A stretch of 64,000 bases of DNA, taken from positions 72,602,001-72,666,000 of the forward strand of contig OZ360235.1 in assembly GCA_977017645.1 (NCBI GenBank), written 5' to 3'. The stretch is from Torpedo marmorata. Taxonomy: Eukaryota. Within the stretch, counting starts at the first letter, position 1; each line of letters starts with the position of its first letter. Below, piece after piece: positions 1 through 64,000 of the stretch. The notes under the pieces were generated by a model that searched no databases, was not told the origin of the DNA, and saw nothing but the letters and a program-made list of their open reading frames with translations. Made by a program: the position numbers and the translations under genes.

Positions 1-1777
1 ACAAAATTAACTAATCTGTATAAATTAAACTATTTACCATTATTTGTGAATATAAAAAAAAATCTGTAGAGTTGGAAGGATTTACCTATAACTTTAATGG
101 GAAGAGTAAATTGTATTAAAATGAATGTTTTTCCGAGAATTCAATATCTTTTTCAATCAATTCCTTATGAAATTCCTCAAAAATTTTTTAAAGATTTAAA
201 TTTAATTATTTGGAAATTCTTGTGGAAAAGAAAGTTGTCTAGAGTAGGTATGGAGAAATTAACTTGGAATTATGAAATGGGTGGTCTACAACTTCCTAAT
301 TTTCAATATTACTATAAAGCAGCCCAATTAAAATTTATTAACGAAATGTTTGATTTAGGAAAACTCTCTGCTTGGATTAGAATAGAATTAAATAATATAG
401 GAGAGGATTTGAAAGAAGAAGTTATTTATAAATGGAATTCTAAATTATTATTAACAAGAGGGAAAAATTCTCCTATTTTTAGACATTTGTTAGAAATATG
501 GAATAGAGTGGATAGAGAAATAGGAGCGAAAGGGTTAATTTCTCAAAAAATGCCTCTGTATCAAAATAAACTTATTTATTTTTAAAATTATTTAATTTGG
601 TTATTTAATTAAATTAAATTAAATTAAATTAAATAATTAAATTATTTGAAATTTGGTTCCAAAAGGGAATTAAGGAAATAAATGACTGTTTTGAAGCTAG
701 TAAATTTATTACGTTTCAAAGAATGAAAGATAAGTTTAATGTAGCAAATAATACAATCTTTGCTTACTATCAAATCAGAGCATTTTTAGTTGAAAGGTTG
801 GGCCATAGTTTGATTTTACCAAGACACAGTGAATTGGAATTATTAGTTACTAATGGAGGTGTTAATAAATTTATTTCTCAAATGTATATTTTGTTACAGA
901 GGAAAATGCCTAAACCAGGAATTCATAAATCAAGATTAAATTGGGAAACAGATTTGAATGTAACAATAGATGAAGAACATTGGAAAGAATTATGTAAACA
1001 AAGTATGACGAAGATTATTAATGTTAGATATAGATTGGTGCAATATAATTTTTTTCATCAATTATATTTAACACCTAAAAAATTAAAGAAATTTAATCCA
1101 ACATTATCCGGCTTATGCTTTAGATGTAATGAAGAGGAAGGTTCTTTTGTACATTCTACATGGTTTTGTCCAAAGATATATGATTTTTGGTTGAAAGTTA
1201 AAAAGTTTTTAGATAAAGTATTAAGAATTACACTCCTAATGGATCCTATGATATTTTTGTTTCGAGATATTAAAAGAAACAGTGCTAAAAAGAAATTAAA
1301 TATGTATCAAACAGAATTTTTACGTATTGCTTTAGCTGTTTCTAAGAAATGTATTGCTATTACATGGAAATCGGATGTAGATTTAGGGTTAGAAAGATGG
1401 CATGCAGAATTGCGTTCATGTATACCACTTGCAAAAATTACTTATAATTTACGTAATAAATATCATTTCTTCTTGAAAATATGGAGCCCATATATAAAAA
1501 CTGTCGGTTTAAGGATTTGAAGATCTCCAGATATTGGATCTGACTGGCGAACCATGTTCCACAATAAAATTAGTTTATAGTTGTTTTGTTTAGAGTGACA
1601 TTCTCCTTACTTTATCTTTTTCTTCTTCCTTTCTTTTTTTCGGGAGGGTTAGGGAGGGGAGAAAGGGAGGGAGGGTGAAAATGTATCATATGTAATTTGA
1701 TAATTTTGTATTTTAAACTATGTAATGTGTGATTTAAAAATTTTAAATAAAATAAAAATAAATAAATAAATAAAAAA
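1..1777 (+). mobile_element. L1-clade LINE, 3' part (decayed ORF2 C-terminus, 3' UTR, poly-A), cut by window start
   Basis: ORFs 97-585 (GRVNCIKMNVFPR, GGLQLPNF) and 723-1520 (C-x2-C...H-x4-C zinc knuckle CFRC..HSTWFC). G-rich 3' UTR tract ~1642-1677, AATAAA-rich tail to ~1777, (TAAAT)n microsatellite at ~585-640. Same family as the copies at 41088 and 53586. Confidence 0.93.
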
Positions 1778-1794
1778 GGAAAACAGAATTAATG

Positions 1795-1935
1795 ATCCAG
1801 GTTTCAAACAAAGGATTTTGGACCTGAAACGTTAACTCTGTTTCTCGTGCCAGAGATGTTGCTTGACTTGCTGAGTGTTTCCAACTTGTTCTGCTTTTAT
1901 TTCCGATTTCTAGTAGCTGCAGTTCTTTTTGATCA
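1795..1935 (+). mobile_element. Old Penelope-like element terminal fragment
   Basis: GACCTGAAACGTTAACTC...GATGTTGCTTGACTTGCTGAGTGTTTCCAAC resembles the reverse complement of the PLE ends at 9512, 34146 and 51203. Confidence 0.5.
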
Positions 1936-2994
1936 TTTTTATTTGCTTCCTTAAAGTTGACTTCACTATTTCAGTGCAGAGCGACAACTGAAAGCCTTGT
2001 CGTCCTTTTCTCAGCATCTTGCATTTTATTTTGCTTGCCTTCCTTTGACTTTTGGGTGTCTTTTGTGCCAAAGACTCTATCCGTAGCCAAGGAGCATTTT
2101 TTACAGAGTGAGTGGAGCCATGATGGTCCACTTCTAATTTTTCTATCATTTAATATTTCTGGTGAAGCATTCAGTGTTGATAGGTTGAACCAGCAACACC
2201 AAATCATACCAAAGGTGAGTGCTTGATTTTCTAATCTAATAAAGGAGTGCATTTTACAGAGCCTTTTCATCATCTCAGGACATCCATTTTAACAGCTAAC
2301 ACTGCTCTGAAGCCTGGTCCCTGATGCAATGCATTTGTACACTGCATGTAAAATTTCCCTGCTTTGAAACATGTGCATCCTATTTGAGCACAGCAAGGTG
2401 CTCCAAGTAAGGGATGTGAATGGTTTTCTCTTGGCAAGTTCTGATCTCTGAATAATAAACTGTCAAGCAGAATTCCATTCACATCCACAGGGAAGTATTA
2501 GCATGAAATGGGTTTTTGAAGTGTCAAAGAAGGATGCAGAAATATTACTTCTCTGACAAAAGAAGTATTGCACTGCATATTATCAAGAGTCTTGAGGTTT
2601 GTTGAAAGCTGCTTGACATTTCAAAAATTGTAACCACACTAGAATTAAAATGTACAAAAATGCTTCTGAAGCTTGTGTAAAAAAAATTCATCAGTTAGTT
2701 CAGTTCCATGTTTACTCGGTGATTCTTTTCTTGAGAGTCTTTCTTGCTGCATGCACTGGCCTCCAGCTGTGTCGGGTCCACTGTAACACTCTTCAGCACA
2801 TCACTCAAGTGGGTTTTCTGCAAATGTGAATGTAGATGTTGCATAGCAACGGGCTTCCCAACTGTGAGCAGGGTCACTTCTATAATCTTGCCTTTCTCAT
2901 GTAAGATTTCCCCCATACCCCCACCCCCTCCTCCCCCACCAGGTAATATAAAGTAGTGTGGTTCTTCCAGTGATATGAATGGTATTTTGTTGAG

Positions 2995-5481
2995 AAGGAG
3001 AAGCATGGGTGATGACCCTACAGGACGGTAACCATGGCAGCGAACAAGCAAGCAGCTCAGCAGCTGAAGGACCCACACAGGCTGTGGGTGGTTGGCGACT
3101 TACGGTTGAAGGACTCACAGAGGGTGTGGCCTGCTGGCGACTGGCTCGTGGGAACCAGGTATCGGAACTGGGATTTGAGAGGGTGCTGAGGGCAAGTAGG
3201 GTTCCCAAAGGGCTTCAGGTGGTGAAGGCTTCCTGATCATGACCGAGGTTTGGATCTGGAGCTCGGGTTGCCGATGGTTTGAACAGGAGTCAGTGAGGCT
3301 ACAGAGGCTGCAGGAGCATTGGAGGCGAAGCCACGGACACTCAGTGTCTCTGTAGGGACCATCTTTTGCTTCTCTTTCTCTCAGGTGAGGCAGCAAGTTA
3401 AGAGGAAGAAGTAAGCATACATTAGATGTATGAAGCAGGAAACAGGAAGGCCTGATGAGAATTATATGGTAGCCAGGAAGGAACTTAAGAAAGGACTTAG
3501 GAGAGCTCGAAGGAGGCATGAGAAGGCCTTGGCAAGTAGGATTAAGGAGAACCCCCAAGGGGTTCTATGCGTATGTGAAGAACAGAAGGATGACGAGAAT
3601 GAAGGTGGGGCCGCTTAAGGATAAAGGAGGCAACATATACCTGAAGGCAGAGGAAGTTGGGGAGGTCTTAAATGAATACTTTGCTTCAGTATTCACCAGA
3701 GAAAAGGACCTTGATCAGGGTGAGTTCGGAATCGAACAGGCTTGTGTGCTGGATGATGTTGACATAAAGGAACAGGAAGTGTTGGATCTTCTTAAAAACA
3801 TTAAGATTGATGTCCCCAGGGCCAGATGCAATATACCCCAAGTTGCTGTGGGAAGGGAGGGAAGAGATAGCTGGTGCATTGGCTATGATCTTTGAGTCCT
3901 CCTTGGCCACAGGGGAGGTGCAGGAGGATTGGAGAATGGCAAATATGGGCTCCTTGTTTAAAAAAAGGTAATAGGGAGAATCCTGGGAATTATAGACTAG
4001 TGAGTCTTGCTTCAGTGATGTGCAAACTATTGGAGAGGATTCTTAAGGATTGGATTTTCGAGCACTTGGAGAAGTACAGTGTACCCAAGGATAGTCAGCA
4101 TGGCTTTGTGAAGGGAAGGTCATGTCTCATGAACCTAATTGATTTTTTTGAGGAGGTAACAAAAGAAATTGATGAAGGTAGGGAGGTTAATGTGGTGTAT
4201 ATGAATTTTAGTAAGGCATTTGACAAGGTCCCCCATGAGAGACTTGTTCAGAAAGTAATGAGGCATGGGATCCACGGAACCTTGGCTGTATGGATTTAAA
4301 AATTGGTTTGAGTGTAGAAAGCAGAGGGTAGTAGTGGACGGAAAGCGTTCTGCCTGGAGTTTCAGTGACTAGTGGAGTTCCGCAGGGATCTGTTCTGAGA
4401 CCCCTGCTCTTTGTGAAGAAGAGGAAGGATGGGCCAGTAAGTTTGCGGATGATACGAAGGTTGGAGGAGTTGTGGATAATGCTGAAGGTTGTCGTAGGTA
4501 ACAAAAGGATACAGAGAAGATGCAGAGTTGGGTGGAAAAGTGGCAGATGGAGTTCAATCCGGATAAATGTGAGGTAATGCATTTTGGAAGGTCAAACCTG
4601 AAGGCTGAGTACAGGGTTAATGGTCGGATGCTTAACAGAGTGCAGGAACAGAGGGACATTGAGATCCAAATCCATAGCTCTCTCAAGGTTGCTGCGCAGG
4701 TTGATAAGGCAGTTAAGAAGGCATATGATATGCTGGCCTTCATTGGTCGGGGAATTGAGTTCAAGAGTCGAGAGGTCATGTTGCAACTCTACAAATCTCT
4801 GGTGAGACCACACTTGGAATATTGTGTTCAGTTCTGGTCACCTCATTATAGGTGTGCAAGCTATGGCGAGGATTCAGAGGAGATTTACCAGCATGTTGCC
4901 TGGAATGGAAAATGAGTCTTATGAGGCAAGGTTAGCAGAGCTGGGACTTTTTCTCTTTGGAGTGAAGAAAGATGAGAGGAGACTTAATAGAGGTCTACAA
5001 GATTCTGAGAGGCATAGATAAGGTGGACAGCCAGCGCCTGTTTCCCAGGGCAGGAATAGCAAACACCAGGGAACATCTCTACAAAGTGAAGGGAAGAAAG
5101 TTTAGGGGAGACATCAGGGGTGAGTTTTTTTTACACAGAGAGTTGTGGGTGCCTGGAATGCCTTGCCAGGGATGGTGGTGGAGGCTGAAACATTAGGGGC
5201 ATTTAAGAGACTCTTAGATAGGCACATGGATGAAAGAAAGATAGAGGGTTACGAGGTAGGAAGGATTTATTTATTTTTTTTGGTAGGAATATATAGGTTG
5301 GCACAACATCGAGGGCTGAAGGGCCTGTACTCTGCTGTAATGTTCTATTGTTAGGGGTGCTGGCCAATGCTCTTGGCGACTCTGTTTGCCTTATGGCGGA
5401 CAAATTTTGAAGTATATCATGTATATTACATTTTTATGTATTATTATGTGAAAATAAAAGGAGCCTTAAAAAGGAACCTTG
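2995..5481 (+). mobile_element. Unclassified SINE-like retroposon (body ~2995-3385, tail ~5349-5481) split by a CR1 insertion
   Basis: The tail TAGGGGTGCTGGCC...GGCGACTCTGTTTGCCTTATGGCGGACAAA...GGAACCTT is homologous to the tails at 14885-15006 and 52700-52824. A GC-richer non-coding body precedes the CR1. The 5' boundary is uncertain. Confidence 0.5.
3386..5348 (+). mobile_element. CR1-clade LINE, 5'-truncated, decayed ORF2 (RT)
   Basis: ORF fragments ENPGNYRLVSL, SQHGFVKGRSC, FSKAFDKVPH, SGVPQGSVL, LYKSLVRPHLEYCVQFWSPH, MRGDLIEVYKI. The 3' end GGGCCTGTACTCTGCTGTAATGTTCTAT is CR1-like. Confidence 0.92.
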
Positions 5482-6504
5482 TTCCCTCTGTCCATGTTGG
5501 GTCAGTGTAAAACTACATTTACTATCAGTAGTAAAGCTGCTTCTCGTCATATTTATTCTGATCTCCACTCCATTTCATGCAAAAAAAGTTAAACGAATAT
5601 TGCCAACAATAATTTCTGGATTATAAAATTCAAACTTTTTATTTCCTCTTTCCATTTCCACAGTAGTTTTGAAACTGTTGTATGACTGATGGATGGATAT
5701 AAGCTATGGCAGGGGTGGTGGATAATTTGAGAGTATGTATCCAGCTTTTTCCAATCAATCGTTAGAAGACCTAAAATTATAATGAAGGGAAACACAACAG
5801 ATGAAACTCTTTTATATTCCTTCTGTGCTGGGAACTTTCATAGGTCGCACGGCAAGTACATGTTTAGGGAACTTTTGTGTGGAGAGATATCAAATGTTTG
5901 TCTTTATCTCTGCAATTTGTGTGCTTTATCCTTATTTTCCAGTTTTATTCTCCTTCACCCAGCCACCCTGCTTCACTATATTTGTTTCCCTCTTCCTCTC
6001 ATGCTTTTTTTTCTTCTTTTGTATTTTATTGATGCACCTTTCATTTCATTTATACCTTACCTCATGTATTTTTGTGTCTTCTATCTCTGATGGTGATTGG
6101 ACTACCTTAGGGGACACACAGCAGCCAGCTAGCAACCTGATTTATGTATTCACCATCCTCCTCAGCCTGCCTGTTGTCTGGTGCTGTTGTTTGGACTTGT
6201 GCAGTTAGGTACAGGAGGTGAAGAGAGAGGCATCAGTCGGGTTGATTTTCTTCATGTGTGAATGTAAATATTGGATGCTTCCCATGAAAGGAACGAGAAA
6301 ACAGTTAACAGTCATCAAAGTAATAATTCAAATATATCAAAAATCCTCCAGCAGGTTGTCAAAAATGTCAAAAGATCATAAAATGTTGTAAACCACAGGA
6401 TAACTGTGGTTTTAATATTGGTGTGGAGAACCTCGTGTTCGTATTTGCAGTCACCAGGACATCACTGCTTTGTGTAACAAGGCAATGTATACGTAATAAG
6501 GGCC

Positions 6505-7690
6505 TTTATGCTCTTTATCAACGACAGTTCGGCATTCAACACCATCATCCCCTCAAAATTGATCAGCAGACTCCAAGACCTGGGACTCAACACCCTACTG
6601 TGTAATTGGATCCTGGATTTCCTCACCTCCAGACCACAATCATTGAGGATTTGTAAGAACATCTCCACAATCTCCATCAGTACCAGAGCACCACAGGGCT
6701 GCGTTCTTCGCCTCCTGCTCTACTCGCTATACACCTATGACTGTGTGGTACGGTACATCAACAGCACCATCTACAAATTCGCTGACGATACCACGGTAGT
6801 GGGTTGTATATAATGAGGCGATGAGTCAGCATACAGGAGGGATATTGAAAACTTGGCTGAATGGAGCGCCAACAACAATCTCGCACTCAATGTCACCAAA
6901 TCCAAGGAGCTGATTGTGGACTTCAGGAAGGGAAAACCAGAGGTGTACGATCCAGTGATCATTGGGGGATCAGAGGTGGAGAGGGTGAGCAAATTTAAGT
7001 TCTTGGGAGTCACTATCTTGGAGGATTTTCCTGGACCAAACACACTAATGGCATCGTGAAGAAAGCACGTCAGCCCCTCTACTTCCTCAGGAGTTTGCGG
7101 AGGTTTGGTATGACATCGGAAACCCTGGCAAACTTCTACAGATGTGTGAAGATTGTGCTGACCGGCTGCATCACGTTCTGGTATGGGGACACCAATACCC
7201 CTGAGCGGAAAGCCCTGCAAATGTAGTGGACACAGCCCAGGACATCACAGGCAAACCCATCCCCACCATCGAGAACATCTACAGGGAACGCTGCCGTTGG
7301 AGAGCAGCAGCAATCATCAAGGATCCACACCACGCAGCACACGCTCTGTTCTCGCTGCTACCATCAGGAAAGAGGTATAGGTGCCACAAGACTCGCACCA
7401 CCATGTTCAGGAACATCTGCTACCCCTCCACCATCAGACTCCTCAACAACAAACTCAATCAGGGACTCATTTAAGGACTCTTACTTGTGCACATTATTGA
7501 TTTTCTTTTGTTCTCTCTGTATTGCACAGTCAGTTTGTTTACATTTCTTTATTTGGTTACATGTGTATGTTGAGTACAGTTTTTTATGCACTCCTAATAA
7601 GTGGTAATTCTGCCTTGCCCACTGGAAAAAGAATCTCAGGGTTTTATGTGATGTCATGTATGTACTCTGGCAATAAATCTGAAATCTGAA
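6505..7690 (+). mobile_element. Rex1/Babar-type LINE, 5'-truncated
   Basis: [44 protein letters not shown]. Ends in AATAAATCTGAAATCTGAA. Confidence 0.9.
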
Positions 7691-7769
7691 TGCTCAACTC
7701 GTAGATCAAATGTCATGACAGTTATTGAGCTTATTTCAGGTTAGTGTTTGTAATCCTATGTTCGCCCAA

Positions 7770-8110
7770 AGCTATTTTGAATGGGTCTTGTCCTAACATC
7801 TTAGCCATAAGGGAGGATATGGAGAGGAGATCTAGGCCTCGGGGTTACTGTTCAAAATAAGGGCTTTCCCATTTAAGATAGAAAGGAGGGGTGTTTTGTT
7901 TTCTCTTGGACAGTCACAAATCTTTAAAATGGAAGCAGATTTTTGAATATTTACAAGGCAGAAGCAGTTAGATTCTAGAAAAGCAAGAAGGTGAAAGGTT
8001 ACCGCAAGTGGGCAGGAAGGGGGAATGGGGTTTCAGTCACATCAACCATTATCTTATTGAATGGCGGAACAGGTTAGAGGGGCACAGTGGGCGACTCCAG
8101 GTTTGCAGGT
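7770..8110 (+). mobile_element. Old CR1 3' fragment
   Basis: Degenerate CR1 3' motifs (TTCAAAATAAGGG..CCATTTAAGA, ATTTACAAGGCAGA, ATTGAATGGCGGAACAGG) match the CR1 end at 13900-14170. Confidence 0.6.
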
Positions 8111-9511
8111 TGCATGTGTCCATGCTTTAAAGTACCTTCATCTTCAAACTCAATTTGAATATCTAATTTTTTTTTGAAGGGGGCACTAGGAAAAGATAAT
8201 TAAATTATAAAACTTGAAGATTTAGCATCCACTCAACAACAGGACATGCAAATGACTAAAGCCAACTGATGGAAGTGGAGTTTCCACTCGGTCAAAGTCT
8301 AAGGACAGGAGAGTGCTTCAATTGGCGTGAAGTGCTTCTCTATATACACCATGGCCTCTCTATGTATGTTAAACTTCTCGACAAGTGAAACTTGTTCTAC
8401 TAAAATTAAGTTGCAGTGAGACCTAAAAATGGATGTGGGAAATATTCAACTTGAGTGTGCAAAATTCATGCTGCATCTGGTGTGAAAAGATGGTTGTTTC
8501 TGTTCCGCTGTTTCCTTGAGTTGGATTTCAGGAGATAAACATATTGGAATTGGTCATTTTCTGTATTAAATCTAGCTCTGGGCTGGTACAGAATCTTAAA
8601 TATTATGAATATTAGTATTGCAACATCTGACCCAAACAAATGACAGGATGAAAACCTAAAGGCTGCGATTCATCTTGAACCCCCCGATTAAGCCCCATGA
8701 GTTTATGTTAATGTATTGAAGATTCCTAGCAATGGAATTCACTTGCAAGTATAATGATTGTGGCATTAACGGTGTCAACATCGAATTGGATGGGAAAAAG
8801 TGTGGAAGGAATGTGAAATCAGAATCGATATATGTGATTAGGACTCGTGCAAAGAGTAAGTATTTATTTAGTCTGTTCCTTTCTTGTATGTAAATTTGTG
8901 TAAATGTTTCTTTGTCTTTAAATGTACTTTATATCTGCAATATATTTGAACAACTCTTTGATGTTACAGGGTATTTGATGTTACACACAATGTTCATTAC
9001 TGATTTCGTTACTTCCAGTGCCACGTGATTAGGGCATAACCATTGATCAAATAGTTTATAAAGCAGAATTTAATTGGCTCAGCCAGTCAGATGACATCAG
9101 TTAACCTGATCAGGAGCATGGGATTTTTTAAAAATACGATTTAGGACTGATCTATTTATCTTTGCCACTAAATAATCACAAACTCGTAAAGCTCTGTTTA
9201 TATTTCTGGTAAAATATTGATCTAATTTACCTGTGTAAATGGGTTGATTACAAGATAGTGTTGTCAGTAATTCTGACTGAATACTTATCCTGTTTTTTTT
9301 TTCAAACAAAACAAGTAATGGTACTGGGTACATTAAAATGCCTGATTTTTCTGTTGGTTTTATCCATGCAAAATACTGAGGGGAACTGATATCTCTTTTA
9401 TACTTGTCACAAAACCATAGAACGCTCCTTTAGAATGTAACTTATCCAGTATCTGCCATTACACTAACTTTTCAAAGATCTAGCTCAATTACTGACATAC
9501 AGAATGGCCAG

Positions 9512-9613
9512 TAAAAACACACCAAACTGCTGGAGGAACTCAGCCGGTCTTTCAGCATCTATAGGAGACAAAGGTATATTGCCGACGTTTCGGGCCTGAG
9601 CCCTTCTTCAAGG
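9512..9613 (-). mobile_element. 102-bp PLE-end insertion carrying a minimal hammerhead-ribozyme-like motif
   Basis: 8-bp TSD ATGGCCAG (9504-9511, 9614-9621). Minus strand reads TTGAAGA-A-GGGC TCAG GCCC-GAAACGTC. Confidence 0.8.
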
Positions 9614-9826
9614 ATGGCCAGGGCCATCACTGCATGTTTGCTGTTTAATATCAATATTCCACTTTTCTGTTACCTGGCAAATTAAATTAGCAAGAAATAA
9701 GAAATTTGCTTTTTGAATCCCACTGAAATGATATGGAAAGATTACACTGGATATTATAGGTAAGATTTTAAAAAAAAGTAGAGCTTAGATTTTTGTAAAG
9801 ACTTGATCTGTACCACCGTTACATCC

Positions 9827-10412
9827 TCTGAATCAGAATCAGAATTTATTGTCATGAACAAGTCATGAAATTCGGTGTTTTGCGGCAGCATCATAGTGCA
9901 ATTAACATTCATATTAACCATCTTACGACATTACTATAAAAAATTATAAACAATAGTGCACGAAAAGTAAGGCAGTGTCTTTGGTTCATTGATTATTCAG
10001 GAATCTGATGGCAGCGGGGAAGAAGCTGTCCTTGTGCCGTTGAGTGTTCATCTTTAGGCTCCTGTACCTTTTTCCCGATGGAAGCAGAGTGAAGAGGGCA
10101 TGGCCTGGGTGATGGGGGTCTTTGAGGACAGAGGCTGCTTTTTTAAGACACCGCCTCATGTAGATGTCCTCGATGGAGTGAAGTTTGGTGCCTGTGATGT
10201 CACAGGCTGAGCTAACAACCCTCTGGAGTTTACTCTTGTCCTGGGAGTTGGTGCCTCCATACCAGGCAGTGATGCAACCAGCCAGAATGCTCTCCACGGT
10301 ACACCTGTAGAAGTTTATGAGAGTCTTTGATGGCATACTGAATCTCCGCAGACACCTCACAAAGTATACTCGCTGATGAGCCTTCTTTGTGATTGCATCA
10401 ACGTGGATGTTC
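9827..10412 (-). mobile_element. Rex1/Babar-type LINE 3' fragment
   Basis: ORF 9986-10474 ([28 protein letters not shown]). (TTCTGA)n tail. Nearly identical to the 3' part of the copy at 39855-45405. Confidence 0.9.
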
Positions 10413-10514
10413 CATTCCTCCTCCTTCACATTGTTGCTGCCACACAGATGTTCATTAAGAGCAATAGCATGCAATTGGATATGTTTTTATGTGAACAAAC
10501 TTTGGGTCAGTAAT

Positions 10515-11250
10515 AGAGTTACAGAATCATAGTTGTACAGGAGGGAAACAGGCCTATGCTGGCCCAGGTGCCCACCTAAAATGCTCCCATTGCCTGTGGT
10601 TGGCCCATATCACTCTCAGCCTTTTCTATCCATGCTCTTTGTAATTGCATCCACCCCAAATCCTCCTCTGGCAGCTCATTCCATATACACCACCCTCTGT
10701 GCTGAAAAACCTTCCCCCTCAGGTCCCCTTTAAATCTTTCCCCTTTTACCTTAAATCTATGCCCTCGTGTTTTAGACTCTGCTACCAGGGAGAAAAAGAC
10801 TGTAACCATCTACCTTATTTTTGACCCTGATGATTTTATAAAGTCACCCCTCAGATTTCTTAGCTCCAGGAAAATGATTCTAGCCCACCCCGTCTCTCCT
10901 TATAACTGCAGACCACTCTTGTGAATCTTTTATGCACCTTCTCTTACTTCATTATGTTCTTTTCTGGATGGCAACCAAACCTGCAGACCATACTCCCAAG
11001 TGTAGTCTTGTACAGCCTTATCATGACATCCCAAATTTTGTATCCATGCTCCTAATGATTAAGACAAGTGTGCCATTCAATTTTTTTCACCACTCTGTCT
11101 TCATGTGTTGCCTCTTTCAGGGATCTATGTACTTTTACTCCAGGCCTATCTGTTCTCTTTCACCCCCAGGGCCCGACAATTCACTCTGTCTGTCCTGCCC
11201 CGGTTTAACTTCCCAAAATGCATCACTTTGGACTTGTTTGTCTACTTTCC
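10515..11250 (-). mobile_element. Old CR1 fragment
   Basis: ORF 10576-10809 SKTRGHRFKVKGERFKGDLRGKVF, with degenerate CR1 RT C-terminus upstream. Confidence 0.7.
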
Positions 11251-11614
11251 CAGCTGGACTAGATTCTGTTGTAAACTTCTTCACTAAGACACCACTGTTA
11301 TTGTCATCCACAGACTTACTACAACTTGTTCCTTCTGTTCCTTAAAGCTTGTCAATGCTGCTAGGCACTGTTGCCCAAGTGGCACATTGTGGTGTCCCAT
11401 TACCAACTCCATGGTGTTAGCATGCTCTAGGTACCTCTATTCTATGAAGTATTGATAAGATGTGGGAAATATGCACCAAGTAAAGTGGGGGTGGGGGAAC
11501 TATTAAATGAGGTAGTGAGGAAAGGTGGTCTGCTGCAGGAGATTTGGATTTTGTAAAGTTTGTCCATGAAGGATTTGCTATCTGTGTTGGAGTCATTTCA
11601 GCCTGAATAAAACT

Positions 11615-12020
11615 GGCACAGTTAGCATAGTGGTTAGCGCAACACTGTTACAGCGCCAGCGATCGTGACCGGGGTTCGAATCCTGCGCTGTCTGTAAGGA
11701 GTTCTCCCCATGGCTGCGTGGGTTTTCCCCGGGGACTCTGGTTTCCTCTCATCACTGTCAAGTCATCAGGGTCAAAAATAAGATTGCTGCTGTCATCGGA
11801 GAGCAGCAGCAATCATCAAGGATCCACACCACCCAGTACACGCTCTGTTCTCGCTGCTGCCATCAGGAAAGAGGTATAGGTGCCACAAGACTCACACCAC
11901 CAGGTTCAGGAGCAACTGCTACCCCTCCACCATCAGACTCAACAACAAAATTGGGTGTAATTGGGCAGCACGGGCTCGTGGGCCAGAAGGGCCTGTTACC
12001 GTGCTGTATGTCTAAATTTT
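11615..12020 (+). mobile_element. tRNA-derived SINE (HE1/V-SINE-like) interrupted by a rearranged Rex1 fragment
   Basis: A box TAGCATAGTGG, B box GGTTCGAATCC, core GCGTGGGTTTTCCCCGGGG.CTCTGGTTTCCTC. CR1-like tail GGGCCAGAAGGGCCTGTTACCGTGCTG. Rex1 piece at ~11795-11948. Confidence 0.75.
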
Positions 12021-12149
12021 AAAAAAAATCAATTTAAACTTTAAAAAAAAAAATTAAACTCCAGGTTAGGTTTAGCTATAAATATGATGAGTTTTGGCAG
12101 CTTTTGCAAGAAGGATTCACAACAATTCAATGGACAATGGGGAACATGA

Positions 12150-12838
12150 CAATTACAGTCTGTGACCTACCCTCATGTAAAAATGGAAAACCTTTCCCAA
12201 AACCTCCAGGTCAGTCATAAAAATAAGTCAGTCCCAAAAATACAGTCCACAAAAATCACTCTCTATGTTCAGGGTCCAAATTCAGCTCTGTGTGCTGGCA
12301 CGAAGGACTTCTTAATGAACGTTGGAGAGAGAGAGACAATGACTGTTTAAGCTTACGAATGCTTGGCCTGCTTTTCTTCCGATGGCTTTCCCTTTTGGTA
12401 GGTGAACGAGGGTTGCTGTTCCAAACCAGTATACCACTGATTGAGGCGTGTACTTGGATCTCACAGCCTGTCTCGCTGATCTCATGCATGTTCTCCACGA
12501 AAGTTGCTTTATCTCAGGATTTTGCTGATACAAGAGGCCATGTGCTATTCTCCCAGCCTTTCTCACTGGAATGCACAAGCCTGGTTTTGGTGTGGTTGCT
12601 TCAGAAGCCTTTTGCAACTCCAAACTGAATTCTTTTTGCAGAGGTTTGTACCTGCTTTTGCAAAAGTGCAACAAAGTATCTTTCCACAGCCTATCTCTCT
12701 CTCTATGTGTCTCTCTCTCTGAGCACAGCCAGTCCTGGGCAAGTTAACTCTTTCAGTACCTGGTCCCAGTGTGTACTCAAAACTTCATCATTCCTGCTGA
12801 CCGTTCGCAGTCCAAATGGTCAGTCATGGTCCATAACA
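12150..12838 (-). mobile_element. 3'-truncated LTR of the same Gypsy family as 58555-64000
   Basis: Reverse complement starts TGTTATGGACCATGACTGACCATTTGGACTGCG, as at 58555 and 59054. Homology continues to ...CACAGACTGTAAT. Confidence 0.88.
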
Positions 12839-14180
12839 ATTGTCAAGTATGAGCTTATAGAATACCTGGAGGTGCATGAAAAGATAGGCCCAAATCAGCA
12901 TGATTTCCTTTAAGGAAAATCATGCCTGACAAACCTATTGAAATTTTTTGAAGAGATCACAAGTAGGATAGACAGGGGAGATGCAGTGGATGTTGTGTAT
13001 TTGGACTTTCAAAAGGCCTTTGACAAGGTGCCACACATAAGGCTGCTAAACAAGATGGGAGCCCATAGAATTACAGGAAGGATACTAGCATGGGTAGAAC
13101 ATTGGCTGATCGGCAGGAAACAGAGAGTTGGAATAAAGGGATCCTATTCTGTTTGGCTGCTGGTTACCAGTGGTGTTCTGCAGTGGTTGGTGTTGGGGCC
13201 GCTTCTTTTTATGTTGTATATAAATGATTTGGATTCTGGAATAGATGGCTTTGTGGCTAGATTTGCAGAGGATACCAAAATAGGTGGTAGGGGAGGTGGT
13301 GCTGAGGATACCAAAAGGCTGAAGAGAGACTTGGATAGATTAGGAGAATGGGCAAAGAGGTGGAAGATAAAAAACAATGTTGGAAAGTGTATGGTCATGC
13401 ACGTAGGTAGAAGAAATAGACGGGCAAACTATTATTTAGTTGGGGAGAAAATTCACAATTCTGAGGTGCAAAGGGACTGGGATTCCTTGTGCAACCCTAA
13501 AGGTTGACCTCCAGGTTGCATCGGCGGTGAAGAAGGTGAATGCAATGTTGGCATTCATATCTAGAGAGATAGCATACAAGAGCAGGGATGTAATGTTGAG
13601 ACTCTATAAGGCACTGGTGAGACTTTACTTGGAGTACTGTGTACAGTTTTGGGTGCCTTATTTGAGAAAAGACATGCTGGCGGTGCAGAAGGTTCAGAGA
13701 AGATTTACTAGAATGATACCAGGAATGAAAGGGTTAGCATATGAGGAATGATTGTCAGTCCTTGGACTCTACTCATTGGAGTACAGGATGAGAGGCGACC
13801 TCATCGAGGCATTTCGAATGTTGAAAGGCCTGGACAGAGTAGATGTGGCAAGGACTTTTCCCATGGTAGGGGATTCTAGGACAAGAGGGCATAACTTCAG
13901 AATAAAAGGGCATCAATTTAAAACAGAGATGCGGAAACATTTCTTTAGTCAGAGAGTCATGAGTCTGTGGAACTTGTTGGCACAGGTGGCTGTGGAAGCG
14001 AGGTCATTGGGTGTATTTAAGGCAGAGATTGACAGGTATTTGATTAGTCAGGGCATCAAGGGTTACGGGGAGAAAGCCGGGGAGTGGGTCTGAATGGGTG
14101 GATGGATCAGCTCATGATTAGAATGGCGGAGCAGACTTGATGGGCCAATGGGCCGACTTCTGCTCCTGTATCTTGTGATT
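12839..14180 (+). mobile_element. CR1-clade LINE 3' half (RT)
   Basis: VDVVYLDFQKAFDKVPH, FAEDTK, LYKALVR..LEYCVQFW, MRGDLIE. CR1 3' end GGGCCGACTTCTGCTCCTGTATCTTGTGA. Confidence 0.92.
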
Positions 14181-14426
14181 ACAAAGTCCTATGAATATAT
14201 TGTTTTCTAGTTTTTATCTCATCCTTTCCACATATAACTAATGCTTATAGTTTTATGCTATCACATAAATAAAAATTTGGAATTGCAAATTAGTTTTTGC
14301 GTGAAGACAGGTAGGGAAACCAAACTCAGCACAGCAAATTTTTAAATCAGAACAAGTGGAGCTTGAAAACTAAGCAGGAAGTTCTTATTTCAAGCAATCA
14401 GTTTGAGTTTTGTTTTGTTTTTACAG

Positions 14427-14494
14427 GTATTAGTCTTGGGAAACAAGAGAGACCTTCCCAATTCCTTGGATGAGAAACAGCTGATTGAAAAAAT
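14427..14494 (+). CDS. ARL8: ARL8-family (ARL8B-like) small GTPase, internal coding exon (68 nt)
   Basis: Acceptor TTTTTACAG, then [23 protein letters not shown] (G4 NKxD motif), then donor GTAAGT. Splices in phase to 16637. Confidence 0.95.
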
Positions 14495-14884
14495 GTAAGT
14501 TATTGCATTTCCCTGCATGTATTAATGTGTGAGGTAGAATCAATGTCATGAAATACAGTGATGAATAATTCCATTTCAATGATAACTTCATATCCACCTT
14601 GCCCACAGACTGGGATTCCATATGTTAACAGAATGATAGGATGAGGAGCAATTCGCATCCAACATTCCTCCGATTTTTGTTGGAGTCGCATTATTTTGCA
14701 AAATACCAGGCAGGCATCTTGACCTCATTTTGGACAAAGTGTCTACTGACACTACAGAGTTAGTCAGAGTTATACAGGTTGAATACCCCTTATCCGAAAT
14801 GCCTGGGACCAGAAGTGTTTCGGATTTTGGATTTTTTCGGATTTTGAAACACCATTTAAAAAATCAACTCATTCACTCAGACTT

Positions 14885-15086
14885 AAAGGTAAAAGTTCCA
14901 TTATTGTCACGTAATACTACATTTAGAATGTAACATACATGAAATTCTTTATCTTTGTCTACCGTAAGGAAGACAGAGAGTCGCTACTTTGTCCAGCACC
15001 CCTCACAAAAATGAGGCCCCAGCGAGGAACAAACTCGCAACCCCTGGTTTACAAGACCAGTGCTCTAACCACTGAGCTATGGAGCC
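14885..15086 (-). mobile_element. SINE or chimeric retrocopy: complete tRNA-Thr(TGT) head plus shared ~125-nt tail
   Basis: tRNA head, then CATTTTT, then tail GTGAGGGGTGCTGGACAAAGTAGCGACTCTCTGTCT...GTGACAATAATGGAACTTTTACCTTT. Inserted within the Tigger MITE. Confidence 0.88.
15014..15086 (-). pseudogene. tRNA-Thr(TGT) pseudogene / SINE head, 73 nt
   Basis: GGCTCCATAGCTCAGTGGTTAGAGCACTGGTCTTGTAAACCAGGGGTTGCGAGTTTGTTCCTCGCTGGGGCCT folds as a full cloverleaf with anticodon arm CTGGT-CT TGT AA-ACCAG. The T-loop is mutated (TTTGTTC instead of TTCGATC). Confidence 0.88.
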
Positions 15087-15599
15087 AGTGCATTCAAGAT
15101 ACATGCATTCACATTACAATACAAATATTTACATATGCATCTACACTAAAATGCACTACTTATGTCCGCTATGTCCCGTTCTCCGATTTCTGAACTCTAT
15201 TACGTATGACGTATTACCTCAAGGAACCACGGACGAAAAAGTTTCGGATTTTGGATAATTTCGGATTTCAGGTATTCGGATAAGGGGAATTTAACCTGTA
15301 ATGTGGTTGGGAACGCAAGGTGGGATTCGCAAGAGGCTGTTTCACACCGGATAAAGCTGAAGTTCTCAGCAAATCAAAACTGTTTAAATTAGCACTATCC
15401 CAAGCTGCCTATGGAGGAAGAAAATTCCTCCATCATCTTCTTTCTGGATATTGGGAAGCAGAGCAGGAATGGGTAACAAGATAAGAACAATGCTTAGATG
15501 CACCAAAATTCTTACTTGATGCAGCCCTACAGGTGCAGAAGATGCACCATCTGCAATAGTACACCTTAAATTAGCACAATACAGTATGCCAAGACTGAA

Positions 15600-16290
15600 T
15601 AATAAATATAAAAGGATTGATAGATACATATTCACAGTTGCAACTATTGAAAGAAAAATAGTAACTTTTCAATAGTGCAAACAGATCTTTTGGTGGTCCC
15701 AGACTAGTTCATGGTTAGAGTTAGGGTAGTACATGGAGATTCCCAAGCTTGATAGCTGTTGGAAAATACTGCTCTTGAACCTACAAGTGCTAGACTTCAG
15801 GTTTCTGTACTTTCTGCTTGAAGGTAGTAGTGAGAATAGATTGTAAATAGGGTGATGGGGTACTTTATGATGTTGGCTGCCTTCTTGAAGTAGCATCTCA
15901 CCCAGATGTCTTCAATGAATAGGAGGTCACTTTCAGCAGCCTACTCTGTTGCTGGGCACTCAAGTTACCAAACCAGACTGTAATGCAACCAGTCAGTATA
16001 CTTTCCACAGTACACCTGGAGAGGTTTTATAGAACATTTGACAACTTCTTAGAAAGTAGAGGAATTGGTGTGCCTTCTTCACAGTTGCTTATATGTGCTG
16101 GACTAGGAGTGGTCCTCCGATATGTGGTCTCCCAGGAGCTTGAAAGTACTAACCCTCCACCGTCGTCCTATCAATGAAGACAGGTGTGTGATCCCTTGGT
16201 CTGCCCTTCCTGAAGTCCACAATAAGCTCCTAGGTCTTGCTGACATTGAGAGCGAGATTGATGTTCTGGCACCGTCCAACACCAGATGAT
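15600..16290 (-). mobile_element. Old Rex1/Babar-type LINE fragment
   Basis: ORF 15669-15896 PHHP..NLFSLLPSSRKYRNLK, plus degenerate RT C-terminal motifs. Confidence 0.7.
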
Positions 16291-16636
16291 TTTGGAAACC
16301 TTCTTGAACATTATCCACAGCCCAGATTGACCAGTGGCTTCTAAGTTGGAGTAGACGATATCTATAAATAAAATATTAATAAATTAGGATTGTTGAATGG
16401 GATGTCAGATAAAGCAAGTGAGCACGGAGCAGTTCTTGGGAAGTAATCACTCAGGCTTCAGTACTTAATCTCAATCAGGTACATAAGCAGCAGCCTGCCC
16501 ACCTGCTTCCCAAAACTTAATGGAGTGGGTGGATAAATATAAAGTAGAAGCTAATATATATTTTCCTGCATTTGCAAGTTTTTTAAAAATTCTAAACCAG
16601 AAAATTGTATTCTACATTTATTTATTTATTCTGCAG

Positions 16637-16707
16637 GAACCTATCTGCTATCCAGGATCGAGAAATCTGTTGTTATTCAGTGTCCTGCAAAGAGAAGGAT
16701 AACATAG
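16637..16707 (+). CDS. ARL8: ARL8-family GTPase, penultimate coding exon (71 nt)
   Basis: Acceptor TTATTCTGCAG, then (M)[23 protein letters not shown](D) with G5-like SCK, then donor GTGAGA. Confidence 0.95.
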
Positions 16708-16734
16708 GTGAGAACATCCAATTCTCTATCTACC

Positions 16735-16905
16735 AAAAGCAAAATACTGCAGATGTTGGAAATCTGAAATGCAAACAGAAATTTCTGGACATCAACGGGC
16801 ATGTCAGGAGGGAGGAAGAAGGGGGGAGGGAAGGAGAGAGGGAGAAGGAAGGAGGGAGAGGGAAAGCGTTAACATTTCAAATCAATGACTATTCTTCAGA
16901 ATTCA
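16735..16905 (-). mobile_element. Old PLE terminal fragment with degenerate hammerhead core
   Basis: AAATACTGCAGATGTTGGAAATCTGAAA tail. Minus strand reads CTGAAGA...GAAATGTT at ~16870-16900. Confidence 0.5.
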
Positions 16906-18239
16906 ATTCCATATTTATTTTTTAAGTCAATATGTTTGGCATTAAATAGCATCTTAAGTAGCACAGACAGTTCTGTATAGTATTATGCCCTCTTCTTAAT
17001 GATACTAGTTACATTGAAACAAAGTAGTTCTGGGGAATTTTGGGCCACACTGTTCTGCCAAAACTGTCCATTGTTTCTTGATTATTCTGAAGAGCAAAAT
17101 TAACCTCTGGCTTCATTCCTCCATCATAGTCTTGAATCCTTGCTTCCTCCTCCTCCATTCGTCAGAAGTTTGGCAGACTTCTTTATAACCAGAATTATAA
17201 TGATTTATTCAGCACTTTCTGATGCCTCTCCACACAAGCCCACTTCCATCTTCCCCTTCTCCACTGAGACATGTCTCCCTTTCATGCCACCTCCATGTGC
17301 ATTTTGTGCACATAACTCACTTCTTGCTCCCTTGACCCTCATTCCCACTAAACTGTTGTCTGTTCATTTTCTTCCTGGCACCTCTTAACACTGGCATGTG
17401 GATGGTTCCTTTCCCCAGGCACTGTGCTCCCTCTTTTTCAAAATTGCCATCAACAGCTCCTATTGGAAAAACCTGAAAAACTACCCCCCCCCCCCTTCCG
17501 CCCGGTTCCCCTCTCCTGTCAAGCTGCTGCTCCACGTGTCATTCATGCCCCCAAGTGCATTCAACGTCATGCAACTTTGTGTTTGAACCTCTCTGGTGAA
17601 ATCTCTGCCTGCACCTCAGTGTCAAAAGGGTCTTGAAATAAAAGCTGCCTTCTAGAAATATGAGAGTAGCCTATTAATCTCATGCGGAAGTACAAACATT
17701 GTGTTGTTCCACATTATCTTTCACAAAACAAAATCAAAGCTAGTGAAATAATTTCAAAATATGCATGCAGCATACACTGCTGAAGAATAATTGCTCCTAA
17801 TGACATCTGAAGTCATTATTCTACTCTTTTATACAGTATTGCCCTGCTTTAGCACTTCCTTCTTCTTCAAAACAGCCACAGGTTCATATTCACATTGAAT
17901 TTGATAAAAATAACAAGCAAATTTTACTTCACGGCAGGGTTAAAATGTTTTATTGTGAATAGATAAACAGTCAGACATTTAAAATTATTGGTTTAAAATC
18001 CCTTATTGTCATGTTGGTATTTTTGAAAGAGAATTGGATGCACATAAACCTGGGAATTCAAGAAACCATGTGCTTTATTCTTTCTATTTTATTTCAATAC
18101 TTATCCAAAAATAAAGCTTTACAGAATTCTACAAGGTATGAAGGCTTTCAGAATTTGGATCCTGGAGTCATAGATTCATCTTTGAAGTATACTAATTAAA
18201 TGATTGCACGTCATATAATAATTGACTTCCATATTTCCA

Positions 18240-18500
18240 TAAAACATGGAAGGAGGCCAGTTGACCCATTACCTCTACTGGCTGTCAGACCATTTCCATT
18301 CCCCCCACTAATTTTGCCTGCTTCTACCCACATTCCCATCAACTCTTTCCAGGTTCAACCACTCAAGTGGAGCACCAGGAAAAAAAAAACACACACACAA
18401 TCACAGGCAAACTCAACACAGACAGTAAGCCAAGTCCGGATTGCCCCCAGGTTGCGGCTGCTGTAAAGCTGAAGCACCATTGGCTGTGCCACCGTGCTGG
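18240..18500 (-). mobile_element. Old tRNA-derived SINE (HE1-like)
   Basis: Reverse complement begins CAGCACGGTGGCACAGCCAATGG... and contains CTGTCTGTGTTGAGTTTGC, homologous to the SINE at 11615. Confidence 0.6.
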
Positions 18501-18577
18501 TCCAGTGTGCTGCAGCTAATAGAGCTGCAGTTTCGCAAACTCCTCACTATCCCCATTGTCTTGAGTTTTAGCAATAA

Positions 18578-19345
18578 CACTGGACAAGGAAGATTTTGCT
18601 TCCTGAACACTTGGGTGTATTTTATGGATTTAGGGCTGCTGATCACGAAAATCACCATACAATTTTCCTATCACATACTGGTTTTTAGATATAACTTATG
18701 TTTGTGATTTCCTGTCATATTTTACGTCTACTCGTATATTGCCCACAAAGTAAGCTGTTTTGGTCAGTCCACTCAGTGCAGGTGCAATGCAAATGTTGTC
18801 TTAGGCCTGGGCATGCTTAGAAGGCATTTAAAGATGTTGTTGAGAATATTCTTGGCAACCACAGAGCACCAAACTACATCCAGCTTCAAGCATACAAAAC
18901 CATGAAGTGCAACATGTCATTGAAAATTCATTTTCTGCATTCGCACTTGGACTTCTTCCCTGCTGATCTTGGTGCAGTCAGTGACAAACATAGTGAAAGG
19001 TTTCACCAGAACATTGCGACCATGGAAAAGTGGTATCAGGGTAACTGGAATCCATTAATACTGGCCGACTATTCTTGGACGCTGACACGAGAGGCATCAG
19101 ATGCTGAGTACAAACGAAAATCAGTGGCAAAACATTTTTAGGTCCGTTGAACTAACGTAATGTGTCAGGATCATTATGCGAGTAAACATGCTAAATTCAA
19201 TAAAGGTTAATTTAATGTTTCTCCAACTTCCTACGTGATACAGCAAATCTGAAATTATCTTTGTGTTCAGCATGATGTTGTCTATCATAATCCCCAATTT
19301 TTTTTTCAGGAAGAAAACGTTTTGAAAAAAAATTGTTGTCCAGTG
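18578..19345 (+). mobile_element. Non-autonomous Chapaev3-type (CMC superfamily) DNA transposon
   Basis: TIR CACTGGACAA / TTGTCCAGTG. Flanks TAA / TCA. Transposase C-terminus CNMSLKIHFLHSHLDFFPADLGAVSD..ERFHQ (ORF 18902-19141). Family name is from recalled motifs. Confidence 0.75.
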
Positions 19346-19697
19346 TCATCCAAGTAAAAGCAATCTTTTACTTACAAAGTTGACGCTGCAAATAATAATT
19401 CCTAATTTCAGTTGTACTATGATCAGCAGTTTACAGCACACTCCAAATTACTTTTCTGCTTTTATCTATCTTTTGATGGTTTAATAAATTATGTTTGTCT
19501 ACTTTTAAAAATGGCTGAAAATTGCATTTTGTTTGAGTGCTGGTAATACTTTTAAGTATTAGCATGATGTGGTAGCACAAAGTAATTGATACTGGGTCAC
19601 CATATGTTAGTTACATTCCTCAGCAAGAGTTCAGGAAGAATAGAGGATCATAACACATCACTAATATGTATAGCTGGAACCATATAGAGAAGAAACA

Positions 19698-20139
19698 TGA
19701 GATGGGTTTCGAAGGCGTGTGTATAAATTCACAGAACCAGGCGTACAAACTGTATTTGCAAATAGAAACTGAATTAAGATATCGAGGTATTTGCATACTT
19801 GGCTCAAACAAAGGGAGGGATGGGCACCTAATATTTTTGACTGCAAGGATATAATGGGGCAACACACAAAGTGCTAGAGGATCTCAGCAGGGCAGCAGCA
19901 TCCGTGGAAAGCAATAGATCTATTGCTTTCCACGGATGCTGCTGCCCTGCTGAGATCCTCTAGCACTTTGTGTGTTGCCCCATTATATCCTTGCAGTCAA
20001 AAATATTAGGTGCCCATCCCTCCCTTTGTTTGAGCCAAGTATGCAAATACCTCGATATCTTAATTCAGTTTCTATTTGCAAATACAGTTTGTACGCCTGG
20101 TTCTGTGAATTTATACACACACCTTTGAAACCTATCTCA
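19698..20139. repeat. 442-bp spacer-less palindrome (221-bp arms)
   Basis: Centre CAATAGA|TCTATTG at 19918/19919. Arms are perfect over 19717-20120, with 3 transition mismatches in the outer 19 bp. Mirror ORFs 19620-19865(-) and 19972-20337(+) share their first ~50 aa. Confidence 0.95.
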
Positions 20140-20973
20140 CTGCTACAGTGTTTGAAAAATGATGATGTTTCCGTAAATTTCAAGGAGACCTTTTGGTTGA
20201 ATTATTCAACTAATGACTATGTAGTTGTCAGTTGCAAAATTGCTGACAGAAGCAGGAAGAGTAAGTGTCAGGGAGTCCACAAAACTCCTAAAGTAAATTT
20301 GAAAAATAACTGTGGAAAGGTCAAAGTTAATTGGTAGGTAGGTAGGAAGAGGTGGGAGGAATTCAAAATATAAAAGAACTTTCTTCGTTAGCATGTTTTC
20401 AACCTAGTGAGTAAGGAAGACATTTTTGATTCTAATTCTGGGAAATGAAGAGGGTGAACTGGACCTTGGATTGTGAACCGCTGTTAATTTCAGTGCTACG
20501 TACTTGAAATGCACCTACCTTTGATAAGGAAATCAAGAATGTCTGCTTCTGGAAACCATTTCTGGACATCCAGAAAACAAAAATCTTAACAGCATGCAAC
20601 AAGACTCAGAAACAAAGCATTAAACTGAACTCAAATCAATCAACAGATGTCAATGATCTAATTCCTTGGCTCCTCACTGCCCTTCCTTTACCAGATCTAA
20701 CCTGATGCAGCTCTGTGGGTGGATTCCATGATGTGAGCACTGACTAATTGCCACATCTTCTCATTTTATTGTTGGACTCCTTGAGGAATGTAATGTTGAA
20801 GTACATTCAAGGAAAAGGGTGGGAAAGAGTAGTCAAGTTGGGAAAATTAATATTAGTCATAAGTGGGAATTGTGAATGAATGGCTTTGTTTGAAAAAATG
20901 AATCATTTTCATCAGTATAAATATGTTCTTGTAGCAGTGGTCCAAATCTTGTATCTGAATGCTGAGGTAATTA

Positions 20974-22862
20974 CCGTATATTTCGGCGTATAAGTCGACT
21001 CGTGGATAAGTCGACCCCCCTTTTTCAGCCTCATTTTAATGGTTTTATTATATATCCGGCGTATAAGTCGACCCCCAAAAATCGCGATGCCTGAGATGCT
21101 GAGCGTTGACCGGCGTATAAGTCGACCCCCAAAAATCGCGATGATTGAGCTGCTGGGCGTTGACCGGCGTATAGGTCGACCCACAACGATCGCGATGATT
21201 GAGCTGCTGGATGTTGACCGGCGTGTAGGTCGACCCACAACGATCGTGCTGATTGAGCTGCTGGGCGTTGGTTGGAGGTGATTGTTATCATGGAGGCTCA
21301 ATTGAAACGACGAAAGTATGAGGCGAGTTTTAAATTAAAAGTGATAGAAATGGCCAAGAAAACCAACAACTGTGCTGCTGCAAGAAAATTTGATATATAT
21401 GAGAAGTTGGTAAGAGATTGGAGGAGGAAAGAAGATACTTTAAGAAAAATACCAAAAAGGCAATGTTCGATGAGAAGAGGAATCACTCGTTGGCCAGAGT
21501 TGGAAAATCATGTCGCAGCATGGGTACGTGAACAGAGGCAAGATTGCTACATAGTCACCCGAAATAAAATAAGAACATTTGCACTGAAGTGGGCAAAGTC
21601 GCACCCGGAACTCAGTAATGATTTTGAAGCTACAGTAGGCTGGTGCAACCGTTTCATGAACAGGAAAAATCTGGTATTACGACAAAAAACTAAAATTGCT
21701 CAGAAACTACCAAAAGATCTTGATCATAAAGTTGTAAGTTTTCACCAGTTTATTTTACGTAACCGGCAGAAACACAAGTTTGCATTGGCAAATATTGGAA
21801 ACATGGACGAAACCTCCATGAATTTTGACATGATACGCAATAGAACAGTGGAATGGAAAGGTGTGAAAACTGTGCAAACCAGGAGTACAGGCCATGAAAG
21901 GACCAGGTTTACTGTGGTGTTATCGTGCACGGCCGACGGGACAAAGTTAAGACCCATGGTAATCTTCAAACGTAAATTTAAACCTAAAATAAAATACCCT
22001 GCGGGTATTTTTGTACATTTTCATGAAAAAGGATGGATGGATGAAAATGGTGTAAAACTATGGATAGACAATGTGTGGAACAGGCGGCCAGGCAGTTTAC
22101 GCAAGGAACGGAGTTTGCTGGTCTGGGATATGTTTCATAGCCACTTAATTGAGAACACTAAAAGTAGATAGCACAACATAATACTTACATGGCGGTTATC
22201 CCAGGTGGTTTGACGTCTATATTGCAACTTCTCGATGTCTGCTTGGACAAGCCATTCAAAGACCATGTGCGTGAAGAGTGGAATACATGGATGTCGAGTG
22301 CAGAAAAATCATTTACAAAAGGCGGGGCAATGCCTGCTTCATCGCTTGATGTGCTGTGTGACTTCGTGCTCAAGGCATGGGACAAAGTGAAAGTAGAGAC
22401 TGTAATAAAATCGTTTAAAAAGTGCGGTATCTCTTGTGCAATTGATGGTACGGAAGATGATTTATTGTGGGACACTGACGACGAAGCTCAAGCCGCCTCA
22501 TCAGATACAGACTGGGACCCGTACGATGACTGTTTAAACAGTGAAACCCCAGATGTGCTTGCCGAGATCTTTGCCTCAGACGATGACAGCAAAAGTGATT
22601 TTGAAGGGTTCTAAATGTCTTGTTGTTTTCAATAAAAATGTCAATGAAAATTTGTTGCAGTCGGGTTTTTTTTTTGTTTTTCAAGGGTTGACTTATACGC
22701 CGAATCGTGTTTTCAAGGGTCGACTTATACGCCGAATTGGCGTGGAGTGGTTTTTGAGCTGATTTTAAGGTCTCAAAAGTATATCCGGCGTATAAGTCGA
22801 CCCCAGTTTTTTGAGAGATTTTTGAGGGTTTCAAGACTCGACTTATACGCCGAAATATACGG
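20974..22862 (+). mobile_element. Full-length pogo-superfamily (POGK/Passer-like) DNA transposon, 1889 bp
   Basis: TA TSD. TIR CCGTATATTTCGGCGTATAAGTCGA at both ends. Subterminal GGCGTATAAGTCGACC repeats. Transposase inside. Confidence 0.93.
21290..22614 (+). pseudogene. pogo DDD transposase (Brinker-like HTH, CENP-B HTH, DDE_1) with a single frameshift
   Basis: MEAQLKRRKYEASFKLKVI; GWCNRFM; catalytic NMDETSM, LLVWDMF, LQLLDVC; acidic tail ending DFEGF. The two ORFs join if one base is restored near 22169 (AGA T[T]A GCA). Confidence 0.88.
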
Positions 22863-23342
22863 TAGTTTAATTTGCATGGTTTACCGTGTGAAGTGAAATA
22901 GTAACAGCAGTGTTTTGGAAAGGATAAAAGTGTACCTCTCCTAGTAGACAATGTCTCTGGCATGTTGGGGTGGGTTCTGGGATCTCGTGTGCCTCCTTAT
23001 TTGTTGGTGTCCGTATCCGCCGCAGAGAAACATTAGGGGACTGCAGAGTGACAGCCCACGCTGAAAGAGGAATAAATGAAACTAATTTTGATTTCAGTTC
23101 TGCCCTATGCAACAGCCCCAGGTCATTAAGAACCCAGCAACGTTGGAAAGGGAAAGATTCCACCAACCCTGATCGGGAATTTGGTGCAATGTTGCTCCAA
23201 AGTGCTGCGACATTGCTCATTCTATCAAAACTTTTAATTCTGCTGTCTTTCCTGTTCATGGTGATTTAAAATGCATAAAGCCTGCATTAAATAGCTTATG
23301 AATTGGACAAAACCTTTTTAATCTTTGGACTTCAGGAGGAAG

Positions 23343-23834
23343 TCTGGTATGGGGAGACCAATATCCCCGAGAGCAGAGCCCTGGACATCAAAGGCAGACC
23401 CCTTCCCACCATCGAGAACATCTACGGGGAACGCTGCCGTCGGAGAGCAGCAGCAATCATCAAGGATCCACACCACCCAGCACACGCTCTGTTCTCACTG
23501 CTACCATCAGGAAAGAGGTATAGGAGCCACAAGACTCGCACCACCAGGTTCAGGAACAGCGGCTACCCCTCCATCATCAGACTCCTCAATGAAAAACTCA
23601 ATCAGGGACTCATTTAAGGACTCTTACTTTTGCACTTTCTTGTTTGTTTTTTTTTCTCCTCTTTGTATTGCACAGTCAGTTGTTTACAATTCTTTATTTG
23701 TTTACATGTGCACATTGCGTATAGATTTTTTTTGCACTACCTATAAGTGGTAATTCTGCCTGGCCTGCAGGAAAAAGAATCTCAGGGTTGTATGTGATGT
23801 CATGTATGTACTCCGACAATAAATCTGAAATCTG
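23343..23834 (+). mobile_element. Rex1/Babar-type LINE 3' fragment (same subfamily as 6505-7690)
   Basis: [38 protein letters not shown]. Tail AATAAATCTGAAATCTGA. Confidence 0.88.
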
Positions 23835-24493
23835 ACCAGGGACAACCACCCTCCACTACACATTAATAGCTCGGTAGTGGAGAGAGTAGAGAGCATCAAA
23901 TTCCTCGGAGTCCACTGAAGAAGTGAACTATCCTGGACACATAACATCACCTCACTTATCAACAAGGTTCAACAGCAGCTGCACTTCCTTAGAAGGCTGA
24001 GGAGGGCATGGCTCCCGACCACCATTCTGTCAACTTTCTACAAGAGCTCTGCCAAGAGCGTCCTGGCTGGCTGTATCACAGTGTGGTAGAGAATTGGATC
24101 AGAGGTCAATCCACAGGACCATAAAAATAGCAGAGAGGATTCCTGCCCCTCCCCCTCATCGATGTGAATTACCGAGATCGTTGGTTAAAGAGGGCTCGCA
24201 AAATCAGAGAGGACCCCTCCCACCCCGTGCGCACCATCTTCCATCTACTCATCGGGAAAAAGATACAGAAGTATCAGAGCCAGAAGTCCCAGGCTGAGGA
24301 TCAGCTTCTTCACACGGGCAGTGAGACTCATGAATGACTGATAAAAACAGCTCTCCGTGACTCTACTATTCATTTTATATATATATAAATCATTTGTCTG
24401 TATGTGTGTTTTGCACTGTTCTCCAAAACCTGTTCTACAGGTTGTACTGGCACAATCAAATGACAAATAAATTTGAAACATGAAACTTGACTG
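23835..24493 (+). mobile_element. Second Rex1/Babar-type LINE fragment (different subfamily)
   Basis: VERVESIKFLGVH, NKVQQQLHFLRRL motifs. Tail TGACAAATAAATTTGAAACATGAAACTTGA. Confidence 0.75.
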
Positions 24494-25352
24494 AAAAATG
24501 TGTGGAACAAGGTTGAGAGCTATTTCAGCCAATTCAGCAAGCATTCGACATCTGATACTTTTCCACTATTGCAGTCGTGCACTTGTTTGGTGGCTAAAGT
24601 TGGGCAATGAATGTTTATTTTAAATCAGCAAAAAATGGAAAATACGTGTTTCTAATCTTGTTAAAATGCTTGTTATAATTGGAATTTAAAAAAATATATT
24701 TATGTTGATTTTTTTTTTTTGTTTAAGATGGAATTTAGTTTTGTGCCAAACTATTATTTTAGACTAAGCTGAGGGTAGGTAAAAATGATTTTTCCAATTT
24801 TTAAATGATAAATAAGATTTGGCTGATGCTTTCTTCACAGCTCAATATGAAGAGGAATTAATAAATGGAAATATGAATGTAAAACCTATAATCTTTCCTA
24901 TTGCACATACAAGCTTTCGCTCATGATCGCTTGTTTATGCCGAGGTGGGAGAAGTGGAACAGTTGTTCCATGTGCTTAGCAGCTGTTTGAGATTGCATTT
25001 TGTTTGAGTGTATGTGAATTTCACTCCAGTTGCATCCATGAGTTGTGGGCTCATATCTACTATAGTAAACTTTACCCAGTTTTCTTCTTTAGATGTTAAA
25101 ATAGTTTGTATAATTGTCAAAAGAAAGCAAAGTATTGAAAAGAAGGGTGCTGTCAGCAATTTACTAAATATTTCTATTGCGTTGGGGTGCAGTGTTTTAT
25201 TTGACCTGTGCAAATATAGTTTTCCATGCACTTATACATATTAGGGAACTTCAAGAACAAGTAATCCTCCTTTGGTTTATTGTACCTTTCATTCATGAAA
25301 TGTGAATAGAGATATGATACTGTAATCCGTCTTTCAAATTGTATCCTTGCAG

Positions 25353-25402
25353 ACATTACACTACAGTGGCTTATTCAGCACTCCAAATCGAGGCGTTGCT
25401 GA
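25353..25402 (+). CDS. ARL8: ARL8-family GTPase, last coding exon
   Basis: Acceptor CCTTGCAG, then (D)ITLQWLIQHSKSRRC and TGA at 25400-25402. Matches the ARL8 C-terminus DITLQWLIQHSKSRRS. Confidence 0.95.
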
Positions 25403-26545
25403 GATTGGTTTTGTTCAGCAGAAGATCAAAAACAGCCTATCCATCCGAAATACCTTGGAAGAAAGTTTGGAAGAGCAAAACCTAACTCAGCTGGGACTGA
25501 GTCTTTCAACCCCCAGTTCCTGTTAATATGGACCTCTTAAAAATTTCCTCTTTCTGTTCCTCTGACTTCAAGCCATTTTCTACATTTAAAAAGAAAATTT
25601 ATTTGTGCCATTCAGCAGTAATGCAGAGTAATCACAAACCATGTATGAAAGGCCCAGGCATGTGGCTTCATCATTTGAGTGATGTCTGTTTTTAAAAAAA
25701 ATGCAAACAGCCTATACCCTATTTAACAGGGTGCTTCTCTGGTTGTGTATATTTTTTATTTTGCATGCGATACAATGCATTCTTTTCTGTGAAGGATCAT
25801 ACATGCTCAGCTCTATTTAAAATAACTTTATTATTTGAATATCAGTGAAGACAATGCTGCTGCTATACTAAAAATAAATACATGGAGACAGAGTGTGTAT
25901 TTGTGAGCAGGCTAGCAAGATTCTGCTGATTAGGAGGGATGTTTTCACTCCCCTTTTGACAGAGATATGCATTGCATTCTAATACTGACACGGTTGATAG
26001 ACCTTAAATGCTTTTATTCTTTAGCAGTGTTTGCGTTCATGGCTCATCAGGAAATCCTGAGATTGTTTTGCCATATTTAAATTTCTTTACACTTTTAAAC
26101 TATTTACTTTTGTAGAGATGTAAAAGAAATGAGTTGAAATTGAATTGAAAGAAATTGAAGGTTGATTTTAATGCATGCAATGATTTGTACCATTCCCAGT
26201 TTCATCTTGTATTCTGCAGGCGTTGTTGCGAGTGAAACATGTGGCAGATCTACTATTAATGTTTTAATAGATACAGGACACTTCTCAATTAAATATAGGA
26301 TGGGTCACCTCAGTTGTATCAGAGGAAGAGCAAACTTGAACAGTATCAGATGGTGATATGAAAACCAGTGTGATTCTCAGACACAGTCAACCAATTCCAA
26401 ATTGGTGAATTACAGAGTGAGCAGGATGTTTTCCAATGTTTTCATATCAGCATGGTCTTTACATGAGAAAACACAACAACATTCAAACAAGATTGAACCA
26501 TGTCTGAGTTATTTTACAGTAATAAACATATTGCTGTCCTCTTCA
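25403..26545 (+). other. Probable ARL8 3' UTR (end uncertain)
   Basis: Repeat-free AT-rich sequence after the stop codon. Candidate AATAAA at 25873 and 26521. Confidence 0.45.
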
Positions 26546-26699
26546 CATTACTGTCCCTTCATTCCCTGGTAACTTTTGAAAGCACAATTAATGGTAACCT
26601 TATCTAATGCACATGAGTTGCCTAGCACTTGAATTTAGTGCCTCTGATTATTTTTCTGTCCTTAGTCATTTTGGAACAAATGCTGATGACCAGAAACTA

Positions 26700-26870
26700 A
26701 AAGCAAAAAAAAAAAAAAAAACTGCTGGAGGTTCTCTGATTATCGGTGAAGGAAGAAACTATCAATGTTTTGGGTTGAGATCCAGCATCAGGGCTGCTCC
26801 ACAGATGATGCTGAGGTCCTCCAGCAGTTTGTTTTGAACTCCAGATTCCAGCATCTGCACTCTCTTGCAC
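26700..26870. mobile_element. Pair of inverted PLE terminal fragments
   Basis: AAACTGCTGGAGG ... CCTCCAGCAGTTT in opposite orientations. Degenerate hammerhead core CTGATG...AAAACATT on minus at ~26764-26792. Confidence 0.55.
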
Positions 26871-29554
26871 CACCAATAGGTAAAATCCTTGTTGACAATG
26901 TAAACACCAATTATTGTATAGGTGTATGAAACAGCTGTCAATCAACAGCAAAATGTGTGAATTCAATGCCTTATGAAATCTTTAGTTTTATCTTTCTCGT
27001 CCACCTTCGTACTGATGCATTTGATTTAAGATCTTTCACCTGGTTTTGGTTGTGTTGGATGAGGTAAAAGTATTGGCCTGTGCTCCAGAAGAGCTAAATT
27101 CTTTAAACAGCTGAGCAAGGAGTGCTTTGGTTTTTCTAATCCAAAATACAGAATCTTTGACAATTCCCTTAGCATTACACTGAAGTATGAAACTGGAATG
27201 TGTTTAGTTGGAGTGGCCTTTTAAACCTATAGATGTACTGAACACAGCAGCTCAATGAAGTGAAAGATATTTACCAATTTTAAAAGAGAGAAGGGAAAGG
27301 TAACTGAAAATAGTTTCTGGTGCCAGCATTTCCATTTCTGAAGCTGAATAATGAAATATGTTTCTGTTCAATAAACAGAATTTCTTCATTATTTTCCAAG
27401 AGTATATAATGATTGCCAATAGTCTTTAAATAATAATTTGACTTTATGCTTGCATCACCATAAAATTTTAAACAAGGCATGATTTTATATTTTATAGAGT
27501 TTTCATTTATTCAATGTGTCCTTGGCTATATTTTAATGCTTTGGTTTACAGAAGAAGATAAAATCTCATTAAATGTGCAAAATCAGAGCTGTTGAAATAT
27601 ATACCGTAAATAATAGCTAACAATGTTGAGAAACTTTCTTTTTGTTTTTGAGGGGTAGAAGCTAATTTGTAGGACCTAAGTAGAAAGTTGAGGTTTATGT
27701 CATTTATAAGATTAAAATAGGATGTATTTAACTAACTTTATTCAATAGGTCAATCACCTTTTTTCAATTTAGCAATTAAATACATTTCATGACTTAATTG
27801 TAGCATTACAACAATTCCATGAAGCCATAAACATCTCCAACTCTTCAGTGTAAATTCCCTGTTGTAATTGAAATTTAACTGTAATATTACTAGGTGCTGT
27901 AGCATGTCAGCTTTAAACAATACACCAGTAAAATGCTGGGTTTAGTACTTATGTTGTTCTTTGAAGTCTGCATGTTGTTTCTGTAGGAGGATCACATATC
28001 CCATGTCCTCTCATTACATCAGTATAGAACATATTTAGATCATTTATGAGACATGTATAATAACTATATAAAAATAGACCTCTAAGCTCTACTTGTTCAG
28101 TATATTTTAAAACAATTATTGATTATTAGTAAATTAGCTTTGCAACTATTGTGCACATGGTTATACTCTATTTAAAATTGTGGATTTCATTGTTTTTCTT
28201 TCTCAATAGAACCACAAGCATTCAATCTAATCTAGTATATTGATGTAACGATATCAGTCTAATTCATTGTTCCTGTTCCAGCTCTTCTGAAATATGCTTC
28301 TCAAAATTCCAATCACTTTTTGATTTTTTTTCTCTGAAATAGCTTTAACATTCAATTCTTTCTGCTTGAATATTTACTATGTACTCTGTCACACTGCTTC
28401 AGTGTGTTTTGTTTAATCTTCAGGTAACTAAGATATCAAAATATTTGTAAACAAAAACACCATTTATTCAGAGAGAAGGGAATAGAGGGGCTTGTACAAG
28501 GAGGCTTTGGGGAAGTAAGGCTCGAGGTGGCTTGTGGAGCACAAGCTCTATCAGGGAACCATTTGGGCCAAATAGCCTGTTAGCTCTTAATTCTCTCTTG
28601 TTTGTCCAGCACTGGGCACTTAGACCACACTCAACCAACTGTTTTCTTTTTGTGGTGTATAATTCTAACCAAGATTCTAAGCCTAGTAAAATCAGTAGGC
28701 ACCACCTAATTTTTAATCAGATTCTGTATCGAAAAGGTGAATTTATGATGCTCAATATTGTTTATATGTATATGCAGCTGGAATATGCCTGGGTACTTCA
28801 CACTGTTACTAACTGGAACAACGTTTTTTTTTTAAAATACAGTAATTTTTATTTCCTTTATAGTTGTGGTAGAAAAGGTTTGTGTACTTCGCAAACTAAA
28901 CTTAAAAATTCTGATATCATAATGAAATGTAATGTTATTAAAATGAGATGAATCTGAATCAGTTTTGTTACAAATGGAGACTGGATTCTTGTAGTTGATC
29001 GCTTCAGTTCCAAAAATCTGTATATTTCACAGGATTTGTCAAATACAGATGGCAAATGTTTAGTCAGTGGAAACAAACACATTCAGAATAAGATGGTGAA
29101 TTTATGGAACTGTAGATTAGATGAGAATATATTCTGCTATTTTCCAGGATCTTTTATTGTGAAACTGAATGAGTTTGTTTTATCAGTATGGTTTAACATC
29201 ATATATTCACTGCTCAGTTTTTTGTAAGTGCAGGTAGACTGTTTGTATACAGTATGGTAATACAGTCTTATTGTTCAGATGACAAATCACTGACTTTTTC
29301 TGTCATCTAAACTCTTAGCAAAGTTCAAGGAGAGCTGAGAATCCTGAAATGATGTCAGCTGTAGACAACAAATTCACATTTCTGATTGGCATGGTGAATG
29401 TACATTGGGGCCACAGATTACATTTCTATTCTTTCCATTTCTTAGATGAAATTATTCATCTAGGGTATTATATTAAACCAAATAAATTGCACATTGAATA
29501 TTTACCATACGAGTCTTGGAAATCATCCAAACATTCCAGAAGACTCTTGAACAT

Positions 29555-30250
29555 AAGAAATGTGAGCAGGAGACAGTGACATGGCTCTCTGAGCCTGCTC
29601 CCCAATTCATAAATCATCACTGATTTGATCTTGGCCTCAGCTCCTCTCCTTTCTCTTAACCCTTGAATCTCAATAGAACAAAATTCTGTCTTGGCCTTGA
29701 ACATATTGAATGACAGGCTCCATGGCCCTCTTTGGGGAGAGAATTTCATAGACTCACAACCCTATGACAAGAAAACCTTCCTCATCTCTGTCTTAAGTGG
29801 GCACCCCCTTATTCTGAAGTTTTGCCTCCTGGTTTTAGATTTCTCCATGAAGGGATATATCTCAGCTACTGTCCATCAGAATATTATATACTTTGACAAG
29901 AATATCTCTCTTCTAAACTTCAATGAGTATAGACTCAGTTTAATCTGGTTCCTCAGAAGTCAAACCCCCAACCCAGAAATTAACCAATTAAACCTCTGAG
30001 CTGTCTCCGAAATGTATCACTCTACAGCAGCATTCAGTAAACCCATTTGTTTTTTTTTCTCGATTCTTCGAACAAAATGGACAACATGTTCCCCCATTAT
30101 ATTTCATCTGTATATTTTTTGCCCATTCACTTAGCTTGTATACCTTTGCAGACTCATTGTGTCCACCAAAGTTTCTTACTTCGTATCAGAAAACTTGGCT
30201 GCACTCTGTTCCTTCATTAATGTTAATGTCTTTAATGTAGATTACACATC
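29555..30250 (-). mobile_element. Old CR1 fragment
   Basis: Reverse complement of CR1 3' motifs (ORF 29468-29749 NMFKAK...KIKSVMI; TTCCTCATCTCTGTCTTAAGTGG). Confidence 0.6.
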
Positions 30251-32189
30251 TTCTCAGGCAACCCTTTGGAATCGAGGATGATTTGCCACCACTCCAATTT
30301 TATTTTGGCATGGGGTTACTGTTGCATATGAGCTAACGTGTGTTCTCAATAGTGCAAGGTTTGGTTTTGTATCCAAGCACATGCTCATGCACTCTGGCCA
30401 ACCCAAGTCACTGACATCCTTTTCCTGATCCTTGTTAAAGCTTGTCAACCTGAAAATGCCAAGCCAATACCCTCTCTATGCTGATGCCTTACCAAGGTCC
30501 ACTACCACCTTCAAGCTCTTACTTTATCTAGTATCATTCACGTGGCACCTTAGCAAATGTCTTTTGAAATTAAAAATACGGTACATGTGCTTTTTTTTTT
30601 TAATCACCCTACTTGTTATATCCCCAATTTGACAGAAAAGAAAGTCATTCCTGAAGCCCATGTATTGTAGTGTTTTTAATCTTCTGTACTTTAGTTTTAA
30701 ATGGCTGCTGGATATGGTCAGCAGCATGAAGAGAATAAATAAAGCATTATAAGACACAGAATGAAACTGTGTTAACATGTGTAATGCATACATTTCTATT
30801 TAATCCATTGGAATTCTCAAATCAGAAGAATATGGAAGTCCTGAACCTTCTGCAATGATGAGTGTGGCAGCACCAGTACAAAAGTCTTCACACTATTCCA
30901 GTTATGAACAATAAGGTTTTAATAAGAAATAAATATATGGATTAGGTTCTGCTTGTGCTGTCTGACACAAAAAATGTACAGATTTAAACTGTGGCCTTAG
31001 CTTAGCATGTTTACAGTCTCTAATGTAAGTACTTGTTTTATTCTCTGTACTGAAGCCAAAATTGTAGAGATTTTTAACTAAGTATTGTAATAACCCAGTG
31101 ACACATGGCTGTTATCGAACAATATTGTGAAAAAATATATATACCGGTACTTCAAATAAATTCACAACAGTACAGTATTAAATTTTAACTTGTGTGATTA
31201 ACATCTGTTGGAGAAACAATGTTCTTAAGAGCAGTACAAAAACAGTTCAGATCTATGAGGATGTTTGCAGCTCAAATGCTAGTTTCACAATTCACGTCCA
31301 ATTATGTAATAAAATTAGTCTCAGAACAGTCAAACATTAAAAAATGAATATCCATACAATTCTTTCATCTGGAATTACAAACTAACATTCAACATATTAA
31401 AGTGAAAGTATGGCCCTCAGTGATGGGGTTTTAATTGATTTAAAAATCACAATGTCCACAAAATGTGGCGAATTACAAATACTGTGAAGTATATAAAACA
31501 CATGTTATGGTGCAGTGGAAGGAATAGTGCTTCCATTATTTACTTTCAGAAATGTGCTCACCTTGACTTTGATTCACATTGGTCATTTTGGGTCCAATCA
31601 TCTTTCCTCATCAATGAGGTGTTTAAAAAAAAGTCTGCTAGCAGCTTTCTGGTTGACTAAAATACTGTTCGGATTTTGTAAAATAGTTGATTGTTTTTGG
31701 AAATTCTTTGTGATGTCAATATGCCAGTGAGTAAATGTTTTTCAAATTGGGATTCAAATTGCAATGATCTTTATGTAGTGGCTATTTTTAAAAGCTGAAC
31801 CCATTCATTCAATGTGAGTTTTACACCGCCACTGCAAGCATTGTTTGATGTTGAATTAATGATAATCTGATCATTTATACTGCAAGTACAGAACTAGGAG
31901 CAGATTCTGGAATTGGAACCACAACACGCATGATCTTTACACCTTGTAGGCCATGGGAACGGACCTTGAGTGAATGAACAGCGAGCAATTACAACTGGAA
32001 GGTTCATACCAGTGAAAGATGACAACATGCCTCCATTGGAAGCCGGGCTTAATCGGTTTGCTGATAGCTAATAGTTATCAATCTTACCAAAGCTAAAATA
32101 TCTAACCATGACTCTTCATCGCCTATTAAACTATATTCCATGGTTATCAAAATTTCCATTCGTATTAAAAAATAAGATGATTGGTTCAG

Positions 32190-33550
<1,361 letters not shown>

Positions 33551-34145
33551 CCTTAAAGCTGCATGCATACAATCTCCCTCCCCCAGCCATTCAAATCACA
33601 ATCTCTCCAATAAGACAGAACTTCCCCTATTTAAAACCGCTGCTCTCATTATGTTTAAGCTTCGACATTAGGGCAGTATTCTCCCACAGTTTGCGATGTT
33701 TTCGTATTCCCACCCACTTCAAACCTACATGAAAAAGTCACCCATCCCCCTTCCACCGTTTGACCGTCCACCCGGCTATCACAACAGCAGAAGCATGAAT
33801 CATAATTATGTGATGCTAAATCCCCAGGATCGCCGAAAATATCACCACCACCCCCCCCCTCACCATCTCCTAGTGATGTATGGATTTAAATTCATCTTTT
33901 CAGCATTCACTGGTTAACAATTTTCGATCGGCCTGCAGTCAGGAGCACGATGTAAACCCAAACAACGCAAGAAGCATTTACATTAAATCGGTGTTTGTAT
34001 TAAGATTGAAATATGCATGGCAGGAATTACCGTTGCTGATATTAACTAATCCACGCTGAACGTTTATCTGTTAATTGAACTCAGAATGTTTCAAAATCTT
34101 CGTTAAAAACACCCAGTGTTATAAAACCAGTTTATGAGTTTGCGT

Positions 34146-34261
34146 AAAAAACACAAATGCTGGAGAACTCAGCAGGTCAAACAGTGTAGCAAAGGTAGAA
34201 ATACATAACCGACGTTTCGGGCTTGAGCCCTTCATCAAAGTATGAGAAAATGCCGGCAGGC
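34146..34261 (-). mobile_element. 116-bp PLE-end insertion with minimal hammerhead-like motif
   Basis: TSD AGTTTGCGT / AGTTTGCTT (34137-45, 34262-70). Near-identical to 51203-51329. Confidence 0.82.
34204..34244 (-). ncRNA. Putative minimal type I hammerhead ribozyme (PLE-associated)
   Basis: CATACT-TTGATGA-A-GGGC TCAA GCCC-GAAA-CGTC^GGTTATG: core boxes (C3 is U), stem II hairpin, palindromic ACGT stem III, bulged stem I. Confidence 0.6.
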
Positions 34262-34423
34262 AGTTTGCTTGTTAGCTTCCAGATTTTTTTCTCCCCCCAC
34301 AATTTGGAGAACAGAAGCGCACAAAAAAATCCATTTAAAAGTCGGATTGGCAACTCAGCAAGTGCTTTCAGAAAACTGTTCTGATTGAGAGTCACGGAGC
34401 ATGGTGCAGCAATTAAGCCATTG

Positions 34424-35181
34424 CACTGGAGAACAATTTTTTTCAGAAGGTTTGCTTCCTGAAAAAAAAAGGGGGATTATGTTAGACAACTTCAAGCTGA
34501 ACACAAAGATAATTTCAGATTTGCTGTATCGCGTAGGAAGTTGGAGAAACATTAAATTAACTTTCAGTGAATTTAGCATGTTTAATCGTACTGACCTAAA
34601 AATGTTTTGCTGCTGATTTTCGTTTGAACTCAGCATCTGATGCCTCTCTTGTCAGTGTCCAACAATAGTCAGCCAGCATTGATGGATTCCTGTTGCCCTG
34701 ATACTGCTTTTCCATGGTCGCGATGTCCTGGTGAAACCTTTCACCATGTTCGTCACTGACTGCACCAAGATCAGCAGGGAAGAAGTCCAAGGGCAAATGC
34801 AGAAAATGAATTTTCAATGACATGTTGCACTTCATGGATTTTTTATGCTGGAAGCATGCTGTCAATCAGCTGGATGTAGTTTGGTGCTCTGTAGTTGCCA
34901 AGAACATTCTCAATAACATTTTTAAATTCCTTCCAAGCATGCCCAGGCCTAAAACAACATTTGCATAGCACCTGCACTGAGTAGCACTTGGACTGACCAA
35001 AACAGCTTGCTTTGTGGGCAATATACTAGTCGACAAAATATGACAGGAAATCACAAAAATAGGTTATATCTAAAAAAAAGTATGTGATAGGAATTTTTTA
35101 GGATGATTTTTGTGATCAACAGCCCAAATCCATAAAATACACCCAAAAGTGTTCAGGAAGGAAAATCTTCATTGTCCAGTG
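34424..35181 (-). mobile_element. Non-autonomous Chapaev3-type element, copy 2
   Basis: CACTGGA...TTGTCCAGTG termini. ORF 34596-34865 CNMSLKIHFLH..DFFPADLGAVSDEHGERFHQDI. Confidence 0.78.
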
Positions 35182-35559
35182 TTATGGGATCATTCTGTCG
35201 ACTTTCTGTACTTGCAGACTTTATCTTATTTTGTGTTAATAAAATGTGAAATGCTTCAAAGTGTCTCAAGGTGATATTGCTGCTGGTTTATGGTTTTGGA
35301 TGTTGTGTTCAGATGTGGTTTTCTGGTGAAGAGGTTATCTAGATTCGCTCTGGACAGTCTCTCCAGGTCCCACTGTTGTGTCCATGGGGTCTAATATCCC
35401 CCAGGATTACACCATCTAGCTCATGAACAATGGTCATCCCCAATCTCAGCCTGGCACCGAGAGACCAGGGACTGTGTTTAGCTTGGCCTGACTTTTTTGA
35501 CCCATCTTGAAATTCAGGGCCATACCCAGCTCTAGAAACAACGTGCAATGTGTTCTGTT

Positions 35560-36185
35560 CTTATTGTGTAACACTAGCACCCATTACTGGTGGACATGGA
35601 CGTTACTATATAGTGCTGAAGTACAGTACTGGTGAACATGGGTGTGTCACTGAACAATACTGGGCTGCAGTATTAATGAAGACAAGCTTGCCACGATATA
35701 ATGCTGAGCTACAGCATTGGAGGGCATGGCTGTCACCGTGATGTAATGCCAGTGAGCACAGATCAGTTACTCTATTACTACTGGGCATAGATCTGTCATT
35801 GTATAATTCTGGTATACAGTATTGGTTAGGTAGTGGGGTTTACAACGAAACAGCATGGTGGGTAAAGTTCCATCACTGAGCAACAGTACTTTTTGTCACA
35901 GACCAACCATTGTAACACACAGGGGTACATTTATTGTGGGCACAGGTCTACCACAGTACAACATGGGTACAGTATAATGGATATAAGTCTGTATACAAAT
36001 ACTGGTGGGCATAAACATAGCACAGTATCATGCAGTGGTACATTGTGGCATAGGTCTGTGATGGTATATCACAAGCGTACATTAATTGTGGGCACAGGGC
36101 TTTCCCCGTAACACTGGGTAAAATACTACAATACTGGTGGTGGATGCATTGCTGTCATTGTATAGCACTGGGGTACAGATTTGGT
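35560..36185. repeat. Highly degenerate minisatellite (~40-45 bp unit)
   Basis: Recurrent ACTGGTGG(G/A)CATGG...TGTCA(C/T)TGTATAA(C/T)ACTGGGGTACAGT-like units. Confidence 0.55.
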
Positions 36186-39100
36186 CTCTCTCTGACTGTT
36201 TCAAGAAGCTTTCACAAGCAAGTACAGGCACAATGAGCCATAAGTTTCTTTGAATTACATTCCCTGCTTTGGCCTCCCTCCCAGGTTTTTCTTTTGTAAG
36301 ACACAGGCATGTGACCAGAAACATGAAGTGCAGTATTATTGAGGGTGGACGGGGAGGAAATGTGTCCAGCTTCCTGTCGGAGGGGAATGGGAAATGTTTG
36401 CCCTCTGAGAGGAAGGTGCGAACAGTTTGCTTTTATAAACACACTTCAGCTTTTATGCGCCTTTCTGATTGCCCCAGACAAAATAAAATGTGTTTCTCAT
36501 CAGTGGCTCTTGGCAATAGTTTGAATAGTCAATCTGCATCTACCAAAAGAAGAGTTGGGCATCACTGTTCTGTGGAACGATACTTGTATATCACCATTAA
36601 GCAGTGGAGGTTTTGTGAATTTTAAAAAAACCATCAAAATTGCTATCTTTACATGAAAGTTTTAGAATCATTTATGTTTGTTCTGATGGAAGGTCATAAA
36701 CCATAAACATATAACCACAGCCACAGATGCTGCCTGACAAGCTGTGTTTGTGCTTCAGAATTTTATTTTTTGCATTCACCTAGCAAGTCATCACCATCCC
36801 ATTGCATGTGACTCCTAATTGGTCTGCTCTCCCCTGTGGTTTTGGAAGCTGAACTGGAGAGTTCAGTTTGGTGTCCTGGCCAATATTTAACCCTCAACCA
36901 ACATCACGAGTCGGTGATTATCACAACATTGCCTGTTGTGCTCTTGCAGTGTGCAAATTGGGGGCAATGCACTTTGCACCACAATAGTGACTACATGTCG
37001 AGATGTAAATTAATTAGCTGGAAAGTATTTTGGGATTATGGTGGGATTGTAAAAGACACTATAAATTAAAATCTTTTTAAATGTATCAAGCCATGAATAA
37101 AAGAAAATGAGCTGGTAGTAGAAGCATCTTATAATAAACAGACACGTTACTTCATAAGCATATGTCCTGTCGACACTCTCACTTGTCATTCATGTCAAGT
37201 GATTCAAGTTTCGTTCACATTTCTCAGGCATCATTACTTGGGAGCAAGCAATTTAATCAAAAAAGCCTTTATAAACTAGGAAACCTTTTTGCCAAACTTT
37301 GAAATATGAAAAGAAAAGCTGAGACTTGAGTGTCAGTGCAATGAGGATTGTTCAGGCTTGTCTACACTTTTCAAAGGCAAAATCCTGAAAACCTTTCCAT
37401 TGGAATTCTTCCAGCTTGTTAAAATAAATCCATTGAAAGGCACTGTCTGTGGAAGCAGGATGCGTTGGAGTTCTGCTTCCATTGACTGGAGTTTTTAAAT
37501 GTTGAGTATTAAAAGAATTTCAAGTGCAGTAAGCAGAAAACTTGGTTTATAAAAGTTGGCATTTTGTAATATTAACTCCAATGTTTCGTGCCTATAGAAC
37601 TTATAAATATCTTTAAACCTTTCAAATTACATCCTTGTGCAACAGTTCATTTTCAACGTTTGAGAGCCTAAGCCTCCCAAGAATTTTTTTTTTTTTAATC
37701 GCAACAATCTTCTTTGCTGTGTTTAATCTTACTTTGTGCAATAAATTCAGTGCTTATGGTCAAGTTAGACTTATTTGTTGTTATGGCAACGACTTCGGTT
37801 TGCTAAGCTGTTACTGAAATTTAGTGACAGCCTTCAGCTCTCCCCCTCTTTTTGAGGGGTATTGGGATAAATCAATTGATTGCTGTGGATAACTGGAAAA
37901 TTATCTTTGTAGCATTTGGGAAAGGAAAATGAGAACAATGTAATAAAAGGTCAATTGGTTTTAGCTGGACAGTGGCTATAGGCCTTTTTTCATCCTTATT
38001 AGATAAACTTTGCAGTAAAAACACCAAGTCTTCAATTTCATTCTGATCCTGAGACATTTGCTTGTTCTATGAAGGATGGTGACAGAAGGCATGCAATTGC
38101 TAATTATTCTCTGTTTTGACAATACTCAGGCTATTTGCTATTGTAGTTAGGTTTCGAGATTGTCATTTTCAAAGATTAATGTAAAATGATTATTTACAAG
38201 ATATCAGAAGCAATTGTCTTATGTCAGTGACGTTAAATAATTCTCCTAAGCATCCCCTAATTAGGAGGTCTATAGGCTGGAAATCACAGCAGACAATTTT
38301 AGGTTTGTGATATTTTAATTATGCAAATAGAACTCCCATTAGTTCTTTTCAAGCTAGGTGACACATGCTGTAAGGACAAGTGAATTGTAAAGTGTAAAGC
38401 ACAGCTTATAATTCTGCTGCTAAAAGAACAGCTGTGCAAAAATTAATGTGTCCCTTAAATGCATAATATGTAATTACATTGCCTTCCCACATCAGTGAGA
38501 GCCTAATTGTTTCTAAATACTGCTCAGGTCAATAGATGTTGAACTAGTTTTCTTTCCATATACATTGTGTGACTCGTGAAGTAAGTTAGAACTTCTGATG
38601 GTAGGCAAACTTCCTCATGTAATGAAAATGATCAATTTGCCTTAACTCTTTTTTTTTAAAGTGTGACACAAGTTTCTGGATCTGACAGTAAATAATGATC
38701 GTTATTATTACAGGGACAAAAGAATCACACATGACTTTGATACTATTATGTAAGAAGCTATCTGCAGTAATAAATTACGGAATATTATTTTAACTTGATT
38801 TATCATAATCGAATAATGAAATTGTGTGTTGATTACAGAATATTAAGCATATTGATTTTACAGTATATGAAATTTGATTGTGCCATGTTGAGGATTATAT
38901 ATCTCGTGCTGAATTGTAAAATAAGTTGATTAAATCACCATGATATAGGGAGAATATTTCAAGTTTACTAGATGGGGTGAAGGTGGAATCTGGAATCAGT
39001 GGCACAGAGTGGTGGAGTTTGGAAGGGAAGACTGTGTTGACTTTTGAACATTATTGAGAAGGAGTGCCTTTCCTCTCAGAGTAAAAGGAGAAGATTCAGT

Positions 39101-39854
39101 ATACAAGAGTGATATGAATGGAGAGTGATCATGCTGTAATGATGGTCTTTCTTATTCATAGCACAGAAATGGCTTCCTCTTTCTCATCTGTTGTGCTGGC
39201 AGTTTGGCATCATTGACAGTTGGAAGGTTGGGATTGAGAGCATCATTAAAGTCTGGCTCCAGGTGGGTTGAGGAAGAAATAATTACATGTGCAATTACTG
39301 GGAGGGGTTCCTTGGATCTAGCCCTGTTATCAGTATGTGGTGGGATGTAAAGGGTAAAGAGTTGGAAACAGTTGGGGAAGACGCCGTGAATGCTTGAACA
39401 ATTGAGGACATTTTGAGGGGTTGAATATAACGTTGCTTGGGCATCTCATCCAATAAAACTTTTGAATTGATTGGGATGAAGGCAATGGAATTTGTCAACT
39501 TTCATGAATGTTTCCTATTTAATTGAAACTGAGCTAATGTAGCCATCAATTGAGAGACATATCTATCATGGCAATTGGGAATCTCATTTAGTTGGTACCC
39601 TCCACTTTAATTTCACATTGCAAGACTTCCCACTCCTTTGTGCCCCAGCAATATTTGTAGATGTTCACTCCAAAAATGCCTCAAAAGCCCACTCCATCAC
39701 CCTCTTGGACTATCATTGTTCCCCAGAATGAACCTGTTGCTGAAACGCAAACTGGCTCGGGTTACCGCCACAGCAGAATACTTGGGTGTGGACCACACCT
39801 GCGCCAAGTACAGCAACACTAACAGCACCTTGCACTGATGACCAGGTTCTTGCC

Positions 39855-42800
39855 AATCATCAACCAACTAGCCGGAGTGTTCACGGACATTTTCAACCTC
39901 TCATTGCGGCAGTCAGAGGTTCCCACCTGCTTCAAAAGGGCATCAATCACCCCGGTACCCAAGAAGAGTAGTGTGGGCTGCCTCAACGACTACTGCCCAG
40001 TAGCACTGACTTCTACTGTGATGAAATGCTTTGAGAGGCTGGTCATGGCCAGAATTAACACATACCTAAGCAAAGATCTGGACCCACTGCAATTCGCCTA
40101 TCGCCACAATCGCTCCACAGCAGATGCAATATCGCTGGCTCTCCACTCAGCTCTGGATCACCTCGAAAACAGCAATTCATACATACGGCTGGTCTTCATC
40201 GACTACAGCTCAGCCTTCAATACCATTATTCCCTCAGTGCTGGTCAAGAAGCTACAAACTCTAGGCCTCTGTACCCCACTCTGCAACTGGATCCTTGACT
40301 TTCTCATCGGAAGACCACAGTCAGTACGAATTGGAAACAACGTCTCCTCCTCACTGATTATCAACACAGGCGCACCCCAAGGATGCGTGCTTAGTCCACT
40401 GCTCTACTCGTTATACACCCATGACTGTGTGGCCAGGCACAATTCCAATGCCATCTACAAGTTTGCCGATGACACCACAGTTGTCGGCAGAATCACAAAC
40501 GGCAATGAGGAAGCGTACAGGAGGGAGATAGATCAGCTCGTTGAATGGTGTAATGGCAACAACCTTGAGCTCAACGTCAGCAAAACCAAGGAGATGATTG
40601 TGGACTTCAGGAGGAAGTCAGGGGAACACGATCCAGTCCTCATCGAGGGCTCAGTCATGGAGAGGGTCAAGAACGTCAAATTCCTGGGTGTCAACATCTC
40701 CGAGGATCTCTCCTGGAGCATCTACGTTGATGCAATCACAAAGAAGGCTCGTCAGCGGCTATACTTTGTGAGGTGTCTGCGGAGATTCGGTATGTCACCA
40801 AAGACTCTCGTAAACTTCTACAGGTGTACCGTGGAGAGCATTCTGGCTGGTTGCATCACTGCCTGGTATGGAGGCGCCAACTCCCAGGACAAGTGTAAAC
40901 TCCAGTGGGTTGTTAACTCGGCCTGTGACATCACAGGCACCAAACTTCACTCCATCGAGGACATCTACATGAGGCGGTGTCTTAAAAAAGCAGCCTCTAT
41001 CCTCAAAGACCCCCACCACCCAAGCCATGCCCTCTTCACTCTGCTTCCATCGGGAAAAAGGTACAGGAGCCTAAAGATGAGCACTCAGAGCTGGTAGATT
41101 TGATCGAAAGAGATTTGATAAAATTTGGCAACGATGGATAGTAAAAAAATAAATGTAGTAAGTTTTAATATAAATGGGCTCAACAATCCTATTAAAAGAA
41201 AGAGAACTTTAGCGTATATTAAAAAGTTGAATGTAGATATAGCTTTTCTACAAGAGACGCATTTGGTAGATTCGGAACACCAAAAATTAAAAAGAGAATG
41301 GGTTGGTCAAGTGGTGGCTTCTTCATTTAATTCTAAAGCAAGAGGGGTAGGTATATTAATTAATAAAAAGTTACCTTTAAATATACAATCGATAGTTATA
41401 GATGTGGCAGGTAGATATGTTATTGTTCATTGTCAGATATATTCAGAATTTTGGACACTTATGAATCTGTATGTTCCAAATGTAGATGATGAACAGTTTA
41501 TTCAAGATTCTTTTTTACACTTGTCAGAAGCTAATGAGAATATTTTAGTTGGTGGAGATTTCAACTGTTGTTTAGATCCAATAATGGATAAAACTTCAAG
41601 ATCACTTGTTAAAACTAAAATTGCTAAAAAAGTTCTTACTTTGATGAAAGATTTAAATTTAATAGATATTTGGAGGAAACTGAATCCTAGAGAAAAAGAT
41701 TATTTGTTTTATTCTTTTAGACATGATTCATATTCTAGAATAGATTTAATTTTGTTATCTTCACAGGTTCAAGATAGAATAACGCAAGCAATTTGTAAAG
41801 CGAGAATAATTTCTGATCATTCACCTTTACTAATATCTTGTATAATTCCGGAAAAAGAAAAAACTGTACATAGCTGGAGATTTAATTCTTCTTTATTAAA
41901 AAGAAAAGATTTTTGTGATTATATGAGAAGGGAAATTCAGGAATTTTTACAAATAAATTCCAATTCTACTAATAATAAATTTATTATATGGGAAGCCTTA
42001 AAAGCTTATTTAAGAGGTCAGATAAGAAGTTATTCAGCAAAAATTAAGAAGGATTATCTTAGAGAGGTTAATAATTTAGAGAAGGAAATTGAGTGTTTGG
42101 AAAAAGACTTACAATAAAATAGATCAATTCAAAAAAGGAATAATTTAGTTGGGAAAAAATTACATTATAATTTATTACAAACATATAAAATGGAAAAATT
42201 AATTGAAAGAACTAAACAAAGGTATTATGAATTAGGGGAAAGAGCACATAAAGTCTTGGCGTGGCAATTAAAAAAAATCAAACTTCTAGAACTATAAATG
42301 CTATTAAGAAAAAGAATTCTAGGGAAATATAAACCTTGAGAAATAAATGATTCTTTTAAGGATTATTATTTAAATTTATATAAATCTCAGATTGATCAAG
42401 ATGATTCTAAAATTAATAGATTTTTATCTTAGATTATATTACCTAAATTAAATATTCAAAGTAGAGAAGCTTTAGATTTACCTTTCTCAATGAGGGAAGT
42501 TAATGAAGTTCTTACTTCTTTAACGAGTGGTAAATCTCCAGGTGATGATGGATTTCCAGCAGAATTTTATAAAGGGTTTAAAGACTTATTGATACCTCCG
42601 TATATGGATGTATTAAATCAAATTACGGAAACCCATTCACTACCGGATACATTTTTAAATGCAATAATTACAGTTATACCAAAAAAAGATAGAGATGTAT
42701 TGAAAACTGAATCATATAGACCTATCTCATTGTTAAATGTAGATTACAAGATAATGGCAAAAATTTTAGCAAATAGGATGGCTAATTATTTACCAGATTT

Positions 42801-45405
42801 AATTCATGTAGACCAAGCTGGTTTTATTAAGAATAGATATTCAAAAGATAATATAGCTAGATTAATTAGCTTAATTAATTTACAAAAAAAGAAAGAAGAT
42901 TTACCATTAGTATTAACGTTAGATGCCGAAAAGGCTTTTGATAGACTAGAGTGGAATTTTTAATTTAAGGTGTTGGAGAAATTTGGTTTTGGAATTACGT
43001 TTATTAATTGGATTAAAACTATATATAAAGAACCATCTGCTAAAGTGGTTACAAATGGACAGATTTCTTCAAGATTTCCTTTGACTTGATCTACTAGACA
43101 AGGATGTCCTTTGTCACCAGCATTATTTATTTTGGCGATAGAACCTTTGGCAGAATTAGTTAGAAAAGATCCTAAAATAGTTGGTATTAAAGTTGGAACG
43201 GAAGAACATAAAATTAGTTTATTTGCAGATGATGTATTGATATATATGACAAAATCTATTACATCTTTAGTACAACTGTCTGCGTTATTGAGAGAATATG
43301 GGGAAATATCTGGATATAAAATTAATTCTGATAAAAGTGAAATTATGGCATTATCACAAGGGGATTATAGTAAATGTAAAGAAATTACACAATTTAAATG
43401 GGCAAAGGAAGGAATTAAATATTTGGGAATAAGGATTGACACAAAATTGGCTAATTTATATAAATTAAATTATTTACCATTATTTGTGAAAATAAAAAAG
43501 GATTTAGAAAATTGGAAAGATTTACCTATAACTTTAATGGAAGAGTAAATTGTATTAAAATGAATGTTTTTCTAAGAATTCAATATCTTTTTCAATCAAT
43601 TCCTTATGAAATTCCTCAAAAATTTTTCAAAGATTTAAATTCAATTATTAGAAACTTTTTATGGAAAGGAAAGTTAGCAAGAGTAGGTATGGAAAAATTA
43701 AGTTGGAATTATGAAATGGGTGGTTTACAACTTCCTAATTTCCAAAATTATTATAAAGCAGCTCAATTAAAATTTGTGAATGAATTTTTTGATTCAACTA
43801 AATCTTCTGCTGGATTAAAATAGAACAAAATAATATAGGAGAAGATTCCAAAGAAGAAGTTATTTATAAATGGGATTCTAAATTAATATCAACAAGAAAG
43901 AAAATTTCTCCTATTCTTAAACATTTGTTAGAAATATGGAATAAGACGGATAAGGACATAGGAGGAAAAGGATTGATTTCTTTAAGGATACCTTTATATC
44001 AAAATGGACTTATTCCATTTACTATTAATAATCAATTATTTAGAATTTGGTTTCAAAAAGGAATTAAGAAAATAAATGATTGTTTTGAAGCTGGGAAATT
44101 TATTACTTTTCAAAGAATGAAAGATAAATTTAATATATTAGATAATACACTTTTTGCTTATTATCAAATTAGAGCTTTTTTGATTGAGAAATTAGGTTAT
44201 GCTTTGACTTTACCAAGACAGAATGAATTAGAATTATTAGTTACTAAAGGAGATGTAAACAAATTTATTTCTCAAATGTATAAATTGTTTCAGAGGAAAA
44301 TTCCTAAAGTAGGAATTCATAAATCAAGATTAAAATGGGAATTAGATTTGAACGTAACAATAGATGAAAATCATTGGAAAGAATTATGTAAATTAAGTAT
44401 GACGAAGATTATTAATGTTAGATATAGATTAGTACAATACAATTTTTTTCATCAATTATATTTAACACCTAAAAAATTAAAGAAATTTAACCCGACATTA
44501 TCAGGTTTATGTTTCAGATGTAATAAAGAGGAAGGTTCTTTTGTACATTCTACATGGTTTTGTCCAAAAGTCTACGATTTTTGGTTGAAAGTTAAAATTT
44601 TTTTAGATAAAGTATTTAAGATTATATTCCCAATCCTATGATATTTTTGTTTGGAGATATTAAAAAATTTAGTATTAAGATGAAATTAAATATGTATCAA
44701 ATAGAATTTTTGCGAATTGCTTTAGCTGTTTCAAAGAAATGCATTGCTATTACTTGGAAATCTGATGTTGATTTAGGTTTAGAAAGATGGCATGCAGAAC
44801 TTCGTTCATGTATACCACTTGAAAAAATTACTTATAACTTACGGAATAAATATCATTTCTTTTTAAAAATATGGAGCCCTTATATGAAAGCTGTTGGATT
44901 AAGGATTTGAAGATCTCTGGACATTGGATCTACTGGCTACCTAACCTCCATAATAGAATTAGTTTATAGATGTATTTATTAGATTGACATTCTCCTTACT
45001 TTATCTTTTTCTTCTCTATTTCTTTCTTTTTTTAAAATATTTTATTAGATTAGTGGGGTTGGGAGGGTTGGGGAGGGGAGGGTGGGAGGGGGGGTGAAAA
45101 TGTATCACAAGTATTTTTGATAATTTTATATTTTATTCTATGTATTTTGTGATTTAAAATTTAAAATAAAATATTTAAAAAAAGATGAGCACTCAACGGC
45201 ACAAGGACAGCTTCTTCCCCGCTGCCATCAGATTCCTGAATAATCAATGAACCAAAGACTTTTCGTGCACTATTGTTTATAATTTTTTATAGTAATGTCG
45301 TTAGATAGTTAATATGAATGTTAATTGCACTATGATGCTGCCGCAAAACATCGAATTTCATGACTTGTTCATGACAATAAATTCTGATTCTGATTCTGAT
45401 TCTGA
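39855..45405 (+). mobile_element. Young Rex1/Babar-type LINE (RT segment 39855-41087, 3' end 45196-45405) interrupted by L1
   Basis: Uninterrupted ~410-aa RT segment ([39 protein letters not shown]). Resumes after the L1 with RHKDSFFPAAIRFLN and a (TTCTGA)n tail. Confidence 0.93.
41088..45180 (+). mobile_element. L1 LINE, 5'-truncated just upstream of ORF2, decayed
   Basis: 15-bp TSD AAAGATGAGCACTCA (41073-87, 45181-95). APE endonuclease (SFNINGL, LQETH, GGDFN, SRID, SDHSP) and RT (PGDDGF, LDAEKAFDR, RQGCPLSP, LFADD), zinc knuckle, G-rich UTR. Confidence 0.95.
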
Positions 45406-45409
45406 AGTG

Positions 45410-46090
45410 TAATGAACGTTCACAGATGATTCCTGGGATGGGGGATTTGATCCATAAAGAGAAATTGTGGATTAAGACAATTCTCTCTAAAATTTAGGCA
45501 ATCTCAAAGAAACAGAATTCTTGCAATACTTGACAGGGGTAGATGCAGACATGATATTTCCCTAGGTAGAGATATCTAGAAACGCGGGTCAGCCAAAAAT
45601 ACTGGCTGTTTATTCAGGACTGAGAGGAAAGGTTTATTCATCTAGAGCAGCCATTCTCAACCTTCTTTTGGCCATGGCCCCCTTAGGACTCTGCTCAAAG
45701 TTTATGAGTCTCCTTCCCTATGAAGCAGTCAAGTTTAGTTGTTTTCTTCTGTACTTCTCTCCTACTGATTACATAAAAAACATAAAAAATATTTTATGAT
45801 TTTAGAACGTGGCCCTGGGTGGGGGAGGAGGGGGTGCGTATGGGCCCCATTGAGAATGGCTAATCTAGAGAGTAGTGAATCTTTGGAATTATTTCACTGG
45901 GAGTCTCAGCTGCTGGGTATCTTCAAGACAGAGAACAATAGATTCTTAGATATGATAGAATTAATGGATGTGGGTTTAGTGCAGAAAAGTGGTCATGCGC
46001 TAAAAGAACAGCCATGATTTTATTGAATGGTGATGCAAATGCACGAGGCCAAATAGCTGACTTCTACTTCTAATTTATATATTCTTCTGT
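45410..46090 (+). mobile_element. Old CR1 fragment
   Basis: Degenerate CR1 3' motifs (TTCACAGATGATTCCTGGGATG, ATCTTCAAGACAGAGA..ATAGATTCTT, ATTGAATGGTG). Confidence 0.6.
45648..45862. mobile_element. hAT (Charlie-like) MITE, 215 bp
   Basis: 8-bp TSD ATCTAGAG (45640-47, 45863-70). TIR CAGCCATTCTCAA / TTGAGAATGGCTA. Confidence 0.85.
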
Positions 46091-47129
46091 GCTAGTCCTT
46101 TTTATTTATACTGCTATTCATGATCTGGCAAACACTACTTCCATTTCTTATGCTGATGCTGCCTAATATTGTGCTTTTCTCAGTACTGTACCCTGTTATA
46201 CCCCCAGCATTTAACTGGCATCTTACCTAGACTAGCTGCTAAATAGTTCTCTCTTCTCTCACCCTCCTTTCTTGACACTATATTTGTTTGTACATACATA
46301 AATCATCAAAAATAAGATTTGCATTTATCTTTCTTGACCTTGGAGTGCTCCAAATGAACTTTCAATTAAATGTTATATTGCAGGAACTTCCCTCTGAACT
46401 GAAATGTCAGCCCAGATTTTCAGCTTAACAAATTGGAATGGATCCAAAGAACATGATTCATAAACCTGCATAGCTAAGTTTGACAAATCTGAGGCATTAT
46501 TTAAAAAGACCTGAACAATTACATGGAATTGAACTATCCTTGAATATAAGACATGTCAATTATTGTTTTTTTTTTAATTTGGTGATCATCTTTTAACATT
46601 TTGCAATACACAGCTGAAGCTGGTGGAAGTTGATATATTAACAAGAGCCCATTCTCTTATAGATTAGAGTAAGAAAAACAATATAGGATGCATGTGTTCT
46701 CCTTGAACCATTGCAGCACTGTGGGATTCAGGTCTAATCTCCTTTTAGAAACAAACAAGAAGATTGTATTACTGTTATTTATAATAGCTGTTAATCCGCC
46801 AAATAGACCAACATAAGGAACCCCTTGTTTCCACATGAAGTTTGCAATTGGTAAGAACATGGACATTGCCAACTGCACGATTCAATTGAAATGATACTCA
46901 ATGTTGCAGAGTGTTTGACATGCACTGCTTTGCCGACTGCTGGAGCTGCCCAGCCCGTGACAGGGAAGTGATGTAAAATAATTCTCAATGATGTTTTTAA
47001 ATGTTTTGAAGACTCTTGTCGACATCTAATTTTCTGTATATTGTGCAAATTCTGCTTCTGCCTCTTATCCAGAAATGTAAATGTCCTGTCCAATTATTGA
47101 TGGAGAAATTGGTGCTTCCTTTTGAAGTA

Positions 47130-47722
47130 ATATATTTATATTGTATTTAAATATGTTATTCACCTAGCCCTTTCGTTGCTATTTTTGGAGTGAGTGGACC
47201 AATGGATTTAATACTGACTGTTTCACAATCCCATGTAGTGGCTTTTGCTTCCCTAATTGCCAGAAGGACTATTTTGCTGAGATGGAAAGATGCTGTCCCT
47301 CCCACATACTCAGTGGCTGTCGGATGTGATGCATGTCTTTCTCTAGAAAAAATTAGGTGTTCTATTACTGCAATGGATCTTAACTTTCTTTCTCTTTGGG
47401 GTCCCTTTCTTAATTACTTTCAAAACGTGTACATTAATTATCTTTGGTCTTTTTTTTATGACCCCATTATTAGTAGTAGTGGGCTCTTTAACTTGGCCAG
47501 CAACCCTCATAGGTTGGGTTTTGATTCTTAGATTAGTAATATCTGGGTTTTTTTTTCTCTTTTTCTTTTTTCCATTTAATAGCATGGGTTCATATTTATC
47601 TTTATTCACTGTTATTTGATATTTGTAACTTGATATTAATTTACTTTATCATTATTACCATATGTACCTATATACCGGTATTTTGCATATGTTAAAACCA
47701 ATAAAAAGATTGAAAAAGGAAG
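47130..47722 (+). mobile_element. Older L1 family, 3' end
   Basis: LIARRTILLRWKD..PPT, LEKIR, LWGPFLNYF ORF2 C-terminus. AATAAAAAGATTGAAAAAG tail. Confidence 0.75.
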
Positions 47723-47832
47723 AAATATGTTATTCAGAAACATACATCGCTTTCTTCACAAACTATAAAAGAGAAATGAAAGAATTCTTTGTTTCTGTCC
47801 TAATTCACACATACAGTACATATATTCACATA

Positions 47833-49033
47833 CCGTATTTGACGGCATATAAGACCCCCCTTTTGGTGCTGCCAGTTTGGGCACCGAGTGGAGTCCAGGA
47901 AGCGGGACCACAGCTTTGCGGACCACATTCCCTTGGGAGGCCCGTGCTTTCCGGACTCGCCGCCGCTCACTTCCCCGGTAAGAAGGCTTGCTCTATCCCT
48001 CCCGTTCGCTCTCCCCACCCACCCGCTCGCACTCGCCCGCTCTCTCCCCACCCGTTCGCTCTGCCCGCCCGCCCACTCACTCTCACCCGCCCGCTCGCTC
48101 TCGCCTGCTCTCTCCCCGCCCGTTCGCTCTCCCCGCCCACTTGCTCTCCCCGCCCGCTGGCTCGCACTCGCCCGCTCTCTCCTCGCTTGCCGCCGGCTCG
48201 CACTCGTCCGCTCTCTCCTCGCTCGCCGCCCGCTCACTCTCGCCCGCTCTCTCCCTGCCCGTTCGCTCTCCCCGCCCGCTCGCTCTCCCCGCCCGCCGGC
48301 TCGCACTCGCCCGCTCTCTCCTCGCTCGCCGCCGGCTCACACTCGCCTGCTCTCTCCCCGCCCGCTCGCTCTCGCCCGTTCGCTCTCCCCGCCCGTTCGC
48401 TCTGCTCACACTCGCCCGCTCTCTCCTCGCTCGCCGCCCGCTTGCTCTCGCCCGCTCTCTCCCCACTCGCTCTCGCCCGCTCTCCCCGCCTGTTCGCTCT
48501 TACCAACAGTGCTTTGAGGGGAGCGCTGGGCCTTGATGATCAGCCTTTGTTCGACGAACACGAACCATCGAGCAAATTGAATGAGGCGCGGAGGCGGGTG
48601 GCAGTGAGCGAGCGGCCTGTCAAGCTCAACTCAACAGGCCGCCTGTTCGCTCACTGCCACCCGCGCCTCATTCAATCTGTTCAGGGGGCCGTGCGCGTTG
48701 AACAAAGGCTCAACGTGGAGCCTGATCACCGAGGCCCAGCGCTCCCCTCAAAGCAAGCGATCGATTGTCTGCTCCCCGCGACGGTGGGCCTGGACCCTGC
48801 CCGTTGTCCTGGCTTCTCTCCCTCCCACCCTCGTGCGCCCGCAGTTCCTGTCACACCTGTCAATCAACTAGCGTTTGGACGGTTGGGGGGGGGGGTGGGA
48901 GGGAAGCAGCCTGAGCCTCGGCGTGCAGCGGGCAGGAGGACGTGTTGCTGCTGTGAAGGTAAATACACTAAAACAATTTTTTCCTGAAATCTCATGCTAA
49001 AAATGGGGGGGTCCTATATGCCGTCAAATACGG
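47833..49033. mobile_element. pogo-type non-autonomous element with internal GC-rich minisatellite and hairpin
   Basis: TA TSD. TIR CCGTATTTGACGGCATATA(A/G)GACCCCCC at both ends, related to the TIR of 20974-22862. Confidence 0.88.
47985..48500. repeat. Pyrimidine/CpG-rich variant minisatellite
   Basis: Tandem CTCGCACTCGCCCGCTCTCTCC / CCCGTTCGCTCTCCCCGC units. Confidence 0.9.
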
Positions 49034-49582
49034 TACTTGCACATCAATGCTAATGCAAGCTTTCACGTGCATTCATACTAAACATGAACAAACATACAGG
49101 TATTCCTCAATCTATGAATCTTTGCTATAACACCTTTGACAATTTGAGATACAATTTGTGGATTGATTAACATGAACTTTGTAGATGACTGCTGGAGCCA
49201 TAATTGTAAAATAACATGGCAATAATTCTCGATGATGTTCTAAAATGTTTTGAAGTCTCTTGCCAACATATAATTTTCTATGCAAATTATGTCTTACTCA
49301 GAGATGTAAATGTCCTTGATCTATGAATCTAATTTTTTTACAATGAAAAATGCTCGACACCCTGCCCACAGAAATATTCAATCCCAAAATGCTCATAATG
49401 CATTTGTCCAGTCTTTATGATGTATGAAAGTTCACTTACCAAATTATTTTCCAGGAACGCGTAGAGTTTCCTCCCAGGCACATGCACAGCATTTCATTTT
49501 AATACAGTTCTGATGAGATTTATGGAGACATATTTCTGAACGTGTTTTGTGTTTGCAATAATCAAAGTAGAGTTGACGTCCC

Positions 49583-50266
49583 TGTCATGTTTGAAAGAGT
49601 ATCAGGTTCAGTGGGTTCACAGAGAGACGAGTCTGGACACAAGTGTTACAATCACACGTAACTTTAATTAACACACAGGAGACAAACAGGGGAGAATGTC
49701 AAATGCTACTCGATTGCTATATTACTTAAACAACGATATAGACATTCACATCAGACCGAGGTTGGACTCCGATACCAGTGGCCGCCTATACTCTACACTC
49801 TCACACACTTGAGTTCGCACTCTGCAGACAGGGACTTTCACACACACGCCCGGTTCCCTGTACCAACGGAGGTGCGGCTCTCTGCAAGTACTGATCTATC
49901 GCAGTACTACGGCTCAGCTTCAGTCTAGTGCACACCTTACTCGCGACACTTCCAGCGATGTCCACAGTAGCGACCTGGCATGGAGCGATGTCCGGGGCTT
50001 GGACCATGAGGCAGAGAGGAAGAAATGTGCTCTGCGTCGATGTTTTATACAGTTCTGATCTGGGCATCTAGCCAATAATGACCCTAGGTGATTTAAACGT
50101 GCCAACAGCAAGGTGTGCACTAATGGGTGGCCGGAGTCCAACCTTGATTGACAGGTGACGTGACTTCCGAATAAGTTTCAGACAGGGATGACACGTGACC
50201 ACCCGCAATCCACAATATTCCTGACAGGCAGGGAGGCCACGTTGTCCTCCACAACCACATACAACA
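49583..50266 (-). mobile_element. Probable solo LTR of an unrelated family
   Basis: TGT...ACA termini. On minus, TATAAAA at ~50043-49 and ATTAAA at ~49663-68 in the expected order. CpG-rich relative to flanks. No clean TSD. Confidence 0.45.
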
Positions 50267-51202
50267 CACCCTAATATGGGGGCCAGGTGTCTTGTGTTAT
50301 ACTGTTATCAATGTGCTCCAGTGGATGAGAGAGTTGACGTGTTTTGTAATGAGCTTGAAAGCATTCAAGGTATGAAAGCCAAGAGTCATCTGAAACAAAA
50401 TACTATAACATGGTTCTTCAGAGCATAGCTTCTACTTAAAGTCAGAAGGCTAAGGATGAGAAAGATCTGAAGCAACCACAGGGTGTAGGGATCAATAGTG
50501 TTAAATTCTGTTTGGCCTGTTCCATTCACTCCTGTGGTGACGACAGATACATGGAGGTTACAAGATAACAACTGACAAAGAAGCAAGAAAATTTGATGAT
50601 TTGTTTGTTCAACAAGGAGGATCATAGATGTTCCAGGAGGAACTCAACAATAAATATTCACCATAGCCTGTTCCAATCCAACAGAGTTGCATTTGAAATA
50701 GCACTGGTTTTCTGGACAACAAATTTTTTCAAAGGTTTGCTTCCTGAAAAAAAAGTTGGGGATTATGATAGACAATGTTAAGATGAACACAACGATAATT
50801 TCAGATTTGCTGAATCACGTAGAAAGTTGGAGAAACATGAAATTAACTTTTATTGAATTTAGCATGTTTAATCGTATAATGATGCTGACACATTGCGTTA
50901 GTTCAACTGACCTAAAAATGTTTTGCCACTGATTTTCATTTGTACTTAGCATCTGATGCCTCTCGTGTCAGTATCCAACAAAAGTCAGCCAGCATTGATG
51001 GATTCCAGTTGCTCCGATACCACTTTTCCATGATCGCAATGTCCTGGTGAAACTTTTCACCATGTTCATCACTGACTGCACCAAAAAATCAGCAGGGAAG
51101 AAGTCCAAGTGCGAATGCAGAAAATGAATTTTCGGTGACATGTTACACTTCATGGTTTTGTATGTTTGAAGCATGTTGTCAATCAGCTATATGTAGTTTG
51201 GT

Positions 51203-53096
51203 AAAAAAATACAAATGCTGGAGAAACTCAGCAGGTCAAACAGTGTCTTTTATGTAGCAAAGGTAGAAATACATAACCGACATTTCAGGCTTGAGCCCTT
51301 CATCAAAGTATGAGAAAATGCCGGCAGGCGTCCGAACAGAAGAGTGAGGGGGGAAGGGGGGGGTGGCAAAGGCAGGAGATGATAAGTGGAGAAAGGAGGG
51401 AGGGGACAGCAGCAAAGAGGGGGAGGAGGGATAGCTGGGTGGGTGGAAAAAAACAGGAAGGACAGGTGAGGGGGGAGGGGAAGGAAAAGACAAGCAGGTT
51501 CAGTGGAAAGCAGAAAAGTCAATGTTAATGCCATCGGGCTGGAGAGTGCCAAGACAGAAAATGAGATGTTGTTCCTCCAATTTGCGGGTAGTCTGGGTGG
51601 GATAGTACATAAGGCCATGGACAGACATGTGAGTGTGGGAGTGTGACTCGGAATTGAAATGGCTGGCTACTGGGAGGTCGCTGTTGTTGCGGACGGAGAG
51701 GAGGTGCTCAGCAAAGCGTTCTCCCAATCTACGACCGGTCTCTCCGATGTAGAGAAAGCCACAAAGGGAGCACCGGATGCAGTAAATAAGTTCTCTGGAT
51801 GTACAAGTGAAGTGTAGTTTCACCTGAAAGGCCTGAATGGGGCCCCGGACTGTGGTGAGGGGGGAGGTGTAGGCACAGGTGTTGCACCTCCTGCGGGCAC
51901 AGGGGAAGGAGCCGGGAGTGCGATGGTTGGGGAGGGATGAGTGCACGAGGGAATCGCAGAAGGAGCGGTCCCTGCGGAAGGTAGAGGGGAGGAGAAGGAA
52001 AAATGTGTCTGGTAGTGGGATCCTGTAGTAAGTGCCGGAATGTTTGTTGCGTCTGGGGGCAGAGGGGGCCAGGGCAGATGAGCGGGAAATAGAGGAGATG
52101 CGGGTAAGGGCTGAGTTGATGGTGGTGGAGGGGAAGCCATGTTTGTGGAAGAAGGCAGACATTTCAGAAGATCTGGACTGGAAGACTTCATCTTGGGAAC
52201 AGATGCGGCGGAGACGGAGAAATTGAGAGAAGGGGATGGAATCTTTGCAGGGGACAGGGTGTGAGGAAGTGTAGTCCAGATAGTTGTGGGAGTTGGAGGG
52301 TTTGTAGTAAATGTCAGTGGAAAGCTTGTCTCCCGAGATGGAGACAGAGAGATCCAGGAAGGGGAGAATGTTATCGGAGATGGACCAGGTGAGTTTGAGA
52401 TCGGGGTGGAAGTTGGATGCGAAGTGGATGAAGTTGACAAGCTCATCGCGGGTGCATGAGGCAGCCCCAATGTAGTTGTCGATATAACGGAGGAAGAGAT
52501 GAGGGGTCTTGCTTGTGTAGGCTTGCAGCATGAATTGCTCCACAAAGCCCACAAACAGGCAGGCGTAGCTGGGACCCATGCGGGTACCCATGGCTACTCG
52601 TTTGATTTGGAGGAATTGGGATGAGTTAAAGGAGAAGTTATTGAGAGTGAGGACAAGTTCTGCCAGGCGGAGGAGGGTGGTGATAGAGGGTGACTGGTTA
52701 AAGGTAAAGGTTCCATTATTGTCACGTAATACTACATTTACAATGTAAGATACATGAAATTATTTAATTTTTGTCTACCGTAAGGCAGACAGAGAGTCGC
52801 TACTTTGTCAGGCGCCCCTCACAGAAACCTACAGCACCTGGTGTTCCTTGGTGGTCTCCCCTCCAAGTACTGACCAGTCCTGTGCCTGCTTAGCTTCTGA
52901 GATCAGACAATCCCAGTCATATTCAGGCTATTGGTGCTGGTTGGGTCTTTGGTCCAGGAAGAAGCGAAGTGCTTTCAGACCTTCTGAGTGGGGGATAGAT
53001 GTATAAAGGGATTGGACATCCATGGTGAAGATGATGCAGTCCGGTTCAGGGAATCTGAAGTCATTGAGGAGATGGAGGGCATGTGAGGTGTTGTGG
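51203..53096 (-). mobile_element. Penelope-like retroelement (RT plus GIY-YIG endonuclease), 5'-truncated
   Basis: 12-bp TSD ATGTAGTTTGGT (51191-202, 53097-108). MDVQSLYTSIP, GVAMGTRMGPSYA, FLRYIDN, LPFLDL; CxxxxCxxC; LIYCIRC..YIGETGRRLGERFAEH; GINIDF. Hammerhead-like motif at ~51273-51312. Confidence 0.93.
52700..52936 (-). mobile_element. 5S rRNA-headed SINE (SINE3-type) with the shared ~125-nt tail
   Basis: 6-bp TSD CTGGTT (52694-99, 52937-42). Head 52825-52936 GTCTGATCTCAGAAGCTAAGCAGG...TGGTCAGTACTTGGAGGGGAGACCACC..GGAACACCAGGTGCTGTAGGTTT is 5S-derived. Removing it restores the PLE frame DQRPNQSPSIT. Confidence 0.9.
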
Positions 53097-53585
53097 ATGT
53101 AGTTTGGTTCTCTGTGGTTGCCAAGAAAATTCTCAACAACATCTTTAAATGCCTTCCATGAATGCCCAGACCTAAGACAACATTTTCATAGCACCTGCAC
53201 TGAGTGCATGCCCAGGCATGCTTGGACTGACCAAAACAGCTTGCTTTGTGGGCAATATACCAGTAGACTTAAAATGTGACAGAAAATCACAAAAATAGGT
53301 TATATCTAAAAAAGCGTAACGTGATAGGAAAATTTTGTGATTTTTGTGATCAGAAGCCCAAAATCCATAAAATACACCCAAAAGTGTTCAGGAAGCAAAA
53401 TCTTCATTGTCCAGTGTAATCTGACCCATCTGCCAGATATCATATGTAAAGTAGATAAAACCCTTGAAAAACACAATGGGATCATAAGGAGAATCAGAAA
53501 TGTACCCTGCAGTGATTCCAAGAAAGACAAGTTTCTTGCTTATCTTTCCTAATAAAGTTAGGAATCGTATATTCAGGTGCTTGAA

Positions 53586-56500
53586 TTTTAAAAAAAAATA
53601 TTTTATTTAAAATTTTTAAATCACAAAATACATAAGGTAAAATATAAAATTATCAAAATACATGTGATACATTTTCACCCTCCCTCCCCTCCCTAACCCT
53701 CCCACCCCTTCTAAACTACTAAAATTTTAAAAAAATAAAAAAAAGAAAGAAAGAAAAAGATAGAATAAGGAGAATGTCAATCTAAAAAATATATCTATAA
53801 CTAATTTTATTATGGAGGATAGGTTCGCCAGTCAGATCCGATGTCCAGAGATCTTCAAATTCTTAAACCAACAACCTCCATATATGGGCTCCAAATTTTC
53901 AAAAAAAAAGATATTTATTACGTAAATTATAAGTAATTTTTTCAAGTGGAATACATGATCGAAGTTCTGCATGCCATCTTTCTAACCCTAAATCTACGTC
54001 GGATTTCCAAGTAATAGCAATACATTTCTTAGATACCGCTAAAGCAATTCGCAGAAATTCTATTTGATACATATTTAATTTCATCTTAATACTAACTCTT
54101 TTAATATCTCCAAACAGAAATATCATAGGGTTCATTGGGAATGTAGTTTTTAATACTTTATCTAAAAAAATTTAACTTTCAACCAAAAATCATAAACTTT
54201 TGGACAAAACCATGTAGAATGTACAAAAGAACCTTCCTCTCTATTACATCTAAAACATAAGCCTGATAATGTCGCGTTAAATTTCTTTAACTTTTTAGGT
54301 GTTAAATATAATTGATGAAAAAAGTTATATTGAACTAATCTATATCTAACATTAATAATCTACGTCATACTTAGTTTACATAATTCTTTCCAGTGATCTT
54401 CATCTATTGTTACATTTAAATCTAATTCCCACTTCAATCTTGAATTATGAATTCCTACTTTAGGAGTTTTTCTCTGAAACAGTCTATACATTTGAGAAAT
54501 AAATTTATTTACATCTCCATTAGTAACTAATAATTCTAATTCACTCTGTCTTGGTATAGTCAGACTATAGCCTAATTTCCCAACCAAAAATGCTTTAATT
54601 TGATAATAAGCAAAAAGTGTATTATCCAATTTATCTTTCATTCTTTGAAAAGTAATACATTTCCCAGCTTCAAAACAATCATTTATTTTCTTACTTCCAT
54701 TTTGAAACCAAATTTTAAATAATTGATTATTAACAGTAAATGGAATGAGTTCATTTTGATATAGAGGCATTTTTGGTGAAATCAATCCTTTTCCTCCTAT
54801 TTCCTTATCCACTCTATTCCATATTTCTAGCAAATGTTTAAAAATAGGAGAATTCTTCCTTCTTGTTAATATTAATTTAGAATTCCATTTATAAATAACT
54901 TCTTCTTTGGAATCTTCTCCTATATTATTTAATTCTATTCTAATCTAAGCGGAAGACTTAGTTAAATCAAAAAGTTCATTAACAAATTTTAGTTGAGCAG
55001 CTTTATAATAATTTTGAAAATTAGGAAGTTGTAAACCACCCATTTCATAATTCCAAGTTAATTTCTCTATACCTACTCTAGCCAACTTTTCTTTCCACAA
55101 AAACTTCCTAATAATTACGTTTAAATCTTTAAAAAAAATTTGAGGAATTTCATAAGGAATTGATTGAAAGAGATATTGAATTCTTGGAAAAACATTCATT
55201 TTAATACAATTTGCCCTTCCCATTAAAATTATAGGTGAATCCTTCCAACTCTCTAAATCTTTTTTAATTTTCATAAATAATGATAAATAATTTAATTTAT
55301 ACAAATTAACTAATTTTGTATCAGTCTTTATTCCCAAATATTTAATTCCTTCTTTTGACCATTTAAATTGTGTAATTTCTTTACATTTACAATAATCCCC
55401 TTGCGTTAATGCCATAATTTCACTTTTATCAGAATTAATCTTATAACCAGATATTTCCCCGTATTCTCTCAATAAAGCAGTCAATTGTATTAAAGAAGTA
55501 ATAGGTTTTGTCATATATATCAATACATCGTCTGCAAATAAACTCATTTTATGTTCTTCCCTTCCAACTTTAATACCTACAATCTTAACATCTTGTCTAA
55601 TTAATTCTGCCAAAGGTTCTATCGCTAAAGTAAACAATGCTGGTGATCAAGGACATCCTTGTCTAGTTGACCGAGTCAAAGGGAATCTTGAAGAAATTTG
55701 TTCATTTGTAACCACTTTAGCAGATGGTTCTTTATATATAGTTTTAATCCAGTTAATAAATGTAATTCCAAAACCAAATTTCTCCAATACCTTAAATAAA
55801 AAATTCCACTCCAATCTATCAAAAGCCTTTTCAGCATCTAACGTTAATACTAATGCTAAATCATCCTTCTTTTTATGCACATTAATTAAACTAATTAATC
55901 TAGCTATGTTATCCTTTGAATATCTATTTTTAATAAAACCAGCTTGATCTACATGGATTAAATCTGGTAGATAATTAGCCACTCTATTTGCTAAAATTTT
56001 TGCCATTATCTTATAATCCACATTTAACAATGAAATTGGTCTATATGATTCTGTTTTCAACACATCTCTATCTTTCTTAGGTATAACTGTAATTATTGCA
56101 TTTGAAAATGTATCCGGTAACAAATGAGTTTCTGTAATTTGTTTCAACACATCCATATATGGAGGTATCAATAAATCTTTAAACTCCTTATAAAATTCTG
56201 ATGGAAAACCATCTTCCCCTGGAGATTTACCACTCGTTAAAGAAGTAAGAACCTCATTAACTTCCCTCATTGAGAAAGGCTAGTCCAAAAATTCTTTACT
56301 TTGAGTATTTAATCTAGGTAACTTAATTTTAGATAAAAATCTATTAATTTTAGAATCATCTTGATCAATCTGAGATTTATATAAATTCAAATAATAATCT
56401 TTAAAAGAATCATTTATTTCTCGAGGTTTATACGTTATTTTCTTAGAATTCTTTTTTATAGCATTTATAGTTCTAGAAGTTTGATCTTTCTTTAACTGCC

Positions 56501-58554
56501 ACGCCAACACTTTATGTGCTCTTTCTCCCAATTCATAATATCTTTGTTTAGTTCTTTCAATTAATTTTTCCATTTTATATGTTTGTAACAAATTATAATG
56601 CAATTATTTTCCAACTAAATTATTCCTTTTTTCTTCTGATCTCTTTTTTTGCAAATCCTTTTCCAAACATTCAATCTCCCTCTCCAAATTATCCACCTCT
56701 CGAAGATAATCCTTCTTAATTTTGGCTGAAAAACTTATTATTTGACATCTTAAATAAGCCTTTAAAGTTTCCCAAATAATAAATTTATTATCAGTCGAAT
56801 TAGAATTTATTTGTAAAAATTCCTGAATTTCCCTTATATAATCACAAAAATCCTTTCTTTTTAATAAAGAAGAATTAAATCTCCACCTATATATAGTTTT
56901 TTCTTTTTCCGGAATTATACATGACATTAATAAAGGTGAATGATCAGAAATCATTCTCGCTTTATAAGATGCTTGTGTTATTCTATCTTGAACTTGTGAA
57001 GACAATAAAAACAAATCTATCCGATAATATCAATCATGTCTAAAAGAGTAAAAAGAATAATCTTTTTCTCTAGGATTCAATTTTCTCCAAATATCTATTA
57101 AATTTAAGTCTTTCATCAAAGTAAGAAATCTTTTAGCAGTTTTAGATTTAGCAACTGATCTTGATGTTTTATCCATTATCGGATCTAAACAACAATTAAA
57201 ATCCCCACCAATTAAAATATTATCATTAGCTTCTGACAAATGCAAAAAAGAATCTTGAATAAATTGTTCATCATCCGCATTTGGTACATATATATTCATA
57301 AGAGTCCAAAATTCCGAATATATCTGACAATGTATTAAAACATATCTACCTACCACATCTATCACCACAGATTGTATTTTAAAAGGTAACTTTTTATTTA
57401 CTAATATGGCTACTCCTCTTGCTTTAGAATTAAATGAAGAAGCAACCACTTGACCAACCCATTCTCTTTTTAACTTCTGATGTTCCGAATCTGTCAAGTG
57501 TATCTCTTGTAAAAAAGCTATATCTACATTTAACTTTTTAATATGCGCTAAAGTTCTCTTCCTTTTAATCGGGTTATTTAGCCCGATTATATTAATACTT
57601 ACTACATTTATTGTTTTACTATCCATCATTACTAAATTTTATTAAATCTCTCTCCATCAAACCTACCAGCACCTTCCTCCAGAATCGTAATCTATTTGAC
57701 ATCTCCTTAAAAAGAAAAAAAAAGAAAACAAGAAAATAGGATGGATACAAAACCCCAATGAATACAATACTGGTGAAATTACCCCAGTATTACCCCCCTC
57801 CATTACTCGAGGAGTGGCCCTCGCCACTAAGGTGGTATGTGGCTAGGAAGGAGAACCAAAAAGTCCACCCCCCCCAACAGATTTTACACAGCATTTATTA
57901 TCATAACTTCATTTAGCTTCTTCAAAGTCCTTATAAACTTGATTTTCATCAATCCCGACCTCGACATCCTCCTCTTTTCTTGAAGTGCTTGGCAAAGAAA
58001 ATTGCGACGGTGAAATCTCTTGAACTTGGTGATGATCCATCAGATCTTGATCTTTCTTCAAATAAGGAAGAGAATTTGCATGTTGGAACGCTTGTTGGCA
58101 GTCCGTAAAAAAAAGAGATTGATTTTCTTCAGACTGAACCTTCAAAACTGCAGGATATCTAAAAGAAAACTTATATCCCTTATTCCAAAAAATCGCTTTT
58201 GCTGGGTTAAATTCTTTTTGTCTTTTAACAATAGCTGAACTCAAATCAGGATAAAAGAAAACTCTGCTTCCCTTAACCATCAGTGGAGTCTTATAAGTTT
58301 TAGCATTTTGGATAGCTGCTTTCAATATTTTCTCTTTGTCCGAATATCGAAGACATTTAACCAAAACTGATCGTGGTCTCTGATCCGCATACTGATTCCG
58401 TCTTCCAATTCTATGCGCTCTCTCTAACTCCAAATTATCTAAACCCAGAACTTCTAAAATCCATTTCTGAAAAAATTCAGTCGTATCGTAACTTTCAAAA
58501 TTTTCAGGTAGTCCCACAATTTTAATATTATTCCTCCGGCTTTGATTTTCCAAT
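53586..58554 (-). mobile_element. L1 LINE with decayed ORF2 and ORF1 C-terminal part, interrupted by the Gypsy element
   Basis: ORF1 LENQSRRNNIKIVGLPE, LERAHR, FFYPDLS, RYPA (57909-58553). EN/RT fragments 53856-57629. G-rich UTR (C-rich on plus, ~53677-53710). Confidence 0.95.
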
Positions 58555-60331
58555 TGTTATGGACCATGACTGACCATTTGGACTGCGAACGGTCAGCAGG
58601 AAGGCTGAAGTCTTTTGGAGTACACACTGGGACCAGGTACTGAAAGAGTTAACTTGCCCAGGACTTGGCGTACCCAGAGAGAGAGAGAGAGAGCAGAAAG
58701 AAACAGGTTGTGGAAAAGATACTTTGTTGCACTTTTGCAAAAGCAGGTACAGACCTCTGCAAAAAGCAGGCAGTTTGAAGTTGCAAAGGCTAGAGAACAC
58801 AGCAAAATCCAGGCTTGTGCATCCCAGAGAAAAACGCTGGGAGAATAGCACATGGCTTCCTGTCTCAGCAAAATCCTGAGTTAAAAGCAACTTTTGTGGA
58901 GAACAGGCGTGAGATCAGCGAGACCAGCTGTGAGATCCAAGTACACGCCTCAATCAGTGGTATACTGATTTGGAGTCGCAATCCTCGTGAATCTCTACCA
59001 AAAGGGAAAGTCATCAGAGAAGAAAAAAACAAGCCAAGTATTCGTAAGCATAATGTTATGGACCATGACTGACCATTTGGACTGCGGACGGTTAGCAGGA
59101 AGGATGAATTCTTTTGGAGTATACACTGGGGCCAGGTACTGAAAGAGTTAACTTCCCCAGCTACTTGGTGTACCCAGACAAGATACATTGTTGCACACTT
59201 CTGGTGTACCCAGACAGAGAGAGACCAGAGAGAGACAGAGACAGGCTGAACAAGATACATTTGTTTCACTTCTGCAAAAAGCAGGGGCAGATCTCTGCAA
59301 AGCAGACACAGTTGTGAGTTGCAAGGCTACAGAACACAGAAAGTATCCAGGTTTGTGTGCAGTCAGAGAAAATCTGGCAAAATAGCACATGGCCTCCTGT
59401 CTCAGTGAAAAATTCTGAGAAAAAGCTATTTCTGTGGAGAACAGGCGTGAGATCAGCGAGACTAGCTGTGAGATTCAAGCATACGCCTAAATCAGTGGTA
59501 TACTGATCTGGAACTTGCAATCCTTATGAACCTACAAGAAGGGGACGTCATCAGAGAAGAAAACAAGTATTTGTAAGCATAATCAGTCATTGTCTCTCTC
59601 CAACGTTCATTCAGAAGTACTTCTACCAGACCCAGAGCTGAAGTGAAGCCTGAACTTAGAGAGTGAATCTTGTGGACTGTTTATCTTTTTTTTTGACTGA
59701 CTTGTTTTTTTTATGACTGACCTGGGGTTTTTGGGGAAAGTTTTTCCATTTTTTTTACATAAGGGTTGGGCACAGACTGTAATGGTCTGGGCTTTACACA
59801 CACACACATACACCTTTTAGATAAGAATAGAGTTTATAGACGTTTATAGTGGGGTTAATTGGTGTGAAATTATATGTTTACTTGTGTTTAATAAATAATA
59901 ATTTCAATTTTACCCCTTTTGCATTGCGTCTTCTGTCGTTGCTGGTTTGAATTTGTAACAATAAACAGTCATTGTCTCTCTCCAACGTTCATTGAAAAGT
60001 CCTTCTACTAGCACACAGAGCTGAATTTGGAACCTGAACTTAGAGAGTGAATTTTTGTGGACTGTATTATTTTTTTTTGACTGACTTGTTTTTATGACTG
60101 ACCTGGGGTTTTTGGAGAAAGTTTTTCCATTTTTACATGAGGGTTGGGCACAGACTGTAATGGTCTGGGCTTTACACACACACACACCTTTTAGATAAGA
60201 ATAGTGTTTATAGACGTTTATAGTGGGGTTAATTGTGAAATTATATGTTTAATTGTCTTTAATAAATATAAATTTCAATTTTACCCCTTTTGCATTGCGT
60301 CTTCTGTCGTTGCTGGTTTGATTTTGTAACA
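58555..60331 (+). repeat. 5' LTR (58555-59053 plus 59965-60331) split by a nested solo LTR
   Basis: TG...CA termini. Sequence resumes colinearly after the nested copy. Confidence 0.88.
59054..59960 (+). mobile_element. Solo LTR (907 bp) of a sister subfamily nested in the 5' LTR
   Basis: TGTTATGG...TTTGTAACA flanked by 4-bp TSD ATAA (59050-53, 59961-64). Confidence 0.88.
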
Positions 60332-60335
60332 AAAT

Positions 60336-60359
60336 TGGGGGCTCGTCCAAGGATTTGAA
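60336..60359 (+). promoter_or_regulatory. Primer-binding site complementary to tRNA-Pro
   Basis: TGGGGGCTCGTCCAAGGATTTGAA versus the tRNA-Pro 3' complement TGGGGGCTCGTCCGGGATTTGAA. Lies 4 nt after the LTR. Confidence 0.85.
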
Positions 60360-60463
60360 TCAAAATCCATCTTGGTAATTGAAGGAATCCTAGTTTGGTT
60401 TAAGACATTCCTTTTGTAAAGCTAATTAAAAGCTAGTGTGTGTGTAACGAAAAACCAGCAACA

Positions 60464-63400
60464 ATGGATGGAGAACATTTTTTGGAATCACCTGAACGTG
60501 ATACTTTAAAAAAAGCAAAAAAGGAACAGTTAGTGGCTATAGCAACAGGGTTGGGCATTGCTTCAGTAAAATCATCTATGAAAAAGGCAGAGATTGGGAG
60601 AAAAATTGTCAAATACTATATAAAAGAAAAAAAATTTGAGGAGAGCGTGTTAGAGCAGTTTCCCAAGGGTAAACCTTCTGAAAACCTACTGTTGGAAATA
60701 AAGAAATTGGAATTGGAACAAAAGAACTGGGAATTGGAACAAAGGAAATTAGAATTGGAGGCAGACAGGGAACAAAAGAAAGTGGAGGCAGCCAGGGAAC
60801 AAAAGAAATTAGAATTGGAGGCAGACAGGGAACAAAAGAAATTGGAATTGGAATTGGAACAAAAGAAATTAGACACGGAATTGGAACTAAATAGACACGA
60901 GAACGATGAGAGAAATAGGAGATATATGCTGGAAAAGATAAAGTTGGAAAATGAGAGGAAACAAGAAGAGCACCAAGATCAAATTCGTCATCCTGTTGAG
61001 GGGTTTTTGACTAGTAGAGAAGTTAGGTTGGTTCCTCCATTTGAGGAGGCAGAAATAGATAATTACTTCCAGCATTTTGAGAAGGTGGCTGTGAAATTAA
61101 AATGGCCACAAGACCAATGGTCTCTTATGTTACAAAGTGTAATAAAAGGAAAAGCTCAGCAAGCTTATTCTACTCTTACCACGGAGCAAGCTGCTGATTA
61201 TGAAATGGTGAAAAAGGCTATACTCCAGGCTTATGAGTTAGTTCCAGAGGCTTATAGACAGAAGTTTAGAAATTTAAAAAGATCAGCAACCCAATCTTAC
61301 ACAGAGTTTGCCTATGAAAAGGTTGTGTGTTTTGACCGGTGGTGCACATTTAAGGCAGTAAACAATGATTACAATCAATTGAGAGAATTGATAATAATCG
61401 AGGTGATAAAAAGGTGTGTTCCTGAGGATATTAAGGCATACTTAGATGAAAAGGAGGTGAAAACTTGGCAAAAATTCAGCTAAGTTAGCAGATGAATATG
61501 CTTTAACCCACAAGCCTAAGTGGACGTCAGGCAGAATTTTCCAAAAGGTCACTGTGGAAGCAAGTGGAAAGTAAATTTGGAAGTGGTGTTAAGGAAAGGG
61601 ATGAAGGAAAGTGGAAAAGGGAAAACCCTTCGGGTCCCATTTGCCACTACTGTAGGAAGGCTGGTCATATGCTAGCAAGCTGTCCAGTGTTGAAAAAGAA
61701 GAGAGAAAAGGATGCAACACCTAATGCTTGTATTCAGAGTGAGAAGAGGCATAACACCCAGGAAGGAGATAAATTTACTGACAAAGTTAAAGATGTATTT
61801 AAACCTTTTGTGACTGATGGTTTTGTTTCAGTTAAGGCAGGATCAAAACAAGTTCCAGTGAAAATCTTGAGAGATACTGGAGCTGCTCAGTCACTTGTGT
61901 TAGATAGTGTCTTGGTATTTTGTGAAGCTACTGACACCAGTGAGATAAATTTAATTAAAGGAATTGGGGGTGATGTTGAGTCCATTCCTTTGCACAAAAT
62001 AGTGTTGGACTCAGACTTGGTGGAAGGGCCTGTTATAATAGGAGTGAGATCAGAGTTGCCAGTAGAAGGAGTCTCACTGTGGTTAGGCAATGACTTGGCC
62101 AAGGGTAAAGTAGTTCCTGCAGTGCGAATGACCACTAAGCCAGTCATTGATAAGTCAGAGAAAGACTCTGATATTTATCCGGCATGTGCCATAACCAGGG
62201 CCATGTCTAAGAAAAATGTCACTGTAGAGAAGGCAGAGGAAAATAACTTGGTGAAAGAAAAAGACAGTGATAATCAAGAAAACCTGGAAAAGGTTGAGCA
62301 ATCTCCTATGTTACACCCATCCACTGATAAGACACCAAAAGGCACAGAGTTGTCACTATCCCGACAGGAGCTAATAGCAAGGCAAAAGGACGATCCTGAT
62401 CTTGCTGAGGTGAGGGATAAGGTTCTCTCTGAAGAGGAGATTAAAAAGGTGCCAGTGGGTTATTATGAAAAAGATGGGGTTTTGATGAGAAAGTGGAGAC
62501 CATGTGATGTTCCTGCCAATGAAGAATGGGCAGTAGTGCAGCAGGTTGTGATCCCTAAAGTATATAGGGATGCAATAATAACTTTGGCTCATAGTACACC
62601 CTTAGGTGGTCACCTTGGGGTGAAGAAAACTATAAGGAAGATAATTAAACAATTTTATTGGCCCAGTTTGAGAAGGGAGGTTGTAAGCTTTTGCCGGGCC
62701 TGTCACACTTGTCAGGTGGTGGGTAAACCTAATCAAGGTCCCCCGGTGGCACCCTTGCAACCTATCCCTGCTTTCAGTGAGCCTTTTTCGAGAGTAATTG
62801 TGGACTGTGTTGGCCCATTGCCCAAAACCAAATCAGGGAATGAGTATTTGTTAACAATTATGTGTGCAGCCACCAGATTTCCAGAGGCCATTCCTCTGAG
62901 AAACATTAAAGCAATGTCAATTGTAAAGGCTATGGTAAAGTTGTTCACCTTGGTAGGTTTGCCAAGGGAAATTCAATCAGATCAGGGCAGTAATTTCATG
63001 TCAGGCGTTTTCCAACAAGTGGTTGATGGACTGGGAGTTAAACAGATTGTATCCTCTGCATACCATCCAGAAAGTCAAGGGGCCTTGGAGAAGTTCCATT
63101 CGACTTTGAAAAACATGATTAGAACCTATTGTTGTGAAAAGGAAAAGGATTGGGATGAGGGGGTTCATTTGTTGTTATTTGCAGCGAGGGAGTCTGTCCA
63201 AGAATCACTTGGTTTTAGTCCATTCGAGTTAGTTTTCGGACATGAGGTGAGAGGTCCTTTAAGATTATTAAAAGAACAGTGGATTAATAGTGATGTGCAT
63301 TTAAATCTGTTAGATTATGTTTCCAAATTTAAGGATAGGTTACATAGGGCTTGTGAGATGGCAAAGGCAATTTAAAGGCCACTCAACAGAGAATGAAGGT

Positions 63401-64000
63401 TTGGTATGATCGAAAGGCTAAGATGAGAACTTTTAAACATGGTGAGAACGTATTAGTTCTGTTTACCATCCATTCAAACCCTCTTAGGGCTAGATTTTCA
63501 GGACCCTATAGAGTTAAGTCAAAAATTAATGATGTCACCTATGTCATAGATACACCTAATCGCAGACGAGACACACAGGTCTGTCATGTGAATATGATTA
63601 AGCCATAATTTGAACAGGTGCCACACAAAGGGACTGAAAATTTACCAGAGGTACTGGTTATTGATCAGGGTAAAGAAGAGACAGATGAAACCAGTTTCAG
63701 AGAGGGTCATGGGACACAAAATTTGATAAGCCCGAGGTTAGAAAATTCCATGATTTTGCGCACTCTGGAGACAAAGTTGGCTCATCTGAAAACTTCAGAA
63801 AAGGAAGAGATGAGTCAGTTATTTTTAAAATTTATAAATTTATTTCCCGATGTGCCTCAGAAAATTTCTATCGCTTATCATGATGTGGATGTAGGAGATG
63901 CAAGACCGATAAAACAGCATCCCTATCGAATCAATGCGGAAAAGTGCAAACTGGTAGATCAGGAAATTGACTACATGGTAAAGAACAATATCATTCGAAA
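60464..64000 (+). pseudogene. Gmr1-type gag-pol polyprotein with several frameshifts and stops
   Basis: Gag VPPFEE..YFQHFEK, AYELVPEAYRQKFR (SCAN/capsid-like); CHYCRKAGHMLASC; ILRDTGA; integrase H..H..CHTC, VDCVGP, SDQGSNF, YHPESQGALE, RFSGPY; then FPDVP..HDVDVGDARPIKQHPYR. Breaks near 61480, 61550, 63370 and 63606. Confidence 0.9.

Follow-up and report, generated by a model that had tools for sequence, protein, structure and literature searches.

Two young SINE families, one headed by tRNA-Thr and one by 5S rRNA, on a common tail

Two SINE copies in the window and their hosts

The sequence analysed is a stretch of 64 kb (hereafter the window) from a genome of 6.2 Gb. The repeats in it resemble those of cartilaginous fishes. 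Two short elements lie on its minus strand. The first consists of a head derived from tRNA-Thr(TGT) (15014-15086; 65 bits, with the full tRNA-Thr fold), a junction at 15008-15013 that reads CATTTT in this copy and CATTTC or CACCTC in its family, and a tail of the tRNA-family type (14885-15007), which carries the diagnostic TCTTCC and ends in TGACAATAA and ACCTTT-type repeats. The second carries a main-subfamily head derived from 5S rRNA (52825-52939; 5S-like match at 52826-52941, 44 bits) and a tail of the 5S-family type (52700-52824) with TCTGCC, CAAAAATT and three predicted hairpins. The original prediction had placed near-identical tails behind the two heads, joined at the same tail position, and both points hold: the identity between 14885-15007 and 52700-52823 is 91.9% across 124 nt (E 6e-47), with the tails beginning at the identical base. 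The tRNA-Thr(TGT) head was recovered as described; the head described as 5S rRNA is indeed 5S-like, but it is not intact, agreeing with the cellular gene at 97 of 120 positions and missing the first 4 nt. The tRNA copy matches its family consensus at 191 of 196 positions and the 5S copy at 225 of 235.

The 5S copy splits an element that is separate from the SINE and that we take to be Penelope-like (51500-53100, minus strand), with an open frame and a weak GIY-YIG match (E 0.003, below the Pfam cut-off). The motif AACCAG at 52694-52699 (minus strand) forms the 3' member of a duplication or overlap of 6 nt, with the 5' member at 52937-52942, and contigs of three out of four public runs contain empty-site joints from which 52694-52936 is missing and in which 6 letters can be assigned to either flank. 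Of 29 copies compared, 24 had a flank match of at least 5 nt; among shuffled pairs it was 468 of 812, and target-site duplications directly next to the copies were not consistent. The tRNA-headed copy is nested in a short element with inverted ends (14775-15325), by its look presumably a Tigger/pogo-type MITE, and a pogo-like transposase frame lies at 21257-22171. The window also holds an open frame of 367 codons (32190-33293, minus strand), which includes hydrophobic stretches and resembles a cellular gene for a membrane protein, an LTR element with gag and pol frames, presumably Gypsy-like (60437-63375, plus strand), and two long LINE copies that we assume to be L1/Tx1-like (41090-45176 and 53596-58556).

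Two established families

Exact junctions of a 5S head with the tail number 17,381 genome-wide and those of a tRNA-Thr head with the tail 1,507, both being lower bounds on family size, while reversed-pattern controls gave 0. The matches of both families are scattered over many contigs, and the consensus cores measure 235 nt (5S) and 196 nt (tRNA). For 30 + 30 copies taken in genome order, non-CpG divergence from the consensus is 1.6% (5S) and 2.0% (tRNA) over the whole element, and 1.7% and 1.5%, respectively, over the tail. Four SINE copies, each 5S-headed, were present in 400 kb of unselected tiles. Neither window element is a one-off chimera; each is an ordinary member of its own abundant and young SINE family. 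The modular tail serving parallel tRNA-headed and 5S-headed families that had been proposed is supported by these junction counts; the families that the tail was thought perhaps to be founding are already established, and the tRNA-headed copy is no singleton with a random junction, the identical junction having been found 1,507 times.

In a tail-anchored census scored by eye, whose pattern under-counts full-length 5S copies, the first 100 matches listed comprised 72 with a 5S head, 23 with a tRNA-Thr head, 5 without a head and 0 of any other kind. A pattern excluding both heads, which would let through about a fifth of other heads, gave 174 matches; the 100 listed were indel variants of both heads, truncations with unrelated flanks and tandem repeats of the tail start, and no third head (U6, 7SL or another tRNA) recurred among them. 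Grouped by head type, as had been suggested, the matches listed show tRNA-Thr and 5S and no other recurring type. Repeated capture of different Pol III transcripts had been expected from the two window copies. Instead two heads alone were seen among the matches listed. Throughout its family each differs from the cellular gene by changes that the gene lacks, and the simplest reading is therefore one capture per head. As a separate observation, tandem arrays of 21-nt units taken from the tail start, a minisatellite derived from the SINE, lie at G000:C50:7190374-7190798 and C47:6636604.

The heads and the cellular genes

Three tRNA-Thr(TGT) genes matched the search pattern, and the closest one found (L132) is identical to the head consensus at 71 of 73 positions, leaving 2 differences; one family-wide change falls in the T-loop/B box. 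A T precedes the mature 5' end in this gene and in 14 of the 19 full-length tRNA-headed copies, and the SINE junction CATTT agrees with the gene's trailer TATTT at 4 of 5 nt. These likenesses fit capture of an unprocessed tRNA, although the match is short, and the CA at the junction could instead be a remnant of CCA.

The 5S head has drifted much further. Its differences from the tandem 5S gene (97 identical of 120 aligned positions, the first 4 nt missing) are unevenly spread, with 13 in positions 5-36 (32 nt) and 9 in positions 37-120 (84 nt); with the promoter boxes at their usual positions for 5S genes, the promoter half is better conserved than the part upstream of it. A single 5S gene array was seen (47 scored matches), a tandem rDNA array of units about 3.2 kb long at G000:C25:86.2-86.6 Mb (ten loci). 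The 5' end of the 5S SINE, ACAGCACC, is the exact complement of its own 5S 3' end, GGTGCTGT; since both differ from the gene, this terminal helix looks maintained. The 8-mer was found in 14 of 30 copies compared.

The source of the tail

The closest relatives of the tail are copies of an older, abundant, non-coding element of about 860 nt (61% GC), which has several subfamilies and the fixed start AAAATGGCGGCG, and which ends in a homologue of the tail (its last ~120 nt) and AACCTTG, AATCTTG or ATCTG repeats. We call it the donor element. Its body is represented in the window at 2990-3380 (plus strand) and the 3' end of the family nearest the SINE tail at 5349-5470 (plus strand; 75% identical, match 5348-5457), with about 2 kb, ending in a CR1-like LINE, between the two; copies were found at eight further loci. 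A 'CR1 plus tail' family, which window positions 5345-5480 might have represented, was discarded, the other 29 loci having the non-autonomous element upstream. In a midpoint-rooted tree of 48 rows, the SINE tails form one clade (99/99) adjoining donor subgroup B (88/87), and both have a common deletion relative to the donor element; within this clade the two SINE families separate with modest support (81/76 and 85/73).

The donor consensus contains a 244-codon open frame, a length reached by 0 of 300 shuffles, and in one real copy either strand carries long frames; two frames that were scanned had no Pfam match. The donor body matches none of the LINEs at hand, and no long element with a SINE-type tail appeared among the 100 listed of 205 matches, the best identity among 20 loci being 97/122. 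The donor element and the LINE family that we label R2 begin alike, with AAAAATGGCG, beyond which no 5' homology was found against 30 R2 loci or a small number of further LINE 5' regions. A bipartite make-up of the kind treated in PMC5786205, in which a single LINE supplies both ends, is a possibility for the donor element, whose 5' part has the opening motif alone in common with R2. The tail folds into three hairpins (z -2.9 for the 5S copy; z -1.6, weakly better than shuffles, for the tRNA copy). Pairing in the central hairpin is 84% across subfamilies, with no covariation (0 double changes). Copies of the SINEs and of the donor element are nested or adjacent at several places, five of which were recorded (among them G000:C40:144321488).

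Rex1/Babar-like LINEs as candidate mobilisers

The end of the tail had been likened to those of the Rex1/Babar LINEs in the window, and the layout agrees: a stem-loop, AAAGAAT, TGACAATAA and a short repeat are common to the tail and to the end of R2, with weak sequence similarity. R2, whose 3' part occupies 7223-7690 (plus strand), would on this layout be the best candidate for a relative of the mobiliser. We presume these LINEs to be Rex1/Babar from their known features together with PF00078 and PF09004 in the window copy, and not from a reference tree. The LINE RSg-1, which comes up again below, is likewise classed with Rex1/Babar.

Among 55 LINE 3' ends linked to reverse transcriptase sequence, the R2 ends (17 of them) scored best, with z 7.0 against donor subgroup C. 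Against the SINE tail they reached z 3.5, and the LINE family found most often (ATTCTG) z 0.3. A partner LINE would be of similar age and have the same terminal repeat. R2 is 8.6% diverged, against about 1.5% for the SINEs, and its terminal repeat differs, neither it nor the ATTCTG family ending in (ACCTTT)n. The closest relatives of the tail are non-autonomous, and the Rex1/Babar LINEs of the window are at most candidates for its partner. An autonomous LINE with the same 3' end was sought by stem-loop, among the 55 ends and by terminal repeat, and none came close: no recurring LINE body preceded the tail stem-loop in the 100 listed of 196 matches, and in 0.97 Mb enriched for SINE loci no LINE ended in AATAA..(ACCTTT)n, all 48 of 48 such ends belonging to SINEs. 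One and the same R2 fragment, flanks included, appears on 13 small contigs, which suggests a large repeated or collapsed segment.

Junctions and Pol III terminators

Both heads had been said to meet the tail at their Pol III oligo-T end. For 5S this is so in position, the junction (GGTTTC) falling at the 3' end of 5S RNA with three Ts kept. It is not so for the tRNA head: the trailer of tRNA gene L132 reads TATTTATTTTT, which puts the junction before the T5 terminator. The junction CATTTTT is likewise peculiar to the window copy, where a private C>T at 15008 produced the five-T run. As this run is a likely Pol III stop, the window tRNA copy is likely dead.

Pol III terminates at about four Ts in vertebrates. 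Runs of at least four Ts are absent from both family consensus sequences, and they occur in 34 of 40 donor tails against 0 of 32 5S tails and 1 of 26 tRNA tails. On sequence grounds there is thus a clear loss of oligo-T upon the move to a Pol III head (34/40 against 1/58 SINE tails), and with a three-T junction and no T4 run in the tail, Pol III would be expected to read from the head through the tail.

Order of events

In a sample of 60 copies the tails differ at three diagnostic sites, which are nearly fixed by head. A rare 5S subfamily, of which 9 copies were found, does not follow this division. Its head is nearer to the gene (98 against 94 of 117), and its tails have the tRNA-family states TCTTCC (7/9) and CAAAGTT (6/9) along with the donor-like GTGG (6/9). 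A tRNA-headed subfamily with 112 matches, scored by eye, has the GTGG-type tail in about 80 of the 100 listed and TCTGCC in 4, so that its tail is mostly that of the rare 5S subfamily. The far greater drift of the 5S head and the tails of this rare subfamily make it simplest to place the 5S SINE first, with one replacement of the head in a side lineage. Under either head, however, the main subfamily carries GTAG, and a history with a single swap would have to include one parallel change or a later conversion.

In organism C (runs X6 and X10) the 5S-headed form mostly has donor-like tail states, including TCTGCC, as judged from summed contig depths, which are a rough guide. Eight contigs of run X10 from this organism pass from the junction into tRNA-Thr sequence; one loose end in such run contigs is the sole hint that the tRNA-headed family occurs in other organisms.

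Exchange between the two families does not seem to have ended with the swap. Six 5S heads stand on a tRNA-type tail (2 archaic, 3 clearly of the main type), and 7 of 29 tRNA heads are followed by the 5S-type A-run, 5 of them by all three 5S marks; one tRNA-headed mosaic retains just 10 nt of its head. These mosaics point to a recurring exchange between the families at a low rate. Exchange at the RNA level, by template switching, and at the DNA level, by recombination, look the same in sequence.

The reading that we favour, and consider probable, is that two established SINE families share one tail and that the tRNA-Thr family arose once, when a 5S SINE exchanged its head for a tRNA-Thr transcript. 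As a first step, the terminal ~120 nt of a long non-autonomous retroelement, whose end is Rex1/Babar-like, would have become fused to a 5S RNA or gene. The tail lacking T4 and the junction having three Ts, the internal promoter could then drive Pol III read-through, and a Rex1/Babar-type reverse transcriptase may have bound the tail and begun target-primed reverse transcription at the ACCTTT repeats. While copying a member of the minor 5S subfamily, the enzyme would have jumped at the common TTT onto an unprocessed tRNA-Thr with its trailer, giving rise to the second family. Both families, to judge from their sequences, then multiplied about simultaneously, leaving rare mosaics of one head on the other tail.

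A swap in the same direction could instead have taken place in DNA, through recombination or conversion between a 5S SINE and a tRNA-Thr gene, or through a 5'-truncated SINE landing in the gene's trailer. The common TTT would serve as microhomology, copies truncated at the junction or close to it are no rarity (the 5 headless ones among the 100 census matches listed), and such an alternative is named for PittSINE in the part of PMC5729268 available. The gene-like leader and trailer bases retained by the tRNA head agree with it as well, but do not favour it, since an unprocessed tRNA has both. For a DNA-level swap, however, the insertion or crossover must have hit the end of the gene to within a few bases, and no intact flank of the tRNA gene lies upstream of SINE copies beyond 1-3 nt; we regard it as unlikely.

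Less likely still is the reverse order, with a tRNA-headed SINE first and a 5S head replacing its tRNA head. The tRNA-family tail does retain the donor-like GACTCT and AAAGTT that the main 5S subfamily has lost, and early back-swaps could account for the archaic 5S copies. Against this order, the 5S head lies much further from its own gene than the tRNA head does, and the 5S-headed form of organism C has mostly donor-like tail states, TCTGCC included.

The model of the original prediction, in which different Pol III RNAs are joined time and again, at their oligo-U ends, to a free tail in the manner of U6/L1, now appears very improbable and has largely been refuted. U6/L1 chimeric retrogenes join a Pol III RNA to a LINE-type 3' part in independent, one-off insertions. 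The identical junction position for both heads and the 5S junction at the RNA 3' end are what such captures would give, and the mosaics would fit switching between templates. Here, though, the heads belong to amplifying families with their own diagnostic bases, and independent events with heads identical to the cellular RNA were not what was found: the heads carry family-wide changes absent from the genes, no other head was seen in the first 100 census matches listed or recurred among the 100 listed of the 174 exclusion matches, and the oligo-T is private to the window copy. Chance, in the form of a truncated tail beside a tRNA pseudogene or of two unrelated joinings of head and tail, has no point in its favour and is negligible in view of the 1,507 identical junctions and of a single tail clade on a long branch with a common deletion.

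Beyond the head swap, we tentatively suggest a three-tier chain of parasites, which we think possible rather than probable. Rex1/Babar LINEs would support the long non-coding element; its 3' end would have been taken up by a 5S promoter, lost its Pol III terminators and been passed on to a tRNA promoter, with the intermediate subfamily persisting and the SINEs still trading heads by template switching. Were this chain real, the steps in the birth of a SINE would become directly testable.

Comparison with known systems

Measured by the sequence criteria of SINEBase, as set out in the available part of PMC3531059, both families are SINEs. They are interspersed and shorter than 1 kb (235 and 196 nt), exceed 100 copies (17,381 and 1,507), have at least 60% identity to a 5S RNA or tRNA over at least 60 nt (97/120 and 71/73), and are not RNA pseudogenes, their copies having common changes absent from the cellular gene. 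The 5S family has the 5S head with conserved promoter half of SINE3 (9 against 13 differences), and the tRNA family the tRNA head with A and B boxes of SINE2, in a full tRNA-Thr fold.

The occurrence of tRNA and 5S heads on one tail is not new, as such pairs are in print. Common 3' sequences are described, in the portions of the sources available, for CoeSINE4 (tRNA) and CoeSINE5 (5S) of coelacanth and for HaSE1 and HaSE3 of Helicoverpa (PMC5786205), and for Ped-2 (tRNA) and Ped-1 (5S) of springhare (PMC3747384). Like the elements studied here, these are tRNA-headed and 5S-headed pairs on a common 3' part, but their common parts derive from RTE-clade LINEs, whereas the present tail is Rex1/Babar-like and has a long non-coding element as nearest relative. 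A parallel in fish is offered by OS-SINE1 (5S) and by SlmI and HpaI (tRNA) of salmonids, all paired with the LINE RSg-1 in the part of PMC3747384 available and thus combining 5S and tRNA heads with one LINE-type tail; OS-SINE1 and HpaI are listed there with Deu and CORE bodies, whereas the present elements consist of head and tail alone.

Replacement of a head has a precedent in passerine birds, where PittSINE carries a new head on the older TguSINE1, template switching has been proposed and diagnostic tail bases show a single SINE ancestor (PMC5729268, as far as available). In the birds one tRNA head took the place of another on a CR1 tail; in the present case a tRNA head would have replaced 5S, with a surviving intermediate and later mosaics. 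Module exchange has also been proposed for hagfish SINEs (PMC7245038, in part). The SINE3 class is described in the accessible text of PMC7245038 and PMC10886601 as having a 5S head with the promoter half better conserved than the upstream part, and vertebrate SINE3 families are moved by CR1-clade LINEs according to the former; the 5S head here is alike, but the tail is Rex1/Babar-like. Other SINEs are described in what is available of PMC5499810 and PMC10946416. A long, multi-subfamily, non-coding element of the present kind is not among the non-autonomous LINE derivatives in the available part of PMC5786205.

At the level of titles and abstracts, no description of this tRNA-Thr/5S pair was found in the literature, a comparison that does not extend to repeat libraries; both families may already be deposited in Repbase, Dfam or SINEBase or in the supplements of papers. 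They stand apart from the published pairs in that their tail ends like Rex1/Babar, its donor is long and non-coding, and an intermediate survives. The understanding of SINEs is unchanged, since the general phenomenon is known. The value of the present case is that of a clean and young example, in which the source tRNA gene, the 5S array, the donor of the tail, the intermediate subfamily and the mosaics are all found in one genome; it adds a 5S SINE that is likely Rex1/Babar-dependent and a source of recent insertion markers for the lineage.
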